Positions 1-64,000 of a stretch of 64,000 nucleotides of DNA are shown here, piece after piece. Position numbers and translations under genes: made by a program. Where the stretch lies: contig CAKPTA010000002.1 in the NCBI GenBank assembly GCA_934190785.1, forward strand, positions 146,269 through 210,268. Reading direction: 5' to 3'. The number at the start of each line of letters is the position of its first letter. The stretch's first letter is position 1. The stretch comes from an uncultured Bacilli bacterium. Lineage in GTDB: Bacteria > Bacillota_I > Bacilli_A > RF39 > UBA660. The notes beneath the pieces were generated by a model that was not told where the DNA came from, did not search any database, and worked only from the letters and a program-made list of their open reading frames with translations.

Positions 1-2
1 TA

Positions 3-263
3 TATGATTATGAAGAATTAAAATATAATTTTTATGAAGAAGTAGAGACAATTGAAAAATTGTTAAATGAAATTTATAATAATAATGTTCATGCTGTAGC
101 AGTTACCTTAGAAGAATGGAATACAATCAAAGAATCTTTTAACAAACAGTTAAAAATATATAAATATATAGAAGAACCAGATGATATAATGTCATTTTTA
201 CACAAATCAAAGAATAGTAATAAAATCGAAGATTCTTTTGAATATTTAATTCAATATAATTAA
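3..263 (+). CDS. C-terminal end of a CDS entering from upstream; likely DNA polymerase III tau/gamma subunit (dnaX) C-terminus
   Basis: The frame is open from position 3 with no stop before 263. Assignment is by position only: the conserved dnaX-ybaB-recR order puts dnaX immediately upstream of ybaB/recR. No diagnostic motif falls in this C-terminal fragment. Confidence 0.35.
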   Translation, partial: YDYEELKYNFYEEVETIEKLLNEIYNNNVHAVAVTLEEWNTIKESFNKQLKIYKYIEEPDDIMSFLHKSKNSNKIEDSFEYLIQYN

Positions 264-287
264 ATTAAAAGAAAAGAGGAATAGAAA

Positions 288-584
288 ATGAATATACAAG
301 CAATGATGAAGCAAGCTCAAAAATTACAAAAGGATATGATGACATCAAAAAAAGAAATTGATAAAACACTATATACTGGAAAATCAGAAATGGTTACAGT
401 TGAAATGTATGGTAATAAGCAAATATCAAAAATTAAGTTGAATATAGAAGATATCGACAAAGATGATGTTGAAATTCTAGAAGATATGATAGTTATAGCT
501 GTAAATGATGCAATGAAAAAAATAGATGATGATACAGAAAAAAAATTAGGTAAATATACACAAGGAATGCCAGGACTATTTTAA
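288..584 (+). CDS. ybaB: YbaB/EbfC family nucleoid-associated DNA-binding protein
   Basis: 98 aa. N-terminus MNIQAMMKQAQKLQKDM and C-terminal GMPGLF are typical of YbaB. Sits upstream of recR with 1-nt overlap. RBS AAGAGGAA. Confidence 0.85.
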   Translation: MNIQAMMKQAQKLQKDMMTSKKEIDKTLYTGKSEMVTVEMYGNKQISKIKLNIEDIDKDDVEILEDMIVIAVNDAMKKIDDDTEKKLGKYTQGMPGLF

Positions 585-1180
585 TGAAATATCCAAATTC
601 AATAGTTAATTTAATTGAATCATTTAAAAAGTTACCAGGAATAGGTGAAAAAACAGCAGAGAGATTAGCTTTGTCAATTCTTAAACAAGATAAACAATCT
701 GTAGAAATGTTTTCACAAGCTTTAATTGATGTTAATACTAAAATTAGAAGGTGTATATGTTGTAATAATTTATCAGACGAAGAATTGTGTTCAATATGCA
801 AAGATACTTCACGTGATAATAATACAATATGTGTTGTTGAAGATCCTAAAAATATAATTTTATTTGAAAAAACAGGATCATATAATGGTAAATACCATGT
901 TTTAGATGGATTAATTTCTCCATTAGATGGGGTTGGCCCTGATGATTTAAAGTTAAATCAGTTAATTGATAGAATAGAAAAAGAAAAAATTAAAGAAATT
1001 ATTATTGCCTTAAAACCAAGTATTGAAGGTGAAACTACAGCTTTGTATATATCAAAATTATTAGAAGGTTATCATATAAAAATAACTAAATTGGCATATG
1101 GAATTCCACTTGGTATAGATATGGAATATGTTGATACCATGACACTAGAAATGGCACTTATTAATAGAAAAGATATGTAA
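584..1180 (+). CDS. recR: recombination protein RecR
   Basis: 198 aa. N-terminal HhH (LPGIGEKTAERLA), C4 zinc finger CICCNNLSDEELCSIC and a Toprim-like C-terminal region. Confidence 0.9.
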   Translation: MKYPNSIVNLIESFKKLPGIGEKTAERLALSILKQDKQSVEMFSQALIDVNTKIRRCICCNNLSDEELCSICKDTSRDNNTICVVEDPKNIILFEKTGSYNGKYHVLDGLISPLDGVGPDDLKLNQLIDRIEKEKIKEIIIALKPSIEGETTALYISKLLEGYHIKITKLAYGIPLGIDMEYVDTMTLEMALINRKDM

Positions 1181-1219
1181 TTATTTAAATTTTTAGACAT
1201 ACGATTTAATGGTGATTAT

Positions 1220-1408
1220 ATGTTTAAGAAAATTTTAAAAATTTTAAAAAAAATAATTTTTTATTCTTTTTTATTATATGGATATAATGTTTTAATCGAA
1301 CCAATTGGAGTTATCATACCAATTAATGTAATTACAGTTGGAATTTTGTCAATTTTGGGAATACCAGCTTTATTTTCGTTTATATTAATTTATGTTATAA
1401 TGTTTTAG
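1220..1408 (+). CDS. bofA: BofA-like small integral membrane protein (pro-sigma-K processing inhibitor family)
   Basis: 62 aa with two TM segments. PINVITVGILSILGIPALF resembles the B. subtilis BofA segment PINLVTTAISGILGIPG. Position after recR matches Bacillus order. Confidence 0.5.
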   Translation: MFKKILKILKKIIFYSFLLYGYNVLIEPIGVIIPINVITVGILSILGIPALFSFILIYVIMF

Positions 1409-1417
1409 GAGGAAAGA

Positions 1418-2389
1418 ATGTTAGATAGTTATAAAGATAAGTGGCCAATTGTTTATAAAATTTTATCTTCTAGCATCAAAGAAAATAAAATATCACATTC
1501 TTATTTGTTTGAGTCAAATGATTCTAAGGAAGCATTAAATCTCGCAATAGAATTTTCTAAATCAATTTTATGCCCTTATTTTTATTTAAATTACAATAAT
1601 TGTGTAAATTGTACGCAATGTAAAAAAATAACTGAAAATGAATTTTCAGAACTGTTAATAATAGAACCGGATGGTTTATGGATAAAAAAAGAACAAACTG
1701 ATTATATTCAACATTTATTTGAAACAAAAAGTGTTGAAAGTAAATATAGGGTTTATATTATTAATCATGCAGAAAAAATGAATTTGTCAGCAGCTAATTC
1801 AATTTTAAAATTTTTAGAAGAACCAGAAGAGGGAATCATTGCTATACTTATTACAAATAATAGATATGAACTCTTGGATACAATTCGTTCAAGGTGCCAA
1901 ATTATAACTTTAAATAATAGAAATGGTAATGAAATATCACCTTTAGTTAAAATAAAAAATAGTATTAATTCTATTAGTGTAGATGAAATGACAGAGGAAG
2001 AATTAAATGCCAAAATAACTGATGCTATTAATTTTATAAATTATTATGAAAAAAATGGATTGGATACGCTTTTGTATACAGATAAATTATTTCATAGTAT
2101 TTTTAATACAAGAGATTTAGTTATATTTGCTTTTGATATATGGATATTATATTATCGTGATATACTTGCAATTATAAATGGTGTTTCAAATATAATTTTT
2201 GAAAATAGTATTGATGACATCAAAAATATTATAAAAAATAATTCAGTAAAGAAAATAATGAAAAAAATAAAAATTATAATGAGTTTAAAAAAGAATATTC
2301 AATATAATGTAAATATAAATTTATTAATGGACAAGTTAGTTATTGATCTAGAAAAGAGTGATATGTATGAAGAAGGTAGTTGGAGTTGA
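1418..2389 (+). CDS. holB: DNA polymerase III delta-prime subunit (HolB)-like AAA+ clamp-loader subunit
   Basis: 323 aa. N-terminal ISHSYLFESNDSKEALNLAIEF has the HolB-type degenerate P-loop; cysteine cluster follows. Synteny holB-yaaT as in Bacillus. Confidence 0.65.
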   Translation: MLDSYKDKWPIVYKILSSSIKENKISHSYLFESNDSKEALNLAIEFSKSILCPYFYLNYNNCVNCTQCKKITENEFSELLIIEPDGLWIKKEQTDYIQHLFETKSVESKYRVYIINHAEKMNLSAANSILKFLEEPEEGIIAILITNNRYELLDTIRSRCQIITLNNRNGNEISPLVKIKNSINSISVDEMTEEELNAKITDAINFINYYEKNGLDTLLYTDKLFHSIFNTRDLVIFAFDIWILYYRDILAIINGVSNIIFENSIDDIKNIIKNNSVKKIMKKIKIIMSLKKNIQYNVNINLLMDKLVIDLEKSDMYEEGSWS

Positions 2390-3146
2390 ACGTGTTGGAA
2401 ATAATTCAATAGCATATTATTATACAAATAATTTAAATTTGAAAAAAAATGTTACTATAATCTTAGAAGAAGGAAAATGTAAATACTTTGGAAAAGTTGT
2501 TACAGATGTGCACTCTCTTGATGAAACTAAACTTAATAAAAACTTGGGAACTGTTCTTAGAATTGCGTCAAAAAAAGATTATTTAAAAAATAAAGAAAAT
2601 ATAAAAGATGCATCATTAGCTTTAAAGAAATGTAAAAAATTGATTCAAAAGTATAATTTAGAAATGAATTTGTTAGATGCATATTTTACTTTTGATAGGG
2701 ATCAATTAATTTTTAGATTTTTTTCAGATAAAAGAATAGATTTTAGAGATTTGGCAAAAGATTTAGCATCTATATATAAAGTTAGAATTGAGCTACGCCA
2801 AATTGGTGTTAGAGATAAGGCAAAAGAAATTGGTGGCATCGGTTCATGTGGACAAGAATTATGTTGTCATAGATATTTAAAAGAATTTGATTCTGTTTCA
2901 ATTTCTATGGCTAAAAATCAAAATTTAGCTTTGAGTCCTAATAAAATCAATGGTCTTTGCGGAAGATTATTATGTTGTTTAAAATATGAGAACGAATGTT
3001 ATAAAACTTGTAAAAAAGGTTTACCAAAGATTGGTGATATAGTAGAAGTTGATGAAAAAAACGGAACAGTTATTGATGTTAATATATTAGCGCGTAGTTA
3101 TACTGTAGATATACCTTTAGTCGGAAAAGTAGAGGTAAAGATGTAA
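2367..3146 (+). CDS. ricT: PSP1 domain protein YaaT/RicT (stage 0 sporulation / RNase Y regulator complex)
   Basis: VVGVERVGN near the N-terminus. Cysteine motifs GSCGQELCCHRYL and GLCGRLLCCLKYE are typical of the PSP1 C-terminal domain. The start could instead be 2358. Confidence 0.75.
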   Translation: MKKVVGVERVGNNSIAYYYTNNLNLKKNVTIILEEGKCKYFGKVVTDVHSLDETKLNKNLGTVLRIASKKDYLKNKENIKDASLALKKCKKLIQKYNLEMNLLDAYFTFDRDQLIFRFFSDKRIDFRDLAKDLASIYKVRIELRQIGVRDKAKEIGGIGSCGQELCCHRYLKEFDSVSISMAKNQNLALSPNKINGLCGRLLCCLKYENECYKTCKKGLPKIGDIVEVDEKNGTVIDVNILARSYTVDIPLVGKVEVKM

Positions 3147-3868
3147 TGGAGGTACTAAATTATTTGCTTGGATATAATAATTTAAAAATATATCAAGATA
3201 CAAATATGTTTAATTTTTCACTTGATTCAGTGTTACTTCCAAACTTTGTTTCACTTAATGCAAAATGTAAGAAAATATTAGATATTGGTACAGGAAATGC
3301 AGTTATTCCAATAATTCTATCGACAAAAACACAGGCTCATATTGATGGCGTAGAAATACAAGAAAAAGTATACAAACTTGCTCAAAAATCTATCTTATAC
3401 AATCATTTAGATAAACAGATTAGTCTATATAATGAAGATATAAAAGAATATAAAAATAGAGTGGAAAGTGATCAATATGATGTTATTACATGTAATCCAC
3501 CTTTTTTTAAAGTACAAGAATTATCAAGGAAAAATGATAGTGAATATAAAGTTATAGCAAGACATGAAGTTAAACTAAATTTAGATGAAATTTTTACAGT
3601 ATGTAAGAAATTATTAAAAAATAATGGTGTAGTAGCTATGGTACATCGTCCGGAAAGATTAGTTGAAATATTGGATACAATGAAAAAATATAATATACAA
3701 CCTAAAAAGATACAATTCATTTATCCAAAACCAGATATGGCTGCTAATATATTATTAATTGAAGGTAGTAAAAATGGAAAACCAGGAATAAAGATATTAC
3801 CACCTATTTATACACATGAAGAAAATGGAGAATATACAGAACAAATAAAAAAATATTTTATTAATTAG
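3146..3868 (+). CDS. class I SAM-dependent methyltransferase, tRNA1(Val) m6A37 methyltransferase (YabB/TrmN6)-like
   Basis: Motif I DIGTGNAVIPIIL and N6-MTase motif CNPPFF. Position between yaaT and rsmI matches Bacillus yabB. Confidence 0.65.
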   Translation: MEVLNYLLGYNNLKIYQDTNMFNFSLDSVLLPNFVSLNAKCKKILDIGTGNAVIPIILSTKTQAHIDGVEIQEKVYKLAQKSILYNHLDKQISLYNEDIKEYKNRVESDQYDVITCNPPFFKVQELSRKNDSEYKVIARHEVKLNLDEIFTVCKKLLKNNGVVAMVHRPERLVEILDTMKKYNIQPKKIQFIYPKPDMAANILLIEGSKNGKPGIKILPPIYTHEENGEYTEQIKKYFIN

Positions 3869-3879
3869 GAGGATGTAAT

Positions 3880-4719
3880 ATGTCACAAAAAAGTTATGAT
3901 GGTACACCTACAGTTTATTTGATACCAACACCGATTGGTAATCTTGATGATATAACATTGAGAAGTATAAAAGTATTAAAATCAGTGGAAGTTATATTTA
4001 GTGAGGATACAAGGGTTACTGCTTTATTGTTGAAACACTTAGATATTTCAAAAAAATTAATTTCTAGTCATAAATTTAATGAATCGGAAAATAAAAATAA
4101 ATTAATTGAATATTTAAAAAACGGATATGATGTTGGAATTGTTAGTGATAGAGGAACACCAGTTATAAGTGATCCTGGATATGAGCTTGCTAAGTTTGCG
4201 ATAATTAATAATTATAATGTGGTAGGGTTACCTGGAGCAACTGCACTCATTCCAGCTTTAATAATGTCTGGAATTAATCCTATGCCTTTTTTATTTTATG
4301 GTTTTTTAGATCATAAAGAAGGAAAGAGAAAAAAAGAATTGCAAAGTCTGAATAGTTTATCTTATACTTTGATTTTTTATGAAGCTCCACATCGTCTTGA
4401 AAAAACATTAAACAATATGTTAGAAATATTGGGAAATAGAAGCATTTCAATTTCCCGGGAAATAAGTAAGAAGTATGAAGAAGTTTATCGTGGAACAATT
4501 TCTGAAGTTATTGAACAAACAGTTGACATAAAAGGTGAATTAGTTATCATTGTTGAACCTAATTTAGAACAAAAAAGCTATGATAACTTGACACTTATTG
4601 AACATATTAATTTATATCTTAAAGAAGGATATACAGTTAAAGATGCAATAAAAACAGTAGCACATGAAAGAGGATTGTCTAAAAATGAAGTTTATATGGA
4701 ATATCATAAGGGGGAATAA
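3880..4719 (+). CDS. rsmI: 16S rRNA (cytidine1402-2'-O)-methyltransferase RsmI (tetrapyrrole-methylase fold)
   Basis: VYLIPTPIGNLDDITLRSIKVLKSVEVIFSEDTR is the RsmI signature. 279 aa. Confidence 0.85.
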   Translation: MSQKSYDGTPTVYLIPTPIGNLDDITLRSIKVLKSVEVIFSEDTRVTALLLKHLDISKKLISSHKFNESENKNKLIEYLKNGYDVGIVSDRGTPVISDPGYELAKFAIINNYNVVGLPGATALIPALIMSGINPMPFLFYGFLDHKEGKRKKELQSLNSLSYTLIFYEAPHRLEKTLNNMLEILGNRSISISREISKKYEEVYRGTISEVIEQTVDIKGELVIIVEPNLEQKSYDNLTLIEHINLYLKEGYTVKDAIKTVAHERGLSKNEVYMEYHKGE

Positions 4720-4721
4720 TT

Positions 4722-5288
4722 ATGAAATTAATTGTTGGTTTGGGAAATATAGGAAATATTTATAATAACACTAGACACAATGTTGGATTTATGGCGATTG
4801 ATAAATTATGTAATTACTATGGCATAAAACTTGATCGTCATAAATTTAATGGTAATTATGGTGAAGGCATAATTAATGGTATTAAAGTAATGTTATTAAA
4901 ACCAGAAAAGTATATGAATTTATCTGGAGAAGTAGTTGCTGAGTATGTTAAGTTTTTTAAAATATCTATTGATGATATTTTAATAATTAACGATGATTTA
5001 GACTTACCTCTTGGTAGATATAAAATAAAATATAAAGGTAGTTCAGGTGGACATAATGGGTTAAAAAATATTGAACTGCATTTAAATACAAAAGAGTATA
5101 AACGTATTAAAATAGGAATTTCCAATAATAAATCAATTGATACAAAAGATTATGTTTTAGGTAAATTTAGTCAAGATGAATTAAATATATTAAATAAGAT
5201 ATTTGATAATATTCCAAATATTATTGGTGATTATGTAATCCATGATTTTGATTTTGTAATGAATAGATATAATAGAAATGATACTTAG
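4722..5288 (+). CDS. pth: peptidyl-tRNA hydrolase
   Basis: MKLIVGLGNIGNIYNNTRHNVGF plus the later HNG motif. 188 aa. Upstream of mfd as in Bacillus. Confidence 0.9.
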   Translation: MKLIVGLGNIGNIYNNTRHNVGFMAIDKLCNYYGIKLDRHKFNGNYGEGIINGIKVMLLKPEKYMNLSGEVVAEYVKFFKISIDDILIINDDLDLPLGRYKIKYKGSSGGHNGLKNIELHLNTKEYKRIKIGISNNKSIDTKDYVLGKFSQDELNILNKIFDNIPNIIGDYVIHDFDFVMNRYNRNDT

Positions 5289-5315
5289 TATCATTTTTAG
5301 TGTTTGGAGGAATAT

Positions 5316-8300
5316 ATGAGTATTTTTGATAAATTAATAGATATAACATCAGATTCTAGGATAATCGGGTTGACAAAAGAATTAAAATCGATGTACATTT
5401 CTAAATTATTTTCAACAGATAAAAAATCAATTTTAGTTGTAAATAACTCTTTATATGAAGCAAATTTGATATATCAATCTCTACAAAACTATACTGATAA
5501 AGTTTTGTTTTTTCCAATGGATGATTTTTTAACAAGTGAAGCTATAGCTGCAAGTCCTGAATTATCAATAACAAGACTTGAAACTTTAAATACATTATTA
5601 AAAAAAGAAAACTATATAGTTGTTACAAATTTAATGGGTTATTTACGTTTCTTACCTAAAAAAAGTATTTATGAACAATCAATTTTATCATTAAAAATCA
5701 ATCACGAATATAATATGAATATAATTATACAAAAATTAAATGATCTCGGATACAGTCGAGAGCCGCTTGTTGAAAAAACAGGGGACTATGCTGTGAGAGG
5801 GTTTGTTATAGATGTTTTTCCTGTTGGTTGTGAAAATCCAATTCGTTTAGAGTATTTTGGTGATGAAATTCAATCAATAAGAACGTTTAATGTTGAAACA
5901 CAACGTACCATTCATGACATACAAAATACCGTTATTTATCCATATTATGAAAATATTATTAATTTAAATGATGAAAAAATGGTTAGCAATATTTCTGGTT
6001 ATTTAGATAATTATATTGTTGTTTATAATGAGTATAGTGAGATTAAACAAGGTTACTTATTGTTAGAGGAAGATATTTTAAATTATAAAAATGAACAAAA
6101 TATAGAATCATCAAAAAAATATATGTTTTCATTTGATGAATTAAGTGAGTCAGATGAAATATTCTTTGAAAAATATGATGAAAATATAAATAGTGTAGAT
6201 AATACAATAATATATAATTCATATCAATTAGATTCTTTTGAAAGTACTATTATTTTAAAAAAGTATTTAAATCAAAATATAAAATCACATAAAACAATTG
6301 TTATTTGTTTATCCAATAGATATAGTTTAAATAAAGTAGAAGACTATTTAAAAAATGAAAAAATTATTATTACAAATGAAAATGAAATATATGAAAATTA
6401 TATAAATTTAATTGTTAAAAATATATCAGAAGGATTTAGTTTGAATAATTATATTTTTATATCAGAAAGAGAATTATTTAATCGAAATTCTAATTCACAA
6501 AAATATAATTCAAAATTCAGATATGGTAAAAAAATTAGGGATATAAACAAATTAAATATTGGTGATTATATTGTTCATAATACTCATGGGATAGGTAAAT
6601 ATTTAGGATTAAGTGTACTGACAAAAAATGGCTTAAAAAAAGACTATTTAGTTTTAGAGTATAAGGGTGGAGATAAGTTATATATTCCTGTTGAAAAAAT
6701 AGAATCTATTAGTAAGTATTCATCTAATGAAGGGCTAACACCACCATTAAATAAACTTGGTGGAACAGAATGGGCCAAAACCAAAATGCGAATTCAAAAG
6801 AAACTTGAAAATATGGCAGGTGAATTATTAGAATTATATGCATTAAGAGAAGCGAGTGTTGGATTTTCATTTTTACCAGATTCAAAAGAACAACTAGAAT
6901 TTGAGAAAGAATTTAAATATACTGAAACAGAAGATCAAATAAAAGCAATTAACGAAATCAAAAAAGATATGGAAGATGTTCATCCGATGGATAGATTATT
7001 ATGTGGAGACGTTGGGTTTGGTAAAACCGAAGTAGCATTTAGAGCAATGTTTAAAGCTATTATGTCTGGTAAGCAGGTAGCGTATCTTTGCCCTACAACA
7101 ATTCTATCATCTCAACATTATAACAGTGCTTTAGAGAGATTTAGTAGTTTTGCTGTTAATATTGGGTTATTAAACAGATTCACAACAGGACAAAAGTTAT
7201 CTAATTTAAAAGAAGGTATAAAGAATGGTGCAATAGATATTGTAATTGGTACGCATAGATTATTAAGTGAAGATATAAGCTTTAAAAACTTAGGATTATT
7301 AGTTATAGATGAAGAGCAAAGATTTGGCGTTAAACAAAAAGAACAAATTAAAAAGTATAAAAATAATATAGACATTTTAACTTTATCAGCAACACCAATA
7401 CCGCGAACACTTCAAATGTCAATGACTGGAATTCGTAGTTTATCATTAATAGAAACACCTCCATATAATAGATATCCTATTCAAACTTATGTTTTACAAC
7501 AAAATAAAGCGGTTATAAAGGATGCTATATATAAAGAGTTATCGAGAAATGGGCAAGTTTTTATTCTTTATAATCATGTTCAAGAAATGAATAGCAAAGC
7601 TATGGAAATATCTGCATTAGTACCAGATGCTAAAATAGTTTGTGCTCATGGCCGAATGACAAAAGCAGAACTTGAAAATACTATGATGGAGTTTATTCAA
7701 AAAAAATATGATATTTTATTATGTACAACAATTATAGAAACAGGAATTGATATACCAAATGTCAATACTTTGATAATTATGGATGCAGATAATTTTGGCC
7801 TTTCACAGTTATATCAAATTCGTGGTAGAGTAGGAAGAAGTGATAAGATTGCATATTGCTATCTTATGTATAAACAGGGTAAAGTTTTAACAGAAATAGC
7901 ACAAAAAAGATTGGATGTAATAAAAGAGTTTACACAACTTGGAAGTGGTTTTTCAATTGCTATGCGTGATTTATCAATAAGAGGTGCAGGGGATTTATTA
8001 GGAAGTGAACAAGCTGGCTTTATTGATTCTGTTGGTATAGAGCTTTATTTAAAAATGTTGAATGATGAAATAGCAAAATTACAAGGAAAAAATATCATTG
8101 AACCATCAACAAGTAACATGCCACTTGTTGATGTTGGAACTACAATATCAGATGATTATGTATCTGATGTTGATGTCAAGATAGAAATTCATAAAAAGAT
8201 TAATACAATTGATTCTCTTCAAAAATTAGAACAGGTAAAAGATGAATTAGAAGATAGATTTGGTAATGTTAGTGATTCAACATTGATATATATGCATGAA

Positions 8301-8573
8301 GAATTATTTGAAAAATATGCAGAAAGATTATCAATTACAAAAGTAAGACAAACTAAAAATTTTATAGAAGTATATTTGCCTTTTGATTTAGTTGAGAACT
8401 TAGATATTCAGAATTTATTTTTAGATGTGACAAATTTATCTAGAATGTTTAGATTTAGTACAAAACAAAAACAAGTTATTATAACCTTAGATATTGTGGG
8501 CATAGATAAACATTTTATATATTATTTAGTTGATTTAGCTAAAATTATAGAAAATAACAAAAAAAAGAAATAG
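5316..8573 (+). CDS. mfd: transcription-repair coupling factor Mfd
   Basis: About 1,085 aa. UvrB-homology N-terminus, superfamily-2 helicase motifs (LLCGDVGFGKTEVA, DEEQRFG), TRCF C-terminal domain. RBS GGAGG lies before the ATG at 5316. Confidence 0.9.
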   Translation: MSIFDKLIDITSDSRIIGLTKELKSMYISKLFSTDKKSILVVNNSLYEANLIYQSLQNYTDKVLFFPMDDFLTSEAIAASPELSITRLETLNTLLKKENYIVVTNLMGYLRFLPKKSIYEQSILSLKINHEYNMNIIIQKLNDLGYSREPLVEKTGDYAVRGFVIDVFPVGCENPIRLEYFGDEIQSIRTFNVETQRTIHDIQNTVIYPYYENIINLNDEKMVSNISGYLDNYIVVYNEYSEIKQGYLLLEEDILNYKNEQNIESSKKYMFSFDELSESDEIFFEKYDENINSVDNTIIYNSYQLDSFESTIILKKYLNQNIKSHKTIVICLSNRYSLNKVEDYLKNEKIIITNENEIYENYINLIVKNISEGFSLNNYIFISERELFNRNSNSQKYNSKFRYGKKIRDINKLNIGDYIVHNTHGIGKYLGLSVLTKNGLKKDYLVLEYKGGDKLYIPVEKIESISKYSSNEGLTPPLNKLGGTEWAKTKMRIQKKLENMAGELLELYALREASVGFSFLPDSKEQLEFEKEFKYTETEDQIKAINEIKKDMEDVHPMDRLLCGDVGFGKTEVAFRAMFKAIMSGKQVAYLCPTTILSSQHYNSALERFSSFAVNIGLLNRFTTGQKLSNLKEGIKNGAIDIVIGTHRLLSEDISFKNLGLLVIDEEQRFGVKQKEQIKKYKNNIDILTLSATPIPRTLQMSMTGIRSLSLIETPPYNRYPIQTYVLQQNKAVIKDAIYKELSRNGQVFILYNHVQEMNSKAMEISALVPDAKIVCAHGRMTKAELENTMMEFIQKKYDILLCTTIIETGIDIPNVNTLIIMDADNFGLSQLYQIRGRVGRSDKIAYCYLMYKQGKVLTEIAQKRLDVIKEFTQLGSGFSIAMRDLSIRGAGDLLGSEQAGFIDSVGIELYLKMLNDEIAKLQGKNIIEPSTSNMPLVDVGTTISDDYVSDVDVKIEIHKKINTIDSLQKLEQVKDELEDRFGNVSDSTLIYMHEELFEKYAERLSITKVRQTKNFIEVYLPFDLVENLDIQNLFLDVTNLSRMFRFSTKQKQVIITLDIVGIDKHFIYYLVDLAKIIENNKKKK

Positions 8574-8590
8574 TAAAAACTATTTCTTTT
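8563..8590. terminator. bidirectional rho-independent terminator shared by mfd (+) and the convergent pyrophosphatase gene (-)
   Basis: Stem GAAATAG / CTATTTC with loop TAAAAA. Flanked by an A-run upstream and a T-run downstream, so it works on both strands. Confidence 0.55.
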
Positions 8591-10238
8591 CTAATATATT
8601 CATAATTTTTGGAATAATTTGTTTTTTCCTAGATACACATCCATCAAGATAATATCCTTCGTAAAGATCTTTTATTTCAAAACAATTGTCTAAGATGTCC
8701 TTTGCTGATTCATTATATAGCATATATGAACCATTTTTAATAATATCTGTTGCAAAAAGAGCAACAATTGCGTAATCATTATTTGCAGCAATATCATTAA
8801 TTAGTTTAACATATTCGTCTTTGTCATTTAATATTTCATCAATGTTAAATGTTGTAATTTGTCCAACACCGACTTTTTTATCATCAATTGTGAAATTCTT
8901 AAAGTCTGTATATAAAATTTCTTCTTTTGTTTTACCTTTAAGTGAAGATCCTGCTTTTAGCATTTCCATTCCATAACTTTCAATATCAACTTCTGCAATA
9001 GTAGCTAAAGATTTAGCTATATCGATATCAATTTGTGTTGTAGTTGGAGATTTAAACAAAAGTGTGTCTGATATTATTCCAGATAACATTAAACCAGCAA
9101 TATTTTTAGGAATTTCAATTCCATTTTCCTTATATAACATATAAATAATTGTATTAGAACTTCCAATTGGCATATTACGGAATGAAATTGGCATGCTTGT
9201 TCCTATTGTTCCTATTTTATGGTGATCAATGATTTCTATAATTTCTGCTTCTTCTAGGCCGTCAGCACTTTGAACAGCTTCATTGTGATCAACAAGAATA
9301 ACTTTTCTTTTTTTTATGTCCGTTACATCTGATAAACGAATCAATCCAACGTATTCATTGTCGTCATTAATAACAGGATAATTACTATATTTATATTTTT
9401 TAGAAATATCAATGAAATCATTTATATCATCTTTCATGTTAATAGTTATAATTTCTTGTTTTGTCATAACACTACTTACATAATTTGCCATTCCAATTTT
9501 TCTAGAAGTTTTGAAAGTATCATCATTTGCATAAATAATATTTACTTTATTTTGTTTAGCAGCTTCTAAAAGTTCATTTGCTAATTCATTCTTACCTGTT
9601 AAAATTATCATTTTAACTTTTTTTTGTATAGCATGTTCAATTATGCTATATCTATCACCAACTATTAAAATAGATGAAGAATCTAAATCAACAGTTTCAA
9701 TGAACGTAGCACTTTTATAAGAAGCAATGAAAATATTTCCTATTATTTCGTCATCAAATTTTAATATTTCCTTAGCATTTAATGCTTTTACAATGTTTGT
9801 GTATGATGTACATAAATTTGATATATCACCACTTACAAGTCCTTTAGCAATGTCTTTTAAAGAAACGAGTCCAACTAATTTATTTTCTTTATTTACTATT
9901 GGTATGGCACCTATTTCTTCATTAGTCATTTTTATAAAACCATCATATATTGAATCTTTTTCACTAGCTGTATAATTTTTTAAAAAATCAATATCTTTAA
10001 TTTTGGTTTTAATGTCATTTAAATATCTTGGTGTGTCAACATTAAAATAGTCAAGTGCAAATTTTGTTTCATTGTTTGGATTACCAAGAACTCTTGCTTC
10101 TGCATTAATACCTAGTTTATTTTTTAGATATGCAACTGCAATTGATCCTGCAATACTATCTGTATCTGGTTTTTTATGTCCAAATACAAGAACTTTTTCT
10201 GAATTATTCATAAAACATCTCCTTTGATATAAACGCAT
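8580..10238 (-). CDS. ppaC: CBS-domain-containing family II (DHH/DHHA2) manganese-dependent inorganic pyrophosphatase
   Basis: 552 aa. N-terminal VLVFGHKKPDTDSIAGSIA is the DHH motif. Tandem CBS insert in the middle; C-terminal DHHA2 (GMEMLKAGSS...). Typical CBS-PPase architecture. Confidence 0.75.
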   Translation of the reverse strand: MRLYQRRCFMNNSEKVLVFGHKKPDTDSIAGSIAVAYLKNKLGINAEARVLGNPNNETKFALDYFNVDTPRYLNDIKTKIKDIDFLKNYTASEKDSIYDGFIKMTNEEIGAIPIVNKENKLVGLVSLKDIAKGLVSGDISNLCTSYTNIVKALNAKEILKFDDEIIGNIFIASYKSATFIETVDLDSSSILIVGDRYSIIEHAIQKKVKMIILTGKNELANELLEAAKQNKVNIIYANDDTFKTSRKIGMANYVSSVMTKQEIITINMKDDINDFIDISKKYKYSNYPVINDDNEYVGLIRLSDVTDIKKRKVILVDHNEAVQSADGLEEAEIIEIIDHHKIGTIGTSMPISFRNMPIGSSNTIIYMLYKENGIEIPKNIAGLMLSGIISDTLLFKSPTTTQIDIDIAKSLATIAEVDIESYGMEMLKAGSSLKGKTKEEILYTDFKNFTIDDKKVGVGQITTFNIDEILNDKDEYVKLINDIAANNDYAIVALFATDIIKNGSYMLYNESAKDILDNCFEIKDLYEGYYLDGCVSRKKQIIPKIMNILEKK

Positions 10239-10329
10239 TTATTATATCATAAATAAATTCAAAATTTAAAGGTAAATAAGTATATTTCATATAAAAATAA
10301 CCAAATTATTGATAGGAAGAGAGGTATAT

Positions 10330-10863
10330 ATGAAGGCAACTGGTGTTGTAAGAAGAATTGATGAACTAGGAAGAATTGTAATTCCAAAGGAAATAAGAAA
10401 AACCATGCGAATAAGAGAGGGTGAAAACATTGAAATATATACAGATACAAATGATGAAATTGTTTTAAGGAAATATTCAATCATGAAAAAATTAGGAGAT
10501 TTTGCCCAAGTTTATGCTGATTCTATCAATAATTTTTTGAAAAAAAACGTTATAATCACTGATAGTGATAATATAATAGCAGCGAGTGGTGAATTAAAGA
10601 GAAATTTAATGAATAAGGAATTAAGTGATGAATTAATAAATTCAATTAAACGACGTGAAAGCATTTTAGAAAAGCATATTAAAACTTTAAAATTAACAGA
10701 AGAATTATCATTAGATTGCACTTATGTGATAGATTCAATTATTTGTAATGGTGATTCTGTTGGATTGGTTTTGATTTTTTCTAAAATAGATAAAATATCG
10801 GAAATAGATGAAAAAATAGCGCAAATAGCTGCAGAATTTTTATCTAAATATCTTGAAGCGTAA
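10330..10863 (+). CDS. spoVT: stage V sporulation protein T (SpoVT), AbrB-type swapped-hairpin N-domain plus GAF-like C-domain
   Basis: MKATGVVRRIDELGRIVIPKEIRKTMRIREGENIEIY is nearly identical to the B. subtilis SpoVT N-terminus. Length about 178 aa. RBS GGAAGAGAGG lies before the ATG at 10330. Confidence 0.85.
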   Translation: MKATGVVRRIDELGRIVIPKEIRKTMRIREGENIEIYTDTNDEIVLRKYSIMKKLGDFAQVYADSINNFLKKNVIITDSDNIIAASGELKRNLMNKELSDELINSIKRRESILEKHIKTLKLTEELSLDCTYVIDSIICNGDSVGLVLIFSKIDKISEIDEKIAQIAAEFLSKYLEA

Positions 10864-10874
10864 AAAAGTTTATG

Positions 10875-11115
10875 TTATAATTTATCCATAAAGCTGTGAT
10901 GGAAAGAAGAATATGTATGCTTGTAGAGAGTCTATGGAAGGTGTAAATAGATAGCAGAAATATTTTAAATGGTTCTGGAGCTGTATAGATGAATAGTTAG
11001 TCTATGCCGTATTCTGCGTTAAAGATTTAAGATATAGTTTATTCTATAAGTAAGGTGGTACCGCGATTTTGTTGCCCTTATATTATAGAATTTTTTTATT
11101 TATTTTACGTTTTAT
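10875..11115 (+). promoter_or_regulatory. T-box leader (tRNA-sensing riboswitch) upstream of metS
   Basis: Conserved T-box antiterminator sequence AGTAAGGTGGTACCGCG at about 11,050-11,068. It is followed by a terminator stem and a U-tract (GCGATTTTGTTGCCC...TTTTTTT). The roughly 270-nt leader precedes an aminoacyl-tRNA synthetase gene. Confidence 0.6.
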
Positions 11116-11140
11116 GGAATGGACTAAAAGGAGGAAGAAA

Positions 11141-12676
11141 ATGAAAGAAAAATTTTATATTAGTACAGCAATTGCATATACATCTGGGAAACCTCATATT
11201 GGTAATACTTATGAAATTGTTTTAGCTGATGCGATAGCACGTTATAAACGTTTAACTGGATATGATGTTTATTTTCAAACAGGAACTGATGAACATGGAC
11301 AAAAAATAGAAGAAAAAGCTAGAGAACTTGGTGTACAACCACAGGAATTTGTTGATGAAGTATCACTTGAAGTTAGAAAAATATTTGATGTTATGAATAC
11401 AAGTTATGATAAATTTATACGTACGACAAATCCACAACATGAAGAGGTAGTGCAACGTATTTTTAAAAAATTATATGATCAAGGGGATATTTATAAAGGA
11501 AAGTATGAAGGGTTATATTGTACACCTTGTGAGTCTTTCTTTACTGAAACACAACTTGTAGATGGAAAATGTCCAGATTGTGGAAGAGAAGTTGTAAAAA
11601 CAAGTGAAGAGGCATATTTTTTAAAATTAAGTAATTATAGTTCTAGGTTAGAAGAATATATTGAATCACATCCTGATTTTATACAACCAGAAAGCAGAAA
11701 AAATGAAATTATTAATAATTTTATAAAACCAGGTTTACAAGATTTATGTGTTTCACGTACATCATTTAAATGGGGAATACCTGTAACATTTGATGAAAAG
11801 CACGTTATATATGTATGGGTAGATGCTTTAACAAATTATATTACTTTTCTTGGATATGATGTTGATGGAAAAGAAAGTGAAGAGTTTAAAAAATATTGGC
11901 CTGCTGATTTACATCTAATAGGTAAGGATATTTTACGTTTTCATACAATTTATTGGCCTATTATTTTAATGGCATTAGATTTACCACTTCCTAAAAAAAT
12001 ATTTGGCCATCCATGGGTTTTATTTGGAAATGATAAAATGAGTAAAAGTAAGGGAAATATTGTATATGCAGATGATTTAGTTAATGAATATGGTGTTGAT
12101 GCTGTTAGATATTATTTACTTCATGAAATTCCATTTGCAAGTGATGGAACTTTTACTAAAGAATTATTAATTGAAAGAATAAATTCTGATTTGGCAAATA
12201 TACTAGGTAATTTAGTAAATCGTACAATTTCTATGGCACATAAATATTTAAATGGTGAAGTAATGGCACCTAGTGTTTATGAAGATATTGATAAAGAATT
12301 AATAGATTGTGTATTATCAACAAAAAGTAAAGTTGATAAAGATATGGATGATTTAAGAATAGCAAATGCCTTAGATGATATTTTTGATATTTTTAGAAGA
12401 AGTAATAAGTATATTGATGAAACAATGCCATGGGTTTTAGCACGCGATGAATCTAAAAAGGAGCGTTTACAAACTGTTTTGTATAATTTACTTGAAGCAA
12501 TTAGAAGTGGTGCAGTATTATTACAGGCTTTTTTACCAGATACGGCAGACAAAATATTTAAACAATTAAATACAGAAAATAGATTTATTGATAGTTTAGA
12601 TTTTACTGGACTTGATATAGGTATTATTTTAAATAAACCAGAACCTCTATTTTTAAGAATTGATAAAGAAAAATAA
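11141..12676 (+). CDS. metS: methionine--tRNA ligase (short form, no C-terminal EMAPII domain)
   Basis: HIGN (HIGH-type motif), KMSKS, zinc knuckle CTPCESFF...CPDCG. RBS AGGAGG lies before the ATG at 11141. Confidence 0.9.
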   Translation: MKEKFYISTAIAYTSGKPHIGNTYEIVLADAIARYKRLTGYDVYFQTGTDEHGQKIEEKARELGVQPQEFVDEVSLEVRKIFDVMNTSYDKFIRTTNPQHEEVVQRIFKKLYDQGDIYKGKYEGLYCTPCESFFTETQLVDGKCPDCGREVVKTSEEAYFLKLSNYSSRLEEYIESHPDFIQPESRKNEIINNFIKPGLQDLCVSRTSFKWGIPVTFDEKHVIYVWVDALTNYITFLGYDVDGKESEEFKKYWPADLHLIGKDILRFHTIYWPIILMALDLPLPKKIFGHPWVLFGNDKMSKSKGNIVYADDLVNEYGVDAVRYYLLHEIPFASDGTFTKELLIERINSDLANILGNLVNRTISMAHKYLNGEVMAPSVYEDIDKELIDCVLSTKSKVDKDMDDLRIANALDDIFDIFRRSNKYIDETMPWVLARDESKKERLQTVLYNLLEAIRSGAVLLQAFLPDTADKIFKQLNTENRFIDSLDFTGLDIGIILNKPEPLFLRIDKEK

Positions 12677-12796
12677 TAAAAATGTAAAATGTTGTAAATT
12701 GTCGGGCACTTTTCCTCGATTTTATTTGCTATATGACTATTTGTTTGATATATTAGTTATGTTGTTTCAAAAATTTAGATATAAAAAGGAGATAAT

Positions 12797-12982
12797 ATGT
12801 CAAACGATGATGTTAAAGAATCGAGGGCTGTTAGATTTGTGTGTATAATAGGTGCTTTACTTTTTTTAGGAAGCATCTTATCTGATTTAGATTTTTTAGG
12901 AGCATTTTATTTATTCTCTGTTTCAGTATTTGTTATTAGATATTTTATTGCAAAGAGAAAAATAAAAATGAGTAGTAAGTAG
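12797..12982 (+). CDS. small hypothetical membrane protein
   Basis: 61 aa with two predicted TM helices. RBS AAAGGAG. A perfect hairpin terminator (AAATTATATCA/TGATATAATTT plus T-run, 12985-13017) follows. Confidence 0.3.
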   Translation: MSNDDVKESRAVRFVCIIGALLFLGSILSDLDFLGAFYLFSVSVFVIRYFIAKRKIKMSSK

Positions 12983-13025
12983 AAAATTATATCAAAAAAT
13001 GATATAATTTTTTTGGTGAAGAAAT

Positions 13026-13781
13026 ATGCTTATAGATACACATTGTCATATATTTAACGAATATTATGATGATATAGAAGAATTAGTTGATGAGATGCAT
13101 GATGGCATAATTATTGTAAGTGGCGATAATAAAGATAGTAATAAAGAAGTATTAGAATTATGTCAAAAATATGATAATGTTTATGGTACAGTTGGCTATC
13201 ATCCTGAATTTGCTAAAACAACGTCATTGCATGATTTAGATGTATTAGAAACGTATCTTAATTGTGATAAGATTGTTGGTGTGGGTGAAATAGGTCTTGA
13301 TTATCACTATAATAAAGATGATAAACAAGAGCAAATAGATTTATTTAAAAAACAGATTTTTCTTGCACAAAAATATAAAAAACCAATCGTCGTTCACAGT
13401 AGAGATGCAGCAGAAGATACATATGATGTTTTGTCAGAAAATCTAAATGGAAATAAGTGTATTATGCATTGTTATAGTTATAGTGTTCAAATGGCTTATA
13501 AATTTAAAAAACTTGGAATTAAATTTGGTGTAGGTGGAACACTAACTTTTAAAAATAATAGAAAAACAGTAGAGGTTGTATCTGACCTTAATTTAACAGA
13601 TTTTGTATTAGAAACTGATAGTCCATTTTTGACACCAGAGCCATATCGTGGAAAAAATAATAGACCATACTATGTTTCTATTGTTGCAAAAAAAATAGCA
13701 GAATTGAAAAATACATCATATGATAAAGTTGTTGAAGCAACATCACAAACGGCAAAGAGTGTGTTTGACTTGATGTTATAA
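13026..13781 (+). CDS. tatD: TatD family metal-dependent DNase/hydrolase (YabD)
   Basis: MLIDTHCHI N-terminus plus conserved His/Asp/Glu metal ligands. 251 aa. Position after metS matches Bacillus. Confidence 0.9.
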   Translation: MLIDTHCHIFNEYYDDIEELVDEMHDGIIIVSGDNKDSNKEVLELCQKYDNVYGTVGYHPEFAKTTSLHDLDVLETYLNCDKIVGVGEIGLDYHYNKDDKQEQIDLFKKQIFLAQKYKKPIVVHSRDAAEDTYDVLSENLNGNKCIMHCYSYSVQMAYKFKKLGIKFGVGGTLTFKNNRKTVEVVSDLNLTDFVLETDSPFLTPEPYRGKNNRPYYVSIVAKKIAELKNTSYDKVVEATSQTAKSVFDLML

Positions 13782-13826
13782 TTGTGCTAAACTTTAGCTA
13801 TATTTTACTAGTGTATGAGGTGTGAT

Positions 13827-14522
13827 ATGAACTTATATGTTTTGCAGGTAATTTACAAATGGTTAAGCATAGTATTTGTTTCATTAATGTCTTTTTTTCG
13901 TATTGGTAACTATAAAGATAATAATATTTTAATAACAAATGTAAATCAAGAAAAAAATGTAGATGTTATAAGTACAGTTACACATTATGAGACTGAGTAT
14001 ATTTATAATCCTAAAATGCCTTATAATTTGTCAAAAGTAATTAAACCAGGCGTTCTTGGTGTTTCATATTTTGATAATGGCGAAACACATGTTGTTGAAT
14101 CGGTACAAAATGAAATTGTAGAAGTAGGAACAGGATCATATGGTCTTTTCAAAGGGAAACTAACTGGTTATAGTGCTTATTGCGCAGGTTGTAGCAAGCT
14201 CGGTAATGTAGCATGTTTGACTAGTGATAAAAAGAAACATAGTTTGATAACTGATGGAATTTATTATGATGATTCTGAATATGGTAAAATTCGTATTTTA
14301 TCAACAGCAAAATATTTTCCTTGTGGAACAATTATTAAAGTTACAAACAAAAATTTTAATTCTTTTTATGCAATTGTGTTAGATCGTGGAAGCTCTATGA
14401 ATACAGCGTGGCAAAATGGAAAAGTGTGGATGGATTTGGCTTATGAATCTAATGATATGACAAAAACAGATGGATTAATCGGAAATGATATAGAATTTAG
14501 TGTACAAAGATGGGGTTGGTAG
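13827..14522 (+). CDS. 3D-domain (MltA-like double-psi beta-barrel) protein, YabE-like
   Basis: N-terminal TM segment. C-terminal region with conserved Asp residues (VLDRGSS...WMDLAYES) resembles 3D domains. Position between tatD and ksgA matches yabE. Start ambiguous (13815 or 13827). Confidence 0.45.
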   Translation: MNLYVLQVIYKWLSIVFVSLMSFFRIGNYKDNNILITNVNQEKNVDVISTVTHYETEYIYNPKMPYNLSKVIKPGVLGVSYFDNGETHVVESVQNEIVEVGTGSYGLFKGKLTGYSAYCAGCSKLGNVACLTSDKKKHSLITDGIYYDDSEYGKIRILSTAKYFPCGTIIKVTNKNFNSFYAIVLDRGSSMNTAWQNGKVWMDLAYESNDMTKTDGLIGNDIEFSVQRWGW

Positions 14523-14545
14523 ACCTTAAATTAGGCGGTGATATA

Positions 14546-15376
14546 ATGGAGTATTCTCCAAAAAAAATGCAAAATAATTTAAATAGTTACAATTTTCATT
14601 TTAAAAAGAATTTTGGTCAAAATTTTATTGTAGATGAAAATGTTATAAATAGTATAATTGAAAAATCAAATATTGATAAAAATACGTTAGTTATAGAAAT
14701 AGGCCCAGGTGCAGGTTCACTAACTTCGAAATTATCTAAATATGCAAAAAATGTTTTGTGTTATGAGATTGATAATACTTTAGAAGAAGTACTTTGTACT
14801 AATTTAGATGTTGATAATGTTGATATTATATTTGGTGATTTTTTAAAGTGTGATGTTATTTCAGATATAAAAAAATATAATTATGATAAATTATATATTA
14901 TTGCAAATTTACCATACTATATTACAACACCAATTATAATGAAGATAATAGAAGATAAACTTCCAGTTTCAAAGCTTGTTATTATGGTACAAAAGGAAGT
15001 TGGTGATAGATTTAAGGCTAGTCCAGGTTCTAAAGATTACAATTCTTTATCAATTTTTTTGCAGTATCATTTTCAAATAAAAAAACTACTTGATGTTAGT
15101 AGAAATGTATTTCTTCCAAAACCTAATGTTGATAGTATAGTAGTTGAATTTAAGAAAATTGATAAAAAATATGTTGTTAATGATGAAGATTTATTATTTA
15201 GGTTGATAAAAGATAGTTTTACGCAGAAAAGAAAAACTTTACGAAATAATTTAAAAAAATATGACTTAAATATTATTGCTAGTGTTTTAGAAAAGTATAA
15301 TTTGGATTTGTCTGTGAGAGCTGAACAACTTTCATTAGAACAATTTATAGATATAGCAAATGCATTATCAAATTAA
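14546..15376 (+). CDS. rsmA: 16S rRNA (adenine1518/1519-N6)-dimethyltransferase RsmA/KsgA
   Basis: FHFKKNFGQNFIVDENVI and the SAM motif EIGPGAGSLT. Confidence 0.9.
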   Translation: MEYSPKKMQNNLNSYNFHFKKNFGQNFIVDENVINSIIEKSNIDKNTLVIEIGPGAGSLTSKLSKYAKNVLCYEIDNTLEEVLCTNLDVDNVDIIFGDFLKCDVISDIKKYNYDKLYIIANLPYYITTPIIMKIIEDKLPVSKLVIMVQKEVGDRFKASPGSKDYNSLSIFLQYHFQIKKLLDVSRNVFLPKPNVDSIVVEFKKIDKKYVVNDEDLLFRLIKDSFTQKRKTLRNNLKKYDLNIIASVLEKYNLDLSVRAEQLSLEQFIDIANALSN

Positions 15377-15429
15377 ACAGTTTAGGACTGTTTTTTTTTA
15401 ATGTTAATATATTTATATAGGGTGATATA

Positions 15430-16686
15430 ATGTTGACAATTACACATAAAGTTCTTTGGGCTATTGCTACATCTATGATTCTTTTATCAAGTGTATATTA
15501 TTCTATAAAATTAAAATGGAAACAATTTAAGATATTTTCATTATTTAAAGAAATTTTTAATAAAAAAAATAAAAATTCTTATGATGCTTTAATGCTTACA
15601 CTTGCCGGCAGAATTGGTGTTGGAAGTATTGCAGGGATAGCTTTAGGAATATATATTGGTGGAGTTGGAACTATCTTTTGGCTTTGGGTAACAACATTTA
15701 TTGTTTCTATTTTGTCTTATGTTGAAACAATTTTGGGAATTAAATATCAAGAAAAAAATAATGTTTGTGTAGGAGGTCCAAGTTATTACATAAAAAATGG
15801 GTTAAATAATAGTAATTTAGCTACTTTGTATGCTATTTTAATAATTGTATGTTATGTTGGTGGCTTTTTAGGAATTCAAGCAAATACAATTACGAAAGGT
15901 TTTAATTCATTTATTGTAGTACCTAATTATATTACTGCAATTATGTTGGCAATATTAACCTCTTTATGTATATTTAGAGGACTAAATTCTATAACTAAAA
16001 TAACTAGTAAATTGGTTCCTTTTATGACAATATTTTACTTGGTTTTATGTGTTTATGTATTATGTGTTAATAGCACACAAATACCAGAAATAATATGTAA
16101 TATATTTAAATCGGCTTTTGGAATAGAACCAATAACAGGTGGAATAATTTCAACTTGTATTATAGGATTACAACGTGGAATATTTTCAAATGAAGCAGGT
16201 CTTGGGACAGGAAGTATTACTTCATCAATTTGTGATAAAAAAGATATTGAAAAACAAGCTTGTTTACAAGTTATAGGTGTATATATTACAAGCTTATTAA
16301 TTTGTACAGCTACTGCTTTTTTTATAATGACAACTGATTATATTGATATATCTTTTACTGATATGAATGGGATCGAACTTATGCAGCAGGCTTTTTCATA
16401 TCATTTTGGCTGTATTGGTGAACTTTTGCTTTTAATTTTTATATTTTTATTTGCTTTTTCCACCATTTTGACGGGTTACTATTACGGTGAAGCAGCCCTT
16501 TTATTTATTTTGAAGAAAAGAAATAGCGTAATGATATTTATTTTGAAATTGATTACATTAATTGTTATATTGATTGGATGTATTATTAAATCAACTACTT
16601 TATGGTTATTTGTTGATATATTAGTTTCTCTTTTGGCAATTATAAATATTTATGCTTTATTGAAGCTATCTTATATAGTTAAATAG
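15430..16686 (+). CDS. alanine/glycine:cation symporter (AGCS) family transporter
   Basis: 418 aa polytopic membrane protein with the AGCS signature GLQRGIFSNEAGLGTGS. Confidence 0.7.
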   Translation: MLTITHKVLWAIATSMILLSSVYYSIKLKWKQFKIFSLFKEIFNKKNKNSYDALMLTLAGRIGVGSIAGIALGIYIGGVGTIFWLWVTTFIVSILSYVETILGIKYQEKNNVCVGGPSYYIKNGLNNSNLATLYAILIIVCYVGGFLGIQANTITKGFNSFIVVPNYITAIMLAILTSLCIFRGLNSITKITSKLVPFMTIFYLVLCVYVLCVNSTQIPEIICNIFKSAFGIEPITGGIISTCIIGLQRGIFSNEAGLGTGSITSSICDKKDIEKQACLQVIGVYITSLLICTATAFFIMTTDYIDISFTDMNGIELMQQAFSYHFGCIGELLLLIFIFLFAFSTILTGYYYGEAALLFILKKRNSVMIFILKLITLIVILIGCIIKSTTLWLFVDILVSLLAIINIYALLKLSYIVK

Positions 16687-16764
16687 TTGTATAGATACTA
16701 TTAGTGTATGCTCGAATATTGTTTTTACATTGATAATTATGATAGAATATTATTGGTGTTGTAT

Positions 16765-17415
16765 ATGATAAATAGAATGTGGGATAAAGTTTTACAAAAA
16801 GAATTTACAAGTGATTATTTTAGAAAGTTAGGAATTTTTGTTAAATCAGAATATAAAAGCAAGATAATATATCCTGAATATGAACATATATTTGATGCAT
16901 TTAGGTATACTGATTATGATCAAGTTAAGGTTGTAATTTTAGGACAGGATCCATATCATGGTGAAGGAGAGGCACATGGTTTATCATTTTCTGTTCGAGA
17001 GGGGGTAAAAATGCCACCTTCACTAAGAAATATATTTAAGGAATTAGAAGATGATGTTGGTGTAAAAAGAACACAAACTAATTTAGTAGATTGGGCTAAG
17101 CAAGGTGTTTTGCTTTTGAATTCAATTATGACAGTTGTAAAAGATAGTCCATTGTCTCACAAGGATAAAGGATGGGAAATTTTTACTGATAATGTTATTA
17201 AAGAACTAGGAAAAAGAGAAAAGCCTATGGTATTTATATTATGGGGAAGTTATGCAAGAAGTAAAAAAGTATTGATTGAAAACAAAAATCATTTAATTAT
17301 AGAGTGTGTTCACCCATCTCCATTATCTGCAAATCGTGGCTTTTTCGGAAGTAAACCATTTTCTAAAACAAATGCTTTTTTAAGAAAAAATAATATGGAA
17401 GAAATAAAATGGTAG
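16765..17415 (+). CDS. ung: uracil-DNA glycosylase (family 1)
   Basis: Water-activating loop GQDPYHG, GLSFSV, and a C-terminal HPSPLS motif. Start uncertain (16708, 16765 or 16777). Confidence 0.85.
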   Translation: MINRMWDKVLQKEFTSDYFRKLGIFVKSEYKSKIIYPEYEHIFDAFRYTDYDQVKVVILGQDPYHGEGEAHGLSFSVREGVKMPPSLRNIFKELEDDVGVKRTQTNLVDWAKQGVLLLNSIMTVVKDSPLSHKDKGWEIFTDNVIKELGKREKPMVFILWGSYARSKKVLIENKNHLIIECVHPSPLSANRGFFGSKPFSKTNAFLRKNNMEEIKW

Positions 17416-17424
17416 GAGGATATT

Positions 17425-18753
17425 ATGGAAGAAGCTTATAATTATTTATTGAATTCAATTGATTTGAAGTATGGTGATAGTGTTGTTGTTGCTGTTAGTG
17501 GTGGACCAGATTCTATGGCTCTTTTGTATCTTTTGTCAAAACTTAGAAAGGCAATTGATATTACTATCGTTGTCGCACATGTTAACCATAATACAAATCG
17601 TCCAGGTCAATTAGAAGAGCAAAAATATGTGGAAAAATTTTGTATGATTAATAATATTATTTTTGAAGGAATGGTTATTGATGATTATGGAGATGATAAT
17701 TTCGAAAATGAAGCAAGAACAAAAAGATATGCATATTTTGAGACAATTATAAAAAAATATAAAGCTAAATATCTTTTTACTGCTCATCATGGAGATGATT
17801 TAATTGAGACTATTTTAATGCGTATTGTAAGGGGATCAACATTAAGAGGATATAGTGGATTTTCTAAAGTCATAAAAAGAGATGGGTATACTTTAATAAG
17901 ACCACTTATAGAAGTTACAAAAGATGAAATTGTAGCTTTTAACAAAAAAAATAAAATTCATTATTTTATAGATTCTACAAATTTAGAAGATATACATACT
18001 AGAAATCGTTTTAGAAAATATATTGTACCAGCATTAAAAAAGGAAGATAAAAATGTCCATAAAAAATTTTATAAATTTAGTCGTACATTATTAGAATATA
18101 ATGACTACATAGATAGAACCGTAAAGAGTATTTTACCTTCTATTTACATTCAAGGTATTTTAAATGTTGATAAGTTTAAAACTTTAGAACAGATCTTGCA
18201 AATGAAAGTAATTTATTTTATTTTAGAGCAAATATATCAAGATGATTTATTGCTTATAACTGATCATCATGCTCTTTTACTAAAACAATTAATTTTGTCA
18301 AGAAAAGCCAATACATATATATATTTACCTAATAATTTAAAAGCCATTAAGTCATATAATATGGTTACATTTGCATTTGAAAAAGTAAAAAAAGATTCCT
18401 ATGAGATAGAGATTATTAAGTATTTAAATTTACCTAATGGAAAAAATATTGAGGTTATAGAAGAATCAAATAAAGACAATAATAACATATGTAGACTATC
18501 TAGTGATAGTGTAAAATTTCCTTTACGTGTTAGAACAAGAAAAGATGGCGATAAAATGTACGTTAAAGGTATGCTTGGAAGAAAAAAGATAAATGATATT
18601 TTTATTGATGCTAAAATACCAACACATGAACGTGATATATGGCCTGTTGTTGTTGATTCTAATGATATGGTAGTTTGGCTTCCAGGATTAAAAAAATCAA
18701 AATTTGACAAAACAAAAACAGAAAAGTATGATATAATACTAAAGTATTATTAA
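17425..18753 (+). CDS. tilS: tRNA(Ile)-lysidine synthetase TilS
   Basis: PP-loop VAVSGGPDSMALL. 442 aa. Upstream of ftsH as in Bacillus. Confidence 0.85.
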   Translation: MEEAYNYLLNSIDLKYGDSVVVAVSGGPDSMALLYLLSKLRKAIDITIVVAHVNHNTNRPGQLEEQKYVEKFCMINNIIFEGMVIDDYGDDNFENEARTKRYAYFETIIKKYKAKYLFTAHHGDDLIETILMRIVRGSTLRGYSGFSKVIKRDGYTLIRPLIEVTKDEIVAFNKKNKIHYFIDSTNLEDIHTRNRFRKYIVPALKKEDKNVHKKFYKFSRTLLEYNDYIDRTVKSILPSIYIQGILNVDKFKTLEQILQMKVIYFILEQIYQDDLLLITDHHALLLKQLILSRKANTYIYLPNNLKAIKSYNMVTFAFEKVKKDSYEIEIIKYLNLPNGKNIEVIEESNKDNNNICRLSSDSVKFPLRVRTRKDGDKMYVKGMLGRKKINDIFIDAKIPTHERDIWPVVVDSNDMVVWLPGLKKSKFDKTKTEKYDIILKYY

Positions 18754-18768
18754 GGAAGGAGCAGTTTA

Positions 18769-20757
18769 ATGAATAAGAAAAATATAAAACGTGGGCTGAT
18801 GCCATATTTATTTATTACAATTGTTATGCTAGGTTTACTTTATTTTGTAAATTTTGCAAATACGAAAGTTAATTTAATAACTTATGATGAATTTATGACA
18901 GAAGTGTCAAAAGAAAATGTAAAAGAAGTTGTTTTAACTCCTAGAAGTAGAGCAGGAGTTTATGAAGTGACTGGTACATTAAAAGGATATAGTGATGGTG
19001 AAACATTCTTCTTTAGAGTACCTTTAGCAGAAGAATCGATATCAAAGTTAGTAGAAGCTTCTGAAAATAGTAAATTTACTATTGATACTACTACTGATCC
19101 AGAATCAAGCACAATATTATTATTTCTTGTAAATGTATTACCTCTTGTTATTTTAGTAGGTGTTGCTTTCTTCTTTATATCTAGACAAATGGGTACTGCT
19201 AATAAATCTATGGATTTTGGTAAAAGTAGAGCTCGTTTGAATGAAGATAGTAAGAAAGTTACATTTAAGCAAGTAGCAGGATTAGATGAAGAAAAAGAAG
19301 AGGTTGCAGAACTAATTGACTTTTTACGTAATCCTAAAAAATTTCAAAAACTTGGTGCAAGAATTCCAAAGGGTGTATTACTTGTTGGTCCACCAGGAAC
19401 AGGAAAAACTTTATTAGCTCGTGCAGTAGCTGGAGAGGCTAATGTTCCATTTTATTACATAAGTGGATCTGATTTTGTTGAATTATTTGTCGGTGTTGGT
19501 GCTAGTCGTGTTCGTGATATGTTTAAACAAGCCAAACACAATGCCCCATGTTTAATATTTATTGATGAAATAGATGCAGTTGGTCGTCAAAGAGGTGCAG
19601 GATTAGGTGGAGGACACGATGAACGTGAACAAACTCTAAATCAATTACTAACCGAAATGGATGGTTTTGGAGCTAATGAGGGAATTATAATCATTGCTGC
19701 AACTAACCGCCCTGATGTTTTGGATCCAGCACTTCTTAGACCAGGTAGATTTGATAGACAAGTAACTGTTAATTTACCAGATTGTAAAGGTCGAGAAGAA
19801 ATTTTAGCTGTTCATGCTGAAAATAAAGTTTTTGCTAAAAATGTAAATTTAAAAAACATTGCAAAAAGAACAGTAGGTTTTAGTGGAGCAGATCTTGAAA
19901 ATTTACTTAATGAAGCGGCTTTATTAGCTGTTCGCAGAAATAAGAAATGTATCACAATGGCAGAAATAGATGAGGCGCAAGATAGAGTTTTAATGGGACC
20001 TGCTAAAAAGTCACATAAATATACAGAACATGAGAAGAAAGTTGTTGCTTATCATGAAGCTGGGCATGCTGTTATGGGAATAAAATTGGATGGAGCTAAT
20101 GCTGTTCAAAAAATAACAATAATTCCAAGAGGTGAAGCTGGTGGTTATAACCTAATGCTTCCAAAAGAAGAAAAATATTTATCAACAAAAAATGAATTGT
20201 TAGAAAGTATTAGTGGTCTTCTAGGAGGACGTGTTGCTGAGGAAGTTGTATTTAATGAAGTTACAACAGGTGCTCATAATGATTTTGAGAAAGCAACAAA
20301 AATTGCCCGTGCAATGGTTACTGAATATGGAATGAGTGACTTAGGACCTGTTCAATTCGAACATCAAGAATCAAGTGTATTTTTAGGTAGAGATTATAAT
20401 AAAAGTCGTAATTTCTCGAGTCAAGTTGCTTTTGAAATTGATCAAGAACAGAGAAAAATAATTGGGGAATGTTACGATAAAACTAAGAAAATTATTTCTG
20501 AAAATCGCGATTTACTAGATTTAATTGCTAATGCACTTCTTGAAAAAGAAACTATTACAAAAGAAGAAATTGATTATTTAATTGAACATAAATGTTTACC
20601 TGATACAGATACAGAAGTAGATGCATCTGATTTTAAAGACGCAAGTTTAGACGATTTAAAATTAAATGAATTAAAAGAATTAGCACGTGAAAAAGGTATA
20701 AAAGGTTATTCTTCAATGGATAAAGAGGAACTAAAAAAAAGATTAGAGGATGAATAA
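18769..20757 (+). CDS. ftsH: ATP-dependent zinc metalloprotease FtsH
   Basis: Two N-terminal TM segments. AAA+ Walker A GPPGTGKT, Walker [10 protein letters not shown], second region of homology, zinc-binding HEAGHA. Confidence 0.95.
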
Positions 20758-20833
20758 TTCTCTAATTTTTTAAATTCAATAGCAATATTTATTAAACTAT
20801 GGTAAAATGTATACTGGATTATGTAGTTAGAAA

Positions 20834-21631
20834 ATGGTGATAGATGTGGGAAAAATAATAGCTTTAGTAAATCAGAAGGGTGGAGTTGGTAAAACGACAT
20901 CAAGTATCAATTTAGCCGCTTCATTGGGTGTTTTAAAGAAAAAAGCACTTCTTGTTGATTTAGATCCACAAGGAAATTCAACAACTGGTGTTGGAATTAG
21001 TAAAACTGATTATTCAAAAAGTATATATGAATTATTAAAAGATGAGGCAACATTAAAAGAAGTAATCATTAAAACAAAATTTAAAAATTTATATGTTATT
21101 CCAGCAACAATTAATTTAGCTGGTATTGATTTTGAATTGATGGAAAAAAGTAAGGCTGATCCAGAATTTGTAAGAGGACAACAACTAAAAAAATACATGG
21201 ATGAAGCCAAAGAATTATTTGATTATGTTATAATTGATTGCCCTCCATCACTTGGAATATTAACAACTAATGCACTTACAGCTGCCGATTCTGTAATTAT
21301 ACCTGTTCAATGTGAATTTTTCGCACTTGAAGGGATTATGCAACTTTTAAATACAATTATGTTAGCTCAAAAAAATTTAAATCCAACTTTAAATATAGAG
21401 GGTGTACTTTTAACAATGCTAGATAGTAGAACTAATTTGGGACTTGAAGTAGTAGAAGATATTCGTAGCTATTTTAAAGAAAGAGTTTATGAAACAATTA
21501 TTCCTCGTCTTGTTAAATTATCTGAAGCACCTAGCCATGGTAAACCAATAATTTCTTATGAGCCACAAAGTAGGGGGGCAGAGGCTTATCTAAATTTAGC
21601 TAAGGAAGTGATTGAAAGAAATGGAAACTAA
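20834..21631 (+). CDS. soj: ParA/Soj family chromosome partitioning ATPase
   Basis: Deviant Walker A KGGVGKTT. 265 aa. Followed by parB. Confidence 0.85.
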   Translation: MVIDVGKIIALVNQKGGVGKTTSSINLAASLGVLKKKALLVDLDPQGNSTTGVGISKTDYSKSIYELLKDEATLKEVIIKTKFKNLYVIPATINLAGIDFELMEKSKADPEFVRGQQLKKYMDEAKELFDYVIIDCPPSLGILTTNALTAADSVIIPVQCEFFALEGIMQLLNTIMLAQKNLNPTLNIEGVLLTMLDSRTNLGLEVVEDIRSYFKERVYETIIPRLVKLSEAPSHGKPIISYEPQSRGAEAYLNLAKEVIERNGN

Positions 21632-22502
21632 AAAAAGAGCATTAGGTAGAGGCCTAGAACAATTATTTAATAATGAAAATTTAGATGTTGATACATTAGA
21701 AAAGACAATTTATGAGAATGCTACTAATGATGAAGTTATTGAAATAAATCTTTCTGATTTAAGACCAAATCCTTATCAACCTAGAAAGGTATTTGATGAA
21801 AACGCATTGTCAGAGTTAGCTAGTTCGATAAAAGAACATGGCGTATTTCAACCAATTATTGTTAAGAAAAGTATTAAGGGATATGAAATTATAGCTGGAG
21901 AAAGACGCGTTCGTGCTAGTAAAATAGCTAACTTAGAAAAAATCCCAGCAATAATTAGAGATTTTTCAGATGAACAGATGATGGAAATTGCCTTACTTGA
22001 AAATTTACAAAGAGAAAACTTAAGTGCAATTGAAGAAGCATATGCATATAAGGCAATGTTAGAAAAATTGAATTTAACTCAGGAAGAACTTGCAAAAAAA
22101 GTTGGTAAAAGTAGAAGTCATTTGACTAATATTTTAGGATTACTTCGCCTTCCTGTTGAAGTTCAAAAAATGGTTACTTTAAATCGTATTTCCATGGCTC
22201 ATGCTCGTATTTTAAGTAAACTTGAAAACGATGATGAAATAAAAGAATTAGCAAATAAAATAGTGTCAGAAAAAATATCGGTTCATGAATTGGAAGAAAT
22301 GACAAGCTCTAATAAGGTAGAAAAGAAGGTAAAAATGCCTATGAGATCTACGTCTCAATCACGTGATTATAAATATGTTGAAGATATTTTAAGGGATAAA
22401 CTAGATGCTAAGGTAAAAATAACTGATAAAAAAATTGAAATAAAATTTACAAATGTAGCCGATTTAAATCGTATACTTGAAATATTAAATGTAAAGGAGT
22501 AG
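21621..22502 (+). CDS. parB: ParB/Spo0J family partition protein
   Basis: LGRGLEQL N-terminus, ParB box GERRVRAS, HTH. An alternative TTG start at 21612 is possible. Confidence 0.85.
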   Translation: METKKRALGRGLEQLFNNENLDVDTLEKTIYENATNDEVIEINLSDLRPNPYQPRKVFDENALSELASSIKEHGVFQPIIVKKSIKGYEIIAGERRVRASKIANLEKIPAIIRDFSDEQMMEIALLENLQRENLSAIEEAYAYKAMLEKLNLTQEELAKKVGKSRSHLTNILGLLRLPVEVQKMVTLNRISMAHARILSKLENDDEIKELANKIVSEKISVHELEEMTSSNKVEKKVKMPMRSTSQSRDYKYVEDILRDKLDAKVKITDKKIEIKFTNVADLNRILEILNVKE

Positions 22503-22508
22503 TTACGT

Positions 22509-23297
22509 ATGGAGAAATTTTTAATAAAAGAGATTGTATCTCCAATTATTATTATTTTAGTATTTACTCTTATATATTTAGTGATTAACAGTATAATAAA
22601 AAAAGTAATTAAATTACATTGTTCAAAAAAAACACAAAAAAGAAAAAAAACATTGATGATTTTGTTTAATAATATTGCAAAATATACATTAATTATAATA
22701 GCTATAGTAATGATTTTAAATGTATATGGTGTTAATACAACCGCTTTACTAACATCACTTGGTCTTGTTGGTTTGGGAGTTAGTTTATCTTTACAAGATA
22801 CTGTAAAAGATTTTCTTGCAGGAATATTTATTATATTTGAAAACCAATATGATGTTGGAGATACAATTGAAGTTGCGGGCTTTAAGGGTGAAGTTATTGC
22901 TCTTGGACTTAAAACCACTAAAATTAAAGCTGTAACTGGTGAAGTTAATATAATTGCTAATAGGAATATTGGTTCTGTAATAAACCATAGCTTTAGTAAT
23001 TCTCTCGCTGTTGTTGAATTTGACGTTTCATACGAACAAGATCCAAAAAAGGTAGAAAAGGTTTTAACAAGCTTTTGTTCAAGAATGACACAACAACTTA
23101 AATATCTAAAAGGGGATGTAACTTTATTTGGTATTACAAATTTTGGAGCATCTGGTGTTGGATATAAAATAACAGCTCCAACTGTTCCAATGAAGCATTA
23201 TGAAGTTGCTACAAAAATTCGTTATGAACTTCAAATAGAACTTACTAAAGAGGGTATAGAAATTCCATATGACCAGTTGGTGATTCATAATGCATGA
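22509..23297 (+). CDS. mscS: small-conductance mechanosensitive channel (MscS family)
   Basis: TM helices followed by LQDTVKDFLAGIFIIFENQYDVGDTIEVAGFKGEV, typical of the MscS pore helix and beta domain. Confidence 0.75.
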   Translation: MEKFLIKEIVSPIIIILVFTLIYLVINSIIKKVIKLHCSKKTQKRKKTLMILFNNIAKYTLIIIAIVMILNVYGVNTTALLTSLGLVGLGVSLSLQDTVKDFLAGIFIIFENQYDVGDTIEVAGFKGEVIALGLKTTKIKAVTGEVNIIANRNIGSVINHSFSNSLAVVEFDVSYEQDPKKVEKVLTSFCSRMTQQLKYLKGDVTLFGITNFGASGVGYKITAPTVPMKHYEVATKIRYELQIELTKEGIEIPYDQLVIHNA

Positions 23298-23469
23298 TTA
23301 TAAAGTAGGAAGTATTGTTATTATGAAAAAACCACATCCATGTGGAACAAATGAATGGCAAGTTACACGTGTTGGTGCAGATGTTAAAATAAAATGTCTA
23401 TCTTGTGGTAGGAGTATTATGCTTCCAAGAATAGAATTTAATAAAAAAATAAAAAAAGTAGTTAAATAG
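23290..23469 (+). CDS. DUF951-like small protein (59 aa, CxxC...CxxC)
   Basis: MHDYKVGSIVIMKKPHPCGTNEWQVTRVGADVKIKCLSCG. Overlaps the mscS stop by 8 nt. Absent from the ORF track because it is under 60 aa. Confidence 0.45.
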   Translation: MHDYKVGSIVIMKKPHPCGTNEWQVTRVGADVKIKCLSCGRSIMLPRIEFNKKIKKVVK

Positions 23470-23477
23470 GAGGAGTT

Positions 23478-25004
23478 ATGGCACGTATAAAAAATAAAAA
23501 GGAAAAAATATTTGGCCCAGTTTCTGTTATTATCATGTTGATATTTGGAATTGCTATTTTAAGTTTTTTAGTGTCGATACTAGGCATTGAAAGTCATAAA
23601 ACAGTAATTGCTAATGGAACCCTTGAGTCAACTCTTATTTCGGTTAGAAATTTATTCAGTTTGAATGGTATTAAATTTTTTATAGGAAATGCTATAACAA
23701 ACTTTACAAAATTTGAACCTTTAGCATTAATTATAATTGTTTCAATAGGAATTGGAATTTGCGAGAAAAGTGGTATTATATATCACATGGTTTCTCCATT
23801 TAAAAAAATTAAGTTTAGTGTACTTATATATTTTACTTTTATAGCCGGGGTTATTTTCTCATTTATTGGAGATTATAGTTATGTTTTGTTAATACCACTA
23901 GTTGGAGTTATATATAAAGATATATCAAAAAATCCGATGATAGGTATTATAACTGTTTATTTAGGGCTTACAATTGGATATGGAACGGGACTTATATTTA
24001 ATTATAATGACTATGTTCTTGGTAATTTAACTCAAGCAGCCGCATCTTTGGAAATTGATAAGACATATGGATTTGGTTTATTTTCTAATATTTATATTAT
24101 GATTGTTTCAACTTTGATTTTGTCTTTTTTTGGAACAATTGTAATCGAAAAGTTCATAGTACCAAAATTTAAGAAAAAATATAATTATGAGGAAGAAGAA
24201 GTCATTATAAGTAAAAAAGCATTGTCTGTAACCATGATAGTTAGTTTAATTTTATGGCTTATTGTTATTTATATGCTTTTACCAATTAAATTACCAGGTG
24301 CTGGTATATTGCTTGATCAGAGTTCTGAAAGATATATGGATAAATTATTTGGTACTAAGTCAGCTTTTAGAGAAGGAATACTTGTTATAATAACAATTGT
24401 TATGATGGTATCAAGTTATGTATATGGGAAAATATCTGGTAATATAAAAACAAGTAATGAGTATAGTTTGGGTCTTTCAAAAAACCTTGAAAATTTAGGA
24501 TTTATGTTTGTTCTATTATTTTTTACATCGCAAATGTTATCAATTTTAGATTGGACGAATTTAGGACAATTTGTGTGTGGAAAGATAGTTGAAATTATAG
24601 GAAATTTTCAATTCTCTGGGGTACTTTTGATTATTGCATTTATAATTGGAACTATTTTATCAAGTATTTTGTTACCTGATACAGTTGCAAAGTGGGAACT
24701 TATGTCACCAACACTTATTCCTTTATTTATGCGTTCTAATATAACACCTGATTTTGCTCAGTTTATATTTAAAGTATCTGATGGTATTGGAAAATGTTTC
24801 ACCCCATTATTTGTTTATTTTATTATCATGTTAGCTTTTCTAGAAAAATATCGTGTTGATGAAAAGAAACAAATTAGTATCTTTGGAACATTAAAAGCAA
24901 TTTTACCAACGGTACTTATACTTACATTTATATGGATTTTAATTATTTGTTTATGGTATTTAATTGGAATTCCAATTGGTGTAAGTACGATGTCAACATT
25001 GTAA
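23478..25004 (+). CDS. AbgT family transporter (p-aminobenzoyl-glutamate transporter family)
   Basis: 508 aa polytopic protein. The N-terminal region FIGNAITNFTKFEPLALIIIVSIGIGICEKSGII resembles the AbgT conserved motif. RBS AGGAGG. Confidence 0.6.
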   Translation: MARIKNKKEKIFGPVSVIIMLIFGIAILSFLVSILGIESHKTVIANGTLESTLISVRNLFSLNGIKFFIGNAITNFTKFEPLALIIIVSIGIGICEKSGIIYHMVSPFKKIKFSVLIYFTFIAGVIFSFIGDYSYVLLIPLVGVIYKDISKNPMIGIITVYLGLTIGYGTGLIFNYNDYVLGNLTQAAASLEIDKTYGFGLFSNIYIMIVSTLILSFFGTIVIEKFIVPKFKKKYNYEEEEVIISKKALSVTMIVSLILWLIVIYMLLPIKLPGAGILLDQSSERYMDKLFGTKSAFREGILVIITIVMMVSSYVYGKISGNIKTSNEYSLGLSKNLENLGFMFVLLFFTSQMLSILDWTNLGQFVCGKIVEIIGNFQFSGVLLIIAFIIGTILSSILLPDTVAKWELMSPTLIPLFMRSNITPDFAQFIFKVSDGIGKCFTPLFVYFIIMLAFLEKYRVDEKKQISIFGTLKAILPTVLILTFIWILIICLWYLIGIPIGVSTMSTL

Positions 25005-25015
25005 AGGAGGTAATT

Positions 25016-26116
25016 ATGGGATTAAAAGCAGGAATTGTTGGTTTACCAAATGTAGGTAAATCAACATTATTTAATGCAATAACAAAACAAAATATTTTGG
25101 CAGCTAATTATCCATTTGCTACAATAGAACCAAATGTAGGTGTTGTTGTTGTTCCAGATGAAAGGCTAAATTTTTTGAATGAATTATATAAACCTAAAAG
25201 TTTGGTTCCAACATCATTTGAGTTTACTGATATAGCAGGTCTTGTAAAAGGGGCAAGTAATGGTGAAGGTTTAGGTAATAAGTTTTTATCACATATTAGA
25301 GAAGTTGATGCTATTGTTGAGGTTGTTCGATGTTTTGACGATAATAATATTACTCACGTAGAAGGAATTATAGATCCTATACGCGATATTGAAATCATAA
25401 ATATTGAACTTATTTTAGCTGATTTAGAAGTAGTTGAAAATCGCTTAAATAGAATTGGTAAAAAAGCAATTATGTCAAAAGATAAAGAAACGCTTAAAGA
25501 AGTTGAATTTTTGACAAAAATAAAAGATTCATTAGTAAAAAATATTCCAATTCGTAGGATAGAACTTAATGAGGATGAGATTTTTATGTCATCATCATTT
25601 AATTTTTTAACACAAAAGCCAATAATTTATATGGCTAACATAGATGAAGAAGACATTTTAAAAGATGGAAATAAATATGTTGATATGGTTCGTAAATATG
25701 CCAGTGAAGAGGGATCTGAAGTAATCACTGTATGTGCTAAAATAGAGGCTGAGTTAGCTGAGCTAAGTGAAGATGATCAGAATTTATTTTTAGCTGATAT
25801 GGGATTGTCAGAAAGTGGATTAACTAAACTTATTCAGGCAACATATAAATTACTTGGACTTGCAACTTATTTTACTGCTGGAAGTGATGAATGTAGAGCT
25901 TGGACTTTTAAAGTAGGAATGAAAGCTCCTGAATGTGCTGGAATTATTCATTCTGATTTTGAAAAGGGTTTTATTAGGGCAGAAGTTATGAGTTTTGATG
26001 ATCTTAAAAAATATGGTACAGAACTTAAAGTAAAAGAAGCCGGAAGAATGAGATTAGAGGGAAAGGAATATACTATGAATGATGGGGATATCTGTTATTT
26101 CCGTTTCAATGTATAG
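25016..26116 (+). CDS. ychF: ribosome-binding ATPase YchF (Obg-family GTPase fold)
   Basis: MGLKAGIVGLPNVGKSTLFNAIT and a TGS C-terminal domain. RBS AGGAGG lies before the ATG at 25016. Sits upstream of rpsF as in Bacillus. Confidence 0.9.
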   Translation: MGLKAGIVGLPNVGKSTLFNAITKQNILAANYPFATIEPNVGVVVVPDERLNFLNELYKPKSLVPTSFEFTDIAGLVKGASNGEGLGNKFLSHIREVDAIVEVVRCFDDNNITHVEGIIDPIRDIEIINIELILADLEVVENRLNRIGKKAIMSKDKETLKEVEFLTKIKDSLVKNIPIRRIELNEDEIFMSSSFNFLTQKPIIYMANIDEEDILKDGNKYVDMVRKYASEEGSEVITVCAKIEAELAELSEDDQNLFLADMGLSESGLTKLIQATYKLLGLATYFTAGSDECRAWTFKVGMKAPECAGIIHSDFEKGFIRAEVMSFDDLKKYGTELKVKEAGRMRLEGKEYTMNDGDICYFRFNV

Positions 26117-26126
26117 AGGTGAAAAA

Positions 26127-26774
26127 ATGCTAAAACAAAATAATGTAATTGCTAAATCTTTTGGATGGATGTTTATAGGATTATTATTAACATTTGCTAC
26201 AGGGTATTATTTATCATGTAATGAATACACTTTATATAAAATATTTTCAGGTGGCTTATGGATTGTTTTAATTTTATTAGAACTTGGTACAGTTATATTT
26301 TTATCAAGTAGAATAAATAAAATGAGCCCTAATACAGCTAAGATAGTATTTATGTTATATTCAGTTCTAACAGGGTTAACTTTTTCATCAATATTTATTT
26401 TATATGAGTTACAATCAATAATATATGTATTTATTGCAACTGGCTTAGTTTTTGGAGCATTTGCTCTTTTAGGATATTATACAAAAATAGATTTAACTAA
26501 ATTTGGAACATATTTAATGATGATGTTATTTGGAATAATTATATGTTCAATTATAAATATATTTATTGGTTCAACTATGTTTGATATTATAATTTCATGT
26601 ATATCTATAATAGTTTTTGTAGCATATACAGCATATGATGTTAAAAAAATAAAAATGTTAGCTGAATCATCAACTAGCGAAAATATTGCTATAATAGGGG
26701 CGTTAGAATTATATTTAGATTTTATAAATTTATTTTTAGAGATACTTAATCTATTTGGAAAATCAAAAGATTAA
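26127..26774 (+). CDS. Bax inhibitor-1/YccA family membrane protein
   Basis: About 215 aa with seven predicted TM helices and the family's characteristic length. Start chosen at MLKQNN. Confidence 0.5.
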   Translation: MLKQNNVIAKSFGWMFIGLLLTFATGYYLSCNEYTLYKIFSGGLWIVLILLELGTVIFLSSRINKMSPNTAKIVFMLYSVLTGLTFSSIFILYELQSIIYVFIATGLVFGAFALLGYYTKIDLTKFGTYLMMMLFGIIICSIINIFIGSTMFDIIISCISIIVFVAYTAYDVKKIKMLAESSTSENIAIIGALELYLDFINLFLEILNLFGKSKD

Positions 26775-26782
26775 AAAAGGGT

Positions 26783-26810
26783 TTACTTTTAAAAAAAAGT
26801 TTGTTATAAT
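26783..26810 (+). promoter_or_regulatory. sigma-A-type promoter for rpsF-ssb-rpsR
   Basis: -35 TTTACT, 17-nt spacer, -10 TATAAT. A structured roughly 60-nt leader follows (candidate S6:S18 autoregulatory leader). Confidence 0.5.
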
Positions 26811-26876
26811 CAATTGCGAGTATTAATTTACTCCTTGCTTCTTTGGAAGCCGTAAAGACCATAGGGAGGTGTAAGA

Positions 26877-27167
26877 ATGAGAAATTATGAGATTATGTTT
26901 ATCGTAAGACCTACATTAAGTGAAGATGAGACAAAAGCTGTAATAAAAAACTTTGGTGATGTTTTAACTTCAAATGGAGCAAAAATTGTAGATTCTAAAG
27001 ATATGGGTCAAAGAGAATTAGCTTATGAAATTAAAGATTGTAAGAGTGGTTATTACTACGTTTACGAAGCAGAAGCTGATAGCGATAAAGCAGTTAGAGA
27101 ATTTGATCGTCTAGCATCAATTAGTAATGATATTATACGTCATTTAATTACAAAGCTAGAAAAGTAG
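26877..27167 (+). CDS. rpsF: 30S ribosomal protein S6
   Basis: MRNYEIMFIVRP... 96 aa. Confidence 0.9.
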   Translation: MRNYEIMFIVRPTLSEDETKAVIKNFGDVLTSNGAKIVDSKDMGQRELAYEIKDCKSGYYYVYEAEADSDKAVREFDRLASISNDIIRHLITKLEK

Positions 27168-27182
27168 AATTGAGGTATTATT

Positions 27183-27647
27183 ATGAATCGTGTTATGTTG
27201 ATTGGACGTTTAACGGCAAAACCAGAGCTTAGATATACAGGGTCAAATATTCCTTATTCAAGATTTTCTATTGCTATAAATCGTTCATTTAGTAATAATC
27301 AAGGACAAAGAGAAACTGATTTTATTAATATCGTTGTTTGGAGAAAACAAGCTGAAAATGTATGCAATTTTTTAGACAAAGGTAGTTTAGTCGCTGTAGA
27401 AGGTAGACTACAAACTGGAAATTATGATGACAAAGATGGTAACAAACGTTATACAATGGATGTAGTTGGAGACAATGTTCAATTTTTAGAGAGCAAGAGT
27501 CAATCACAAAATAGAACTAGCAGTAGTTCTGATAATTCTTATGATTATCAACCTAGCGAACCAAGTTATCCTACAATGGATGTAGCAAATGATCCATTTG
27601 CTGATTTTGGTGATAGTGTGTCCATTGATGATAATTTCCTAGATTAA
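27183..27647 (+). CDS. ssb: single-stranded DNA-binding protein
   Basis: OB fold MNRVMLIGRLTAKPELRYT. Low-complexity Ser/Gln-rich linker and acidic tail. Confidence 0.9.
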   Translation: MNRVMLIGRLTAKPELRYTGSNIPYSRFSIAINRSFSNNQGQRETDFINIVVWRKQAENVCNFLDKGSLVAVEGRLQTGNYDDKDGNKRYTMDVVGDNVQFLESKSQSQNRTSSSSDNSYDYQPSEPSYPTMDVANDPFADFGDSVSIDDNFLD

Positions 27648-27662
27648 GGAGGATATATAATA

Positions 27663-27881
27663 ATGGCAGAATTTCATAGAAAAAAGAAAAAAATATGTCA
27701 AATGTGTGCTGGTAAATCTGTTGATTATAAAGATGCAGAAATTATTAAAAAATATATAAGTGCAGATAGAGCAAAGATTTTACCTCGTCGTATGTCAGGA
27801 GCATGTGCAAAACATCAAAGACATATTGCTAATGAAGTAAAAAAAGCAAGATTTATGGGTATTATTCCATTCGTAAAATAA
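27663..27881 (+). CDS. rpsR: 30S ribosomal protein S18
   Basis: 72 aa, KKICQMCAG...DYKD...ILPRR. A hairpin terminator follows at 27882-27906 (AAGAC/GTCTT plus T8). Confidence 0.9.
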   Translation: MAEFHRKKKKICQMCAGKSVDYKDAEIIKKYISADRAKILPRRMSGACAKHQRHIANEVKKARFMGIIPFVK

Positions 27882-27949
27882 GACTATGTCTTGTTTTTTT
27901 TGTTGCCAAAATAAAAAAAGTAGTATATACTTTTTATGGTGATAATAAT

Positions 27950-28405
27950 ATGAAAAAAGGGTTTACATTAGTAGAACTTCTAGCCGTAATAGTTGTTTTA
28001 TCGATAATATCTGTAATTTCTGTTCCGCTAGTTTCCGATGTTATTGAAAAGGGTAGAATTAGTGCTATTCAAAACAGTGTTGAATTTTATGTTTCAGAAA
28101 TTGAAAATGCTTATGCAGAATGGAGTATAGAAGGATATCCAAATAATTTAAGTATAAGTGTTAAAGAAGAAGGCTACATTGAGCTTTCTGCATCTGAAGT
28201 AAATACTGTTCTTAAAATTAAAGGAACAAAACCTTTGTCGGGAACTATTGTCATAAATTCAAACTTAGATGAGTCTAATGCATTATATGGTTTTGTAGTT
28301 GATGCAAAATTAAAATATGATGGCGGATTTGATGCTACATATACATATGATTTAAATACCGCTGGAAATAATAAGAAAAAAATTACAGTTGTACGTGGTA
28401 ACTAA
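27950..28405 (+). CDS. prepilin-type N-terminal cleavage/methylation domain protein (type IV pilin / pseudopilin-like)
   Basis: MKKGFTLVELLAVIVVLSIISVISV is a class III signal peptide: G/FTLVE cleavage motif plus hydrophobic helix. 151 aa. Terminator hairpin at 28402-28432. Confidence 0.6.
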   Translation: MKKGFTLVELLAVIVVLSIISVISVPLVSDVIEKGRISAIQNSVEFYVSEIENAYAEWSIEGYPNNLSISVKEEGYIELSASEVNTVLKIKGTKPLSGTIVINSNLDESNALYGFVVDAKLKYDGGFDATYTYDLNTAGNNKKKITVVRGN

Positions 28406-28451
28406 CATAGAATAATTTCTATGTTTTTTTTGAAAAAGTTATAAAAAAAGC

Positions 28452-28480
28452 TTGTAATTCATATAGTTTTATTGTATAAT
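28452..28480 (+). promoter_or_regulatory. sigma-A-type promoter and long leader of the S10 operon
   Basis: -35 TTGTAA, 17-nt spacer, -10 TATAAT. A leader of about 130 nt runs to the rpsJ RBS (candidate L4 autoregulatory S10 leader). Confidence 0.45.
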
Positions 28481-28614
28481 TTTGAATGTGTGGCACGCAT
28501 TGATGTGTGAGGTTGCTGATACGCCAGGTTAAGTTGTTAGCAATTTAAAATGGTAAATTCAGGTTTTTACACGGAGCGAGTCTATACTGGATATAGGCGA
28601 AGGGAGGATACAAT

Positions 28615-28923
28615 ATGTCAAAAACTAAAGTAAGCATTAAGTTAAAAGCTTTTGAACACAAGAGCTTAGATAATGCATGTGCTAAAATAGTCGAAACTGT
28701 AAAGAGGACAGGTGGAGAAATTAGTGGTCCAGTACCATTACCAACTGAAATCGAAAAAATTACAATTTTAAGAGCTGTTCATAAATATAAAGATTCACGT
28801 GAACAATTCGAAAAAAGAACACACAAAAGACTTATTGTTATCAACAATCCAAGTAAGGAAACTATTGAGTCATTAACTCATTTAGAAATTCCAAGTGGTG
28901 TTGATATTCAAATAAAGTTATAA
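28615..28923 (+). CDS. rpsJ: 30S ribosomal protein S10
   Basis: 102 aa, IRLKAFEHK... Confidence 0.95.
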
Positions 28924-28941
28924 AAATAGGAGGATGAATTT

Positions 28942-29691
28942 ATGAAAAAGGGAATCTTAGGTCGTAAATTAGGAATGACTCAAGTATTTACAGAATCTGG
29001 TAAATTAATTCCTGTTACTGTTGTTGAAGTTGAACCAAACGTGGTTACACAAATTAAAACAAAAGAAACTGATGGATATGAAGCAATTCAACTAGGTTTT
29101 GATACAAAGAGAGAAAAGTTAGCGACAAAAGCTTCTGTTGGTATTACTAACAAAGCAAACACTACACCTAAGCGCTTCTTTAGAGAGATTAGAGATGTAG
29201 AAGTTAACAATTATTCTTTAGGACAAGAAATTAAAGTAGATATCTTTTCTGAAGGAGAAGTTGTTGATGTAACTGGAACTACAAAAGGAAAAGGGTTCCA
29301 AGGTGTTATTAAACGACACAATCAAAGCAGAGGACCTATGGGACATGGTTCACATTATCATAGAGGACCAGGATCTATGGGTACTATGAGACCAATGCGT
29401 GTATTTAAAGGTAAAAAATTACCAGGACATATGGGTACACTTACTGTTACAATTCAAAACCTTGAAGTAGTAATGGTAGATGTTGAAAATAATTGCATTT
29501 TAATTAAAGGTAATATTCCAGGGCCTAAAAAATCTTTGGTTATTATTAAGTCAGCTGTAAAAAATCCAGATACTGTTAAAGAAGTAGAAAAGATTAATAA
29601 ATATACAGCTGAAGAAATCGTTGAAACACCTGTAAGTGAAGAGTCTGCTGCTACATCTACAGAAAATGTAGAAGAAACAGTTGCTGAATAA
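28942..29691 (+). CDS. rplC: 50S ribosomal protein L3 (with about 40-aa acidic C-terminal extension)
   Basis: [16 protein letters not shown]. 249 aa versus about 209 typical. Confidence 0.9.
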
Positions 29692-29705
29692 GGAGGCACA
29701 AATAT

Positions 29706-30329
29706 ATGAAAAAAATGTCTGTTTTAAATATTAAAGGTGAAAAAGTAAACGATATTACTTTAAATGCTGAAGTTTGGGGAATTGTTCCAAATGATGCAGT
29801 ATTATATGATGCAATTACATTAGCAAGAAATTCAATGAGACAAGGTACTCATGAAACAAAAACACGTAGTGAAGTTTCTGGTGGTGGAAGAAAACCATGG
29901 AGACAAAAAGGTACTGGACGTGCTCGTCAAGGAAGTATTCGTGCAGCACAATGGTATCACGGTGGTATCGTATTTGGGCCACATATGAGAAGTTACGATA
30001 AAAAGATGAATCGTAAAGAAAGAAGATTAGCTTTAAAATCAGCTTTAGCTTACAAAACTATTAATAGTGAACTTGTTATCGTTGATAACTTTACTTTAAT
30101 TAGTGGGAAGACAAAAGAAGTTAAAGAAATTTTAAAAACTTTAGATGCTTCAAAAAATATATTATTAGTTGTAAATGAATTAGATGAAAATATAATTTTA
30201 GCAACTCGTAATTTAGATAATGTTACATTATTAGAAGCAAATGAAATAAATGTATTAGATGTTATTGCAGCTGATAAAATGATTATTACAGCAGATGCAA
30301 TTAAAACAATAGAGGAGGTGCTTGTTTAA
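29706..30329 (+). CDS. rplD: 50S ribosomal protein L4
   Basis: 207 aa. [16 protein letters not shown] motif. Confidence 0.9.
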
Positions 30330-30610
30330 TGAATAATTATAGAGATATTATAAAAGCGCCAATTATAACTGAAAAAAGTGCTGATTTAGCTCAAAATCAT
30401 AACACAATTACATTTAGTGTAGATGTAAAAGCTAATAAAACACAAATCAAACAAGCTATTGAAAAAATATTCAATGTTAAAGTTGAAAGTGTTAATACAG
30501 TAAATGTTAAGCCAAAGAAGAAAAGAGTTGGACGTTATACTGGAAAAACAAATAAAGTAAAAAAAGCAATTGTTAAATTAAGTGAAGGAAGTTCTATTGA
30601 ACTTAACTAA
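30329..30610 (+). CDS. rplW: 50S ribosomal protein L23
   Basis: 93 aa. [11 protein letters not shown]. Confidence 0.9.
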
Positions 30611-30628
30611 TGTTAGGAGGAGAAATAT

Positions 30629-31459
30629 ATGGCTATTAAGAATTTTAAACCAATGACTAATGGTACTCGTGGTATGTCAAAGTTAATTAACGAAGAAATT
30701 ACTACTTCTACTCCAGAAAAGTCATTAGTTGTTACTTTAAAGAAAACAGGTGGACGTAATAACCAAGGACGTTTAACTGTTAGACATATTGGTGGAGGAG
30801 CTAAGAGAAAATACCGTATTATTGATTTTAGAAGAAATAAAGATGGTATTGTTGGAACAGTTACTTCTATTGAATATGATCCAAATAGATCTGCTAACAT
30901 TGCTTTAATTACATATGCTGATGGAGAAAAAAGATATATAATTGCTCCAAAAGGTTTAAAGGTTGGTGCAAAAATTGAAAGTGGAGCTAATGCTGACATT
31001 AAAGTTGGTAATAACCTTCCACTTGAAAATATTCCTGAAGGAACACTTGTACACAATGTTGAACTTAAGGCTGGAAAAGGCGGACAAATGGCTCGTTCTG
31101 CTGGTTCAAGCGTACAAATCTTAGGACGTGAAGGAAAATATACATTACTTCGTTTATCAAGTGGTGAAGTTCGTAAAGTTCTAAGTGTTTGTAGAGCAAC
31201 AATCGGAGAAGTTGGAAACGCTGATCATGAACTTGTTCATGTTGGTAAAGCTGGTAGAAAAAGACATATGGGAATTCGTCCTACAGTTAGAGGATCTGTT
31301 ATGAACCCTAATGATCACCCACATGGTGGTGGAGAAGGTCGTGCGCCAATCGGACGTAAAGGACCAGTTACTCCATGGGGAAAACCTGCATTGGGATATA
31401 AGACACGTAAAAACAAAAAAGCTTCTGATAAGTTAATTGTTCGTCGTCGTAAAAAATAG
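30629..31459 (+). CDS. rplB: 50S ribosomal protein L2
   Basis: 276 aa. [22 protein letters not shown]. Confidence 0.95.
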
Positions 31460-31475
31460 TGAAAGGATGGTTTAA

Positions 31476-31742
31476 ATGGCTAGAAGTTTAAAAAAAGGAC
31501 CTTTTATTGATTCTCATTTAATGAGTAAGGTTAAAAAAGTTAATGAATCTGGAAAAAAAGAAGTAATTAAAACATGGTCTCGCCGTTCAACAATTTATCC
31601 TGAATTTATCGGACATACATTTGCCGTTCATAATGGTAAAGAATTTATCCCTGTTTATGTTACTGAAGATATGGTAGGTCATAAATTAGGTGAATTCGCG
31701 TTAACCCGTAAATTTGGTGGACATGGCGATGACAAAAAGTAG
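31476..31742 (+). CDS. rpsS: 30S ribosomal protein S19
   Basis: [12 protein letters not shown]... 88 aa. Confidence 0.95.
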
Positions 31743-31770
31743 TAATTAGTTATCAGGAAGGAGGACTAAA

Positions 31771-32106
31771 ATGGAAGCAAAAGCGATTGCAAAAGGAGTT
31801 AGAATTGCACCTCGCAAGTGCCGTTTAGTTATAGATTTAATACGTGGAAAAAGCGTAGTAGAAGCTGACAAAATTTTAAAAAATATAAATAAAGAAGCTG
31901 CAAGATTAAGTCATAAAGTACTTACATCTGCAGTAGCAAATGCCGAAAATAATTTACATTTAGATAAAGAAAACTTATATGTTAAAGAAGCTTATGTAAA
32001 TGAAGGTCAAGTAATGAAAAGAATGAAATTTGGTTCACGTGGACATGTGGATCCAATTAAAAAAAGAACAAGCCACATTACAATTGTTGTAAGTGAGAAA
32101 AAATAG
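31771..32106 (+). CDS. rplV: 50S ribosomal protein L22
   Basis: 111 aa. [17 protein letters not shown]. Confidence 0.9.
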
Positions 32107-32123
32107 ATAAAGGAGGTAAACTG

Positions 32124-32801
32124 ATGGGTCAAAAAGTTAGTCCAGTCGGTCTTAGACTTGGTATCAATAAAAATTGGGAATCAAAATGGTATGCTGGTAA
32201 TAATGATTTTGCAAAATATTTAAACAATGATGTTAAAATAAGAAAATGTTTATCAAAAAAATTAAAAGACGCAGCAGTTTCAAGTATTCTTATTGAAAGA
32301 AACTCTAACAAGACTGAAGTTATTATTAACACTGCAAAACCAGGTGTAGTAATCGGTCATGGTGGAGATGAAATTGAAAAATTAAAAAATGAATTATCAA
32401 AATTAGTTAATGAAAATGTTCAAATTTCAATTATGGAAGTTAAAAATCCAGATGTTGATGCTGCATTAGTTGCAGAAGGAATTGCACATCAAATTGAAAA
32501 CAGAGTATCATTCAGAATTGCTCAAAAGAGAGCTATTCGTAATGCTATGAAAGCAGGAGCAAAAGGAATTAAAACTTCTGTATCTGGTCGTTTAGGTGGA
32601 GCAGATATGGCTCGTAGCGAAGGATATACAGAAGGTAATATTCCACTTCATACTTTAAGAGCAGATGTTGATTATGCAGCAAAAGAAGCTGATACAACAT
32701 ATGGGAAAATTGGTGTTAAAGTATGGATTTATAAAGGAGAAATCCTTGCCTCAAAAGAAAAAGGAGGTAATGTAAATGGCACTAATACCAAAAAGAACTA
32801 A
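32124..32801 (+). CDS. rpsC: 30S ribosomal protein S3
   Basis: [20 protein letters not shown] domain. 225 aa. Confidence 0.95.
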
Positions 32802-33204
32802 ATATAGAAGACCTCATAAATTACGTTATGATGGTGTTGCCAAAGGTAATACAGAACTTCACTTTGGTGAATATGGATTAATGGCAATGGATGGTGCTTG
32901 GATTACACAAAGACAAATTGAAGCAGCACGTGTTGCTATGACTCGTTATATGAAACGTGGAGGAAAAGTATGGATTAATATTTTCCCACATCTTTCATTA
33001 ACTAAAATTCCATTAGAAACTCGTATGGGTAAAGGTAAAGGTCAACCTGAAGAATGGGTAGCAGTAGTAAAAAAAGGAAAAATTATGTTTGAAATAGGTG
33101 GAGTAAGTGAGGAAGTAGCTCGTGAAGCTTTAAGACTTGCTATGCATAAATTACCTATTAAGTGTAAATTTGTAAAAAAAGAAAGTGGTGAGGCTTGTGA
33201 GTAA
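32776..33204 (+). CDS. rplP: 50S ribosomal protein L16
   Basis: [12 protein letters not shown]. 142 aa. Confidence 0.9.
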
Positions 33205-33403
33205 TAAAGAAATTAGAGAATTAACTAATGAAGAAATTACTAAAAAAATCGAAGAATATAAAGAAGAACTATTCAATTTGCGTTTTAGCCAAGCTACAGG
33301 AAATCTTGAAAAACCTTCAAGAATTAATGAATTAAGAAAGTTAGTAGCACGTATGAAGACAATCTTACGTGAACGCGAACTAGAAGTAAAGGAGGGTAAC
33401 TAA
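33185..33403 (+). CDS. rpmC: 50S ribosomal protein L29 (start probably the GTG at 33197)
   Basis: [13 protein letters not shown]...LRFSQATG. Confidence 0.8.
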
Positions 33404-33663
33404 TGGAAAAAGTAAGTAACCGTGAATTAGTTGGAAAAGTTGTAAGTGATAAGAATGATAAGACTATTACAGTTTTAGTTGAAACTTACAAAACTGCCCC
33501 TTTATATGGAAAACGCGTAAAAAGTTCTAAAAAATATGCTGCTCACGATGAAAAGAATGAGGCAAAAGTTGGAGATACAGTACGTATCGTTGAAACTAGA
33601 CCATTATCAAAAAATAAACATTTCCGTTTAGTAGAAATCGTAGAGAAAGCAATTATTTTATAA
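33403..33663 (+). CDS. rpsQ: 30S ribosomal protein S17
   Basis: 86 aa. [19 protein letters not shown]. Confidence 0.9.
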
Positions 33664-33688
33664 TTGACACTGGGAGGAGGATCAATAT

Positions 33689-34057
33689 ATGATTCAACAA
33701 GAAAGCCGTTTAAAAGTTGCTGATAATTCTGGTGCACGTGAAGTTAGCGTTATTCGTGTATTAGGTGGAAGTAAAGTTAAAACTGGTAATATTGGAGATA
33801 CAGTCGTTGTAGCTGTAAAAAAAGCAACTCCTAACGGAACAATTGGTAAAGGAAAAGTTGCCAAAGCTGTAATCGTTAGAAGTAAATTTGGTCTAAGAAG
33901 AGAAGACGGATCTTATATTAAGTTCGATGATAATGCATGCGTACTTATTAAAGATGATAAGAGCCCAGTTGGAACTCGTGTATTTGGACCAGTAGCACGT
34001 GAATTACGTGATAAAGATTTTATGAAAATTGTATCACTTGCTAAAGAAGTGTTATAA
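33689..34057 (+). CDS. rplN: 50S ribosomal protein L14
   Basis: [19 protein letters not shown]. 122 aa. Confidence 0.95.
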
Positions 34058-34075
34058 CTTTCGAAGGAGGATAAC

Positions 34076-34384
34076 ATGAAACTAAAAACAGGAGATAAGG
34101 TTGTTGTTATTGCTGGGAAAGATAAAGGAAAAGAAGGAAACATTATCAAGACATTAGCATCAAAGAATAAAGTAGTTGTTGAAGGTATTAATATCGTAAA
34201 AAAACATGTTAAACCAAACGGACAAACTGCTGGAAGTATTGTTGAAGTAGAATCAGCAATCGATGCTTCTAATGTTATGTTAGTAGATCCTAAAACCGGA
34301 AAACAAACCAGAATAGGACATACTGTTGATAAAAAAGGAAAAAAGATTAGAGTCGCAAAAAAATCAAACTCTAATATTGATTAA
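34076..34384 (+). CDS. rplX: 50S ribosomal protein L24
   Basis: KOW motif [21 protein letters not shown]. Confidence 0.9.
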
Positions 34385-34401
34385 TTGGAAGGAGGGTATA
34401 T

Positions 34402-34941
34402 ATGAACCGCCTAAAAGCAAAGTATAATGAAGAAATCATACCTAGTTTAGAAAAAGAATTTAATTACACAAACATTATGGACGTTCCAAAATTAGATAAA
34501 ATTGTTGTCAATATGGGAGTTGGAGATGCTACTTCAAACAGTAAATTGTTAGAGGCTGCAATGGCTGACTTAGAGATTATCACTGGACAAAAACCAGTAG
34601 CAACAAAAGCTAAAAAAGCAATTGCTGGATTTAAGTTAAGAGCTGGTCAAGCAATTGGATGTAAGGTAACTTTACGTGGTGAGAATATGTATAATTTCTT
34701 AGATAAATTAATTAGTATAACATTACCACGTGTAAGAGACTTTAGAGGTATATCTACAAAGTCTTTTGATGGAAGAGGTAACTACACATTAGGACTTAAT
34801 GAACAATTAATTTTCTCTGAAATAGAATATGATAATGTTGTTAAAGTACGTGGTATGGATATTGTTTTTGTAACAACAGCAAAGACAAATAAAGAAGCAC
34901 TTGCTCTATTAAAAGGTTTCGGTATGCCATTTAAAAAGTAA
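34402..34941 (+). CDS. rplE: 50S ribosomal protein L5
   Basis: 179 aa. [12 protein letters not shown]... Confidence 0.95.
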
Positions 34942-34958
34942 CAATATAGGAGGATATT

Positions 34959-35144
34959 ATGGCTAAGAAAAGTATGATTGTAAAACAGTCAAGAAAACCA
35001 AAATTCAAAGTACGTGAATATACTCGTTGTGAGAGATGTGGTAGACCTCACGCAGTACTTAAAAAATATGGAATTTGTCGTATTTGCTTTAGAGAATTAG
35101 CATATCAAGGACAAATACCAGGTGTTAAAAAATCTAGTTGGTAA
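34959..35144 (+). CDS. rpsN: 30S ribosomal protein S14, zinc-binding type Z (61 aa)
   Basis: [23 protein letters not shown] is a C4 zinc ribbon. Confidence 0.9.
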
Positions 35145-35164
35145 GACTGAAGGGAGGATAAAGT

Positions 35165-35566
35165 ATGGGATTTGCAAATGATCCAATCGCTGATATGCTT
35201 ACACGTATTCGTAACGCAAATCAAATGCGATATGCAGAAGTTGAAGTACCCGCTTCAAAAATAAAAATGGAAATTGCTAGAATATTAAAGAGCGAAGGAT
35301 TTATTTCTGACTATTCTGTAAAGAAAAATGACGTTCAAAATATGATAGTATTAAATTTAAAATATGGAAAAAATAAAGAACGTGTAATTACTGGATTAAA
35401 GAGAATTTCAAAACCAGGTTTACGTGTTTATGCTAAAGCTACTGAAGTACCTAGAGTATTAAATGGTCTTGGTATTGCAATTGTGTCAACATCTAAAGGT
35501 GTTATGACTGATAAGGAAGCAAGAAAAGAATCATTAGGTGGAGAAGTTTTAGCTTATATTTGGTAG
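35165..35566 (+). CDS. rpsH: 30S ribosomal protein S8
   Basis: [13 protein letters not shown]. Confidence 0.95.
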
Positions 35567-35584
35567 AAAGCAAGGAGGATTAAT

Positions 35585-36115
35585 ATGAGTCGTATTGGTA
35601 ATAGAAAATTACTAGTACCTGAGAATGTTACAGTAACAGTTGATTCTAATATCGTTACAGTAAAAGGTCCTAAAGGTGAACTTTCTACTGAGTTACAAAA
35701 AGGAATTAATGTTGCTGTTGAAGGAAATGAAGTTGTTGTTACAAGAGACAACGATAACATTAAACATTTTCATGGAACAGCAAACGCTAATATCAAGAAT
35801 ATGATTATTGGTGTAACAGAAGGATATGTAAAAAATCTTGAAGCTGTTGGAGTTGGATATCGTTTCAATGTAAGTGGTAATACAATTACAATAAGTGCAG
35901 GTTATTCACATCCAGTAAAAATAGAAATTCCAGCAGGACTTACTGTTGAAGGTATAAGTAATACTGAAATTAGTATAAAAGGTATTGATAAGTGTCTTGT
36001 TGGTGAATTTGCTGCAAATGTAAGAAAAGTAAGAGAACCAGAGCCATATAAAGGTAAAGGTATTCGTTACAAAGAAGAACACATTCGTCGTAAAGAAGGA
36101 AAAAAGGCAGCGTAA
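35585..36115 (+). CDS. rplF: 50S ribosomal protein L6
   Basis: MSRIGNRKLLVPENVTV. Confidence 0.95.
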   Translation: MSRIGNRKLLVPENVTVTVDSNIVTVKGPKGELSTELQKGINVAVEGNEVVVTRDNDNIKHFHGTANANIKNMIIGVTEGYVKNLEAVGVGYRFNVSGNTITISAGYSHPVKIEIPAGLTVEGISNTEISIKGIDKCLVGEFAANVRKVREPEPYKGKGIRYKEEHIRRKEGKKAA

Positions 36116-36143
36116 CCTAATTTAGTAAAGGAGAGTAATACTC

Positions 36144-36506
36144 ATGATTAAAAAAGTATCAAGAAATGTTGTGCGTCAAGCTAGACATGATCGTGTTAGA
36201 GCTAAAGTAAGCGGAACAGGTACAACACCAAGATTAAGTGTGTTTAGATCAAATGAGAATATATTTGCTCAAATTATCGATGATGAAAAGGGAATTACAT
36301 TAGTAAGTGCTTCTTCAATCGATAAAGATTTAAAACTTGAAAATGGTGGAAATGTAGAAGCTGCTAAAAAAGTTGGTGAATTACTAGCTAAAAGAGCAGT
36401 TGAAGCAAAAATAAGTAAAGTAGTATTTGATAGAGGTGGATACCTATATCATGGACGTGTTAAAGCTTTAGCAGAAGCAGCACGTGAAAATGGATTAGAA
36501 TTCTAA
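36144..36506 (+). CDS. rplR: 50S ribosomal protein L18
   Basis: 120 aa. [18 protein letters not shown]. Confidence 0.9.
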
Positions 36507-36520
36507 AAGGAGGGTAACTA

Positions 36521-37024
36521 ATGGAAAATAGAAGAAGAGAACCACGCCCAAAACAATATGAAGATGAAGTAATTACTATTAAAAGAGTTACAAAGGTAAC
36601 AAAAGGTGGTCGTCATTTCCGTTTTGCTGCTACAGTTGTAGTAGGAGATAGAAAAGGTAAAGTTGGTTTAGGTACTGGAAAAGCAAATGAAGTTCCAGAT
36701 GCAATCAAAAAAGCCATTCAAGCTGCTACTAAAAACGTAGTAACAGTATCATTAGTAGATGAAAGAACAATTCCACATGAAGCGATTGGTGTAGAAGGTG
36801 CTAGTCGTGTTATGTTAAAACCAGCTGTTTCTGGTACAGGTGTTAAAGCTGGTGGACCAGTAAGAGCTGTACTTGAACTTGCAGGAGTTAAGGACATTTT
36901 ATCAAAATCACTTGGTTCAAATACAAAAATTAATATGGCAACAGCTACTTTAAATGCATTAAAATCTCAAAAAACAAGAGAAGAAGTTGCTGCATTACGT
37001 GGTAAGAAAGTAGAGGAAATCTAA
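36521..37024 (+). CDS. rpsE: 30S ribosomal protein S5
   Basis: 167 aa. [13 protein letters not shown]. Confidence 0.95.
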
Positions 37025-37467
37025 TGAAACTACATACAATGTACGCTCCAGAAGGAGCAACAAAAGTTGCAAAAAGAAAAGGTCAAGGTGTTGGTTCAGG
37101 TAACGGTAAAACTGCTGGACGTGGACACAAAGGACAAAATGCAAGAAGTGGTGGCGGAGTAAGACCTGGGTTTGAAGGTGGACAATTACCATTATTCAGA
37201 CGTTTACCAAAAAGAGGTTTTACAAATGCTCAATTTAAGACTGTATATGCTGTTATTAATTTAAGTGATTTAAATAAATTTGAAGATGGAGCAGTTGTTA
37301 CTCCAGAATTATTAAAAGAAATGGGATTGTTAAAAAATCAACTAGATGGTGTTAAAGTATTAGGAAATGGAACTTTAGAGAAAAAATTAACTGTAAAAGC
37401 AAATAAATTTTCTGATAAAGCATTAGAACAAATAGAAAAATTAGGTGGAAAAGCAGAGGTGATCTAA
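37024..37467 (+). CDS. rplO: 50S ribosomal protein L15
   Basis: [12 protein letters not shown]... Gly/Arg-rich N-terminus. Follows rpsE directly with no rpmD. Confidence 0.9.
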
Positions 37468-37468
37468 A

Positions 37469-38740
37469 ATGTTTGCCAAATTTAAGCAAATATTTGCTCC
37501 TCAGAATAAAGACTTAAGAAAAAAGATATTATTTACATTTTTAGGATTATTTATATTTAAATTAGGTACGACGATTGTTGTTCCTGGTATTGATAAAAGT
37601 TCATTAGACGCTAATAATTTAGGTTTCTTAGAATTAATTAATGCTATGGGTGGAGGAGCCATGGAGCAATTTTCTATTTTTGCTCTTGGAGTAATGCCAT
37701 ATATTAGTGCATCAATTATCGTACAGCTATTACAAATGGATATTATTCCATATTTCTCTGAACTTGCTAAACAAGGTGGAACTGGTAGAGCAAAATTAAA
37801 TCAAATTACGAGGTATTTAGGAATAGCACTTGCATTTATTCAAGGATATTTCTTCTCATTTGCATTTGTTTCAAATGGGACACCTCTTGATTATATGACT
37901 TATTCATTAATTTTAACTGCTGGTACCGCATTATTACTATGGATCGGAGATCAAATAACTGCTAAAGGTATTGGAAACGGTGTTTCATTAATTATTATGG
38001 CAGGTATAATAGCTACTTTACCTAATATGTTTATTGAGGCGTTTAATAGTTTAATTGTTACTACAAGTACACAAGCGTTAATTTTAGGAATTGTTAAGTT
38101 TGTTTTATTTGTTATGTTATATATTGCAATTGTTTTAGCAGTCGTATTTATTGAGGGAGCTGAGAGACGTATTCCTATTCAATATGCGAATAAATCAACA
38201 AGTATGTATGGACAAAAACAAAGTTATATTCCATTTAAGTTAAATTCGTCTGGTGTAATTCCTGTAATCTTTGCATCAGCAATTATAACTATACCTGGTT
38301 TAATTGCTAGAGTTATAAAAAAAGATGGATTTACATTATTTGTAAGTAAATATCTATCTCAAACATCTGTAACTGGGTTTATTTTATATATAATTTGTAT
38401 TTTTGGATTTGCGTATTTTTATACATTCTTCCAATTAAAACCAAAAGAACTTTCTGAAAATTTAAGTCAAAATGGTGGTTATATTCCAGGTATTCGCCCT
38501 GGTGAAGAAACTGTTACATATGTTAGTAAGGTTTTAAAAAGAATTACAACAGTAGGTGCTACTAGTTTAGCTATAATAGCGGCACTTCCAATTATATTTG
38601 GTATGATTTCTACGATGCCAACAAGTGTAAGTATTGGTGGAACAGGACTTTTAATTGTTGTTGGAGTTGCTTTAGAAACTTATAAACAAATTGATAGTGA
38701 ACTTATTACTCGTTCATTTAAAAGAGGTAGAAGAAAATGA
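37469..38740 (+). CDS. secY: preprotein translocase subunit SecY
   Basis: 423 aa, 10 TM. Position in the spc operon. Confidence 0.95.
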   Translation: MFAKFKQIFAPQNKDLRKKILFTFLGLFIFKLGTTIVVPGIDKSSLDANNLGFLELINAMGGGAMEQFSIFALGVMPYISASIIVQLLQMDIIPYFSELAKQGGTGRAKLNQITRYLGIALAFIQGYFFSFAFVSNGTPLDYMTYSLILTAGTALLLWIGDQITAKGIGNGVSLIIMAGIIATLPNMFIEAFNSLIVTTSTQALILGIVKFVLFVMLYIAIVLAVVFIEGAERRIPIQYANKSTSMYGQKQSYIPFKLNSSGVIPVIFASAIITIPGLIARVIKKDGFTLFVSKYLSQTSVTGFILYIICIFGFAYFYTFFQLKPKELSENLSQNGGYIPGIRPGEETVTYVSKVLKRITTVGATSLAIIAALPIIFGMISTMPTSVSIGGTGLLIVVGVALETYKQIDSELITRSFKRGRRK

Positions 38741-39381
38741 AAAGTATGATTTTTATTGCCCCACCTGCTGCGGGAAAAGGAACACAAGCTAAGTTAATTT
38801 GTGAAGAATATAATTTAGAACATATTTCAACAGGTGATTTATTAAGAATTGAAGCATTAAATAATAGTGATATAAAAGCTAAAATGGATGCTGGTGAGTT
38901 TATTAGTGACGATATAATATTATCATTAATTAAAAATAAGATTAAATCACTTGGTTCTAAAGATGGATATATTTTAGATGGCTTTCCTAGAAATATAAAT
39001 CAGGCTGAGGCATTTAATGAAATGCTAGAAAATGTAAATGAAAAAATTAATTATGTTATTTATATTGATGTTTCGAAAGAAACAGCAAAAAATAGAATCG
39101 TTGGTCGTTTATATTGTACAAATTGTGGTTCTACGTATAGTGAGTTAGTAGATGAAAATAAACCAAAGGTTGAAAATATATGTGATAGATGTCAAAGTAA
39201 GCTTGTAAAACGAGCAGATGATAATGCAGAAACATTTGAAAATCGTTTTGATAAGTATATGACACTTACATTACCATTACTTGATTATTATAAGAATCAA
39301 AATATTTTGTATAGTGTAGATGGAAATCAAGATTCCTCTATTGTGAATAAAGAAATTAAAAGAATAGTTGAAGGTGAATAA
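38737..39381 (+). CDS. adk: adenylate kinase (with zinc-binding LID CxxC...CxxC)
   Basis: P-loop IFIAPPAAGKGTQA. CTNCGSTY...CDRCQS. Confidence 0.95.
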   Translation: MKSMIFIAPPAAGKGTQAKLICEEYNLEHISTGDLLRIEALNNSDIKAKMDAGEFISDDIILSLIKNKIKSLGSKDGYILDGFPRNINQAEAFNEMLENVNEKINYVIYIDVSKETAKNRIVGRLYCTNCGSTYSELVDENKPKVENICDRCQSKLVKRADDNAETFENRFDKYMTLTLPLLDYYKNQNILYSVDGNQDSSIVNKEIKRIVEGE

Positions 39382-39382
39382 T

Positions 39383-40129
39383 ATGATAACAATTAAATCT
39401 GAACGTGAAATTGAATTAATGAAAATTGCAGGTGAAATTGTTGGTAAAACGCATCATTACTTAGAGAGTTATTTGAAACCAGGTATTACAACTGGAGAAT
39501 TAGATAAACTCGCTAATGACTTTATTTTAAGTCAGGGTGCTACTCCTTCTTTTAAAAATTTATATGGTTTTCCAGGAACAATATGTATTTCTTTGAATGA
39601 AGAAGTTGTGCATGGTATTCCTGGAAAACGTAAATTAAAAGATGGTGATATTATTACGCTTGATATTGGAGCTTGTTATAAAGGTTATCATGGTGATTCG
39701 GCATGGACTTACGCTGTTGGAAAAATTAGCGATGACAAAAAGTATTTAATGGAACATACCGAAAAAGCATTATTTAAGGGCCTTTCTGAAATTCATGATG
39801 GTGTTCATTTAGGTGATGTTAGTTGTGCTATTGAAGAGTATGCTAATTTACATCATTTAGGTGTTGTAAAAGAGCTTACTGGACATGGTATAGGAACAAA
39901 AGTTCATGAAGATCCTGATGTTCCAAATTATGGGAAAAGAGGTACTGGACCAATTTTAAGAAAAGGTATGACAATTGCCGTTGAACCAATGCTTAATTTA
40001 GGTACAGCAGACATTTTTATGTTAGATGATGATTGGACTATAGTAACAGCAGATGATAAACCTGCTGCACATTATGAACATACAGTACTTGTTACAGAAG
40101 ATGGGTACACAATATTAACAAAGAGGTGA
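39383..40129 (+). CDS. map: type I methionine aminopeptidase
   Basis: [14 protein letters not shown] plus metal-binding D/H/E residues. Confidence 0.9.
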
Positions 40130-40133
40130 TAAA

Positions 40134-40394
40134 ATGCCAAAGAAACCAGTTAACAAAAATAAAACAGTTATAGAAAAACCGCAAAAAAAATCAGCTATCG
40201 AAGTTGAGGGAAAGGTGTTAGAAGTTTTACCTGGAGGTCAATTTAGAGTAGAACTTGCTAATAAGCATACTGTAGTTGCTCACGTTTCTGGTAAAATCCG
40301 TATGAACTATATTCGCATTTTACCAGGTGATACAGTTACGCTTGAATTATCAGAATATGATTTAACACGTGGGCGTATAACCTATAGAAAATAG
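40134..40394 (+). CDS. infA: translation initiation factor IF-1 (with about 14-aa basic N-terminal extension as annotated)
   Basis: Core [62 protein letters not shown]. Confidence 0.85.
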
Positions 40395-40404
40395 GAGGGA
40401 AAAT

Positions 40405-40518
40405 ATGAAAGTAAAAGCTTCGGTTAAACCGATATGTGCAAAATGCAAAGTAATTAAAAGAAAAGGTAAATTAAGAATAATTTGTGAAAATCCAAAACAC
40501 AAACAAGTACAAGGTTAA
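40405..40518 (+). CDS. rpmJ: 50S ribosomal protein L36 (37 aa)
   Basis: [47 protein letters not shown]. Below the ORF-track length cut-off. Confidence 0.85.
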
Positions 40519-40533
40519 TATAGGAGGTGTTTT

Positions 40534-40899
40534 ATGGCACGTATTAAAGGTGTAGATATACCTAATAATAAAAGAATTGAAATCGCATTAACTTATATTT
40601 ATGGGATTGGAAGAAGTTTATCTAATAAGATTTTAGCAGATGCTAAAATTGACTCTAATAAAAGAGCTGGAGATTTATCAAATGATGAATTAGGTCAAAT
40701 TCGTGATCAAATTGATAAATATGCGATTGAAGGAGATTTACGACGTGAAGTTAATATGAACATCAAAACAAAGATGGAAATTAATTCATATCAAGGAACT
40801 CGTCATAAAAAAGGTTTACCAGTAAGAGGACAAAGAACAAATCGTAATGCTCGTACTCGTAAAGGTAAAGGAAAAACAGTTGCAAATAAGAAGAAATAA
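40534..40899 (+). CDS. rpsM: 30S ribosomal protein S13
   Basis: [26 protein letters not shown]. Confidence 0.95.
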
Positions 40900-40926
40900 T
40901 TATAACTAAAAAAGGAGGTTATATAT

Positions 40927-41310
40927 ATGGCTTATAAACCAAGAAAACGTAAAGTTAAAAAGAATGTACCAGAAGGTAGAGCATATATTCATTCAACTTT
41001 TAATAACACTATTGTAACACTTAGTGATAAAGAAGGTAATGCAATTAGCTGGGCATCAGCTGGTACTTTAGGATTTAAAGGAAGTAAAAAATCAACTCCA
41101 TTTGCTGCAGGAATGTCTGCAGAAGCTGCAGGAAAAGCTGCATATGATATGGGAATGAGAAAAGTAGAAGTATTTGTAAAAGGATTAGGTTCAGGACGTG
41201 AAACAGCTATTCGTTCACTACAAACTGCAGGACTTGAAATATCTTCAATTACTGATGTAACACCAGTCCCACATAATGGATGTCGTCCACCAAAACGTCC
41301 ACGTGGCTAA
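40927..41310 (+). CDS. rpsK: 30S ribosomal protein S11
   Basis: 127 aa. [14 protein letters not shown]. Confidence 0.95.
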
Positions 41311-41330
41311 TAGAAAAGGAGTGTGTTAAA

Positions 41331-42281
41331 GTGTTAAACTTTGAAAAACCAATCTACAAAATCACTGATTACGTAGAAAATAATAATTATGGAAAATTTG
41401 AATTAGAACCTTTGGAAAGAGGATTTGGAACTACGATTGGTAATGCTCTTCGTAGAGTAATGCTATCTAGTATGCCAGGAAGTGCAATAGTTGCTGTTAA
41501 AATAGATGGTGTAATGCATGAATTTCAAACAATTGATGGAATTGTAGAAGATGTTACATCTATTGTTTTAAATCTAAAGAATGTAGTTGTAAAGAAACAA
41601 ACTAGCGATGTTAAGATAGCTCATTTACATGTTGAAGAAGAGCGTGTAGTTACAGCTGCTGACATTATTACAGATGAAGATGTTGAAATCGTAAATCCTA
41701 CACAAGAAATTGCTACTATTTCTAAAGGTGGAAAATTAGATATGGAATTCATTATTGCTAGTGGTAGAGGTTATGTTCCATCTAATGAAAACAAAAAGTA
41801 TATCGAAGACTCTAAAATTGGTTTTATTCCAATTGATGCACTTTATTCACCAATCGAAAGAATTAGCTATGATGTAGATAGTGCACGTGTTGGACAAGAT
41901 GCAAGTTATGACAAATTAATAATGAATGTTTATACTAACGGATCTATTCGTCCAGAAGAGGCAATGGCATTAGGTGCTAAAATTTTAATTGAACATTTAA
42001 ATGTAGTTACTAATTTAAGTGAAATTGCGGATACAACTGGTATCATGAACGCAAAACAAGAAGATAGTAAATTAAAGAAACTTGAAACATCTATTGATGA
42101 TCTTGATTTCTCTGTAAGAGCATATAATTGTTTGAAGAGAGCTGGTATCAATACATTAGGTGATTTAACAGAAAAATCTGAGTTAGAAATGATGAAGATT
42201 CGTAATTTAGGTAAAAAGTCTCTAAAAGAAGTAATTGATAAAATTAAAGAAATGGGACTTAAATTCCGCGACGAAGATTAA
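41331..42281 (+). CDS. rpoA: DNA-directed RNA polymerase alpha subunit
   Basis: GTG start with RBS AAAAGGAG. N-terminal LNFEKP, alpha-CTD at the C-terminus. The track ORF from 41280 is an upstream extension overlapping rpsK. Confidence 0.9.
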
Positions 42282-42298
42282 CAGTTAGGAGGAATAAT

Positions 42299-42649
42299 AT
42301 GGCATATAGAAAATTAGGAAGAACTTGCAAACATAGAAGAAGTATGTTAGCTAATTTAACTAAAGATTTAATAATGAATGAACGAATTGAAACTACTGAA
42401 ACTAGAGCAAAAGAAGTTCGTAAATTTGTTGATAAAATGATTAGTTATGGTAAAGATGGTTCTTTAGTTGCAAGAAGAAAAGCATTAGCATTTATGCAAA
42501 ATGATAATGTAGCTACAAAAAAAGTATTTGATGATTTAGCAAAACGTTATGCTACTAGAAATGGTGGATATACAAGAATTTTAAAATTAAATGAACGTAA
42601 AGGTGACGATGCGTTAATGGTTATTTTAGAATTAGTAGAAGGAGAATAA
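42299..42649 (+). CDS. rplQ: 50S ribosomal protein L17
   Basis: 116 aa. A terminator (GAAGGA/TCCTTC plus T11) follows at 42634-42662. Confidence 0.95.
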
Positions 42650-42708
42650 TCCTTCTTTTTTTTTTTGACTTTATCTTAGTTTTTTTGTACAATAGTATTG
42701 GTGAGAGT

Positions 42709-43467
42709 ATGACAGCTTTGATAACTGGGGCAAGTTCTGGTATTGGAAAAGATATGGCTATTATTTTAAGTAATTTAGGCTATGATTTGATTTTAGTATC
42801 AAGAAACAAACAAGAATTATTGTTGGTTCAAAAATTAATTAAAACAAATTCAAAAATTATTCCTCTTGATTTATCGGTAGAGGAAAACTGTTTTAACCTT
42901 TTTGAAGAGGTAAAAAATGAAAATATAGATATTTTAATAAATAATGCTGGTTTTGGTATTTATGGCTTTTTTGATAAAACAGATATTGCAAGTGAAATAA
43001 AGCAACTAGAATTAAATACTAAAGCAGTATTAATTTTAACAAAACTTTTTTTACCGTTGATGGAAAAGAAAAATTATGGATATATATTAAATGTAGCATC
43101 ATCAGCGGCTTATTTACCAGGACCTTTAATGAGTGGTTATTATGCAAGTAAAGCCTATGTACTTAGATTAACAGAATCTATTCATGGTGAATTAAAGGCA
43201 AAAAAAAGTAATGTATATATTGGTGCATTATGTCCAGGTCCTGTCGATACTAATTTTAATAATAATGCAGGTATAAAATTTAGCGCACCAACTATATCAA
43301 GTTATAAAGTTGCAAATTATGCATTAAAGAAAATGTTTAAAAAGAAAATAGTTATAGTTCCTGGTATGCATATGAAACTTTCTATCTTTTTTGTTAGATT
43401 TATACCACATTGTATTTTAATCAAAATAGCATATTTTATACAAAGGAGGAAAAGTATTTATGAATAA
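42709..43467 (+). CDS. short-chain dehydrogenase/reductase (SDR) family oxidoreductase
   Basis: TGASSGIGKD cofactor motif, NNAG, catalytic YASK. Start chosen at MTALITG (RBS GGTGAGAG). The track ORF starts at 42685. Confidence 0.8.
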   Translation: MTALITGASSGIGKDMAIILSNLGYDLILVSRNKQELLLVQKLIKTNSKIIPLDLSVEENCFNLFEEVKNENIDILINNAGFGIYGFFDKTDIASEIKQLELNTKAVLILTKLFLPLMEKKNYGYILNVASSAAYLPGPLMSGYYASKAYVLRLTESIHGELKAKKSNVYIGALCPGPVDTNFNNNAGIKFSAPTISSYKVANYALKKMFKKKIVIVPGMHMKLSIFFVRFIPHCILIKIAYFIQRRKSIYE

Positions 43468-43867
43468 TAAAGGATTAACTTTAGTGGAATTATTGGGTGT
43501 TTTAGTTGTTTTAACTGTTATTGTTTCAATTGTAACTTCCATTGTAACAAGAGATTTAAAAAAATCACGAGTAGAATTATGTGAACATGAATTAGATTCT
43601 TTTATTGATGCTTCTAAAAATTGGCTTACAGATAAAATAGATGGTGATTATTCTAATGTATATGAGTCTGATGGTAATTTTATAGAACAGTGTGTAACAG
43701 TAGAACAATTATATAATGGAGGTTATATTACAGAACCAGATAAAAAATATATAAATTCTAATGTTGGAGTAATTATAACTAAAAATAATGCATCATATTC
43801 ATATGATATTGCTGAAAAAACAGGTTCTACTTGTAAAAAAGTAAAAACTTCAAATATATGTAATTAA
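43460..43867 (+). CDS. prepilin-type N-terminal cleavage/methylation domain protein (second pilin-like gene)
   Basis: MNNKGLTLVELLGVLVVLTVIVSIV is a class III signal peptide. 135 aa with a C-terminal Cys pair. RBS AGGAGG. Confidence 0.6.
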   Translation: MNNKGLTLVELLGVLVVLTVIVSIVTSIVTRDLKKSRVELCEHELDSFIDASKNWLTDKIDGDYSNVYESDGNFIEQCVTVEQLYNGGYITEPDKKYINSNVGVIITKNNASYSYDIAEKTGSTCKKVKTSNICN

Positions 43868-43896
43868 AAATTTGTATAGTATTAGTGGGGATGTTT

Positions 43897-44625
43897 ATGG
43901 AAAGTATTATTAAACTAAAAAATATGGAATATAAGAAATCAGAATATGTTGTGTTAAAGCATATTGATTTTACTTTATATAAAGGTGATTTTTTATGCAT
44001 AATTGGTAAAACTGGAAGTGGAAAAAGTTCATTTGGAAAAATGCTTTCTAATAGCGATATTTATCAAAATAAAGATTTAAATATTAAGTATGCTTATAAA
44101 AAATCACTTGATTATTATGATACTTTGTATGAATATTTTGGAGTACAAAAAAACAATAAAGAAGTATTAGAATTAGCAAAAAATCTTGAACTTATCGAAT
44201 ACCTTGATTATAAACCAAGTAGTTTAAGTTATGGGTATCAATCACTTATATGTCTTATGGAAGCATTATTAGTTAATCCTGATGTTCTTATAATAGATTC
44301 ACTTTTAGATGGGTTATCTATGCCTTTACATGATAAGGTGTTAAAGTTTTTAAAAAGTCTTAATTATAAAAAAAATATAACAATTATATATATAACAGAA
44401 AATATATCAGATGCACTGTTATTTAGAAAAATTGCTATTATAAGTGATGGTACAATTGTATATAGTGGTACTTTAAAAAAATCATTTATTGATTTAAATA
44501 TATGGAAAAAGGCAGGATTAGAGTTGCCTTTTGAAATAGAACTTTCAAAGAAGTTAGAGTATTATGGATTAGTTGATGAACCAATATTTAGTGTAGATAA
44601 GTTGGTGGATAAGTTATGGAAATAG
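43897..44625 (+). CDS. ABC-type ATPase, EcfA1 (CbiO)-like but with degenerate catalytic motifs
   Basis: Walker A GKTGSGKSS is intact. Signature is LSYGYQS instead of LSGGQ. Walker B is LIIDSLLDG with no catalytic Glu. H-loop is ITENISD. Sits where ecfA lies in Firmicutes (rplQ...ecfA-ecfA'-ecfT-truA). Confidence 0.6.
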   Translation: MESIIKLKNMEYKKSEYVVLKHIDFTLYKGDFLCIIGKTGSGKSSFGKMLSNSDIYQNKDLNIKYAYKKSLDYYDTLYEYFGVQKNNKEVLELAKNLELIEYLDYKPSSLSYGYQSLICLMEALLVNPDVLIIDSLLDGLSMPLHDKVLKFLKSLNYKKNITIIYITENISDALLFRKIAIISDGTIVYSGTLKKSFIDLNIWKKAGLELPFEIELSKKLEYYGLVDEPIFSVDKLVDKLWK

Positions 44626-45428
44626 TTTTAAATAATGTATGTTATAGTATAAATAAAGTAAATTATAAAAAAAAATCAGTTTTAGAAAATTTATCCATAA
44701 AGTTTGATACTGGGTTAATTCATGGTATAGTAGGAAAAAGTGGAAGTGGAAAGACGATTTTAATTGAGTTGTTAGCTGGAAAAAGAGAGATTACATCAGG
44801 AGAGATAAAATTATCTTTCGCTAATAATGAAATTGGCTTTTTAACTGAAGAAGATAATGATAAAAGAAATATTTTAGTTGTAGATAAAATGAAAGAGGAA
44901 ATATGTCTATATAAAAATATGAATCATTTGGAATTTAATAAACGAATAATAGATTCATTAAAAATGGTTAATCTTAATGAATCATATTTATATAAAAATT
45001 GGGTAAGTTTAAGTAGTGGTGAAAAAAAGAAAATTTTAATTGCTATTATGTTATTTCACAATCCGAAACTTTTATTGCTTGATGATCCATTTAGAGGTAT
45101 TGATTCTAAGGGTAAAAATGAATTGTGTAAATTTTTAAAAATGTTAAAGAACAGATATAATAAAACAATTGTTATAACAAGTAATGACGTTGATTCATTA
45201 CATAAAATAGTTGATAAAGTTTATATATTAAATGGTGGAAATATTTGTTTGAGTGGTGATAAATATCAAGTTTTTTCAAATGTTTCAAAATTAAAAAAAT
45301 ATGGAGTGGCTGTACCTAGATGTATTTTATTTTCTAATACTGTATTAAAAAGAAAAAATATAAAGATTGGTTATCGTGATGATATAAATGATTTATTAAA
45401 AGATATTTATAGATATGCAAAATGGTAG
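44616..45428 (+). CDS. ABC-type ATPase, EcfA2-like with degenerate catalytic motifs
   Basis: Walker A GKSGSGKT. Signature LSSGEKKK. Walker B LLLLDDPF (Glu replaced by Asp). H-loop His replaced (VITSNDV). 270 aa. Confidence 0.6.
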   Translation: MEIVLNNVCYSINKVNYKKKSVLENLSIKFDTGLIHGIVGKSGSGKTILIELLAGKREITSGEIKLSFANNEIGFLTEEDNDKRNILVVDKMKEEICLYKNMNHLEFNKRIIDSLKMVNLNESYLYKNWVSLSSGEKKKILIAIMLFHNPKLLLLDDPFRGIDSKGKNELCKFLKMLKNRYNKTIVITSNDVDSLHKIVDKVYILNGGNICLSGDKYQVFSNVSKLKKYGVAVPRCILFSNTVLKRKNIKIGYRDDINDLLKDIYRYAKW

Positions 45429-45435
45429 GTGTTAT

Positions 45436-46167
45436 ATGAGATATTTAATTACATTCTCTTATGATGGAACGAATTATAATGGTTATCAAAGACAACCAAA
45501 TGTAAAAACCATTGAAGATGAAATAGAAAAGGTATTATATAAAATAAATGGTAATAATGCTGTTATTATTCATGCTACAGGGCGAACTGATGCCCATGTT
45601 CATGCTATAAATCAAAAAGCTCATTTTGATTTGTTATTAGAAATTCCTAATTCTAATTTAAAGAAAGCTATGAATAGTTTGTTACCAGGTGATATTTATA
45701 TTAAAAATGTAGAAAAGGTTTCATCAGAATTTCATGCACGATATAATATAGTTTCAAAGGAATATATGTATATAATAAATATAGGTGAATATAATCCTTT
45801 AGAGAGAAATTATGTGTATCAGTATAATAAGAAGTTAAATGTAGAAGAAATGAAAAAGGCGATTAAAAATTTTAATGGCGAACATAATTTTAAGTCATTT
45901 ACTAAAACAGATGATAAAAGAGAAGATTATGTTAGAAAAATTTTTTCAACTTCTATTTTATTAGAAGGTAATTATATAAAAATAATCTTTAAAGGAAATG
46001 GTTTTCTACGATATATGGTTCGTAATATGGTTGGCGCATTAATTGCTGTTGGTGAGGATAAAAAAAACTCAGATGATATTGTAAAGATATTACGTATGGA
46101 GGATAGAAAGTATGCTTGTAAAACTGCTCCACCAGAAGGACTTTATTTAAGAGACGTTTTTTATTAA
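45436..46167 (+). CDS. truA: tRNA pseudouridine(38-40) synthase TruA
   Basis: MRYLITFSYDGTNYNGYQRQPN...GRTDAHVHA (catalytic Asp). Confidence 0.9.
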   Translation: MRYLITFSYDGTNYNGYQRQPNVKTIEDEIEKVLYKINGNNAVIIHATGRTDAHVHAINQKAHFDLLLEIPNSNLKKAMNSLLPGDIYIKNVEKVSSEFHARYNIVSKEYMYIINIGEYNPLERNYVYQYNKKLNVEEMKKAIKNFNGEHNFKSFTKTDDKREDYVRKIFSTSILLEGNYIKIIFKGNGFLRYMVRNMVGALIAVGEDKKNSDDIVKILRMEDRKYACKTAPPEGLYLRDVFY

Positions 46168-46182
46168 AAAGTAATATTTTAG

Positions 46183-46293
46183 TTGACTTTTTAAGATATT
46201 TTTAGTACAATTTTAATTGGTACATTTTATATCCCATGAAATAGGTGTTGGGACCACCTGTTTCGAAAATTTAATGTTAGAAAGGGAAATATT
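46183..46293 (+). promoter_or_regulatory. sigma-A-type promoter plus structured leader of rplM-rpsI
   Basis: -35 TTGACT (46183-88), 17-nt spacer, -10 TACAAT (46206-11). Roughly 80-nt leader with GC-rich pairing segments GGTGTTGGGACCACCTG (candidate L13 leader). Confidence 0.45.
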
Positions 46294-46728
46294 ATGAAAA
46301 ATACATATATGCAAAAAAAAGAAGATTTAGTGCGTAATTGGTATGTAATTGATGCTGAAGGTAAGAATTTAGGACGTGTTGCAACTAAAGTAGCACATGT
46401 TTTAAGAGGAAAACATAAAGCAACATTTACACCTCATATGGACTGTGGAGATTTTGTTATTGTTATTAATGCTGACAAAGTTAATTTAACTGGAAATAAA
46501 TTAAATGACAAAATTTATTACAATCATAGTGGGTATACTGGTGGTCTTAGAGAAAGAACTGCTCGTGAAATGAAAGAAAATTATCCAGTTGAAATGATGG
46601 AAAGAGCCGTAAAAGGAATGCTTCCAAAAGGAAGACTAGGACGTCAAATGTATAAAAAATTATTTGTGTATGCTGGAAGTGAACATCCACATACTGCTCA
46701 ACAACCTGTTGAGTTAAAGATGGATTAG
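46294..46728 (+). CDS. rplM: 50S ribosomal protein L13
   Basis: [21 protein letters not shown]. 144 aa. Confidence 0.95.
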
Positions 46729-46740
46729 GAGGAATTTAAC

Positions 46741-47157
46741 ATGGCTGAAAAGAAAGTTTATACAGGAACTGGAAGAAGAAAATCTTCAATAGCTCAAGTT
46801 AGAATGACTTCTGGAAAAGGTTCTATTACTGTTAATGGAAGAGATGTTCGTGATTTCTTTCCATATGAAACTAATGTAATGGATTTAATGCAACCACTAG
46901 TTGCAACAGGAAATGAGAGTACATTTGATATTACTGTTAAAGTTAATGGTGGAGGATTTACTGGACAAACTGGAGCAATTCGTTTAGGAATTACAAGAGC
47001 TTTACTAGAGTTTGATGCTCCAAATGAAGGTAATGAAGGTTGCTACCGTCAAATTTTAAAAAAGGCTGGATTTATAACTCGTGATTCAAGAGCTAAAGAA
47101 CGTAAGAAACCAGGTTTAAAAGCTGCACGTCGTGCACCACAGTTCTCAAAACGATAA
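46741..47157 (+). CDS. rpsI: 30S ribosomal protein S9
   Basis: 138 aa, ending RRAPQFSKR. Terminator at 47173-47200 (AATTCAAG/CTTGAATT plus T-run). Confidence 0.95.
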
Positions 47158-47255
47158 TATGCATATATCGAAAATTCAAGTTTATCTTGAATTTTTTTCT
47201 TTGAAATGATGATTTTATATTTGATATTAGTTATAATATATATGGTGAATATTTT

Positions 47256-48131
47256 ATGAAAGTAAGTAATGAATGGAAAGATTATTGTATTATAGATGCA
47301 GGATCAAAAGAAAAACTAGAAAAATGGAACAATATTATTTTGCGAAGACCAGACCCTAGCGCTATTTGGAATATAGAACAAGGCGATGAATGGAATAATG
47401 TAGATGGATTTTATCATAGAAGCTCAAAGGGTGGAGGTTCATGGGAATTCAAAAAGAAGTTACCAGAATATTGGACTATTGGTTATCACGGTTTAACTTT
47501 TAAAGTTAGTCCAACTAATTTTAAACATACTGGTTTATTTCCTGAACAGGCTATAAATTGGGATTTTATGATGGATAAAATAAGTAAAGCAAATAGAGAA
47601 ATTCGTGTTCTAAACTTGTTTGGTTATACAGGAGGTGCAACAATGGCATGCTCTAAAGCTGGAGCTTCCGTTGTTGTGCATGTTGATGCAGCTAAGGGAA
47701 TTGTAGACTGGGCAAAAGAAAATGCTAAGTTATGTGGCCTTAGTGATAAACATATTCGTTATATTGTAGATGATTGTTTAAAGTTTGTTTTACGTGAAAA
47801 AAGAAGAGGTAATACATATGATGCTATAATAATGGATCCTCCATCTTTCGGAAGAGGTCCATCAGGTGAAGTTTGGAAATTCGAAGATAAAATAAGTGAA
47901 TTAGTAGAAGCATGTGTTGAATTATTGAGTGATAAACCTTTATTTTTTCAGATAAATTCTTATACAACTGGTGTTGGAAAAACAGCTATGCAAAATGTTC
48001 TTACAACAACAGTTTTAAAACGTTTTCCGAATGGTATTGTTGAAGCTGACGAAATAGGTTTACCAATTGCCAAAAGTGGTTTAGTTCTTCCTTGCGGAAT
48101 TTATGGAAGATGGTACGAAAAAGATAAATAA
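47256..48131 (+). CDS. class I SAM-dependent (rRNA-type) methyltransferase, RlmI/YbaJ-like
   Basis: LNLFGYTGGATMACSKAGA is SAM motif I. IIMDPPSFGRG is the DPPxF catalytic motif. Position after rpsI matches Bacillus ybaJ. Confidence 0.65.
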   Translation: MKVSNEWKDYCIIDAGSKEKLEKWNNIILRRPDPSAIWNIEQGDEWNNVDGFYHRSSKGGGSWEFKKKLPEYWTIGYHGLTFKVSPTNFKHTGLFPEQAINWDFMMDKISKANREIRVLNLFGYTGGATMACSKAGASVVVHVDAAKGIVDWAKENAKLCGLSDKHIRYIVDDCLKFVLREKRRGNTYDAIIMDPPSFGRGPSGEVWKFEDKISELVEACVELLSDKPLFFQINSYTTGVGKTAMQNVLTTTVLKRFPNGIVEADEIGLPIAKSGLVLPCGIYGRWYEKDK

Positions 48132-48168
48132 TTTTAGAATTAGACATATATTTTAATAAGGTGATAAT

Positions 48169-48834
48169 GTGTTACGTTATAAAATATGTGTTTTATTTTT
48201 ATTTATTGTTGGTATATGTTCTTCAAGTTTTGTTTTAGCAAGAGATAATAGTTTACCTCTTTTTGGTAAGGTTATATATATTGACCCAGGTCATGGAGGT
48301 GTTGATCCAGGGGCTATGTATAAAGATATTAAAGAAAAAGATATTAATTTAAGTATTAGTAATGTTATATCCGATAAACTTACGAAACTTGGTGCAATTG
48401 TGTATTTAACCAGATATGATGATTATGATTTAGCTATAACAAATACAATAAATCGAAAACGAAGTGATTTATCAAGACGTGGGAATATAATTAATAGATC
48501 AAATTGCGATATATTTTTATCCATACATTTGAATGCTGAAGAAACAGGAATATGGAGAGGTGCCCAAGTATTTTATAATAATGAAAATAAAGAAAATGAG
48601 GTACTTGCTAAATTATTGCAAAAGAATTTTAATAAAAGACTTAATAGTAATAGAGAGTATAAATTAGCTAATGATTTATATCTCCAAAAAAGAGTTGATA
48701 GGCCAGGAGTATTAATTGAAGTTGGCTTTTTAAGTAATGCAAGTGATAGATATCTTCTTAAACAAGCAAGTTATCAAAATAAAGTTGCAGTAGTTGTAAC
48801 TGATAGTATAGTTGAATATTTTTTACAAAAATAG
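48169..48834 (+). CDS. cwlD: germination-specific N-acetylmuramoyl-L-alanine amidase CwlD-like (Amidase_3)
   Basis: Signal/TM N-terminus. VIYIDPGHGGVDPGA...LSIHLNAEE (Zn ligands). Position after rpsI/ybaJ matches Bacillus cwlD. Confidence 0.8.
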   Translation: MLRYKICVLFLFIVGICSSSFVLARDNSLPLFGKVIYIDPGHGGVDPGAMYKDIKEKDINLSISNVISDKLTKLGAIVYLTRYDDYDLAITNTINRKRSDLSRRGNIINRSNCDIFLSIHLNAEETGIWRGAQVFYNNENKENEVLAKLLQKNFNKRLNSNREYKLANDLYLQKRVDRPGVLIEVGFLSNASDRYLLKQASYQNKVAVVVTDSIVEYFLQK

Positions 48835-48948
48835 TTTAATATCACAAAATTCACACATTATATTGATAGTGTATAATTATACAATTCATTTCACCCAGTA
48901 GCATTTTTATGATATAATCTTTATAGTTATAATAGGAGAGGATATCAT

Positions 48949-49881
48949 ATGGGTAAAAAAATATTTAAAACTTTAGATGAACAAATAGAAATATTACAAA
49001 ATAAAGGTTTAATTATTAATGATATAGATAATGCTAAACAAATATTATTTCGTGAAAACTATTTCTTTGTTAGTGGTTATAGACATTTATTTATGCGCTC
49101 TTCTAAAGAAAATATTTTTATTAAAGGAACTACATTTGATGAGTTGTATGCAACATTTGTTTTTGATAGAAGAATTCGTAATATCATGTTTAAGTATATT
49201 TTAATAATTGAAAATAATATGAAATCAATCATTAGTTATCAATTATCAAAAAAATATGGTATTAAAGAAAGAGATTACTTAAATCCTAAAAATTTTATAC
49301 AAGATGGAATAAAATCAAGACAAGTAAATGATGTAATAGCAAAAATGAAAAGACAAATTCGTGTTAACGGAAAGCAACATACAGCAACACTACATTATTT
49401 AAGTAATTATGGTTATATTCCTATGTGGATTTTAGTAAAAGTTTTATCTTTTGGTATTATTTCTGAATTATATAATATTCTAAAAGCAGAAGATGCATAT
49501 AGTATTGCAGAATATTATAATTTACAGCCTGATTCTCTTTCTATTTATTTAGCAATTTTATCTAATTATAGAAATGTATGTGCCCATGAAGATATTTTAT
49601 ATGACCATAGGATACAAAGGTCTATACCTGATACTAAATATCACTATTTACTTGATATTGAAGCGACAGATGAGGAATATAATTATGGTAAAAATGATTT
49701 GTTTGCCGTAATTATTATTATGAAATTTATGTTACAACCAACTGAGTTTCATGACCTTATCTATGAAATTGGGTATGAAATTGATATATTAGATGGAAAA
49801 GTTGATACAGTACCATTGAATTTAATTTTGAATAAAATTGGTTTTCCTAATAATTGGCGTGATATAGACGATTTAGATTAG
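48949..49881 (+). CDS. Abi_2 family (AbiD/AbiF/AbiR-like) abortive infection protein, HEPN-type
   Basis: 310 aa. The N-terminus LDEQIEILQNKGLIINDIDNAKQILFRENYFFVSGY is characteristic of Abi_2. HEPN motif RNVCAHEDIL (Rx4H). Extended -10 promoter TGATATAAT at 48921-29. Confidence 0.75.
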   Translation: MGKKIFKTLDEQIEILQNKGLIINDIDNAKQILFRENYFFVSGYRHLFMRSSKENIFIKGTTFDELYATFVFDRRIRNIMFKYILIIENNMKSIISYQLSKKYGIKERDYLNPKNFIQDGIKSRQVNDVIAKMKRQIRVNGKQHTATLHYLSNYGYIPMWILVKVLSFGIISELYNILKAEDAYSIAEYYNLQPDSLSIYLAILSNYRNVCAHEDILYDHRIQRSIPDTKYHYLLDIEATDEEYNYGKNDLFAVIIIMKFMLQPTEFHDLIYEIGYEIDILDGKVDTVPLNLILNKIGFPNNWRDIDDLD

Positions 49882-49889
49882 GAGGAGTT

Positions 49890-50969
49890 ATGAAAAAAAA
49901 GATATTATATGTGTCTAATATTCTTTTGGCTCTTATAATTGGGATATTAGGAACTTTATTGTACTTTAATTACAATAATAAAAGTGTAGAAGTTGTTTCT
50001 AAAAATTTACAAAATGTAACAATTACAGAAACAAATACAATAAAAAGTGCAATTGATAAAATATATGATTCTGTTGTCGTTGTTGAAGTAAGTAGCAGAA
50101 CTTCTAGTGGAACAGGAAGTGGATTTGTATATAAAAAAGAAAATGGAAAAGGATATATAATCACTAATCATCATGTTATAGAAGGCGCTGATACTATATA
50201 TGTAACAAATAGTGAAGGTGTAAAAGAAGAAGCAACATTACTTGGAAGTGATGAATATTCAGATATTGCAGTTTTGTCAGTAAATGATGATTTTGTAATA
50301 GGTGTTGCAACAATTGGCGATAGTACAAAATCAGAACTTGGCGATACTGTGTTTACAGTAGGATCTCCACTTGGTAGTAAGTATCAAGGAACGGTTACGA
50401 AAGGAATAATTTCTGGAAAAGATAGGCAAGTTACAGTAAGCCTTACAAATGGAAGTTTCATAATGGAGGTTTTACAAATAGATGCTGCTATTAATCCTGG
50501 AAATAGTGGAGGACCACTTGTTAACATCAATGGTGAGGTAATAGGTGTTAATTCACTTAAACTTGTAGAAGATGAAATAGAAGGAATGGGATTTGCAATT
50601 CCAATTGAACTTGCTATGTCTACTGTTGATAGTTTGGAAAAAGGCGAAAAGATTGTTAGGCCACAAATTGGTGTAGAAGTTGTTGACGTTGATAGTAAGT
50701 ATTTACTTGCACGTTCGAAAATAAAAATTGATTCTGATATTACTGCTGGAGTAGTTATAATATCAACAGTTTCTAATTATCCTGCAGAGAAGTCAGGATT
50801 AGAAGCAGGAGATGTTATAACAGAAGTAGATGGTGTAAAAATAACTGATTCAGCTCACTTCAAATATATATTGTATAAATATAATGTTGGTGATACGATA
50901 AAAGTTAAATATATTCGTAACGGTAAAGAAAAGGAAACTTCAATTAAGTTGTCAGTCGGAATCGAATAA
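49890..50969 (+). CDS. htrA: HtrA/DegP-family trypsin-like serine protease with PDZ domain
   Basis: N-terminal TM. Catalytic triad context TNHHV (His), D, and GNSGGPLVN (Ser). C-terminal PDZ. Confidence 0.85.
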   Translation: MKKKILYVSNILLALIIGILGTLLYFNYNNKSVEVVSKNLQNVTITETNTIKSAIDKIYDSVVVVEVSSRTSSGTGSGFVYKKENGKGYIITNHHVIEGADTIYVTNSEGVKEEATLLGSDEYSDIAVLSVNDDFVIGVATIGDSTKSELGDTVFTVGSPLGSKYQGTVTKGIISGKDRQVTVSLTNGSFIMEVLQIDAAINPGNSGGPLVNINGEVIGVNSLKLVEDEIEGMGFAIPIELAMSTVDSLEKGEKIVRPQIGVEVVDVDSKYLLARSKIKIDSDITAGVVIISTVSNYPAEKSGLEAGDVITEVDGVKITDSAHFKYILYKYNVGDTIKVKYIRNGKEKETSIKLSVGIE

Positions 50970-50980
50970 TTTTAAATTTA

Positions 50981-51023
50981 TTAGCACTCAACGCTTGACA
51001 GTGCCAGTATATTGTGATATTAT
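50981..51023 (+). promoter_or_regulatory. sigma-A promoter of hsp20 overlapped by a CIRCE-like half element
   Basis: -35 TTGACA (50995-51000), 17-nt spacer, -10 TATTAT (51018-23). TTAGCACTC (the CIRCE left arm) lies at 50981-89. The right arm after 9 nt is degenerate (CAGTGCCAG versus GAGTGCTAA). Confidence 0.45.
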
Positions 51024-51122
51024 TAATATGTAAGTGAGAGATAGCTTACAGGTATGATTGAATATATTTATGTGCTACCTAAATGGTGTCAACACATAGA
51101 AAATGAAAGGAAGTAGATATAT

Positions 51123-51542
51123 ATGTTAATGATACCAAGAAGAAATGATTTTGATGTGTTGGATGATATTTTTAGAGATCCATTTTTTACACGTAATAAT
51201 AATGGAATTATGAAAACAGATATAAAAGAAAACAAAGATAGTTATGCAATTGTTGTAGATTTGCCTGGATATGATAAAGATAATATTAAAATTGAGGTAG
51301 AAGATGGTTATTTAACTGTTCATGCTGCAACAAATAATGAAACAGAGGAAAAAGAGGAAGGTAAATTTGTTCGTAAAGAGAGATATTTCGGAGAATGTTC
51401 TCGTAGTTTCTATGTTGGAGAGGCTGTTGAAACCGATGATGTTAAGGCTACATTTAAAAATGGTATATTAACTCTTGAAATTCCAAAAAAAGAAGAGAAG
51501 AAAGAATTGCCTGAAAAGAAATACGTCCAAATTGAAGGATAA
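51123..51542 (+). CDS. Hsp20/alpha-crystallin family small heat-shock protein
   Basis: 139 aa. Alpha-crystallin domain IVVDLPGYDKDNIKIEVEDGYLTVHA. Terminator hairpin at about 51555-51590. Confidence 0.85.
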   Translation: MLMIPRRNDFDVLDDIFRDPFFTRNNNGIMKTDIKENKDSYAIVVDLPGYDKDNIKIEVEDGYLTVHAATNNETEEKEEGKFVRKERYFGECSRSFYVGEAVETDDVKATFKNGILTLEIPKKEEKKELPEKKYVQIEG

Positions 51543-51656
51543 TTTTAAAAATATGAAAGAAGCTCAATATATTGAGTTTCTTTTTTTAATAAAATATATA
51601 AATAATAATAAAAAAATGTTATAATATACGTGAATATAAAAATAATAGAGGTGCAT

Positions 51657-52787
51657 ATGAAAAAATATATAAAGAGAAGTATTAAATTTTTTTGTTTGTC
51701 ACTTATAGTTTGTCCTTTATCTATTCATGCTATAACATTAAAAGAATATGAAGATCAAGTTGCAAAGTATACAGCTGAATTACAAGAAAAACAAAATCAA
51801 ATTGCCAAGAATGAAGAAGAGGCTGCGCAAATAAAAGAAAAAATAAATAGTATCAAGAAACAAATTAATGATGCTGGTTCACAAATTGAATCATTAGAAG
51901 ATGAAATTGTGAAGAGTAATGAACAAATAAAGCAGAAAAAAGAAGAAATAAAAAAAATAGTTAACTATTATCAAATATCTAGTAGTGGAAATTCATATAT
52001 AGAATATATCTTTGGTGCAGAGAGTATTACAGATATGATATATCGTTTAGCTATTTCTGAACAACTTACATCATATAATGATAGAACAATAAAAGAATTA
52101 AATCAATTGATTGAAAATAATGAAAAAAAGAAAGAAGATTTAAGTAAGAAACAAATAGAACTCGGTAATTTAAATGCATCATTGTATGAAGAACAAAGCA
52201 AAATAGAATCTGATACAGGTCAAATAGAGGGAACATTACCTTCTACAACAGGGCAGATTGCTTTTTATCAAAAGAGAGTTGATTATTATAAATCAAAAGG
52301 TTGTAAATCAAATGATGTAATTGGTGTTACATGTGATGTACCAAGTAAAACAACAATTATAGGTGCAAATGGATTTAGATTTCCAGTAGATGGTGGTAGA
52401 ATAACGCAAGCTTACGGTAATGCAGGACATAAAGGTGTTGATATTGGAAAAAGTTGTGGTGCACCAATATATGCTGTTGCAGCAGGAAAAGTATACTATG
52501 TTGGTAGTGACCTAGATAAATATGGTGCTAAGATGGTATTAATTGCTCATAATGTAAATGGAAAGTTGGTATTTTCACAATATGCCCATTTAAGTTCATA
52601 TAATGTATCTGTAAATGAAGATGTTGATATTAATACTATTATTGGATATATGGGTAATACTGGATTATCATTTGGATGTCATTTACATTTAGAAATGTCA
52701 CAAAATATTGGTTGGGGATATAATGGAAGCTATGTTAATTATGTAAAAAATATCATAAGTCCATTTACATATGTACCACGACCATAA
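51657..52787 (+). CDS. M23 family peptidoglycan metalloendopeptidase with N-terminal signal peptide and coiled-coil region
   Basis: Coiled-coil (EEAAQIKEKINSIKKQINDAG...). LytM/M23 motifs HKGVDIG and HLHLE. RBS AGAGGTG lies before the ATG at 51657. Terminator at 52805-52833. Confidence 0.8.
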   Translation: MKKYIKRSIKFFCLSLIVCPLSIHAITLKEYEDQVAKYTAELQEKQNQIAKNEEEAAQIKEKINSIKKQINDAGSQIESLEDEIVKSNEQIKQKKEEIKKIVNYYQISSSGNSYIEYIFGAESITDMIYRLAISEQLTSYNDRTIKELNQLIENNEKKKEDLSKKQIELGNLNASLYEEQSKIESDTGQIEGTLPSTTGQIAFYQKRVDYYKSKGCKSNDVIGVTCDVPSKTTIIGANGFRFPVDGGRITQAYGNAGHKGVDIGKSCGAPIYAVAAGKVYYVGSDLDKYGAKMVLIAHNVNGKLVFSQYAHLSSYNVSVNEDVDINTIIGYMGNTGLSFGCHLHLEMSQNIGWGYNGSYVNYVKNIISPFTYVPRP

Positions 52788-52919
52788 TATAGTTAGTAAT
52801 GAACATGTTTCATTACTTTTTTTATTTAAAATATATTATTAATTAACAATATATTAGATTTATGATAATTAATAACACATTTACGTCTTTTTCATAAAAT
52901 ATTTTTAGGAGGAATATGT

Positions 52920-53192
52920 ATGAATAACTATAAAATTGTTATTGATGCTGGTCATGGTGGAAGTGATCCAGGAGCCAGTGGAAATGGAATAATAGAAAAA
53001 GATTTAACTTTAAAAATATCACAATATATGTATGATAGATTTAGAGAATTAGGAATTCCTGTTACAATGACAAGAACAACAGATGAAACTGTTGAGCCAA
53101 CAGAAAGAGTCAACCGTATTTTAAATGCTTATGGTAATAGTAGTGATGTAATTGTCATTAGTAATCACATAAATGCAGGAGGAGAGACTTAG
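52920..53192 (+). pseudogene. truncated N-acetylmuramoyl-L-alanine amidase (Amidase_3) N-terminal fragment
   Basis: MNNYKIVIDAGHGGSDPGASGNG...ISNHINAGGET then stop at 90 aa. Amidase_3 catalytic domains run about 170-180 aa. No continuation appears in any downstream frame. The AT-rich island begins immediately after. Confidence 0.6.
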
Positions 53193-53472
53193 CTCTTACA
53201 TGGATTAAATTTATAAGGGTATTAAGATGGCTGTATTTAAATGATTGAGTTAGATAGTATAAATTATCTAGAACGATATTAAATGATGTTAAAATAGTGT
53301 TTATTTGAGAGATAAATGCTATTTTTTGCTTTTTAATTAAAAAACATTAAATTGTCCTGAAAATACTGAAAAAAATGTCAAAATATGATAATATATACTT
53401 GTGAGGATAAGCAGTATTTAATCTTTTTAAGATGGATACTGCTTATTTTTTGAAATAAAGGAAGTGCCAGTA

Positions 53473-56400
53473 ATGAATTATAAAGAAAGAGGATATCTAT
53501 TTCAAGATATATTTTCAACATATATAATTATTAAATATGTTAAACAAATATTATGTGGACAAAAGGTACAGGCAGAAGTGGTTTTAGATAAAAAGAATAG
53601 TAAAGATGATAAATTTGATGACTTAAAGATAATTAATAATGATGATATATTAGAAGTTCAATTAAAATATAAAGAAATAAAAGAAGAATTAGAATTATCC
53701 GATTTTTCAAATTATAGTGGTGACTTCAATCTCTATCAGTTTATTCGAAGTTATAAAAATGGAAAAAATAAACAGGTTTGTTTACTAATAAGCTTAAATA
53801 AAATTAAATTGTCGAACGAACTAATTAAAGTATTAATTTTAGAAGATGATAATAAATTTTTTTCAAATTCACACAGATATAAATTTAAAAAAACAAAACA
53901 GTTAATAAACCTTCTTTATAAAAAAAGATTATCTGCTAAAGAAAAGCCTAAAATAGATTATTCAGATTTGACAAAAAATGATATTGAAATTTTTTTGGAT
54001 AATTTTGTAATAGAAATTACTAATAAGTCTATTGTTAATAATAGTATAAAAGTAGAGGTATTAGACGAGATTAGTGATGACATTGAAAAAATATCAAAAA
54101 TACCCAAGCAAGTTCTATATAATGATATGATTGAGACTATAAGAGAATATAGAGCAGAAGATGAATATAGAAAAATTAGTATATCTGAAATAACTAAAAA
54201 ATGGATTGAAAGAATAAAATTGATGAATTATACAATTCCAGTTAATAATGAATTAAATGTTGATTATGATTGCTTTATATCTAGAAGAAATGATGTAAAA
54301 GCTATTTTAGAAAAATTTAATAATACAAATCTAATCCATGTTATTGGGCAACCAGGAGTAGGAAAAAGTTGGTTTTCTAAAGAATTAACAGATGAGTTAT
54401 GTAAGAAGAATATAAAAAATAGTACATATTACTTTTATTTTAATTATGAAGATGTTGATAAGGAAAAGAGATTAAATGAGTATAATTTTATTACTACTTT
54501 TAATTATAATTTACAAAAATTTCATGGTTATAATATAAATATTTTTAATATGAATTTTGAAAAATTAGTACTTGGCGATGATGGTGAAGAGCATTACATT
54601 ATTTTTGATGGTCTTGACCATATTATTAGAGAAAAAAATTCAAATAGTATTAATATAGGTAATTTGATTGAAAAAATTGTAGAATTTTCAAAGAACAATA
54701 AAAATGTAAAAGTTCTAATTTTATCACAGCCATTAGAAGGAATTAAAATTGAAAATATATATGAATTAAAAAATTTAAATGAGTATCAATCAAATAAACT
54801 AATAGAGTTATATTCTAGAACATTAGATTTTCCTTTGGAAAAATTAATTGATAAAAGATTTTATTACAATAGTTGTGGGAATCCATTATTATTAAAATAT
54901 ATGGTAACAGACTATATTTTAAACGGCAATTTAGTTGATTACAAAATTACCGATTTAAATGATTATTACAAAAATATTTTTGATGGCAAACAATTTGTTA
55001 TTTATATGTATTTTGCAATTTTAAGTTTTCCTATATCACCAAAAGAATTAGAAGAGATTTCTTCTATATCTTTAGAAGAAATAATAAAAGAATTGAAATG
55101 TATTAGAAATGTATTATTAATAAATGAAAAAAATGAATATACGATTTTCCATGAAAGTTTAAGAAGATACATTTTATCATTAAAACAACTAAATAAAGAT
55201 AAATTGATAATGGATATAATTAATTGGTTTAATACTAAAGATTTATATTTTGAATCTAAAAAATTTAATTATTATCCATCTTTTGTATTAGAAAATAAAA
55301 AATATGAGTTATTTGATGAGAAATTTAATTATCAAAAAATAAAAATGGCAATTATTCAAAATGCATATTCAAATAAAGAAGTCCATCTTTTTATTAGAAA
55401 TTTATATATTATAAGTCAACATAAGTCAGATTTTAAAATGCTGTATTACTTAGAATATTTTTATGATGCTTATTATACTTTTTCATATGACTTTGATGTA
55501 AATATATTTGAGAACTACATTTATATGCTCTATTACTCTGGTGAATTTGATTTAATTAGAAAATTGGTTTATACAAAGAATATATCAGAATTTTCTAATG
55601 TTAATCAGCAGTGGGAATATATGAGAAAAATACTTGTTTTTCTATTAAAAAATAAATTTGAATTAAATTATAAAGAAATAATTAATAAATATTTTAATCA
55701 TGATAAAAGCAATAAAGTAATAAGGATAAATGACTTATTAATATCTGATGATTATGATAATATTAGATTAATATATGAATACTTAAAATATAATAAAATA
55801 TCTGATTTAAAGTTGACAGAAAATAATTTAGATATTAGTTCAGATTTATATGTATTATTGAATGCATTATTAAAAAATGAGAAAAGTCTTTTTATAGAAA
55901 CTTTTTATAAAAAGGATATTTTTCTATTAAAAAATAAAAATAAAGATTTATCAAATTTATTATTAAAATTATGTGAAAAGAAGTATATTTCTTCTTTAAA
56001 TAATTTATTTTTGCTAATTAATTATATATTTAATAACAATGAAAAAAAAATAAACAAATTGTTTTCTAATTGGGATCAAACATTTGAAAATGTTCCTTGT
56101 GTTTATAAATTTATTTGTATTTTTATAAAGTTGCTCTTGAATGATAATACTACAGAAACAGAAATTGCTGATTTTTTTAATCAATATAATTTTGAAACAC
56201 TAAACTTTGAAGGATATTTAAGCAATTATAATAATAATGATATAAATTTTATTGGTAAACTTGTTGTACTAAGCAGTAAGAAGAATTTTGTTATTCAATG
56301 CTTTATGAAATTTAAAGAAAGGATTTCAAAAGAAGCTGCAAAGCATTATCATGACGGAATTATATCCCTGTTAGCATCTATATATAGTCAAATTATAGAG

Positions 56401-58335
56401 AATGTCAAATATAATAATATTATATTAAATAAAGATACTTTAAATGAAATATTGATTAGGAATAATTATCAACAAAGTAATATAACAGAATTTGAAAATA
56501 ATATCATTAATTATACTTTATCAATAATTTCCGGAGAATTTAATGATATATATTATAATAATATAATTAAATATATGTTTAGTTACGGAAGCTATAGAGA
56601 TATACAAATATGGGAATTAGAAGATATACTTTCAAGATTAATTGGTTCAAGTAAAATTGATTTAAACAAATTTATACAATTAGTAACAATTGCCTATAAT
56701 GCAATAGACAGAATGGATAGAGCAAAGGATGTTTGGCATGTACCTAATGAACTAATAAAAATGTATTCTGACAAAATATCTCCTATAGAGGCAATAAATG
56801 TTTTCTTTAGTTTTTTAGAAACCTTTGACTATGATATAAGAGATAAAGATGATTTATTTTCACATTTATATGAAAATCTAAGCAATAATGAAAAGAATAA
56901 TAAGATAAATTTTATATATAATTATTGGCGATTCATGAATAAAAATATTACTTATCAATTTGATTCTAATAATACCGAACTAAAACAATGCATTAAAAAT
57001 TCTACTAAAGCACAGTTTAATTTTCTAAAATACAATATTTTGGAGTCATTAAAATTGAATGATATAGAATTGAATTATAATATACTAAAAGAAAAGTTTA
57101 ACAAGAAAAAATTGATATTAAATTATACATATCATCCACTTAAAAATTATTTGAAAAATGATAATCCCTATACTAATTCTATTAAATTTAATTCTTTTGC
57201 GGAATTCATTGAAAAAACAAATAATAGTTATTTTGATTGTAGAACTATTAATTTTGATAGTTTTATAAAAAATATTAAAGAATTAAATGATTCACAAGAT
57301 GTATTTAATTTATTTATAAATACAAAAAATTCTTCATACTTAAATTATATTTATGAAATATTTGAAAAAAACAATCTTGATTACAATACAATAAACGAAG
57401 ATATAATAGTAGAAATTTTAGTTGGAATTTACTATAGAAGCAATGGATATGTTTCTAACATGTCATATGATGAAATATTTGAAAAAGCCTTGCAAATTTC
57501 TCCAACAAAAGCAAAAGAGTCACTTAAAAGATATGTAATAAATGATAATAATATCGATTTAGGTAGAAAATCAGGAAAAATATTTAAATACCTGCTTAAT
57601 GATAATGACATTGATGAAATCTATAATTATGTTATTGAAATATATTTTTCACGATTACCAAATTATATAGAAATTACTAGGTATTGGAATTTAAATAAAT
57701 TTGATAATAATGATATTCTTTTAAATTATTTTTTAATAAAAATAATGAATTCAGGATTAAAACATAACCTATCTACAACTGAAGAAATGATTTTTTTAAA
57801 ACTGTTTGAGGTAAAAAAATTTTCAAATAATAAGATAGTTTATATGAAAAACATGGAAGGAGACTCATTATTTTATATTATTAATTTTTTGAAAATGTAC
57901 AGTAGGGTATTACGAATTAACTATGACTCTTTTTTGAATTATAAAAATATTAATAAATTTAATTATATTAAATTTCAAATAAATAATTCTAAAACAGAGA
58001 TTGTTGAATCAGAACGAAGTTTAGTAAATGATGAGTTAGATACAAAATTAGTAAGAAATTATAGAGGGTTAATAGCTATAGAATCTGACTTGGTATATTG
58101 GTATGAAGCAAATATGTATCAAGATTTTGGTGACGATTTGTTAGATAGAAATATAAATTATAAAATATTTCATATGCATAAAGTAAATGTTTTAAAATAT
58201 TTAAAAAACAGATTTTTATGTAATTTAAAATTAAAGATTTATTGGAGGAAGATTAATAAAATTATTAGAAAATCTTATTATGTTTTCCCTTCTTCATCTG
58301 TCATTTATATATATAATGAAAGAGACAATATATGA
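53473..58335 (+). CDS. very large (about 1,620 aa) STAND/NACHT-like P-loop NTPase; candidate antiviral STAND (Avs-like) sensor-effector protein
   Basis: RBS AAAGGAAG and ATG at 53473; the track's GTG at 53464 is less likely. Walker A VIGQPGVGKSW at about aa 292. Walker B HYIIFDGLDH is the STAND-type hhhhDGLD. Downstream TIFHESLRRYI resembles the NACHT FxHxSxQEYL motif. The N-terminal roughly 250 aa contain a D...ExQxK-like pattern (FDDLKIINNDDILEVQLKYK), a possible PD-(D/E)xK-like nuclease. The C-terminal roughly 1,000 aa are N/K/Y/I-rich, helical and repeat-like. No signal peptide. Very low GC. Confidence 0.7.
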   Translation: MNYKERGYLFQDIFSTYIIIKYVKQILCGQKVQAEVVLDKKNSKDDKFDDLKIINNDDILEVQLKYKEIKEELELSDFSNYSGDFNLYQFIRSYKNGKNKQVCLLISLNKIKLSNELIKVLILEDDNKFFSNSHRYKFKKTKQLINLLYKKRLSAKEKPKIDYSDLTKNDIEIFLDNFVIEITNKSIVNNSIKVEVLDEISDDIEKISKIPKQVLYNDMIETIREYRAEDEYRKISISEITKKWIERIKLMNYTIPVNNELNVDYDCFISRRNDVKAILEKFNNTNLIHVIGQPGVGKSWFSKELTDELCKKNIKNSTYYFYFNYEDVDKEKRLNEYNFITTFNYNLQKFHGYNINIFNMNFEKLVLGDDGEEHYIIFDGLDHIIREKNSNSINIGNLIEKIVEFSKNNKNVKVLILSQPLEGIKIENIYELKNLNEYQSNKLIELYSRTLDFPLEKLIDKRFYYNSCGNPLLLKYMVTDYILNGNLVDYKITDLNDYYKNIFDGKQFVIYMYFAILSFPISPKELEEISSISLEEIIKELKCIRNVLLINEKNEYTIFHESLRRYILSLKQLNKDKLIMDIINWFNTKDLYFESKKFNYYPSFVLENKKYELFDEKFNYQKIKMAIIQNAYSNKEVHLFIRNLYIISQHKSDFKMLYYLEYFYDAYYTFSYDFDVNIFENYIYMLYYSGEFDLIRKLVYTKNISEFSNVNQQWEYMRKILVFLLKNKFELNYKEIINKYFNHDKSNKVIRINDLLISDDYDNIRLIYEYLKYNKISDLKLTENNLDISSDLYVLLNALLKNEKSLFIETFYKKDIFLLKNKNKDLSNLLLKLCEKKYISSLNNLFLLINYIFNNNEKKINKLFSNWDQTFENVPCVYKFICIFIKLLLNDNTTETEIADFFNQYNFETLNFEGYLSNYNNNDINFIGKLVVLSSKKNFVIQCFMKFKERISKEAAKHYHDGIISLLASIYSQIIENVKYNNIILNKDTLNEILIRNNYQQSNITEFENNIINYTLSIISGEFNDIYYNNIIKYMFSYGSYRDIQIWELEDILSRLIGSSKIDLNKFIQLVTIAYNAIDRMDRAKDVWHVPNELIKMYSDKISPIEAINVFFSFLETFDYDIRDKDDLFSHLYENLSNNEKNNKINFIYNYWRFMNKNITYQFDSNNTELKQCIKNSTKAQFNFLKYNILESLKLNDIELNYNILKEKFNKKKLILNYTYHPLKNYLKNDNPYTNSIKFNSFAEFIEKTNNSYFDCRTINFDSFIKNIKELNDSQDVFNLFINTKNSSYLNYIYEIFEKNNLDYNTINEDIIVEILVGIYYRSNGYVSNMSYDEIFEKALQISPTKAKESLKRYVINDNNIDLGRKSGKIFKYLLNDNDIDEIYNYVIEIYFSRLPNYIEITRYWNLNKFDNNDILLNYFLIKIMNSGLKHNLSTTEEMIFLKLFEVKKFSNNKIVYMKNMEGDSLFYIINFLKMYSRVLRINYDSFLNYKNINKFNYIKFQINNSKTEIVESERSLVNDELDTKLVRNYRGLIAIESDLVYWYEANMYQDFGDDLLDRNINYKIFHMHKVNVLKYLKNRFLCNLKLKIYWRKINKIIRKSYYVFPSSSVIYIYNERDNI

Positions 58336-58366
58336 TATAATTATATATAGTTAGGAGGTTTTAATT

Positions 58367-59197
58367 ATGACTGAAAAAGAATTAGATTCAAGTGTTAACG
58401 AATATGAAGAAAAATATAAATCTAATAATTATGTAAAACAATTGAAGTGGGATATGGCTATTGGACTTCAAGAAGTAGATAATTTAAAGCCTTCTAAATA
58501 TTTAGAAAAATTATTAAAGGAAGAAGTAGAAGGTAATTTAACAATAGAAGAAGTAGAAAAAGAATTAAGAGAATATTATATTGAAAAAGAAAGTAAAAAT
58601 GAAGTAAATCATAATGAATTAGAATGTGATTTTGTATCTACTAGAATAGTTGAATTATTAAATAAAGATAATTTCGATTTATCAGTTAATTATTTAAAAT
58701 ACGTTCATAAATTTTTATTTCAAGATGTTTATGAATTTGTTGGTGAATTTAGAAAAATAGATTTTTCTAAACAGGAAAAGATACTTAACAATGATTCAGT
58801 AGTATATGGAGATTGTACTACTTTAAATCAATCACTAGAATACGATATATCGAAAGAATTAGAAAAAAACTATAAAGAAATGAATATAGTTGAAGTTATT
58901 AATAACATAACTAAATTTTCTTCTAGTATATGGCAAGTGCATCCTTTTAGAGAAGGAAATACTAGAACTACAGCCTTATTTATTGAAAAGTATTTAATTA
59001 GTTTAGGTTATAACTTAGATAATAGTTTATTTAAAGATAAATCGGTTTATTTTAGAAATGCTTTAGTAAGAAGTAATTATTTTAATAATTATTTGAATAT
59101 AAAAGAAGATAGTAGTTATTTATTTAAATTTTATGAAAATTTATTATTAGGTAAGAACAATAACCTACATTCAAAGGATTTAATTGTTCAAGAATAA
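58367..59197 (+). CDS. Fic/Doc (Fido) family protein with non-canonical active-site motif
   Basis: 276 aa. HPFREGNTRTTALFIEKYL matches HPFx(D/E)GNGRxxR except the second Gly is Thr and the final Arg is Ala. Starts 32 nt after the NTPase stop, with RBS AGGAGG, so likely co-transcribed. Terminator at 59209-59236. Confidence 0.7.
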   Translation: MTEKELDSSVNEYEEKYKSNNYVKQLKWDMAIGLQEVDNLKPSKYLEKLLKEEVEGNLTIEEVEKELREYYIEKESKNEVNHNELECDFVSTRIVELLNKDNFDLSVNYLKYVHKFLFQDVYEFVGEFRKIDFSKQEKILNNDSVVYGDCTTLNQSLEYDISKELEKNYKEMNIVEVINNITKFSSSIWQVHPFREGNTRTTALFIEKYLISLGYNLDNSLFKDKSVYFRNALVRSNYFNNYLNIKEDSSYLFKFYENLLLGKNNNLHSKDLIVQE

Positions 59198-59208
59198 TTG
59201 TTTGATAA

Positions 59209-59236
59209 AAAGTAATTAAACTATTACTTTTTTTAG
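59209..59236 (+). terminator. rho-independent terminator of the NTPase-Fic operon
   Basis: Perfect stem AAAGTAAT / ATTACTTT, loop TAAACT, then T7. Confidence 0.6.
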
Positions 59237-59287
59237 CAATTTTGATATATTGGTTATGCAAGGAAAAAATGGTAATACATTTTTGCA

Positions 59288-59326
59288 AGGGCACTATCTA
59301 GCGGTAGAGCCCTATTTTTTATTTTT
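59288..59326 (+). terminator. second hairpin terminator upstream of hsdM
   Basis: GC-containing stem GGGCACTATC / GGTAGAGCCC (one mismatch, one G-U pair) followed by TATTTTTTATTTTT. Confidence 0.45.
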
Positions 59327-59463
59327 GATTATGTAATAAGAGAATGTATTTTCTCTTTTTTTTTTTATAATTTTTTAGTTCAAATCCAAAGTTTACCAAA
59401 TTTCATGATATAATTAATATGATGGATGTTTATAATCTTATATAAATATAGGAGAGGGAGATT

Positions 59464-60963
59464 ATGGAAGAAAAAGATTTAAAAAAATTAGAAGATAAAT
59501 TATGGGCAGCTGCCGACAAAATGAGAGGTGCTGTTTCTGTATCAGATTATAAATTTATAGTACTAGGGTTAATATTCTTAAAATATATTTCTGATTCTTT
59601 TGAAGAAAAATATAATGAACTTGTAGATGAAGGTGCTGGATTAGAAGAAGAAAGAGATTGTTATACAGCAGAAAATATATTCTATGTTCCAAAAAATGCT
59701 AGATGGGAATATTTAGTAGAACATTCAAAGGATTCTAATATTGGTGAAATTATAGATGATGCTTTAACATTAATAGAAAAAGAAAATACATCATTGAAGA
59801 ATGTTTTACCAAAAGATTACAACTCTCCAACAATGAGAAATGTCAATTTAGGTGAACTACTAGATTTATTTACCAATATTAAAGTTGGAACTAAAGAAGC
59901 AATTCAAAAAGATATTTTAGGAAGAATATATGAATATTTTTTAGGTCAATTTGCCAAAAATGAATTACAAAAAGGTGGAGAATTTTATACACCAGCTTGC
60001 TTAGTTAGAACTATGGTTGAATGTATTGAACCATTTAAAGGTAAAGTATATGATCCAGCTTGTGGTTCTGGTGGAATGTTTATTCAATCAATGAAGTTTG
60101 TAGAAGAAAATCAAGGTAATATATATAATATTGGAATTTATGGACAAGAGAAAAATCCTACCACATGGCGACTTGCAAAAATGAACTTAGCTATAAGGTC
60201 TATGTATGGTGATTTAGGAAAATATGCGGCTGATACTTTTACTGAAGATTTACATAAAGATTTAAAAGCTGATTTTATACTTGCCAATCCACCATTTAAT
60301 CTTGAGTGGGATAGAGATAAAGTCGAAAATGATCCAAGATGGAGATATGGTTTAGCACCTAAAAACAATGCCAATTTTGCTTGGTTACAACACATGATAT
60401 CTAAGTTATCACAGAATGGTAAAATGGCTTGTATTTTAGCAAATGGTTCATTATCAGCAGGTGGTCAAGAGGGCGAAATAAGAAAAAAACTAATTGAAAA
60501 TGATTTAGTAGATTGTATCTTATCAATGCCTACTAACTTATTCTATACAGTTACCGTTCCATGTTCTATATGGATAATTAATAGAAATAAGAAACAAAAA
60601 GGTAAAACATTATTTATTAATGCAAATAATTTGGGTTCAATGGTAACTAGAAGATTAAGAGAGTTATCAGAAACAGATATTAAAAAAATTGCAGATACAT
60701 ATCATAGATATCAAAATGATGATAATTATGAAAATGTTAAAGGATTTTGTTATTCAGCAACTACAGAAGAAATAAGTGCCAATGATAATGTATTGACACC
60801 TGGTAGATATGTTGGAGTTGAAGAAAATCAATGTGATGATGTTCCGTTTGAAGAGAAAATGAAGAATATTACTTCAGAATTATCAAAGCAATTTGAAGAA
60901 TCACATAGATTAGAGGAAGAAATTAGAAAAAATATGAAAGCCATTGGTTTTGAGTTAGAATAA
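59464..60963 (+). CDS. hsdM: type I restriction-modification system DNA methyltransferase subunit HsdM (N6-adenine)
   Basis: 499 aa. N-terminal HsdM_N (LWAAADKMRG). SAM motif DPACGSGGMF. Catalytic NPPF (ILANPPFNLEW). An extended -10 TGATATAAT lies at 59406-14. Confidence 0.9.
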   Translation: MEEKDLKKLEDKLWAAADKMRGAVSVSDYKFIVLGLIFLKYISDSFEEKYNELVDEGAGLEEERDCYTAENIFYVPKNARWEYLVEHSKDSNIGEIIDDALTLIEKENTSLKNVLPKDYNSPTMRNVNLGELLDLFTNIKVGTKEAIQKDILGRIYEYFLGQFAKNELQKGGEFYTPACLVRTMVECIEPFKGKVYDPACGSGGMFIQSMKFVEENQGNIYNIGIYGQEKNPTTWRLAKMNLAIRSMYGDLGKYAADTFTEDLHKDLKADFILANPPFNLEWDRDKVENDPRWRYGLAPKNNANFAWLQHMISKLSQNGKMACILANGSLSAGGQEGEIRKKLIENDLVDCILSMPTNLFYTVTVPCSIWIINRNKKQKGKTLFINANNLGSMVTRRLRELSETDIKKIADTYHRYQNDDNYENVKGFCYSATTEEISANDNVLTPGRYVGVEENQCDDVPFEEKMKNITSELSKQFEESHRLEEEIRKNMKAIGFELE

Positions 60964-61007
60964 TCGTTTGTAGTATAATAATTACCGTCTTAAAGGGGGA
61001 AATTATT

Positions 61008-62006
61008 ATGAAAACGGAAGTAATATCTAATATTACAAAAGACATGGAAGATAGTCTTACTGATTATCAACTAAATAAGCTTAAAGAGAGCTTAATAATA
61101 AACTTCGAAGGAGTAGAGTTTATTATAAAAACTGATGAAGTAAAACATCAGGAAGAATTAGATGAAAATAAGAATATGATTGATTCATTTATTTCATCTA
61201 AACAAGTTGAAGGTTGTTCAGAACGAACAATTAAATACTATAAAGAAATTATTGAAAAATTTGTTAATAGTTTTGATAAAAGTATTAAACAAATATCAAC
61301 AAATGAAATAAGAAATTATTTATCTAATTATAAAGATAATAGTTCTTGTGGATCTACAACTATAGATAATATAAGAAGGGTATTATCATCATTCTTCTCT
61401 TGGTTAGAAGATGAGGATTATATTATAAAGAGTCCAGTTAGACGAATACATAAAATAAAAACAGCAGTGGTTGTTAAAGATGTTTTAACTGATGAAAATT
61501 TAGAAAGGTTAAGAGATGAATGTGAAAACGTAAGAGATTTATCACTAATAGAATTATTAATTTCAACAGGAATGAGAGTTGGAGAACTTGTTAATTTAAA
61601 TATTAATAGTCTTAATTTTGAAGATCGTTCTTGTATTGTATTAGGTAAAGGTAATAAAGAAAGAGAAGTATATTTTGATGCAAAAACAAAATTGCATTTA
61701 AAAAAATATATTTCAAAAAGAAATGATTCAAACGATGCCTTATTTGTATCAATGAGAGAACCACATCAGAAATTATCTATTTCTGGTATTGAATTAATAA
61801 TTAGAACATTAGGAATAAATTCAAATATAAATAAAGTTCATCCACACAAATTTAGAAGAACATTAGCAACAATGGCAATAGATAAAGGTATGCCAGTTGA
61901 ACAAGTTCAAAAGTTGCTAGGTCATGTAAAAATAGAAACTACAATGAACTATGCTTTAGTTAATCAAAGTAATGTTAAAATATCACATAGAAGATATATA
62001 GCATAG
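61008..62006 (+). CDS. tyrosine site-specific recombinase (phage integrase / XerC-XerD family)
   Basis: 332 aa. N-terminal SAM-like core-binding domain. C-terminal catalytic region with R (GMRVGEL), HPHKFRRT and LGHVKIETTMNYA (H-x-x-R...Y). Confidence 0.8.
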   Translation: MKTEVISNITKDMEDSLTDYQLNKLKESLIINFEGVEFIIKTDEVKHQEELDENKNMIDSFISSKQVEGCSERTIKYYKEIIEKFVNSFDKSIKQISTNEIRNYLSNYKDNSSCGSTTIDNIRRVLSSFFSWLEDEDYIIKSPVRRIHKIKTAVVVKDVLTDENLERLRDECENVRDLSLIELLISTGMRVGELVNLNINSLNFEDRSCIVLGKGNKEREVYFDAKTKLHLKKYISKRNDSNDALFVSMREPHQKLSISGIELIIRTLGINSNINKVHPHKFRRTLATMAIDKGMPVEQVQKLLGHVKIETTMNYALVNQSNVKISHRRYIA

Positions 62007-62033
62007 AATTATTATTTGTAAAAGGAGAGAAAT

Positions 62034-63176
62034 ATGGAGTTAAAAGAATTATGCAAAATTAAGCATGGTTTTGCTTTTAAAGGAAAGGATATAATAAAAA
62101 ATTATTCTACTAAATATGTTTTAGTTACTCCTGGTAATTTTAATATAGGTGGTGGTTTTAAGAAAGATAAATGTAAATATTTTTCTAAAAATGGTAACAT
62201 TCCAAAGGATTATATTTTAAGAGAAAATGATTTGATAGTTACCATGACCGATTTGAGTGTAAAGTCTGACACATTAGGCTACTCTGCACTTATACCAAAA
62301 GATAATAATATATATCTTCATAATCAACGAATTGGATTAGTTCATGATATAGATGAATCTAAAGTATTAAAAGATTATTTATACTGGTTTATGAGAACTA
62401 AAAAATATCAACAAGAGGTTGTAGCTTCTCAATCAGGTACTGCAATTCATCATACATCTCCAGATCGAATATTAAATATAGAAATCGATTTGCCATCAAT
62501 AGATAATCAGAGAAAAATAGTTAAAATATTGTCTGATGTAGAACATAAAATTAAAAATAATAATGATACAAATAATAATTTGTACGAGGTATCAAAACAA
62601 TTGTTATTAAAATATTTAGATGAAAATAAGAGTTTTGATGAAATTAATATAAGTAAATTTCTAAATATATTTACTGGAAAGAAGAATGCTAACGAAACAT
62701 CTCCAACTGGTAAATATAAATTCTTCTCTTGTGCACCAGAAAGTTTATTATCTGATACATATTTATGTGATAGTGCTGCAATAATAGTTGCTGGTAATGG
62801 TGCATATACAGGAAGAACAAGATTTTATGATGGTAAGTTTGAACTTTATCAAAGAACTTATGGATTAACATTGAAAGATGGCTTTGAAAAGAATAATATA
62901 TATGGTTTATATGTATTTATGAAAACTATTTTTGAACCAGATAAGATGGGTGGAACTCATGGATCAGCTATACCATATATTGTGTTATCAGATTTGACAG
63001 ATTATAAATTAAAATATAACAAAGTTGAATTTGATAGATTTTCAAATTTAGTAAGTGGTAATATAAAAATGATTCAAGAAAATGAAAAATCTAATGAAAA
63101 ATTATCAGAACTAAGAGATACATTATTACCAAAATTAATGAATGGTGAAATAGATTTAGATAATATAGAGATTTAA
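62034..63176 (+). CDS. hsdS: type I restriction-modification specificity subunit HsdS (two target-recognition domains)
   Basis: 380 aa. Central conserved spacer (LPSIDNQRKIVKILSDVEHKI) and C-terminal conserved helix (LRDTLLPKLMNGEIDL) flank two variable TRDs. Confidence 0.85.
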   Translation: MELKELCKIKHGFAFKGKDIIKNYSTKYVLVTPGNFNIGGGFKKDKCKYFSKNGNIPKDYILRENDLIVTMTDLSVKSDTLGYSALIPKDNNIYLHNQRIGLVHDIDESKVLKDYLYWFMRTKKYQQEVVASQSGTAIHHTSPDRILNIEIDLPSIDNQRKIVKILSDVEHKIKNNNDTNNNLYEVSKQLLLKYLDENKSFDEINISKFLNIFTGKKNANETSPTGKYKFFSCAPESLLSDTYLCDSAAIIVAGNGAYTGRTRFYDGKFELYQRTYGLTLKDGFEKNNIYGLYVFMKTIFEPDKMGGTHGSAIPYIVLSDLTDYKLKYNKVEFDRFSNLVSGNIKMIQENEKSNEKLSELRDTLLPKLMNGEIDLDNIEI

Positions 63177-63211
63177 TCATACAAATTGTGATTTGTATAA
63201 TGGAGGAATAC

Positions 63212-63973
63212 ATGAAAAAGGATTTATTTGATTATATAATAGAACCAACGGATAAAGAGTATAGAAAAGAAAATATAATAGACGATATATCTTTTATCCC
63301 AAAACTTATCATCCCTAAAAATGCTTATTTTATGAATCATCATGATTACTTAATAAATGATGCAATTGTAAATTATAATAATGAAACAGTAGTTGCAAAA
63401 ATGTTTTATGCAAACATGATAAAATATGAGAAATATTATGAAAAAACTAAAGATGAAAACTACGATTTTTGGGCAAGAAAGAATGGAGAACAGTTAATTA
63501 AGGAATTATATTCTATTTATGATAAGTCGGTTCATATTGTTAATTATTTGTTTGATTTGAAAGTACTTCCTGATTTAGGATTTAAAAAAAATATTAGAGA
63601 ACAATTAAAATCTAAAGATAAAGATTTCTATAAAGTGTTTAACAAAATATTTAGTAAACTTTATGGGGAATCAAACAATGTCGTTCGTGATGATATAACT
63701 CACAATTTTAGTAATTTATTTTTTAGATATGTTCCTAAGTACGATGATAGTAAGGAAACTGGTTGGTATACTGAAGAGTCTTTATCCTTTAAAGAATACA
63801 AAAATATAATTGATGAAATCTGTTCGTTATTGGTAGAAAATAAAAATATTATTATAAATAAAATTGCTAGTATTTATCCTAAAAAGGGAACAGAAGAATA
63901 CGAAGAACAATGTAAGAAGAATATTGATAGGGCAAAAGAAATGTATGATAAATTAAAAGCTGGAAATCATTAA
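63212..63973 (+). CDS. hypothetical protein with HEPN-like Rx4HN motif (candidate Abi/RNase partner of the RM locus)
   Basis: 254 aa. RBS GGAGGA lies before the ATG at 63212. The C-terminal half contains VVRDDITHNFSN (R-x4-H-N). No other recognisable motif. Confidence 0.4.
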   Translation: MKKDLFDYIIEPTDKEYRKENIIDDISFIPKLIIPKNAYFMNHHDYLINDAIVNYNNETVVAKMFYANMIKYEKYYEKTKDENYDFWARKNGEQLIKELYSIYDKSVHIVNYLFDLKVLPDLGFKKNIREQLKSKDKDFYKVFNKIFSKLYGESNNVVRDDITHNFSNLFFRYVPKYDDSKETGWYTEESLSFKEYKNIIDEICSLLVENKNIIINKIASIYPKKGTEEYEEQCKKNIDRAKEMYDKLKAGNH

Positions 63974-64000
63974 AAGATATTTAATGAGTAACATCAAAAA

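Follow-up and report, generated by a model that had tools for sequence, protein, structure and literature searches.

The window analysed here, a stretch of 64,000 nucleotides from an uncultured Bacilli bacterium, ends inside an integrative island that interrupts an amidase gene. An open reading frame at 52920-53192 on the forward strand, preceded by a ribosome-binding site (AGGAGG, 52907-52912), encodes the 5′ fragment of an Amidase_3-LysM gene, and its product stops after 90 amino acids at NAGGET, with the Pfam Amidase_3 match covering profile positions 1-79 of 174 only. Codons 1-88 (to 53182) belong to the host, whereas the last three (E, T and the stop) are derived from the island. Window 52920-53183 is 81% identical (tblastn) to residues 1-88 of a full-length homologue, P0002, and the C-terminal half of that homologue has no further match within the window, as the original prediction had concluded from the reading frames. 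The same prediction held that an insertion had split the gene, with the right junction past position 64,000 and the 3′ remainder perhaps there too, and both could be placed. Metagenome scaffold L001 agrees with window 52034-64000 at 100% identity and continues past its end. On this scaffold the missing 3′ portion (ADGAEVIY..., with the catalytic half and four LysM repeats) lies 18.98 kb downstream, at L001 20133-21057, which is 8.2 kb past the window end and comes after a large serine recombinase (LSR) gene and a 275-amino-acid open reading frame. The right junction falls at L001 20131-20132, equivalent to window 72164-72165. Joining the window up to 53182 with L001 from 20133 restores one frame, a 395-amino-acid Amidase_3 plus 4xLysM product collinear with intact homologues, which read ...SNHINAGGGDGAEVIY... 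across the break; the insertion point is a GG dinucleotide in codon 88, between NAGG and G(D/E)GAEV of a single motif. The comparison with a related genome free of the island could be made with the conspecific contig L138, which has the empty site; 71 of 71 bases agree there with the junction that had been predicted, and the blastn alignment overlaps by 3 nt (AGG).

The conserved residues are divided between the two fragments, with H12, E26 and H83 on the 5′ one and E151 (in VEYGF) on the 3′ one; we take the first three to be the zinc ligands and the last to be the catalytic glutamate, and neither fragment should be able to act as an enzyme alone. At the sequence level the gene shows no sign of decay. 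Its catalytic domain has no deviation at any of 67 columns with conservation of 95% or more and, in within-species counts that are small, the 5′ fragment has six synonymous and three non-synonymous polymorphisms, while all five non-synonymous changes of the 3′ part lie outside the catalytic domain.

An 18.98-kb integrative island of neither phage nor conjugative character begins at window 53183 and runs on to window-equivalent 72165, so that the window holds its left 10.8 kb (53183-64000). The island has two cargo bays, which here hold a STAND NTPase, a Fic-domain protein, a type I RM system with a HEPN-like gene, and a 275-amino-acid membrane protein, and a conserved right-end core made of a small RHH-like open reading frame, a 99-amino-acid HTH_36 protein, a 32-amino-acid open reading frame and the LSR. 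The conserved left-end module finishes, just 5′ of the first cargo gene, with a forward-strand hairpin and T-run (53403-53451; -20.9 kcal/mol, z = -4.8) that none of 200 shuffles folded as well and that is kept in L100, L122 and L125 ahead of differing cargo; a simple terminator scan did not report it, and it is likely an insulating terminator. No relaxase, type IV secretion system or conjugation gene was found among the island genes, nor a recognisable oriT, and an integrative conjugative or mobilizable element was rejected as an identity because the relaxase is absent. Capsid, portal, terminase, packaging and replication enzyme genes were likewise absent from the island in Pfam and PHROG searches, and a prophage or phage satellite was rejected since none of its genes belongs to such a family.

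All the cargo genes in the window lie on the forward strand, and the defence-type content that had been read from the letters was confirmed. The STAND NTPase (53464-58335; 1620-1623 amino acids, with the start placed at 53473 by gene callers) has a Pfam NPHP3_N match (3e-10), a weak NACHT match and no PADLOC family, and in the sister strains L008 and L009 it is swapped for HATPase_c_3 plus Dcm. The Fic-domain protein (58367-59197; Pfam Fic 1.8e-11; PADLOC candidate system PDC-S72, 1.1e-77) is followed by the type I RM methyltransferase HsdM (59464-60963; Pfam N6_Mtase 2e-110 and HsdM_N; PADLOC MTase_I 2e-186), a tyrosine recombinase (61008-62006; Pfam Phage_integrase 5e-39) and the specificity subunit HsdS (62034-63176; Pfam Methylase_S; PADLOC Specificity_I 8.5e-49), with HsdR the next Hsd gene, beyond the window at L001 12780-15812. 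The tyrosine recombinase had been correctly recognised as a recombinase, but it sits within the type I RM module and was rejected as the island integrase, which lies past the window at the far end; no inverted hsdS partner occurs in the island. The 253-amino-acid protein at 63212-63973 matched nothing in Pfam, PADLOC, NCBIfam or PHROG, so that the earlier HEPN-like call has no library family behind it. An alignment of 18 family members has one invariant Rx4HN (HEPN-type) motif; R159, H164, N165, S167 and I200 are invariant, and the AlphaFold2 model (pLDDT 91) gave only weak Foldseek matches to HEPN toxins. With its PADLOC-recognised type I methyltransferase and specificity subunits, the Fic system PDC-S72, an HsdR and strain-variable content, the element is a defence island.

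The sharp drop in base composition claimed for the island stood in direction and less well in size. Island G+C is 23.4% (22.8% for the part in the window) against 28.4% for window 1-53186, and lies below every equal-sized flank window (flank minimum 25.9%). The drop is modest, however, and arises at codon positions 1 and 2, with GC3 (about 0.09-0.19) the same for the genes of island and host; STAND and Fic alone (20-21% G+C) fall clearly beyond the range of the host, unlike the type I RM genes (25-29%).

The LSR (556 amino acids, L001 17497-19167; Resolvase, Recombinase and Zn_ribbon domains) lies 0.96 kb from attR and is the sole integrase-class gene positioned at an island end. Its closest named families are CcrB and XisF (NCBIfam), at a weak 81-112 bits against cut-offs of 375-900, and PHROG classes it as 'integrase'. 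The small open reading frames near it (32 amino acids, 50-56 amino acids and RHH-like, and the 99-amino-acid HTH_36) are candidate directionality factors, none of which matches a known factor, and inspection by eye recognised no sporulation-type promoter 5′ of the LSR or of these frames. At 53160-53206, attL consists of the host B arm, the crossover GG (53181-53182) and the island P′ arm (53183-53206). The family attP, TAATGG-N6-AAC-N6-GG-N6-GTT-N6-CCATTA, is an imperfect inverted repeat centred on a non-palindromic GG, and L112, L100 and L134 have such arms, 18-24 nt long, around the GG, their attL and attR having no more than this short core in common.

Loci anchored on an LSR 89-99% identical to that of the island number 27 (L001, L097-L107, L112-L119 and L132-L137) and represent about 12 non-redundant contexts. 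Wherever the contig reaches, an amidase 3′ fragment follows 0.1-1.5 kb downstream of the LSR and always begins at the same codon; one separate truncated LSR remnant is an exception to this placement. These LSRs are specific for one site and have moved between hosts with strongly divergent amidases, whose 3′ parts are only 41-66% identical across the eight host lineages. The island is horizontally mobile, because identical LSR proteins recur in hosts that share only 47-59% identity in the amidase 3′ part, and the horizontal acquisition originally proposed is upheld by this and by the empty site. Defence cargo differs in almost every case, and other copies carry SIR2 with DUF87, an OLD-family nuclease with UvrD (Gabija-like), HamA with a helicase (Hachiman-like), AlwI and Dcm RM systems, type I RM, STAND, DUF6119 and KAP NTPase genes. 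The bays thus appear to hold interchangeable anti-phage systems, an arrangement of conserved integration/regulation core and variable bays that recalls the defence islands on P4-like satellites, PICIs and pipolins (PMC11551731), although the present island integrates by a serine recombinase into a sporulation-type protein-coding gene, in Gram-positive gut bacteria.

Within the species, the amidase gene is interrupted in all 12 distinct contexts, and at least four types of LSR element occupy it, at three positions. A second docking site, CATGG (52953-52957; codons 12-13, in the GHGG motif), is unoccupied in the window. An integrative mobilizable element (about 8.3 kb long in L138) with a Mob_Pre relaxase and a DUF4368-type LSR fills it in the conspecific contigs L138, L123, L128 and L131, and the blastn alignment shows a 5-nt overlap there.

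Upstream of the amidase, at 52875-52901 on the forward strand, lies the sigma-K-type promoter-like motif AC-N16-CATAAAATA, whose -10 box occupies 52893-52901; the sigma-K consensus used is that of B. subtilis. The pattern AC-N16/17-CATAnnnTA has this as its sole intergenic forward-strand match in 73 kb. The CATAnnnTA box recurs between -24 and -27 relative to the start codon in seven of eight orthologous promoters, whose upstream sequence is otherwise unrelated, against a background rate of 6e-4 per position and an occurrence within -45 to -12 in 2 of 79 open reading frames. A second instance of the motif precedes a LysM, SafA-like gene. The surroundings also have a sporulation flavour, as the window encodes SpoVT-like (187 bits, cut-off 236) and CwlD-like (209 bits, cut-off 222) proteins, both full-length but below the NCBIfam cut-offs, a SleB/CwlJ-like hydrolase is the conserved convergent neighbour of the amidase locus, and a CotZ-like coat gene (Pfam 54 bits, cut-off 24) lies 4 kb downstream. 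No spo0A, sigK or sigE was found within the roughly 85 kb of genome examined. From this promoter and neighbourhood, we consider it possible, if somewhat short of an even chance, that the amidase is a late mother-cell gene with a sigma-K-type promoter and that the island is excised in that cell.

CwlC, the mother-cell lysis amidase of B. subtilis (PMC517825), has the layout of the split amidase, an N-terminal Amidase_3 domain without signal peptide followed by C-terminal wall-binding repeats, and is expressed late in the mother cell, for which the split gene has a promoter of a suggestive type. In CwlC a SPOR-type repeat serves to bind the wall, whereas the split amidase has four LysM repeats and was for that reason not classed as a CwlC-type enzyme; the likeness is limited to layout and promoter type, and CwlC is therefore used as an analogy and not as a statement of membership.

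There is established precedent for LSR elements which interrupt genes of the mother cell and excise during sporulation (PMC5595907, PMC4191935, PMC5025042), and one of them, gin, is a non-phage element with an RM system (PMC5595907). The present island has the traits of such intervening elements in that it interrupts a coding sequence, its removal restores one open reading frame and its LSR lies near one end. Given the sigma-K-type motif in seven of eight orthologues and the flanking spore genes, we therefore read it as a skin/gin-like element. The amidase gene would be expressed late in the mother cell, by analogy with cwlC, from the sigma-K-type promoter; the LSR, with a putative directionality factor, would excise the island in the terminally differentiating mother cell and so rebuild the amidase there, while the spore genome would keep the island. 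Such excision would explain why the island is tolerated, and even ubiquitous, in the species. Taken as a whole, this reading of the island as a defence-cargo version of the skin, SPbeta and gin elements, with excision at sporulation presumed, is in our judgement evenly poised between true and false.

The closest parallel is gin, in gerE of Bacillus cereus ATCC 10987 (PMC5595907), also a non-phage island of lower G+C with an RM system, serine recombinase gene(s), a short junction repeat and strain-variable content, which splits a mother-cell sporulation gene in its coding sequence. It differs in having three serine recombinases, a demonstrated directionality factor (GirX) and experimentally shown excision, whereas the present island has one LSR and is known from sequence; its target is a regulator and not an amidase, and the present cargo is almost all defence genes around a core common to several genera. 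With skin (sigK; B. subtilis and C. difficile) and SPbeta (spsM) the island shares an LSR at one end, different elements at different positions of one gene across species and, if the excision reading holds, a mother-cell target and an element that the germ line keeps (PMC4191935, PMC5025042, PMC5499854), but those are prophages or prophage remnants, while this island has no phage structural genes and only a presumed sporulation timing. XisF of the fdxN element of Anabaena and CcrB of SCCmec are large serine recombinases too, and the excision by XisF is programmed in development and reconstitutes a gene in a cell that has terminally differentiated; their similarity to the island LSR is weak, and hosts, targets and accessory factors are others.

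A simpler account, which we regard as unlikely though it deserves serious weight, is plain insertional inactivation. The amidase would be dispensable, its conserved NAGGG(D/E)GAEV coding sequence a convenient LSR landing site and the gene dead while occupied, the element being a selfish or a beneficial defence carrier that turns over by occasional LSR excision or homologous replacement, unlinked to development. Integrative mobilizable elements with site-specific serine recombinases typically integrate in dispensable genes, and the LSR ones of Firmicutes commonly disrupt them, an observation that counts against the excision reading (PMC5704250). Those of the Tn4451/TndX type resemble the island as small elements whose site-specific LSR integrates in a gene, and exactly such an element is the one at amidase codon 13 in sister strains; the island differs by having no recognisable relaxase or oriT and an LSR without the DUF4368 tail (PMC5704250). 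The several element types at three positions are what a neutral 'safe harbour' would show, and the identical LSRs in distant hosts indicate recent insertions, so that intact halves need not mean selection. The excised form, too, did not appear in the collections searched: exact attB and attP searches of JGI metagenome contigs and IMG/VR, from both of which the species may be absent, gave nothing, the exact full-length amidase was not found among 15 billion proteins, which also accords with a gene that is always occupied, and a degenerate attP scan returned no free circle, nothing in IMG/VR and one island-related match, a chromosomal remnant with a truncated LSR (L120). Against inactivation, every sampled genome of the species is interrupted and yet the catalytic domain is undecayed; a new integration needs an intact attB, and the gene must therefore be restored repeatedly. 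The sigma-K-type promoter and sporulation neighbourhood also fit genes that tolerate elements through mother-cell excision.

The window's own copy might instead be locked in place, since its attL half-site is atypical, and this is an improbable but not negligible alternative in which a rewritten P′ half-site no longer lets the LSR pair attL with attR, leaving a fixed defence island and a permanently split amidase. The P arm fits the family attP, but the P′ arm has lost both the GTT and the CCATTA blocks. About 20 changes fall within the first 38 nt of the island, whereas the adjoining sequence is about 98% identical to L125, which shares the STAND cargo but has an arm of canonical sequence, and an LSR 99% identical to that of the island (P0122) uses the canonical arm in other hosts. 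The odd arm is confined to this attL (13 of 140 loci, all from the window's species), and that it may leave the island unable to excise also counts against the excision reading. It is, however, identical in two variants that differ at 13 positions over the next 60 nt, which looks like constraint and not decay, and symmetry of LSR half-sites is not required; both the LSR gene and the amidase halves of this lineage are undamaged.

Far less probable is a stress- or phage-induced element, a satellite or 'active lysogeny', that infection or DNA damage would excise through a repressor switch. In the sister elements L097, L098 and L100 a gene for a cI-like HTH repressor does lie divergently to the core operon, the HTH_36 protein is similar to the N-terminal part of phage replication initiators, and SPbeta combines both types of control (PMC4191935). 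The window's island has no cI-like gene, though, and no packaging, capsid or replication enzyme genes, and the degenerate attP pattern found no match in IMG/VR. That there is no island, the 90-amino-acid frame being a naturally short paralogue and the composition change noise, accords with the similar GC3 of island and host genes but is refuted by the in-frame 3′ half 18.98 kb away and the empty site of L138, with island G+C below every equal-sized flank window and no genome found, when one was looked for, with the short frame and no element, and we give it practically no credence.

The observation made in the original prediction is thus confirmed and its interpretation supported. What goes beyond it is the LSR at the far end, the conserved sigma-K-type promoter with its sporulation neighbours, and the sharing of the gene by several elements; in view of the promoter, the neighbours and the repeated docking, the 'disrupted' amidase may be reversibly split. 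A wider proposal, which we put forward as speculative and rather doubtful, is that in an uncultured, low-G+C, spore-forming clade of gut Bacilli this one late-sporulation amidase houses a large share of the mobile immune arsenal as a common 'parking gene', its elements being removed together in the mother cell. If this were true, the cost of carrying the elements would be paid only in a cell about to die, and defence cargo would pass from genus to genus by way of a site that selection on vegetative cells does not see.

The open reading frame at window 52920-53192 encodes 90 amino acids ending in ...SNHINAGGET, and its Pfam Amidase_3 match is confined to profile positions 1-79 of 174. Residues 1-88 of a full-length homologue align to 52920-53183 and its C-terminal half has no match anywhere else in the window, so the original prediction that the amidase stops at NAGGET after 90 residues, with nothing downstream to continue it, holds for this stretch. 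The remainder, which the prediction supposed might lie past 64,000, was indeed found there: an exact-protein look-up led to part of a 409-kb metagenome scaffold (L001) that reproduces window 52034-64000 at 100% identity and runs on for another 9.2 kb, and in which the missing half is an ORF starting at position 20119, (MNLSG)ADGAEVIYALRN..., with four LysM repeats. Intact homologues of 340-390 aa, 65-82% identical, read ...SNHINAGGGDGAEVIYALRN... across the break. The reading of the 90-aa ORF as a short paralogue was rejected. In the family alignment the conserved H12, E26 and H83 fall on the 5′ fragment and E151 on the 3′ fragment; by the general pattern of Amidase_3 enzymes we take the first three to be Zn ligands and the last to be the catalytic Glu. 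With these residues on separate pieces, neither fragment should be active alone. At L001 20119-20122, an ATGA joins the stop of the last ORF of the inserted island (275 aa) to the ATG of the amidase 3′ fragment (a 312-aa ORF), and given this overlap island transcripts could yield a LysM protein that lacks catalytic activity.

The junctions of the island could be defined to the nucleotide. The left one, attL, reads ...AATGCAGGA-GG-AGAGACTTAGC... with the GG at window 53181-53182, and the right one, attR, reads ...GAACTTATCA-GG-TGCCGATGG... with the GG at L001 20131-20132; the corresponding junctions are CATAAATGCAGGAGGTGCCGATGGTGCTGA for the empty host site, attB, and ATGAACTTATCAGGAGAGACTTAGCTCTTA for the joined island ends, attP. 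The exact reconstituted full-length amidase is absent from a collection of 15 billion proteins, and it was a cluster listing that pointed to the empty site: the 90% cluster of the 3′ fragment includes a 359-aa member, unbroken through NAGGADGAEV, on contigs of the window's species (L138-L140) with flanks 98.3-99.5% identical. The empty site that they carry matches the predicted attB at 71 of 71 bases, the blastn segments sharing a 3-nt AGG overlap, and the island thus spans window 53183 to window-equivalent 72165, or 18,983 bp. This comparison with a related genome lacking the insert, which the original prediction had called for, supports its interpretation of a defence island disrupting the gene, and we regard it as virtually certain that the element is a site-specific, mobile defence island moved by its own large serine recombinase (LSR). 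The sharp drop in composition that had been described stood only in part. The window varies between 24 and 34% G+C in 2-kb windows, and the island is at 23.4% versus 28.4% for the flank, every equal-sized flank window being higher (minimum 25.9%), but island and host genes do not differ in GC3. The shift is therefore real yet modest, and the proposed codon bias has no counterpart in codon usage.

The LSR family spans over 120 database clusters (89-99% identity). Among 27 loci anchored on it (L001, L097-L107, L112-L119, L132-L137), representing about 12 non-redundant contexts, every context whose contig is long enough shows the order HTH_36, 32-aa ORF, LSR, one variable gene and amidase 3′ fragment, with the fragment beginning from the same codon. 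Where both ends could be reached (L112, L100, L134), the family attP is TAATGG-N6-AAC-N6-GG-N6-GTT-N6-CCATTA, an imperfect inverted repeat around a non-palindromic GG, which is the kind of site that a large serine integrase should use. The host lineages number eight, with amidase 3′ parts 41-66% identical and different chromosomal neighbours. Identical LSR proteins are found in L097, L098 and L100 (P0175), in L103 and L105 (P0239) and in L132 and L133 (P0122), hosts that share only 47-59% identity in the amidase 3′ part; the conserved right-end core has therefore moved recently between distant hosts, into the same codon each time. Upstream of the LSR, at L001 17230-17425 aligned with L097, L098, L100, L103 and L105, lie two overlapping conserved micro-ORFs, one of 32 aa and one of 23-26 aa ending in ...NINLNRWF(N/K)YERSLFE, with a 9-nt in-frame indel between lineages; they could act as a directionality factor or in leader-peptide control. 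The cargo differs in almost every context, both between attL and the core and in the one gene that separates the LSR from attR, and includes in different copies SIR2 with DUF87, an OLD-family nuclease with UvrD (Gabija-like), HamA with a helicase (Hachiman-like), AlwI, Dcm and type I restriction-modification (RM) systems, a STAND NTPase, DUF6119 and a KAP NTPase.

In the window's copy, a 1620-aa STAND NTPase downstream of the 90-aa ORF is accompanied within the window by a Fic protein (PADLOC candidate system PDC-S72), HsdM, a tyrosine recombinase, HsdS and a 253-aa protein. On L001 these are followed by a 218-aa ORF (12109-12765), HsdR (12780-15812), a non-coding stretch of about 0.85 kb, a 50-aa RHH-like ORF (16667-16819), the 99-aa HTH_36 protein (16823-17122), the 32-aa ORF (17323-17421), the 556-aa LSR (17497-19167) and the 275-aa membrane protein (19295-20122). 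The STAND NTPase, Fic, type I RM and recombinase cargo named in the original prediction was therefore recovered, although the STAND NTPase has no PADLOC family. As for its HEPN-like protein, an Rx4HN motif is present and a family match is not: the 253-aa protein has no library match, and Foldseek returned only weak matches to HEPN toxins for its mostly helical AlphaFold2 model (pLDDT 91). Its family counts 41 representatives in a library of 1.8 billion proteins, and an alignment of 18 sequences shows invariant R159, H164, N165, S167 and I200, the first four forming the motif. A HEPN-like assignment is plausible, short of established. The island genes include none for phage structure, packaging, a relaxase or secretion; the prophage and ICE readings of the island were rejected.

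The tyrosine recombinase (window 61008-62006) lies between hsdM and hsdS, an arrangement as in phase-variable type I RM systems. Inverted hsdS repeats or a partner that would account for it are absent from the island (L001 7300-16000 covered), and in L103 the recombinase is flanked by two opposed hsdS genes. A strong hairpin with a T-run at window 53403-53451 marks the end of the conserved left-end module, directly 5′ of the first cargo gene, and is kept in sister islands ahead of different cargo; a simple terminator scan did not pick it up, and folding supports the hairpin. A lone AbiD/Abi_2 abortive-infection gene (PADLOC AbiD, 2.6e-60) at window 48949-49881, between cwlD and htrA in otherwise housekeeping surroundings, is present in all conspecific contigs seen.

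The same gene is a target for other elements. When conspecific contexts were collected by their identical upstream M23 peptidase, the amidase was interrupted in all 10 distinct contexts, and in 12 of 12 with the L008-type and L138 included. At the codon-88 GG there are canonical-arm islands (L122, L124, L125, L129), islands with the window-type arm (L130, L008-type) and one with a different, G+C-richer arm (L126). About 9 nt downstream, after G(D/E)(G/S), a second element type with the arm CA(T/A)TGTGTAACAAA... is inserted in L127 (~4507-4600) and, in other species, in L018 (10232-10300) and L019 (9138-9200); it carries a methyltransferase, a DUF262/HNH-like protein and an 822-aa membrane protein. 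A genome-collection scan with the amidase profile had L018, L019 and L020 among the matches listed, and the window's species was not among them. At CATGG in codons 12-13 (window 52953-52957), an integrative mobilizable element (IME) of about 8.3 kb (L138 1621-9925) encodes a Mob_Pre relaxase, a Lactamase_B protein and a DUF4368-type serine recombinase of 531-714 aa; it occurs in L123, L128, L131 and L138, and in another host in L113 (1-860), where it is found together with the defence island and the gene is in three pieces. We group the island with already-known classes, LSR gene-intervening elements and integrative defence islands; what is unusual is that a single gene is the docking site for multiple elements and that the recombinase core varies so little from genus to genus. 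Full-text literature searches returned the known cases of intervening elements, and no account of an amidase as target or of the present family of elements.

Could the insertion be tied to sporulation? The amidase is preceded at 52875-52901 by the motif AC-N16-CATAAAATA, the sole intergenic plus-strand match in 73 kb, which fits the sigma-K consensus of B. subtilis, a species in which cwlC and cwlH serve terminal lysis of the mother cell (PMC517825). Its CATAnnnTA box recurs at -24 to -27 relative to the start codon in 7 of 8 orthologous loci, amid upstream sequence that is otherwise unrelated (background rate 6e-4 per position), with a C located 16 nt upstream in six of them. A SafA-like LysM gene has the motif upstream as well. 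Just one other ORF of the region, at window 43460-43867 (135 aa, no Pfam family), has a CATAnnnTA box within the 12-45 nt before its start, and it may be another late-sporulation gene. The window also encodes SpoVT-like (10309-10863) and CwlD-like (48169-48834) proteins, full-length matches just under the NCBIfam cut-offs, and the orders rplM-rpsI-methyltransferase-cwlD and mfd...spoVT resemble B. subtilis, which suggests, from gene content and order, that the host is a divergent, small-genome spore former. A SleB/CwlJ-like hydrolase is the conserved convergent neighbour of the amidase locus, and a CotZ-like gene lies 4 kb downstream. The split gene does not appear to decay: the catalytic domain has no deviation at 67 highly conserved columns, polymorphisms in the 5′ fragment are 6 synonymous versus 3 non-synonymous, and the five non-synonymous differences in the 3′ part are all outside the catalytic domain. 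There is established precedent for LSR elements that interrupt a mother-cell gene and leave it by excision during sporulation, gin being a non-phage, RM-carrying one (PMC5595907, PMC4191935, PMC5025042). The promoter motif, the spore-gene neighbourhood, the lack of decay and this precedent favour a sporulation-coupled step, which we regard as a serious possibility just short of probable. Against it, LSR elements in many cases do no more than interrupt a dispensable gene (PMC5704250), the searches run gave no sign of excision, no directionality factor was recognised and no sigK gene lay in the sequence covered. No sigma-E/sigma-K-like promoter was recognised upstream of the LSR and the 32-aa ORF; a CATAAATTT box there has no -35 partner at conserved spacing and was not counted.

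Excised forms were sought with species-specific 30-nt attB and attP sequences, which had no exact match in JGI metagenome contigs or IMG/VR, an uninformative result given that the species had no positive control. The degenerate attP pattern had none in IMG/VR and two in JGI, of which L121 (42% G+C) was dismissed as chance. L120 was rejected as an excised circle, being a low-coverage chromosomal remnant: at 2410-5700 an attP-type joint, P arm-GG-P′ arm, lies between chromosomal genes, with cdsA and rseP on one side, and adjoins a 5′-truncated LSR and a frameshifted Fic gene with no amidase fragment alongside. It could have been left behind by a tandem or dimeric insertion, or have arisen by misassembly.

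The attL of the window's copy is itself peculiar, since its P′ half-site (53183-53206) lacks both conserved blocks. About 20 changes fall within 38 nt at the arm, while adjacent sequence matches L125 at ~98% identity, and L125 carries this STAND cargo with a canonical arm. Elsewhere, the canonical arm is used by an LSR 99% identical to the one of this island. The copy could be locked and excision-defective. The odd arm could also be a tolerated variant; it is confined to the window's species and is identical in two variants that differ at 13 positions over the next 60 nt.

The locus provides a natural, defined attB/attP/attL/attR set for a very well conserved LSR, which is useful for tests of recombination directionality and possibly as an integration tool, and gut metagenomes can be mined for new defence systems with the docking site as a ready-made marker. 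Should no excision take place, the locus is still a clear hyper-variable integration hotspot inside a conserved gene. If the sporulation-coupled step is true, a cell-wall amidase would be a new target on the short list of developmentally rearranged sporulation genes and uncultured gut Bacilli, their genomes about 1.5 Mb in size, a new host group, and it would show that intervening elements can specialise in carrying interchangeable anti-phage systems from genus to genus.

Follow-up and report, generated by a model that had tools for sequence, protein, structure and literature searches.

The window analyzed here, a stretch of 64,000 nucleotides from the genome of an uncultured Bacilli bacterium, contains a gene for a protein of 1,620 residues that is closely followed by a gene coding for a Fic-domain protein. 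The earlier note, made from the letters of the sequence, had read the two as an operon constituting an undescribed candidate defense system. This raises the question of whether the two genes indeed form a dedicated system, or whether their adjacency is merely a consequence of the architecture of the genomic island that carries them both. The larger of the two genes can be parsed thus:

53473–58335, forward strand: gene for a probable Avs3-like antiviral STAND protein, 1,620 aa from the ATG; sole occupant of cargo slot 1 of the island (53467–58326)
53473–54237, forward strand: N-terminal Cap4-like (DUF4297-type) PD-(D/E)xK nuclease domain, aa 1–255; candidate catalytic residues D39, D49/D50, Q63 and K65
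54265–55332, forward strand: STAND NTPase module, aa ~265–620, with a P-loop NBD, a helical domain and a winged helix bearing the FHES motif
55333–58332, forward strand: C-terminal all-alpha solenoid, aa ~620–1620, the presumed sensor

The reading frame mechanically opens at a GTG (53464); all homologs begin with MNYKERGY, which places the start at the ATG at 53473. The motifs from which a STAND NTPase had been proposed are indeed present: Walker A (GQPGVGKS, residues 292–299), Walker B (IIFDGLDH, residues 376–383) and FHESLRRYI (residues 559–567) all have core residues that are invariant across 19 aligned homologs, G292, K298, S299, D379 and D382 among them. The first two conform to the patterns GxxxxGK[ST] and hhhhDGhD, respectively, and the protein displays the succession of NBD, helical domain and winged helix (WHD), with a conserved histidine in the last, by which STAND NTPases are recognized. 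Pfam recovers NPHP3_N in this region (3e-10, residues 272–418), with the NACHT model scoring below threshold.

The protein was modeled in two pieces. In the C-terminal piece (AF2, aa 261–1450, pLDDT 80.8), helices extend almost throughout and form an all-alpha solenoid from about residue 620, in agreement with the helical C-terminus of roughly 1,000 residues noticed earlier; no Pfam repeat family matches this part of the protein. The homolog alignment reveals strongly conserved motifs within it, namely MFSYGSYRDIQIWEL (1035–1049), RMDRAKDVWH (1080–1089) and GxKSGKIFKYL (1364–1374), and conservation of such unusual strength could hint at more than passive sensing. The topology of the modeled N-terminal domain (helix 3–27; strands 34–38, 51–55 and 58–67) fits the alpha-beta-beta-beta-alpha-beta core with D...(D/E/Q)xK residues that is characteristic of the Cap4/DUF4297 PD-(D/E)xK nucleases, and structure comparison assigns it a Cap4-like nuclease fold, giving concrete form to what had been called a nuclease-like N-terminus. 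D39, D49, D50, Q63 and K65 are invariant in the homologs and are predicted to sit in the nuclease active site. For this domain, as for the NTPase together with the C-terminus, the best match among solved structures is SeAvs3 (8dgc_A ranked first in both cases, by Foldseek for the latter). The Foldseek alignment of the NTPase-sensor part to SeAvs3 spans 1,411 columns. The global TM-score is low (0.33), as is expected of multi-domain proteins in different conformations. Avs3 and Avs4 lead the structural matches, and the effector domain is fused N-terminally to the NTPase in the manner of the Avs proteins; the layout of effector, NTPase and sensor put forward in the earlier note is thus supported by the models. 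Of the profile searches that it had suggested, those with Pfam and PADLOC matched the two proteins to NPHP3_N, Fic and PDC-S72, and returned neither an Avs nor a DUF4297 match. Specifically, the PADLOC Avs models (Avs1–5) matched neither the window NTPase nor its homolog P0018, with a weak Avs1b match (1.4e-4) in the distant relative P0184; the Pfam DUF4297/Cap4 nuclease model did not match the N-terminal domain at E <= 0.01; and PDB sequence searches with the NTPase family and the N-terminal domain yielded nothing meaningful. As far as the models go, the likeness to Avs3 is structural only.

The second gene lies within a compact unit of its own:

58327–59240, forward strand: conserved, self-contained Fic module (blastn conservation, alignment, PADLOC)
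58333–58334 (TG) and 58336–58341 (TATAAT), forward strand: promoter-like extended -10 element of the Fic gene, overlapping the NTPase stop codon
58353–58358, forward strand: ribosome-binding site (RBS) of the Fic gene
58367–59197, forward strand: Fic coding sequence, 276 aa (Pfam Fic, 1.8e-11)
58940–58975, forward strand: Fic active-site motif HPFREGNTRTTA, aa 192–203, which departs from the canonical form (GNT in place of GNG; A in place of the final R)
~59207–59234, forward strand: terminator-like hairpin and T-run, read from the sequence

The Pfam Fic profile is covered from position 2 to 93 of 93, and PDB sequence matches include Bep, VbhT and Fic proteins. The gene was rightly called non-canonical: relative to the AMPylase motif HxFx(D/E)GNGRxxR, the second glycine is replaced by threonine and the last arginine by alanine, as seen on aligning the protein with the Bep and VbhT structures, and 85 of 94 family members share exactly this altered motif. 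An N-terminal segment, AIGLQEVDNL, is conserved in 62 of the 94; we presume it to resemble the VbhA region, with L, D and N standing in for the S, E and G of the inhibitory (S/T)xxxE(G/N) helix. Comparison of the ORFs across related loci uncovered no conserved small ORF beside the Fic gene of the kind that would encode the antitoxin in a FicT/FicA or VbhT/VbhA pair. The family had been presented as part of an undescribed candidate; it turns out to be already listed in PADLOC as PDC-S72 (E 1.1e-77, residues 10–275 on profile positions 6–270 of 377), although the window protein is about 100 residues shorter than that profile. Our literature search found no paper mentioning PDC-S72 and no published validation of it. 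Like the Fic gene of the window, SoFic is a single Fic-domain gene of defense islands, and it is a stand-alone Fic that defends alone (PMC12249575; PMC11514479); in contrast to SoFic, the window protein matches its profile weakly (1.5e-5), lacks Fic_N and shows the above motif in place of the canonical one.

The genomic surroundings of the two genes comprise the following elements:

48949–49881: Abi_2 gene
52920–53192, forward strand: 5' fragment of an amidase gene, 90 aa, at the left junction of the island (Amidase_3 positions 1–79 of 174, E 1.5e-20, Pfam)
53180–53466, forward strand: conserved left arm, or leader (blastn, alignment, nhmmer), ending with the RBS from which the first gene of the cargo would be translated
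53386–53387 (TG) and 53389–53394 (TAATAT), forward strand: promoter-like extended -10 element of the leader
53410–53443 and 53446–53451, forward strand: leader hairpin and T-run
59464–63176, forward strand: variable slot 2, with the type I RM gene hsdM (59464–60963), a Xer-like tyrosine recombinase (61008–62006) and hsdS (62034–63176)

The AT-rich island inside an amidase gene, which had been noticed earlier, is borne out by a GC content of 17–23% over 53–59 kb against ~25–35% elsewhere and by the two parts of the interrupted host gene, which codes for an N-acetylmuramoyl-L-alanine amidase with Amidase_3 and LysM domains: the 5' fragment is found here, and the 3' remainder (Amidase_3 positions 121–173 and four LysM domains) is seen after a serine recombinase in a related locus (L035). 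Most related loci have this fragment ahead of the cargo slot, and it diverges with the host, while the cargo and the Fic gene remain unchanged; given this host-divergent sequence, and its being missing in L019 and L034, we rejected it as a part of the system or element. A disruption of the sporulation gene cwlD by the island, in the manner of skin or SPbeta, was also considered and dropped, because an intact CwlD-like Amidase_3 gene is present at 48169–48834 and the interrupted amidase has C-terminal LysM repeats. Profile searches confirmed hsdM, hsdS and Abi_2, that is, the type I RM locus beside the pair and the Abi gene near it; hsdR (1,010 aa) and a right-end module with HTH_36 lie beyond the window on the same contig (L037). 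The Xer-like recombinase was considered as the mark of a shuffling hsdS locus, a reading dropped as no inverted repeats were found. In blastn comparisons with Gabija-carrying loci, similarity reaches 53466, beginning at 53180 in L019, where the amidase fragment is missing; in loci with other cargos it resumes at 58327–58331 and ends at 59215–59332. Thus, the conserved flanks stop exactly at both borders of the NTPase gene, the 3' junction being its stop codon. With nhmmer, a single copy of the leader is recovered in each of 39 loci, immediately before the cargo; it folds with a dG of -22 kcal/mol (z -4) and 15 conserved pairs showing little covariation; Rfam returned no match over 52800–59500.

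Against this background, one can ask if the STAND sensor might activate, or be modified by, the Fic protein as an AMPylase or phosphotransferase in a dedicated two-gene defense system. The genes share a strand and are separated by 31 nt, we saw no terminator between them, and they are adjacent at 83–97% identity in four outer contexts (the window, L002, L006 and L007), which makes co-transcription or some functional interplay possible in that shallow clade. A scan for consensus promoters and terminators is uninformative in such AT-rich DNA (81 promoter sites found versus 75 expected); however, the alignment of loci shows that the Fic gene is directly preceded by its own conserved extended -10 and RBS, the boundary between cargo and backbone falls at the NTPase stop codon, and the NTPase already has a nuclease effector of its own. 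Conservation of the gene pair, when checked in relatives, is absent in both directions: NTPase homologs at 37–60% identity occur without this Fic in seven loci (L001, L010, L011, L012, L003, L004 and L005); conversely, among the 53 metagenomic Fic loci that were informative, the NTPase lies upstream of the Fic gene in just one, the Fic family numbers more than 7,900 clusters as against 24 for the NTPase, and the genes upstream of Fic fall into 36 clusters among 48 loci, including AbiEi, IetS, HamB, Tmn, PD-Lambda-4 (Avs8) and Ppl. In related loci, slot 1 is held by Gabija, Hachiman or an AAA_13 pair. The SoFic gene (SoFic profile, 4.9e-110) found upstream of a 57% identical NTPase homolog in L015 might suggest a second independent association of STAND and Fic, but this is a known single-gene system, flanking the homolog on the opposite side, and we rejected this candidate. 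As co-conservation, whose absence the earlier note had itself named as a refutation, fails both ways, the dedicated system that the earlier note envisaged is unsupported; the co-occurrence data already largely refute it, and we regard it as highly improbable.

A somewhat different proposal is that the Fic protein is a generic component of the island chassis that cooperates with any upstream cargo, whether by providing a shared fail-safe toxin, by regulating how the cargo is expressed or by stabilizing the island through addiction. Its conservation at 84–93% identity in more than 120 clusters while both neighboring slots vary, its unchanging place directly downstream of slot 1 and the near-fixation of its unusual motif all speak for this, yet certain islands have the same left arm without the Fic gene (L001, L010 and L012), many Fic loci at 74–84% identity lack the amidase fragment and leader, and the precedent of SoFic is one of defense by the Fic protein alone; on balance, we deem it unlikely. 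About as unlikely is a more elaborate version, wherein the hairpin leader and the Fic protein, whose motif implies altered chemistry, would act together as a functional chassis carrying interchangeable immune sensors, with the leader gating the expression of toxic cargo and the Fic protein acting with or downstream of diverse systems (e.g., as a shared fail-safe effector or in counter-counter-defense). Were it true, the STAND-Fic adjacency would be one case of a general partnership between Fic and sensors. Finally, the large protein might not be antiviral at all and instead work for the mobile element as a STAND-regulated nuclease, for example in competitor exclusion, island maintenance or DNA processing, as might be hinted by its invariable location on mobile islands and the FtsK and SSB genes near it in L006. 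This appears very improbable to us: one validated anti-phage system after another is found in slot 1, both the architecture and the top structural matches point to Avs3 and Avs4, and distant homologs adjoin RM, TA and Abi genes instead of genes for transfer. Indeed, the slot is shared with Gabija, Hachiman, AbiE, IetS, Tmn, Ppl and PD-Lambda-4, as would be expected in a defense island, and the neighbors of NTPase homologs include Dcm with HNH, a MutH-like RM, SocA/Panacea, an AbiEii-like AAA_21 protein, Schlafen helicases, MazF, SoFic and PDC-S07/S36, with no constant partner gene among these neighborhoods.

Hence, the account that we consider probable, taken as a whole, is that the NTPase is a stand-alone Avs3-type antiviral STAND sensor in a variable slot, that the Fic gene is a separate module of the island corresponding to the PADLOC candidate PDC-S72, and that their adjacency reflects the architecture of a mobile defense island of ~18–20 kb that a large serine recombinase placed in an amidase-LysM gene. 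The mechanism would parallel that of SeAvs3 and SeAvs7: the helical solenoid at the C-terminus would bind a conserved phage protein, thereby relieving the autoinhibition of the NTPase, which would bind ATP and drive oligomerization; the Cap4-like nuclease domains would thereupon come together and cleave DNA, so that the infection is aborted. The Fic gene brings a promoter-like -10, an RBS and a terminator of its own and would sit beside whichever cargo fills the slot. Of this account, the domain folds, the conserved motifs, the architecture of the island and the missing co-conservation come from the analysis itself; the antiviral function, the trigger, the nuclease activity and the role of the Fic protein are inferred. 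Unlike SeAvs3 (PDB 8dgc; 2,028 aa, from Salmonella), the window protein (1,620 aa) comes from a low-GC Firmicute, lacks detectable sequence similarity to it and has invariant motifs of its own in the sensor. With SeAvs7 and other Cap4-nuclease Avs families it shares a Cap4 nuclease effector on a STAND core that bears a TPR-like sensor; in SeAvs7, target-induced, ATP-dependent tetramerization activates the nuclease (PMC13581612). That study (Nature 2026), in which 90 of 684 sensor clusters are defense-associated, mentions neither Fic nor Clostridia nor Firmicutes. In the Cap4, LmuA, HamA and HerA-associated DUF4297 nucleases, the partners are SAVED, SMC-like or helicase proteins, whereas here the nuclease is fused to a STAND NTPase. 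At the level of the island, a conserved backbone, a recombinase and swappable defense cargo are shared with SCCmec-adjacent cassettes, P4-like satellites and pipolins (PMC11470126, PMC11551731), from which it differs in its insertion into an amidase-LysM gene, the conserved hairpin leader preceding slot 1 and the conserved Fic gene between the slots; our literature search found no published description of this amidase-LysM island.

In conclusion, the NTPase is a probable stand-alone new member of an Avs-like family with an incidental Fic neighbor. It opens no new category, because Cap4-nuclease STAND sensors are already established, as are defense hotspots carried by integrative elements. If confirmed, it would represent a Firmicute Avs3-like family missed by current sequence-model detectors, adding a new candidate sensor and aiding the annotation of defense in uncultured gut Bacilli. 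The island itself, a by-product of this analysis, may prove more useful, with its precisely bounded cargo slots and at least 36 different genes beside Fic: several of these match no known system, making the slot a ready-made source of new defense genes identifiable through guilt by position.

Falling to 17-23% GC at 53-59 kb in otherwise low-GC DNA (about 25-35%), the window encodes a large STAND NTPase and, after a 31-nt gap, a Fic protein. The earlier note had seen them in a low-GC region by an amidase fragment, near a type I RM locus, and this setting is borne out:

48169-48834: intact CwlD-like Amidase_3
48949-49881: Abi_2 gene, 3' of the CwlD-like amidase, with an HtrA-like protease gene next (gene run 48169-50969)
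52920-53192: Amidase_3 N-terminal fragment, 90 aa, upstream of the NTPase
53473-58335, + strand: STAND NTPase ORF, 1,620 aa
58367-59197, + strand: Fic, 276 aa (Pfam Fic, 1.8e-11)
61008-62006: Xer/integron-like tyrosine recombinase, flanked by hsdM and hsdS in the type I RM locus downstream of Fic

The mechanically called NTPase ORF opens at GTG 53464, but we place its start at ATG 53473, because all homologues begin at MNYKERGY. A ribosomal-protein operon is also present in the window. The Abi gene is indeed nearby, but its pairing with the HtrA gene recurs in the related loci L032, L035 and L037 (the window's own contig), and it is therefore not part of the island but of a conserved host neighbourhood. 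A recombinase gene inside a type I RM locus is the arrangement of phase-variable RM systems; around hsdS on the window's contig (L037:12500-16600), inverted repeats were looked for and not found.

The large protein displays the STAND core attributed to it: Walker A (GQPGVGKS, residues 292-299), Walker B (IIFDGLDH, 376-383) and FHESLRRYI (559-567), the core residues of which do not vary in an alignment of 19 homologues. Pfam recovers NPHP3_N, a NACHT-type P-loop domain (3e-10), with the Pfam NACHT model under its cut-off. The nuclease-like N-terminus likewise stands: the AlphaFold2 model of residues 1-275, computed from an alignment of 14 sequences, is confident (pLDDT 87.2, pTM 0.83), has an alpha-beta-beta-beta core, and counts a tail of restriction-endonuclease-fold proteins among its matches. 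The invariant D39, D49/D50, Q63 and K65 are compatible with a PD-(D/E)xK site, whose exact placement we infer. Within the presumed sensor (55333-58332), polar residues that do not vary are grouped in blocks at residues 1035-1092 and 1318-1396 (SYGSYRDIQIWEL, RMDRAKDVWH, GxYYRxxxxxxNM and GxKSGKIFKYL). These are conserved beyond expectation for a fast-evolving sensor, and could reflect an interface, a ligand site or some additional activity. At the sequence level, the protein matched no PADLOC Avs, Pfam DUF4297 or PDB sequence. Its family is small, with 24 full-length clusters in a word-indexed search of 5.8 billion proteins; the N-domain profile found 83 representatives among 1.84 billion, most matches being proteins of 1,400-2,040 aa in which this N-domain precedes NPHP3_N. 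Of structurally distinct STAND families, no fewer than 90 are associated with defence, and in Avs3 and Avs7 the Cap4 nuclease works by target-induced, ATP-dependent tetramerisation (PMC13581612). The proposed effector-NTPase-sensor layout is well supported by the N-domain model, the motifs and the likeness to Avs3, and we class the protein as a new Avs3-like STAND, divergent in sequence but of an already known kind.

The earlier note had further read the NTPase and Fic as a candidate two-gene defence system. Three independent lines, from the NTPase, Fic and the DNA, agree that a functional pairing is not supported, and co-conservation fails whether one starts from the NTPase or from Fic. Fic lies 3' of the NTPase solely in close relatives (L006, 97% identity; L002, 90%; L007, 83%); the other homologues have these neighbours:

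L010 (60%): Dcm and a MutH-like enzyme
L011 (57%): SocA/Panacea and DUF5677
L012 (56%): PDC-S07 NUDIX and a PD-T4-1/PDC-S36-like gene, followed by HTH_36 and a serine recombinase
L001 (55%): Metallophos, Dcm and HNH
L003-L005 (37-44%): MazF, AbiEii-like ATPases and Schlafen-type helicases
L015:931-2043: canonical SoFic (PADLOC 4.9e-110), with a 57%-identical NTPase homologue 256 nt downstream

SoFic is a known single-gene system, and this second, different Fic neighbour is most simply explained by defence-island clustering.

In three Fic clusters examined, the NTPase position is filled by Gabija (GajA and GajB), Hachiman (HamA and HamB) or an AAA_13 pair. Scanning metagenomes gave 80 Fic loci with 74-93% identity; the NTPase lies upstream in one of the 53 informative ones (those with 4.9 kb or more of sequence 5' of Fic), and the genes directly upstream fall into 36 clusters among 48 loci. 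Their representatives match AbiEi, IetS, HamB, Tmn, PD-Lambda-4 (Avs8 in PMC13581612), Ppl and PDC-M36A, and some match nothing at all.

Compared with islands bearing other cargos, similarity on the left spans about 53180-53466, ending 7 nt before the NTPase ATG, and on the right restarts at 58327-58331, overlapping the NTPase stop codon, to extend to 59215-59332. This right arm presents in order a conserved extended -10 (TG-A-TATAAT, 58333-58341), an AGGAGG RBS and the Fic ATG, and a hairpin with a T-run closes Fic. Given its own -10, RBS and end hairpin and the matching borders, Fic is therefore self-contained and the NTPase alone is cargo, though read-through from the NTPase into Fic may occur, in which case the two would form the operon that the earlier note proposed.

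The slot 5' of Fic (L041-L120) is a defence-gene hotspot, several occupants of which have no PADLOC match and are candidate new systems: a 1,230-aa NPHP3_N STAND (L046:3266-6958), a 910-aa protein that also lacks a Pfam match (L062:4146-6878), and a cassette of three genes, one of which encodes a QueC-like protein (L042:4380-6957, also L048).

The Fic motif is, as described earlier, non-canonical, reading HPFREGNTRTTA in place of HxFx(D/E)GNGRxxR. It departs from canonical AMPylases at two phosphate-binding positions, and since 85 of the 94 relatives share this departure, the motif suggests a conserved yet altered activity. Fic is, however, no undescribed candidate: it matches the PADLOC candidate PDC-S72 (1.1e-77), an already listed but unvalidated defence family. 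The family exceeds 7,900 clusters (E <= 1e-10), and the protein is unusually well conserved, with more than 120 clusters (clustered at 90%) at 84-93% identity. Fic-plus-cargo blocks are identical although the adjoining amidase fragments differ by 15-50% (window versus L016-L120), a sign that the islands spread horizontally between related gut hosts not long ago. The window's host is recorded as an uncultured "Bacilli bacterium" from gut metagenomes.

The amidase fragment is 50-86% identical between hosts, whereas cargo and Fic are identical; the fragment therefore belongs to the host, which puts the left end of the element near 53180. As the CwlD-like amidase is intact, the gene split by the island is another amidase, with LysM repeats. 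The Gabija-carrying island L035 runs in the order:

amidase 5' fragment (5726-6001), leader, Gabija, Fic, HipA_C
Dcm and a MwoI-like enzyme, HTH_36, a 37-aa ORF, a 554-aa large serine recombinase
a 289-aa gene, then one ORF holding Amidase_3 positions 121-173 and four LysM repeats (18650-19645)

The Amidase_3-LysM gene is split after ...SNHINAGG, and in L035 its frame resumes as ...GAEGAEIVYSLK... 3' of the serine recombinase, just upstream of the Amidase_3-LysM ORF; precise excision would therefore restore the gene. In skin-like elements excision is regulated. Beyond hsdS, the window's contig carries a pair of small genes, hsdR and the HTH_36 module, and the island should therefore measure roughly 18-20 kb. 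L034:1-10846 holds two related elements in tandem without an intervening amidase fragment: Fic, a Schlafen-type helicase, a serine recombinase and three small genes, directly adjoined by left arm, Gabija and Fic.

The leader (53380-53466), placed immediately ahead of the first cargo gene, is nearly invariant across at least 10 different cargos, and recurs in L001, L007, L010, L016-L036, L042, L046-L048, L050, L057, L069, L081 and L094. It comprises an extended -10-like box, a hairpin at 53410-53443 (AGCAGTATTTAATCTT...AAGATGGATACTGCT) and a T-run (53446-53451), which together look like an intrinsic terminator or attenuator between promoter and gene. Rfam gave no match to it, and its covariation is too scant to decide between RNA structure and DNA site.

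From the observed folds, motifs and context we infer activity and trigger, and think it likely that the NTPase is a stand-alone Avs3-like sensor: its helical C-terminus would bind a conserved phage protein, this would trigger ATP-dependent oligomerisation, and oligomerisation would activate the Cap4-like nuclease. That Fic is instead a generic chassis component cooperating with any cargo is improbable, as there are related islands without Fic and Fic loci without the leader. It is very unlikely that the NTPase is non-antiviral and serves the element itself. Also very unlikely is the dedicated NTPase-Fic system, against which stand the single NTPase-bearing Fic locus among 53 and the other neighbours of homologues at 60% identity or less; we take the proposed pairing to be a by-product of how the island is built.

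Defence-carrying integrative elements are an established class (PMC11470126, PMC11551731), and the island is one of them. What makes it worth pursuing as a potential source of new defence genes is that its cargo slots are exact and that its hairpin leader and its Fic are conserved.

Follow-up and report, generated by a model that had tools for sequence, protein, structure and literature searches.

The gene at 53473–58335 on the forward strand of the 64,000-nucleotide stretch analysed here (the window) encodes a STAND protein of 1620 residues, which is probably a single-gene antiviral system of the Avs/bNACHT type with a Cap4/LmuA/HamA-type PD-(D/E)xK DNase as its N-terminal head. The protein contains three parts, a nuclease module, a NACHT-like NTPase and a long C-terminal region, all of whose features described below lie on the same (+) strand. 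Specifically, the putative Cap4/LmuA/HamA-like nuclease module covers residues 1–235 (53473–54177) and is defined by an AF2 model, Foldseek, HMM matches of relatives and a profile of distant relatives. The nucleotide-binding domain of the STAND NTPase, which is NPHP3_N/NACHT-like according to Pfam and its Walker motifs, lies at 54286–54726, and the C-terminal ~1000 residues (55330–58332) are presumed to be the sensor. The nuclease–STAND architecture is already known from anti-phage sensors. The protein is a divergent addition to it rather than a system of a new kind; in concept, it is one further example of the established nuclease–STAND pattern-recognition receptors and opens no new question.

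The ORF list gives this reading frame with starts at 53464 (GTG) and 53473 (ATG) and an end at 58335, the ATG yielding 1620 codons plus stop. On sequence evidence, the ATG at 53473 is the real start of the gene, as had been proposed in the preliminary description, because a Shine-Dalgarno-like AAAGGAAG (53457–53464, found by inspection) is located 8 nt upstream and because the relatives all start with the same methionine in MNYKERGY. The gene is thus complete. The GC content over the gene is 19–20%, compared with 24–33% across most of the window. Promoter and terminator scans returned 77 sites against 75 expected in AT-rich DNA and were uninformative.

The structure of the N-terminal domain was predicted by AF2 from a 27-sequence alignment, with pLDDT of 91.2 and pTM of 0.88. 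An earlier model from a 4-sequence alignment had pLDDT of 43 and was unusable. Residues 3–108 are predicted to fold into an alpha-beta-beta-beta-alpha-beta restriction-endonuclease core (H3–27/E34–38/E51–55/E58–67/H87–97/E101–108), while residues 110–230 are predicted to form a second alpha/beta plus helical subdomain. In a Foldseek search against the PDB, the top matches of the model are HamA (8zue_A, E 7.8e-6), LmuA (9ux7_C, 9.4e-6) and HerA-DUF4297 (9c1m_G, 3.7e-5), each with probability of 1.00. Cap4 follows (6wan_D, E 0.034), and the lower matches are all Hjc, RecU or restriction enzymes, MspJI and EcoT38I among them. The TM-scores are moderate, 0.51–0.55 on the query. Matches in a viral structure library are likewise restriction-enzyme, Mrr or RecU-like. 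The preliminary description had read a restriction-endonuclease fold into this region and had set against that reading a confident match to a non-nuclease fold. The confident model resembles nuclease folds only, and the predicted core, the Foldseek matches and the matches of relatives to Cap4_nuclease, LmuA and HamA models all support the reading.

Family membership was measured by searching 1.84 billion proteins with a profile. This retrieved 39 matches that share the N-domain, and many of these are 1400–2000 residues long. The family so found combines this N-domain with a NACHT-like NTPase and a long C-terminus, and its homologues span Bacilli, Cyanobacteria and Proteobacteria. Full-length orthologues have 92%, 57%, 54% and 44% identity over the nuclease module (residues 1–235), and a profile of distant relatives alone scores the query with 102 bits over residues 4–187. 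A word-indexed homologue search returned four close fragments and nothing more, and tblastn of the N-domain found nothing in plasmid or phage collections.

The sequence link from the query to Cap4 and LmuA is transitive, running through the relatives and complemented by the predicted structure, because the N-domain of the query is directly recognised by no Pfam, PADLOC, NCBIfam or PDB sequence model. Specifically, 12 of the 27 aligned relatives match Pfam Cap4_nuclease (PF14130), with a best E of 2.2e-6 and residues 7–77 aligned to profile positions 8–70, while the query itself has no match to PF14130 at E≤1. The PF14130 scores of the relatives lie close to the gathering cut-off; P0053, for one, has 25.7 bits against 26.2. 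This relative and P0111 carry a precomputed PF14130 annotation. PADLOC LmuA and PADLOC HamA are each matched by 10 of the 27 relatives, LmuA being their best PADLOC match (E down to 4.4e-11). The Cap4_nuclease and LmuA alignments of the relatives start at the helix motif GYxYQD. Matches of the family profile to the CBL UBA domain ("GYSYQD") among PDB sequences were rejected as spurious, and a phmmer search of the PDB with P0012, an LmuA-like relative, yielded nothing useful. Together, the sequence matches of relatives and the model support placement of the domain in the Cap4/LmuA/HamA branch of the PD-(D/E)xK superfamily.

Residue conservation was measured on a family alignment of about 133 homologue sequences. 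The hydrophobic helix and the following segment at residues ~50–70 that the preliminary description pointed out are both present, as ERGYLFQDIFSTYIIIKY (residues 5–22, 53485–53538) and KFDDLKIINNDDILEVQLKYKE (residues 47–68 in ATG numbering, 53611–53676). The former lies in helix alpha-1 (model helix 3–27) and carries the invariant G7-Y8-x-(F/Y)10-Q11-D12, in which G7, Y8, Q11 and D12 are conserved in 123–124 of 123–124 sequences (100%). D39-K40-K41 (53587–53595) lies at the end of strand beta-1 (model strand 34–38), with D39 in 130/136 sequences (Glu in three more) and K41 in 131/137. The acidic cluster D46-K-F-D49-D50 (53608–53622) is located at the N-terminus of strand beta-2 (model strand 51–55), where D46 and D50 are each present in 136/136 sequences and D49 in 135/136. 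E61-V-Q63-L-K65 (53653–53667) lies in strand beta-3 (model strand 58–67), with Q63 in 132/133 sequences and K65 in 130/132. E61 is conserved in only 99/133 and is replaced elsewhere by R, K, Y, F or G, the last in the full-length orthologue P0005, and it was rejected as a catalytic residue.

Because E61 is variable, the conserved signature reads in the alignment as D(49/50)...Q63-x-K65, a PD-QxK variant, rather than ExQxK. Accordingly, the D...E-x-Q-x-K pattern of the preliminary description stands for D49/D50, Q63 and K65, which are near-invariant, but not for its glutamate. The D...QxK motif is present in all orthologues and distant relatives, so the loss of the motif that had been named as counter-evidence does not occur. 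In the model, D49/D50 are at the start of beta-2 and QxK is within beta-3, and D49/D50 probably stand in for the "PD" aspartate. PD-QxK is a recognised active catalytic variant (PMC11037411). Since the (D/E) position is Gln, the candidates for a second metal ligand are D39, D46, D49 or D12. D39 may be an extra acidic or metal ligand, and K41 is a conserved lysine.

Assignment of the protein to the STAND class in the preliminary description holds. Pfam NPHP3_N matches the query at about residues 272–418 (E=3e-10; 41 bits against a cut-off of 24.8), and NACHT matches more weakly, below its threshold (E=5e-4; 20.4 against 26.7 bits). Walker A (GQPGVGKS, residues 292–299, 54346–54369) and Walker B (IIFDGLD, residues 376–382, 54598–54618) are both present in every orthologue compared. 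A search of the NTPase region against PDB sequences found nothing useful. In the C-terminal ~1000 residues no domain was recognised in Pfam, PADLOC or NCBIfam and no TPR was detected; this region is 30–60% conserved among orthologues and, judging from the STAND architecture, is presumably the sensor. The protein thus has the antiviral STAND layout, with an N-terminal effector, a central NTPase with Walker A/B and an extended C-terminus, and its orthologues keep it. Against PADLOC, the full protein matches no named Avs1–5 or NLR model, its sole weak result being mad8 (E 0.005), and its relatives give one weak match to Avs1b (1.9e-6, NTPase region) and one to Avs2 (0.012). Because the Avs/NLR models of PADLOC give weak matches at most, we file the protein as Avs-like by architecture, outside any named Avs family.

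SeAvs3 and SeAvs7 were reportedly described by Gao et al. (2022) as antiviral STAND proteins with an N-terminal Cap4 nuclease. Like them, the query is predicted to start with a Cap4-type PD-(D/E)xK nuclease, which is followed by a STAND NTPase in the middle and a long putative sensor at the C-terminus, and like them it is a single-gene system in a defence island. SeAvs3/SeAvs7 form Cap4-STAND tetramers (PMC12803255), and by analogy tetramerisation of the nuclease domains would be the expected activation of the query. Unlike SeAvs3/SeAvs7, the query has no PADLOC Avs match, its NTPase is best described as NPHP3_N/NACHT-like, its C-terminus has no detectable TPR and its N-domain is too divergent for PF14130. 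bNACHT25 and bNACHT32 (clade 6) likewise have a PD-(D/E)xK DNase effector at the N-terminus, joined to an NTPase of the NACHT type. In bNACHT25, the active-site substitution D48A abolishes defence (PMC12169576), and the query has a conserved Asp near residue 48–50. This comparison was made by description; in contrast to the two bNACHT proteins, the query has a NACHT match below threshold and no NCH1 detected. The fusion of N-terminal nucleases to Avs and other STAND defence proteins, invoked in the preliminary description, has precedents in SeAvs3/SeAvs7 (PMC12803255) and bNACHT25 (PMC12169576).

The effector of Lamassu, LmuA (Cap4 nuclease plus CTD; PDB 9ux7, 9nxx), is similar to the query beyond the nuclease core, with a Foldseek match spanning about 218 columns. 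LmuA acts as a tetramer with catalytic K57/K59 (10.1101/2025.06.23.660979), at a position similar to that of query K65. However, in the query the nuclease and the STAND NTPase are parts of one polypeptide chain, and no LmuB (SMC/Rad50-like) or LmuC gene is nearby; Lamassu was rejected, as neither the window nor the orthologous loci have an SMC-like ORF beside the gene. HamA (Hachiman, DUF1837; 8zue) and HerA-DUF4297 (9c1m; PMC11291478), the other top structural matches, are served by separate partner ATPases, the HamB helicase and the HerA hexamer, which are absent here. HerA-DUF4297 has NTPase-controlled activation and a D...ExK triad, D41/E59/K61 (10.1101/2024.10.24.620088), whereas the motif of the query is D...QxK. 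CBASS Cap4 (DUF4297 nuclease plus SAVED; 6wan), after which PF14130 is named, would belong to the same nuclease family and is activated by oligomerisation, but its Foldseek match is weaker and the query has no SAVED, cyclase or cyclic-oligonucleotide signalling. Hachiman (HamAB) and CBASS were rejected, as no HamB helicase, SAVED or CD-NTase operon is found in the protein or its immediate neighbours.

From SeAvs3/SeAvs7, bNACHT25, LmuA and HerA-DUF4297 we infer how catalysis, trigger, oligomeric state and an abortive outcome might be connected in the query. Until activated, the nuclease domains would remain inactive monomers. Recognition of a phage-derived cue by the C-terminal region would cause the NTPase module to oligomerise, which would join the nuclease domains in active dimers or tetramers. 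These would degrade double-stranded DNA non-specifically, and the infection would be aborted. The protein would in this sense be a "sensor-activated DNase", by analogy with homologous systems.

The gene is surrounded by other defence genes. AbiD is located ~3.6 kb upstream, a Fic gene (PADLOC PDC-S72, 1e-77) 31 nt downstream, and a type I R-M system also downstream. L001, the locus with 92% identity, has the Fic gene as well, but none was found downstream of the orthologues at L002 or L006–L008. The neighbours at L002 are Dcm and HNH, and those at L006–L008 are Dcm together with Bsp6I restriction enzyme, GIY-YIG and a helicase. Thus, the neighbours vary between genomes and are mostly defence genes, which places the family in defence islands. 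Fic was rejected as an obligate partner, as the loci of the orthologues with 57% and 44% identity lack it.

The proximity of Fic bears on an alternative in which the PD-(D/E)xK fold is real but no longer cuts DNA: the domain would be inactive, or would have been recruited for DNA binding, sensing of DNA ends or oligomerisation, while another component, for example Fic, would deliver the toxicity. Two features of the motif also favour this alternative: Gln occupies the position that is canonically Asp/Glu in (D/E)xK, and E61 varies. It is nevertheless unlikely, because D39, D46, D49, D50, Q63 and K65 are essentially invariant across phyla, as in a maintained active-site pattern, because the PD-QxK variant is known in active enzymes, and because Fic is not constant downstream of the orthologues and matches a stand-alone candidate system. 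NTPase-fused catalytic domains of the Mrr type typically carry the same QxK (PMC11037411). Together with MspJI and EcoT38I among the lower Foldseek matches and the R-M-rich neighbourhood, this signature could indicate a sequence- or modification-dependent restriction nuclease (Mrr/type IV-like, with McrBC-like coupling), in which the NTPase drives translocation or assembly on DNA, in place of an abortive-infection sensor triggered by a phage protein. We consider this quite unlikely: the NTPase matches NPHP3_N and has DGLD in Walker B, which makes it STAND/NACHT-type rather than similar to the McrB/AAA+ GTPases; by sequence and by structure the domain comes closest to Cap4, LmuA and HamA, not to Mrr; and a C-terminal extension of ~1000 residues is a hallmark of STAND sensors.

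The motif as a bare string is within chance in such a K/D/E/N-rich protein, and its significance comes from conservation. The generic D-x8-20-[DEQ]xK pattern occurs 19 times in the protein against 20.6 in shuffles, and the specific D...ExQxK pattern appears in 7–14% of shuffles. These rates, together with the lack of direct database matches of the query and the poor first, shallow model, would suit a chance motif in a low-complexity, AT-rich-encoded protein whose N-terminal region has no nuclease fold. This explanation is highly improbable and effectively refuted by the invariance of the residues in about 133 homologues from three bacterial groups, by the high-confidence model from the deeper alignment, whose structural neighbours are all nucleases, and by the matches of relatives to three independent nuclease HMMs.

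The preferred reading, a DNase head on an antiviral STAND protein, provides a very large unannotated gene of an uncultured low-GC gut bacterium with a testable predicted function and point mutants (D50A, Q63A and K65A; K298A in Walker A). This Cap4-like branch is missed by standard domain libraries on single sequences, and a family profile would improve STAND annotation. More tentatively, the protein and its ~40–130 detectable relatives may constitute an unnamed STAND defence family, in which the 235-residue N-module is an LmuA-like unit that either came from Lamassu-type systems or was passed on to them, and in which the domain-less C-terminus of ~1000 residues senses an undescribed trigger. 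If so, a complete effector-plus-oligomerisation unit would have been exchanged as a module between SMC-based and STAND-based immunity, and there would be a new sensor to deorphanise. The protein and these relatives occur in MAGs of gut Bacilli and on cyanobacterial, Moraxella and Pseudoalteromonas plasmids.

The STAND protein is encoded by one long plus-strand ORF (53464/53473-58335). The sequence AAAGGAAG lies 8 nt before the ATG at 53473, and MNYKERGY is the N-terminus of every relative. Judged from these sequences, the functional start is the ATG at 53473, and residue numbers count from there. Pfam NPHP3_N matches at about residues 272-418 with 41 bits (cut-off 24.8), and NACHT matches more weakly at the same place. 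A motif scan finds Walker A GQPGVGKS at residues 292-299 and Walker B IIFDGLD at residues 376-382, and the STAND assignment in the preliminary description is thus correct. The helix ERGYLFQDIFSTYIIIKY (residues 5-22, nt 53485-53538, plus strand) and the motif KFDDLKIINNDDILEVQLKYKE (residues 47-68, nt 53611-53676, plus strand) that it describes are also present. GC content over the gene (54001-58000) is 0.19-0.20, compared with 0.24-0.33 in most of the window, consistent with horizontal acquisition.

As a bare string, the motif is no more than chance. N, I, K, L, E, and D are abundant in the protein; the generic pattern D-x8-20-[DEQ]xK occurs 19 times, compared with 20.6 ± 5.1 in shuffles, and the specific pattern D...ExQxK arises in 7-14% of shuffles. 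Support for a nuclease must therefore rest on homology and structure.

Searches of Pfam, PADLOC, NCBIfam, and PDB sequences with the N-domain alone gave no match. A word-indexed homologue search gave four close fragments, and the first profile, built from these fragments, was searched against 1.84 billion representative proteins. The search returned 39 matches with E down to 1e-94 and distant members at 2.6e-8 to 1e-3, many of the matched proteins being 1400-2000 residues long. A second profile search added 113 matches, of which several carry a downstream PF24883 (NPHP3_N) annotation and two carry PF14130. Full-length relatives contain the N-domain, then NPHP3_N/NACHT at about residues 275-430, then a long C-terminus. 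A profile made from 21 distant members only, with the query clade left out, recovers the query at 102 bits over residues 4-187; on this sequence evidence, its membership in the family is solid.

When 27 aligned N-domains were each scanned singly against Pfam and PADLOC, 12 matched Pfam PF14130 "Cap4, dsDNA endonuclease domain" (best E 2.2e-6), with residues 7-77 aligned to profile positions 8-70, from GYxYQD through QxK. PADLOC LmuA was matched by 10/27 (best E 4.4e-11), as was HamA/DUF1837 (best E 2.7e-6). The query itself is below detection by all three models, and the sequence link to Cap4/LmuA/HamA is therefore transitive, through relatives. In three relatives, P0012 (381 aa), P0021, and P0053, the PADLOC LmuA model aligns by its positions 11-309 of 373 to about 290-345 residues, far exceeding the ~100-residue nuclease core. 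This hints that the STAND N-module and LmuA may have more in common than the catalytic core, the long envelope being possibly in part an artefact.

Conservation, counted over about 123-137 sequences, defines the signature G-Y-x-(F/Y)-Q-D (helix) ... D39-x-K41 ... D46-x-F-D49-D50 ... Q63-x-K65-(Y/H). Specifically, G7, Y8, Q11, D12, D46, and D50 are 100% conserved, followed by D49 (135/136), Q63 (132/133), K65 (130/132), D39 (130/136, plus 3 E), and K41 (131/137). Of the proposed D...E-x-Q-x-K pattern, the Asp, Q63, and K65 are conserved, whereas E61 is variable (99/133; otherwise R, K, Y, F, or G, with G in the full-length orthologue P0005), reducing the second half to Q-x-K. PD-QxK, with Gln replacing D/E, is recognised as a variant that is catalytic (PMC11037411). 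Through its invariant helix motif GY(E/S)YQD, the family alignment gave weak PDB matches (E 0.07-0.3) to the human CBL UBA domain "QGYSYQDIQKAL"; these are spurious, a coincidence of short motifs, and homology was rejected.

AlphaFold2 modelled the N-domain with the 27-sequence alignment at pLDDT 91.2 and pTM 0.88. The predicted core is canonical alpha-beta-beta-beta-alpha-beta (H3-27, E34-38, E51-55, E58-67, H87-97, and E101-108), in which D49/D50 mark the N-terminus of beta-2 and beta-3 carries Q63-x-K65; a second alpha/beta-helical subdomain follows to about residue 230. Foldseek against PDB matched the model to HamA (8zue_A, E 7.8e-6, probability 1.00), LmuA (9ux7_C, E 9.4e-6, TMq 0.55 over 218 columns; 9nxx, E 3.7e-3), HerA-DUF4297 (9c1m_G, E 3.7e-5, probability 1.00), and Cap4 (6wan_D, E 0.034). 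Lower-ranked matches were Hjc, RecU, SfsA, and restriction enzymes, and no competing non-nuclease fold was among the PDB matches. Matches in a viral structure library were weaker, yet also restriction-enzyme, Mrr, or RecU-like. Structure prediction, proposed earlier as a check, thus matches the predicted domain to nuclease folds only. Homology and predicted fold support the nuclease reading, with the motif amended to D...QxK and the subfamily to Cap4/LmuA/HamA-like.

As monomers, the Cap4-type nucleases of characterised relatives lack activity, which they gain on coming together. SeAvs3 and SeAvs7 tetramerise when they bind phage terminase or major capsid protein (PMC12803255), and LmuA assembles into an active tetramer whose catalytic residues are K57/K59 (10.1101/2025.06.23.660979). 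HerA-DUF4297 (D41/E59/K61) degrades host and phage DNA (10.1101/2024.10.24.620088; PMC11291478), and in bNACHT25 both defence and DNA degradation depend on the PD-(D/E)xK Asp, D48 (PMC12169576). By analogy, the STAND protein would sense a phage cue with its C-terminal region, its NTPase would then oligomerise, and the N-domains would assemble and cut dsDNA non-specifically, making the protein a putative abortive-infection system. Its mode of action would resemble that of Avs3, Avs7, and bNACHT25; no named Avs model in PADLOC recognises it. Lamassu, Hachiman, and CBASS membership were each rejected because the partner genes are absent. The protein is a divergent addition to an already known nuclease-STAND type.

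Loss of the motif in orthologues, which the preliminary description had held would speak against a nuclease, is absent. The motif and Walker A/B are kept in 4/4 co-linear, full-length orthologues, with nuclease-module identities of 92% (L001) and 57% (L002), both in uncultured Bacilli MAGs, 54% (P0005), and 44% (P0007). Plasmids of Pseudanabaena, Moraxella, and Pseudoalteromonas carry more distant relatives, whose sole annotation is "ATP-binding protein"; one of 2005 aa (7001-13018) adjoins MobC/relaxase genes on the mobilizable Pseudanabaena plasmid NZ_AP017561.1. These relatives indicate that the family has spread widely by horizontal transfer and that its nuclease domain is systematically under-annotated.

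An AbiD/Abi_2 abortive-infection gene (48949-49881, plus strand; Pfam 4e-40, PADLOC AbiD 2.6e-60) lies about 3.6 kb upstream of the STAND gene. Between them are HtrA-like protease, Hsp20-like, and M23 peptidase genes, so defence and housekeeping genes are interleaved. A Fic gene (58367-59197, plus strand) begins 31 nt after the STAND stop codon and very strongly matches PDC-S72, a phage-defence candidate in PADLOC (E 1.1e-77). L001 has the Fic gene too, but it is missing downstream of more distant orthologues and is therefore probably an independent defence gene. Flanking genes vary by genome and are mostly defence genes: metallophosphoesterase, Dcm, and HNH at L002, and ASCH, Dcm, Bsp6I restriction enzyme, GIY-YIG, and helicase at L006-L008. 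Thus, the STAND gene behaves as a single-gene defence module in variable islands, and Fic was rejected as its conserved partner.

Further downstream is an hsdM-integrase-hsdS type I R-M module (59464-63176, plus strand), with a tyrosine recombinase (61008-62006) between hsdM and hsdS, as is typical of phase-variable systems with shuffling specificity. Up to the end of the window at 64000, the search found no hsdR, no second inverted hsdS, and no long inverted repeats that were convincing. A 261-aa ORF without a Pfam match (63188-63973) follows hsdS.

Directly upstream of the STAND gene is a truncated N-acetylmuramoyl-L-alanine amidase ORF (52920-53192, plus strand; 90 aa, Amidase_3 profile positions 1-79 of 174). 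L002 has a truncated Amidase_3 fragment (7514-7852, 112 aa) just upstream of its orthologue, while its downstream cargo is unlike that of the window, which suggests a common integration hotspot in or beside the amidase gene. Further upstream in the window, the many small plus-strand ORFs at 28-42 kb resemble a ribosomal-protein cluster.

Follow-up and report, generated by a model that had tools for sequence, protein, structure and literature searches.

Fic2 of Campylobacter fetus carries the active-site motif HPFREGNTRTIA, in which two residues of the canonical Fic motif are replaced (G191T and R195A) (Sprenger et al. 2017, PMC5651007). In E. coli, Fic2 acts as a toxin and makes the cells filament; toxicity is lost in the H184A mutant, and Fic1, a class II Fic protein encoded upstream, neutralises the toxin (PMC5651007). 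The same study found 70S ribosomes and polysomes to be down and free subunits to be in excess, a phenotype pointing to a defect either in subunit joining or in ribosome biogenesis (PMC5651007). Motifs of this kind had been set apart on bioinformatic grounds by Khater & Mohanty (2015, PMC4454073), who sorted Fic/Doc motifs into five groups, among them Hxxx[D/E]GNTRxx[not R], and placed this group inside Fic clade F3 and not with Doc. [quoted passage not shown] In the literature on the EGNTR motif, on follow-ups to Fic2 and on Fic proteins in defence, we found no biochemical characterisation of the GNTR clade.

Other described systems bear on the comparison. The Doc protein of phage P1 has the motif HxFx(D/N)(A/G)NKR, is without the flap hairpin and is paired with Phd. 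In FICD, EfFic and Fic-1/AntF, the inhibitory acidic residue drives de-AMPylation. PADLOC lists PDC-S72 as a candidate single-gene defence system, and a literature search for PDC-S72 returned no paper.

The gene considered here lies in the 64-kb stretch of DNA that was analysed (the window). It is an ordinary member of a family known from bioinformatics since 2015, for which toxicity was reported in 2017.

The Fic domain and its substituted motif

The ORF encodes a genuine Fic domain with the Fic fold. The Pfam profile PF02661 matched at 45.2 bits (cut-off 24; E=1.8e-11), which places the protein in the Fic/Fido superfamily, and the NCBIfam models VbhT, Fic and NmFic matched as well, all of them below threshold. 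Bartonella Bep Fic domains and VbhT are the nearest solved sequences. The AlphaFold (AF2) model, for which the input was an 88-sequence alignment, has a mean pLDDT of 94.3 and a pTM of 0.90, and Foldseek aligned it at a probability of 1.00 with the solved Fic structures of Bep1, VbhT, FicT and FICD; the deAMPylase Fic-1/AntF (8wt0) was also among the structural matches. The features of the gene are collected in Table 1.

Table 1. Features of the Fic gene and its immediate flanks, in window positions
Feature	Position	Strand	Remarks
Fic2-type (GNTR) Fic protein CDS	58367..59197	+	276 aa, ATG to TAA; short form without C-terminal wHTH
Shine-Dalgarno AGGAGG	58353..58358	+	8 nt 5' of the Fic ATG; strong match, read from the sequence
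N-terminal three-helix VbhA-antitoxin-like module (putative)	58424..58594	+	aa 20-76; Pfam, hhalign, model helices
Modified inhibitory motif L34-Q-E-V-D38-N39 (putative)	58466..58483	+	hhalign against VbhA S20-x-x-x-E24-G25
Fic core domain PF02661	58679..58996	+	aa 105-210; Pfam
Flap region (presumed)	58769..58807	+	aa 135-147; model with short strands at 136-137 and at 143-144; conservation
Active-site motif HPFREGNTRTTA	58940..58975	+	aa 192-203
Conserved C-terminal helix YFRNALVRSNY	59048..59080	+	aa 228-238; R230 near-invariant, R235 conserved
Terminator-like hairpin 1 and T-run	59207..59232	+	3' of the stop codon; folding -9.5 kcal/mol, z=-2.75
Terminator-like hairpin 2 (AGGGC...GCCCT) and T-run	59288..59325	+	between the Fic gene and hsdM; -13.8 kcal/mol, z=-2.81

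Set against the canonical HxFx(D/E)GNGRxxR, the motif HPFREGNTRTTA has Thr in place of Gly8 and Ala in place of Arg12 and is to that extent incomplete; His, Phe, Glu, Gly, Asn and the first Arg are retained. An earlier note on this DNA had described the motif in the same terms and had assigned the two replaced positions to phosphate binding, and on both counts the present analysis agrees. The window protein carries the GNTR signature, with no Arg at the last position, exactly as it was defined for the motif group of clade F3 (PMC4454073). Compared with HPFREGNTRTIA of Fic2, the G-to-T and R-to-A changes are found at identical positions, with the catalytic His at residue 192 instead of 184.

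The substitutions are widely shared. Among the best 150 diverged representatives of the family (~35-80% identity), 140 showed a motif, and in 139 of these 140 position 8 is Thr; likewise, 139 of 140 have no Arg at position 12, with Ala12 in 124. The 12-residue motif of the window protein recurs unchanged in 102 of its 120 closest relatives. The family signature can be written Hx(F/Y)x(E/D)GNTR(T/A/S)x(A/S/G), with T199 in 128 and A203 in 116 of 129 sequences; little or no variation is seen at His192, Phe194, Glu196, Gly197, Asn198, Thr199 and Arg200, and a small residue is kept at 203. Conservation extends outside the motif to W28, G33, L34, D38, L40, S43, E86, D88, H114, F118, G126 and R129, and further to K135, E137, Y147, W189 and R230. 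Near-invariant residues in the segment comprising aa 135-147, which we take from general knowledge of the Fic family to be the target-docking flap, are K135, E137, L140, V145 and Y147. In the C-terminal helix, R230 and R235 may have taken over from the Arg that the motif has lost.

This pattern of conservation argues that the altered motif is a family signature under purifying selection and is neither a local oddity nor a product of decay. The active site does not appear to be decaying because catalytic and substituted residues alike are conserved across the family. The suggestion in the earlier note that the protein might be catalytically impaired is therefore not one that we would retain: selection has strongly purified the active site, and the homologue Fic2 is toxic by way of its catalytic His.

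Similarity to Fic2 amounts to 44% identity by BLASTP (E=1e-60) and spans aa 18-264 of the window protein and aa 9-256 of Fic2; homology is therefore full-length and goes beyond the motif alone. The two proteins have in common an N-terminal GL.VD.LKPS module, which in Fic2 is more degenerate than in the window protein and is without W28, Q35 and the NIEG stretch. We found the fic1-fic2 pair on the C. fetus subsp. venerealis plasmid NZ_CP075539.1 (locus L081), where the genes overlap by 1 bp; the plasmid-encoded Fic2 (CDF65253.1; WP_002850956.1) has H184, T191, A195 and a KEKE tail, and Fic1 has S31 and E35. Unlike Fic2, the window protein has no C-terminal KEKE tail, and no class II Fic gene bearing an intact S/TxxxEG/N motif overlaps the start of its gene; the gene upstream encodes a STAND NTPase.

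A VbhA-like module at the N-terminus

The canonical inhibitory string (S/T)xxxE(G/N) occurs nowhere in the 276 residues of the window protein. The earlier note had stated that no inhibitory helix was obvious, which holds for the canonical motif but overlooks a VbhA-like module at aa ~20-76 that appears to contain a modified version of it, L34-Q-E-V-D38-N39. In the AlphaFold model this segment forms three helices (20-38, 44-54 and 60-76), and its family consensus, W..AIGLQ.VDGL.PS.YL......NIEG..T..E......YY, is highly conserved.

Several comparisons point to the class I antitoxin VbhA as the counterpart of this segment. The VbhA profile PF18495 was by a wide margin the most recurrent Pfam match, being found in 15 of 36 family N-terminal segments (best E=5.4e-5; E=0.036 for the query), with every match below the gathering score. 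When the N-terminal profile was aligned with VbhA by hhalign, using a VbhA sequence checked against chain B of PDB 3SHG/3ZC7, 48 columns were joined without a gap (E=0.0013, probability 18%) and the three helices fell into register. Shuffled-VbhA controls, 300 in number, scored 8.7+/-1.8 with a maximum of 17.1, such that the observed 19.3 is ~6 SD higher and was reached by none of them. Searched against PDB sequences, the N-terminal profile gave chance-level matches only and did not retrieve VbhA; VbhA itself as query likewise failed to retrieve the other solved class I antitoxins. We regard the similarity as weak but, by these sequence statistics, real, and consider aa ~20-76 to be a VbhA-antitoxin-like module that is fused in cis to the toxin domain.

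In the hhalign alignment, VbhA S20-x-x-x-E24-G25 is placed on L34-Q-E-V-D38-N39 of the window protein. Both anchor residues are kept in the family (L34 in 123 and D38 in 125 of 129 sequences), and 113 of the 129 have G or N at position 39. Engel et al. reportedly described in 2012 that the inhibitory Glu pairs with the last motif Arg in canonical Fic proteins. If the alignment is correct, three changes (E to D, R to A and G to T) have occurred together in this family, such that the inhibitory Glu would have become an invariant Asp and its salt-bridge partner Arg would have been lost. Another acidic residue, E55 ('VEG' in the window protein, NIEG in the family consensus), was rejected as the main candidate for the inhibitory Glu; it is conserved to less than 70% and falls on V-V-G of VbhA, not on E24.

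The nearest solved Fic cores to the window protein are those of the class I FicTA systems (VbhT/VbhA, 3SHG and 3ZC7; EcFicT/FicA; Bep/BiaA). In those systems the antitoxin is a separate small protein with S-x-x-x-E-G and the toxin has GNGR..R, whereas in the window protein the module is in cis and the corresponding motifs are L-x-x-x-D-(G/N), here LQEVDN, and GNTR..A. FicTA operons are arranged as antitoxin then toxin, which matches the order of modules in the window protein. The simplest evolutionary reading, we infer, is that a class I antitoxin-toxin pair with the antitoxin gene first was fused into one chain. The class I targets GyrB and ParE are not implied for the window protein by this likeness.

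Foldseek alignments of the whole chain cover ~250 columns with class II structures (FICD, 4RGL, 3CUC) and ~190 columns with class I toxin chains. These lengths are compatible with the modelled N-terminal module being placed like the in-chain inhibitory region of class II proteins; the topology would fit that of the class II helix, but the Ser and the Glu of its (S/T)xxxE(G/N) motif are absent in the window protein.

Family distribution and genomic context

The family is large. A word-indexed search, in which 8000 candidates were scored, gave at least 7974 clusters at 90% identity, and an exhaustive HMMER search of 1.84 billion cluster representatives (50%-identity clusters) gave 3163 matches at E<=1e-3, of which 299 reached E<=1e-30. 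Relatives were found in at least 598 genomes in a scan of one genome per species, and these included Bacilli/'Tenericutes' gut MAGs, Clostridia, Bacteroidales and Alphaproteobacteria; plasmid-borne homologues occur in Campylobacter, Paraclostridium, Treponema and Bacteroides. The phage collection contained a single homologue, on an unannotated 7.5-kb faecal contig, and one phage-labelled contig is therefore no evidence that the family is phage-borne. In ~30% of representatives the Fic domain is followed by a C-terminal winged-helix domain (Fic-like_C, HTH_24, MarR_2), a domain that the window protein does not have.

Where Khater & Mohanty counted a 'small number' of clade F3 proteins in this group (PMC4454073), present databases hold thousands. 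This has some bearing on the earlier note, which would have given up its reading if the motif variant proved common among ordinary AMPylating Fic proteins: the variant is indeed common, being found in thousands of proteins, but these form a clade of their own, and none of them is a demonstrated AMPylase. The note's proposal of a different donor or substrate specificity agrees with both papers on the group, each of which leaves the conclusion open (PMC4454073, PMC5651007).

Among defence profiles, PADLOC PDC-S72 matched the window protein strongly (E=1.1e-77, 259.7 bits) over positions 6-270 of its 377; weaker matches were obtained with two further Fic-type entries, PDC-S04 and SoFic (E=1.5e-5), the latter being a canonical class II AMPylase to which the window protein is only weakly similar. 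Like PDC-S72, the window gene is a single-gene unit, and it sits, in purely descriptive terms, in variable, defence-rich neighbourhoods. The last ~100 positions of the profile, which correspond to the wHTH tail of ~30% of members, are absent in the window protein.

The gene upstream encodes a 1623-aa STAND NTPase with an NPHP3_N/NACHT P-loop. An NTPase of this kind adjoins the Fic gene in one of the 80 loci that we retrieved, L006, a near-identical relative in which the STAND protein is 90% identical, and HsdM homologues lie within 10 kb in ~8 of the 80. The 127 immediately flanking genes (ORFs of at least 70 aa) contain 131 different Pfam families, each in at most 4 genes. Many of them are of defence type, including TIR/ThsB, ResIII, RhuM, PLD, DNA methyltransferases, the YobI ATPase and UvrD-like helicases. 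We looked for a conserved small or tandem partner gene and rejected the idea; no family recurs in more than 4 of these 127 neighbours, and neither an adjacent Fic paralogue nor a tandem Fic partner was present at the family loci examined. A reading of the STAND N-terminus as a PD-(D/E)xK nuclease was also dropped, as neither Pfam nor PADLOC supported it.

Nucleotide homology with close relatives is limited to ~58327-59220, that is, it sets in 0-40 nt upstream of the ATG and runs to 0-25 nt past the stop codon (up to ~135 nt in two loci). Two terminator-like hairpins follow the gene, although a consensus terminator scan called neither of them, and an Rfam scan of 52700-59600 gave no matches. 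Given that homology is confined to the Fic gene, that hairpins lie 3' of it and that its neighbours vary, the conserved unit is one gene. We infer from this that the Fic protein works independently of its neighbours, the STAND NTPase and the type I R-M system, with which it shares a variable defence island. The view that Fic and the STAND NTPase make up one system, tried and rejected on the strength of the single adjacency among 80 loci and of homology restricted to the Fic gene, is thus corrected for the annotation of the window, and with it goes the proposal in the earlier note of a regulator or adaptor of the upstream NTPase.

Proposed function and its alternatives

We favor, with moderate confidence, the possibility that the window gene encodes an intact and catalytically competent enzyme of the Fic2 type (GNTR, PDC-S72), which would act as a self-contained and auto-regulated toxin or abortive-infection-type protein with non-canonical donor binding. 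Toxicity, its dependence on the catalytic His and a ribosome or translation phenotype would be taken over from the 44%-identical Fic2 (PMC5651007). A plausible scenario is that the protein descends, as a single chain, from a class I FicTA (VbhA-VbhT-like) module, that its toxin domain would be held quiet in the resting state by its own N-terminal module and that a trigger, such as phage infection or another stress, would release it. His192 may then catalyse a transfer in which a nucleotide-type donor gives up a phosphate-linked group to a hydroxyl on a translation-related target, and growth would be arrested in the manner of a toxin-antitoxin or abortive-infection system. Translation as the target area recalls both Doc, which acts on EF-Tu, and the ribosome phenotype of Fic2. 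Auto-inhibition by the N-terminal module is only a proposal because over-expressed Fic2, in spite of having the same module, is toxic and depends on Fic1 in trans.

With regard to chemistry, the Arg that contacts the gamma-phosphate is gone and a Thr occupies the anion hole, where Doc has a Lys, and the donor is therefore probably bound unlike ATP in AMPylases. By analogy, a group other than AMP may be transferred; the whole case for such chemistry consists of the parallel with Doc and AnkX and of the roles of the two replaced residues. The window protein resembles Doc in that the second Gly has given way to a residue with a side chain and the last Arg is absent. It differs from Doc in having Thr and not Lys, in keeping a flap-like hairpin in the model and in having no conserved partner, and a kinase activity would be an analogy with Doc only.

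The protein could instead be an ordinary AMPylase that uses ATP and transfers AMP in spite of the G-to-T and R-to-A changes, with R230, R235 and K135 replacing the lost Arg. The residues for in-line transfer (His, the metal-binding Glu, Asn and the first Arg) are all kept, the closest solved relatives VbhT, Bep1 and FicT are AMPylases, and conserved Arg residues are available in the C-terminal helix. We nevertheless consider this rather unlikely given that both substitutions are co-conserved with E to D throughout the clade, which looks like a remodelled nucleotide site and not like neutral drift, and that AMPylation was doubted in both papers describing the class (PMC4454073, PMC5651007). We think it improbable that the protein is a hydrolase or eraser, in which Asp38 and the altered motif would remove a modification or hydrolyse a nucleotide as in FICD, EfFic or Fic-1/AntF. 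The invariant D38 aligns with a Glu to which de-AMPylation by other Fic proteins has been ascribed (PMC6408439), and the structural match to Fic-1/AntF is in keeping with such an activity; on the other hand, the strong, His-dependent toxicity of Fic2 in a heterologous host is easier to understand as a gained modification (PMC5651007), and no cognate writer is conserved nearby.

Two further readings are poorly supported. Two canonical motif residues are missing, as they might be in a catalytically dead pseudo-enzyme or scaffold, but His, Glu, Asn, Arg and even the 'replacement' Thr are invariant down to 35% identity and Fic2 loses its toxicity in H184A (PMC5651007), such that we see very little chance of the protein being inactive. 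The chance of a role as accessory, regulator or effector to the STAND NTPase upstream is smaller still. The two genes are on the same strand, 31 nt apart, with no terminator-like site between them, and the pair recurs in L006; set against this, L006 is so close a relative that the recurrence carries little weight, the other 79 loci have no NTPase beside Fic, the homology of relatives begins just ahead of the Fic ATG and in E. coli Fic2 acts by itself (PMC5651007).

The value of the finding lies in the family, which abounds in gut bacteria and figures among the PADLOC defence candidates. Experimental handles are offered by the co-conserved Thr199, Ala203 and Asp38, by a reading of the protein as a VbhA-VbhT-like fusion and by its independence from neighbouring genes. 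The question of the chemistry and target of the family is a real one that has already been recognised in the literature. One tentative answer, which we regard as possible but doubtful at present, is that the GNTR-Fic clade is a non-AMPylation catalyst (transferring, for example, phosphate or another nucleotide-derived group) in which a fused VbhA-like module, remodelled from E to D alongside the loss of the motif Arg, serves as a built-in trigger sensor. Were this so, the family would represent a one-protein toxin-antitoxin or abortive-infection switch that is abundant in gut Bacilli, Clostridia and Bacteroidales.

The region upstream of the Fic gene

The gene directly upstream of the Fic gene encodes a STAND-type NTPase whose N-terminal 270 aa and C-terminal ~1200 aa, on either side of the P-loop region, had no match in Pfam or PADLOC. 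GC content falls to 17-21% along the gene, which is probably an independent, candidate Avs-like defence gene. The ~115-nt non-coding element preceding it presents, in order, a promoter-like TTGTCC/TATGATAAT, a long hairpin (-20.9 kcal/mol, z=-6.9), a T-run and a ribosome-binding site. No match to this element was found in Rfam; copies that are 80-83% identical lie 5' of unrelated genes at three of the retrieved loci with relatives of the Fic gene (L005, L022 and L032), and the element may be a portable promoter or a portable leader (attenuator-like) cassette.

Further to the left is a 5' fragment of an amidase-like ORF. At L001, L003, L006, L007, L014, L017, L034 and L079, homologous fragments of equal length precede the Fic gene by 0.7-3 kb, or by about 9 kb at L006, the near-identical relative in which the STAND gene is adjacent. 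In this Bacilli lineage, the fragment looks like a recurrent left boundary of, or an insertion hot spot for, a variable island.

Features flanking the Fic gene and the C. fetus fic1-fic2 pair
Feature	Location	Strand	Remarks
N-acetylmuramoyl-L-alanine-amidase-like ORF, 5' fragment	window 52920..53192	+	90 aa; TAG end, then non-coding DNA
Non-coding element	window 53340..53484	+	~115 nt; directly 5' of STAND gene
Hairpin of the element	window 53403..53450
STAND-type NTPase	window 53464..58335	+	1623 aa; NPHP3_N/NACHT P-loop at aa 275-421
Type I R-M genes with inserted tyrosine recombinase	window 59464..63176	+
hsdM	window 59464..60963	+
Tyrosine recombinase	window 61008..62006	+	between hsdM and hsdS
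hsdS	window 62034..63176	+
Unannotated ORF	window 63188..63973		261 aa; next after hsdS
Nucleotidyltransferase/HepT-like (MNT-HEPN) toxin-antitoxin pair	L081 2402..3137		immediately 5' of fic1-fic2

Genes 3' of the Fic gene and the C. fetus locus

The hsdM-recombinase-hsdS layout 3' of the Fic gene is typical for phase-variable hsdS shufflons; hsdR is absent from the rest of the window 3' of these genes. At the C. fetus plasmid locus L081 (NZ_CP075539.1), a TnpB/IS200-605 element lies 3' of fic1-fic2, and together with the MNT-HEPN pair they form an addiction or defence module cluster.

A chimeric representative and C-terminal tails in the GNTR-Fic family

Residues 1-196 of the family representative P0122 share about 82% identity with the window protein; past the common HPFREGN the sequence is that of a canonical Fic protein (GNGRSTR) with a C-terminal, class III-like SYAIEG motif. 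P0122 is thus chimeric, whether through recombination in nature at the motif or as an artefact of assembly. The window protein is a short form in a family whose members occur with or without a winged-helix tail. About 30% of the representatives (e.g. P0133-P0156) carry such a C-terminal domain, which comes in at least three different types (Fic-like_C PF21247, HTH_24 and MarR_2); this suggests that a nucleic-acid-binding or autoregulatory tail has been gained repeatedly in the GNTR-Fic family.
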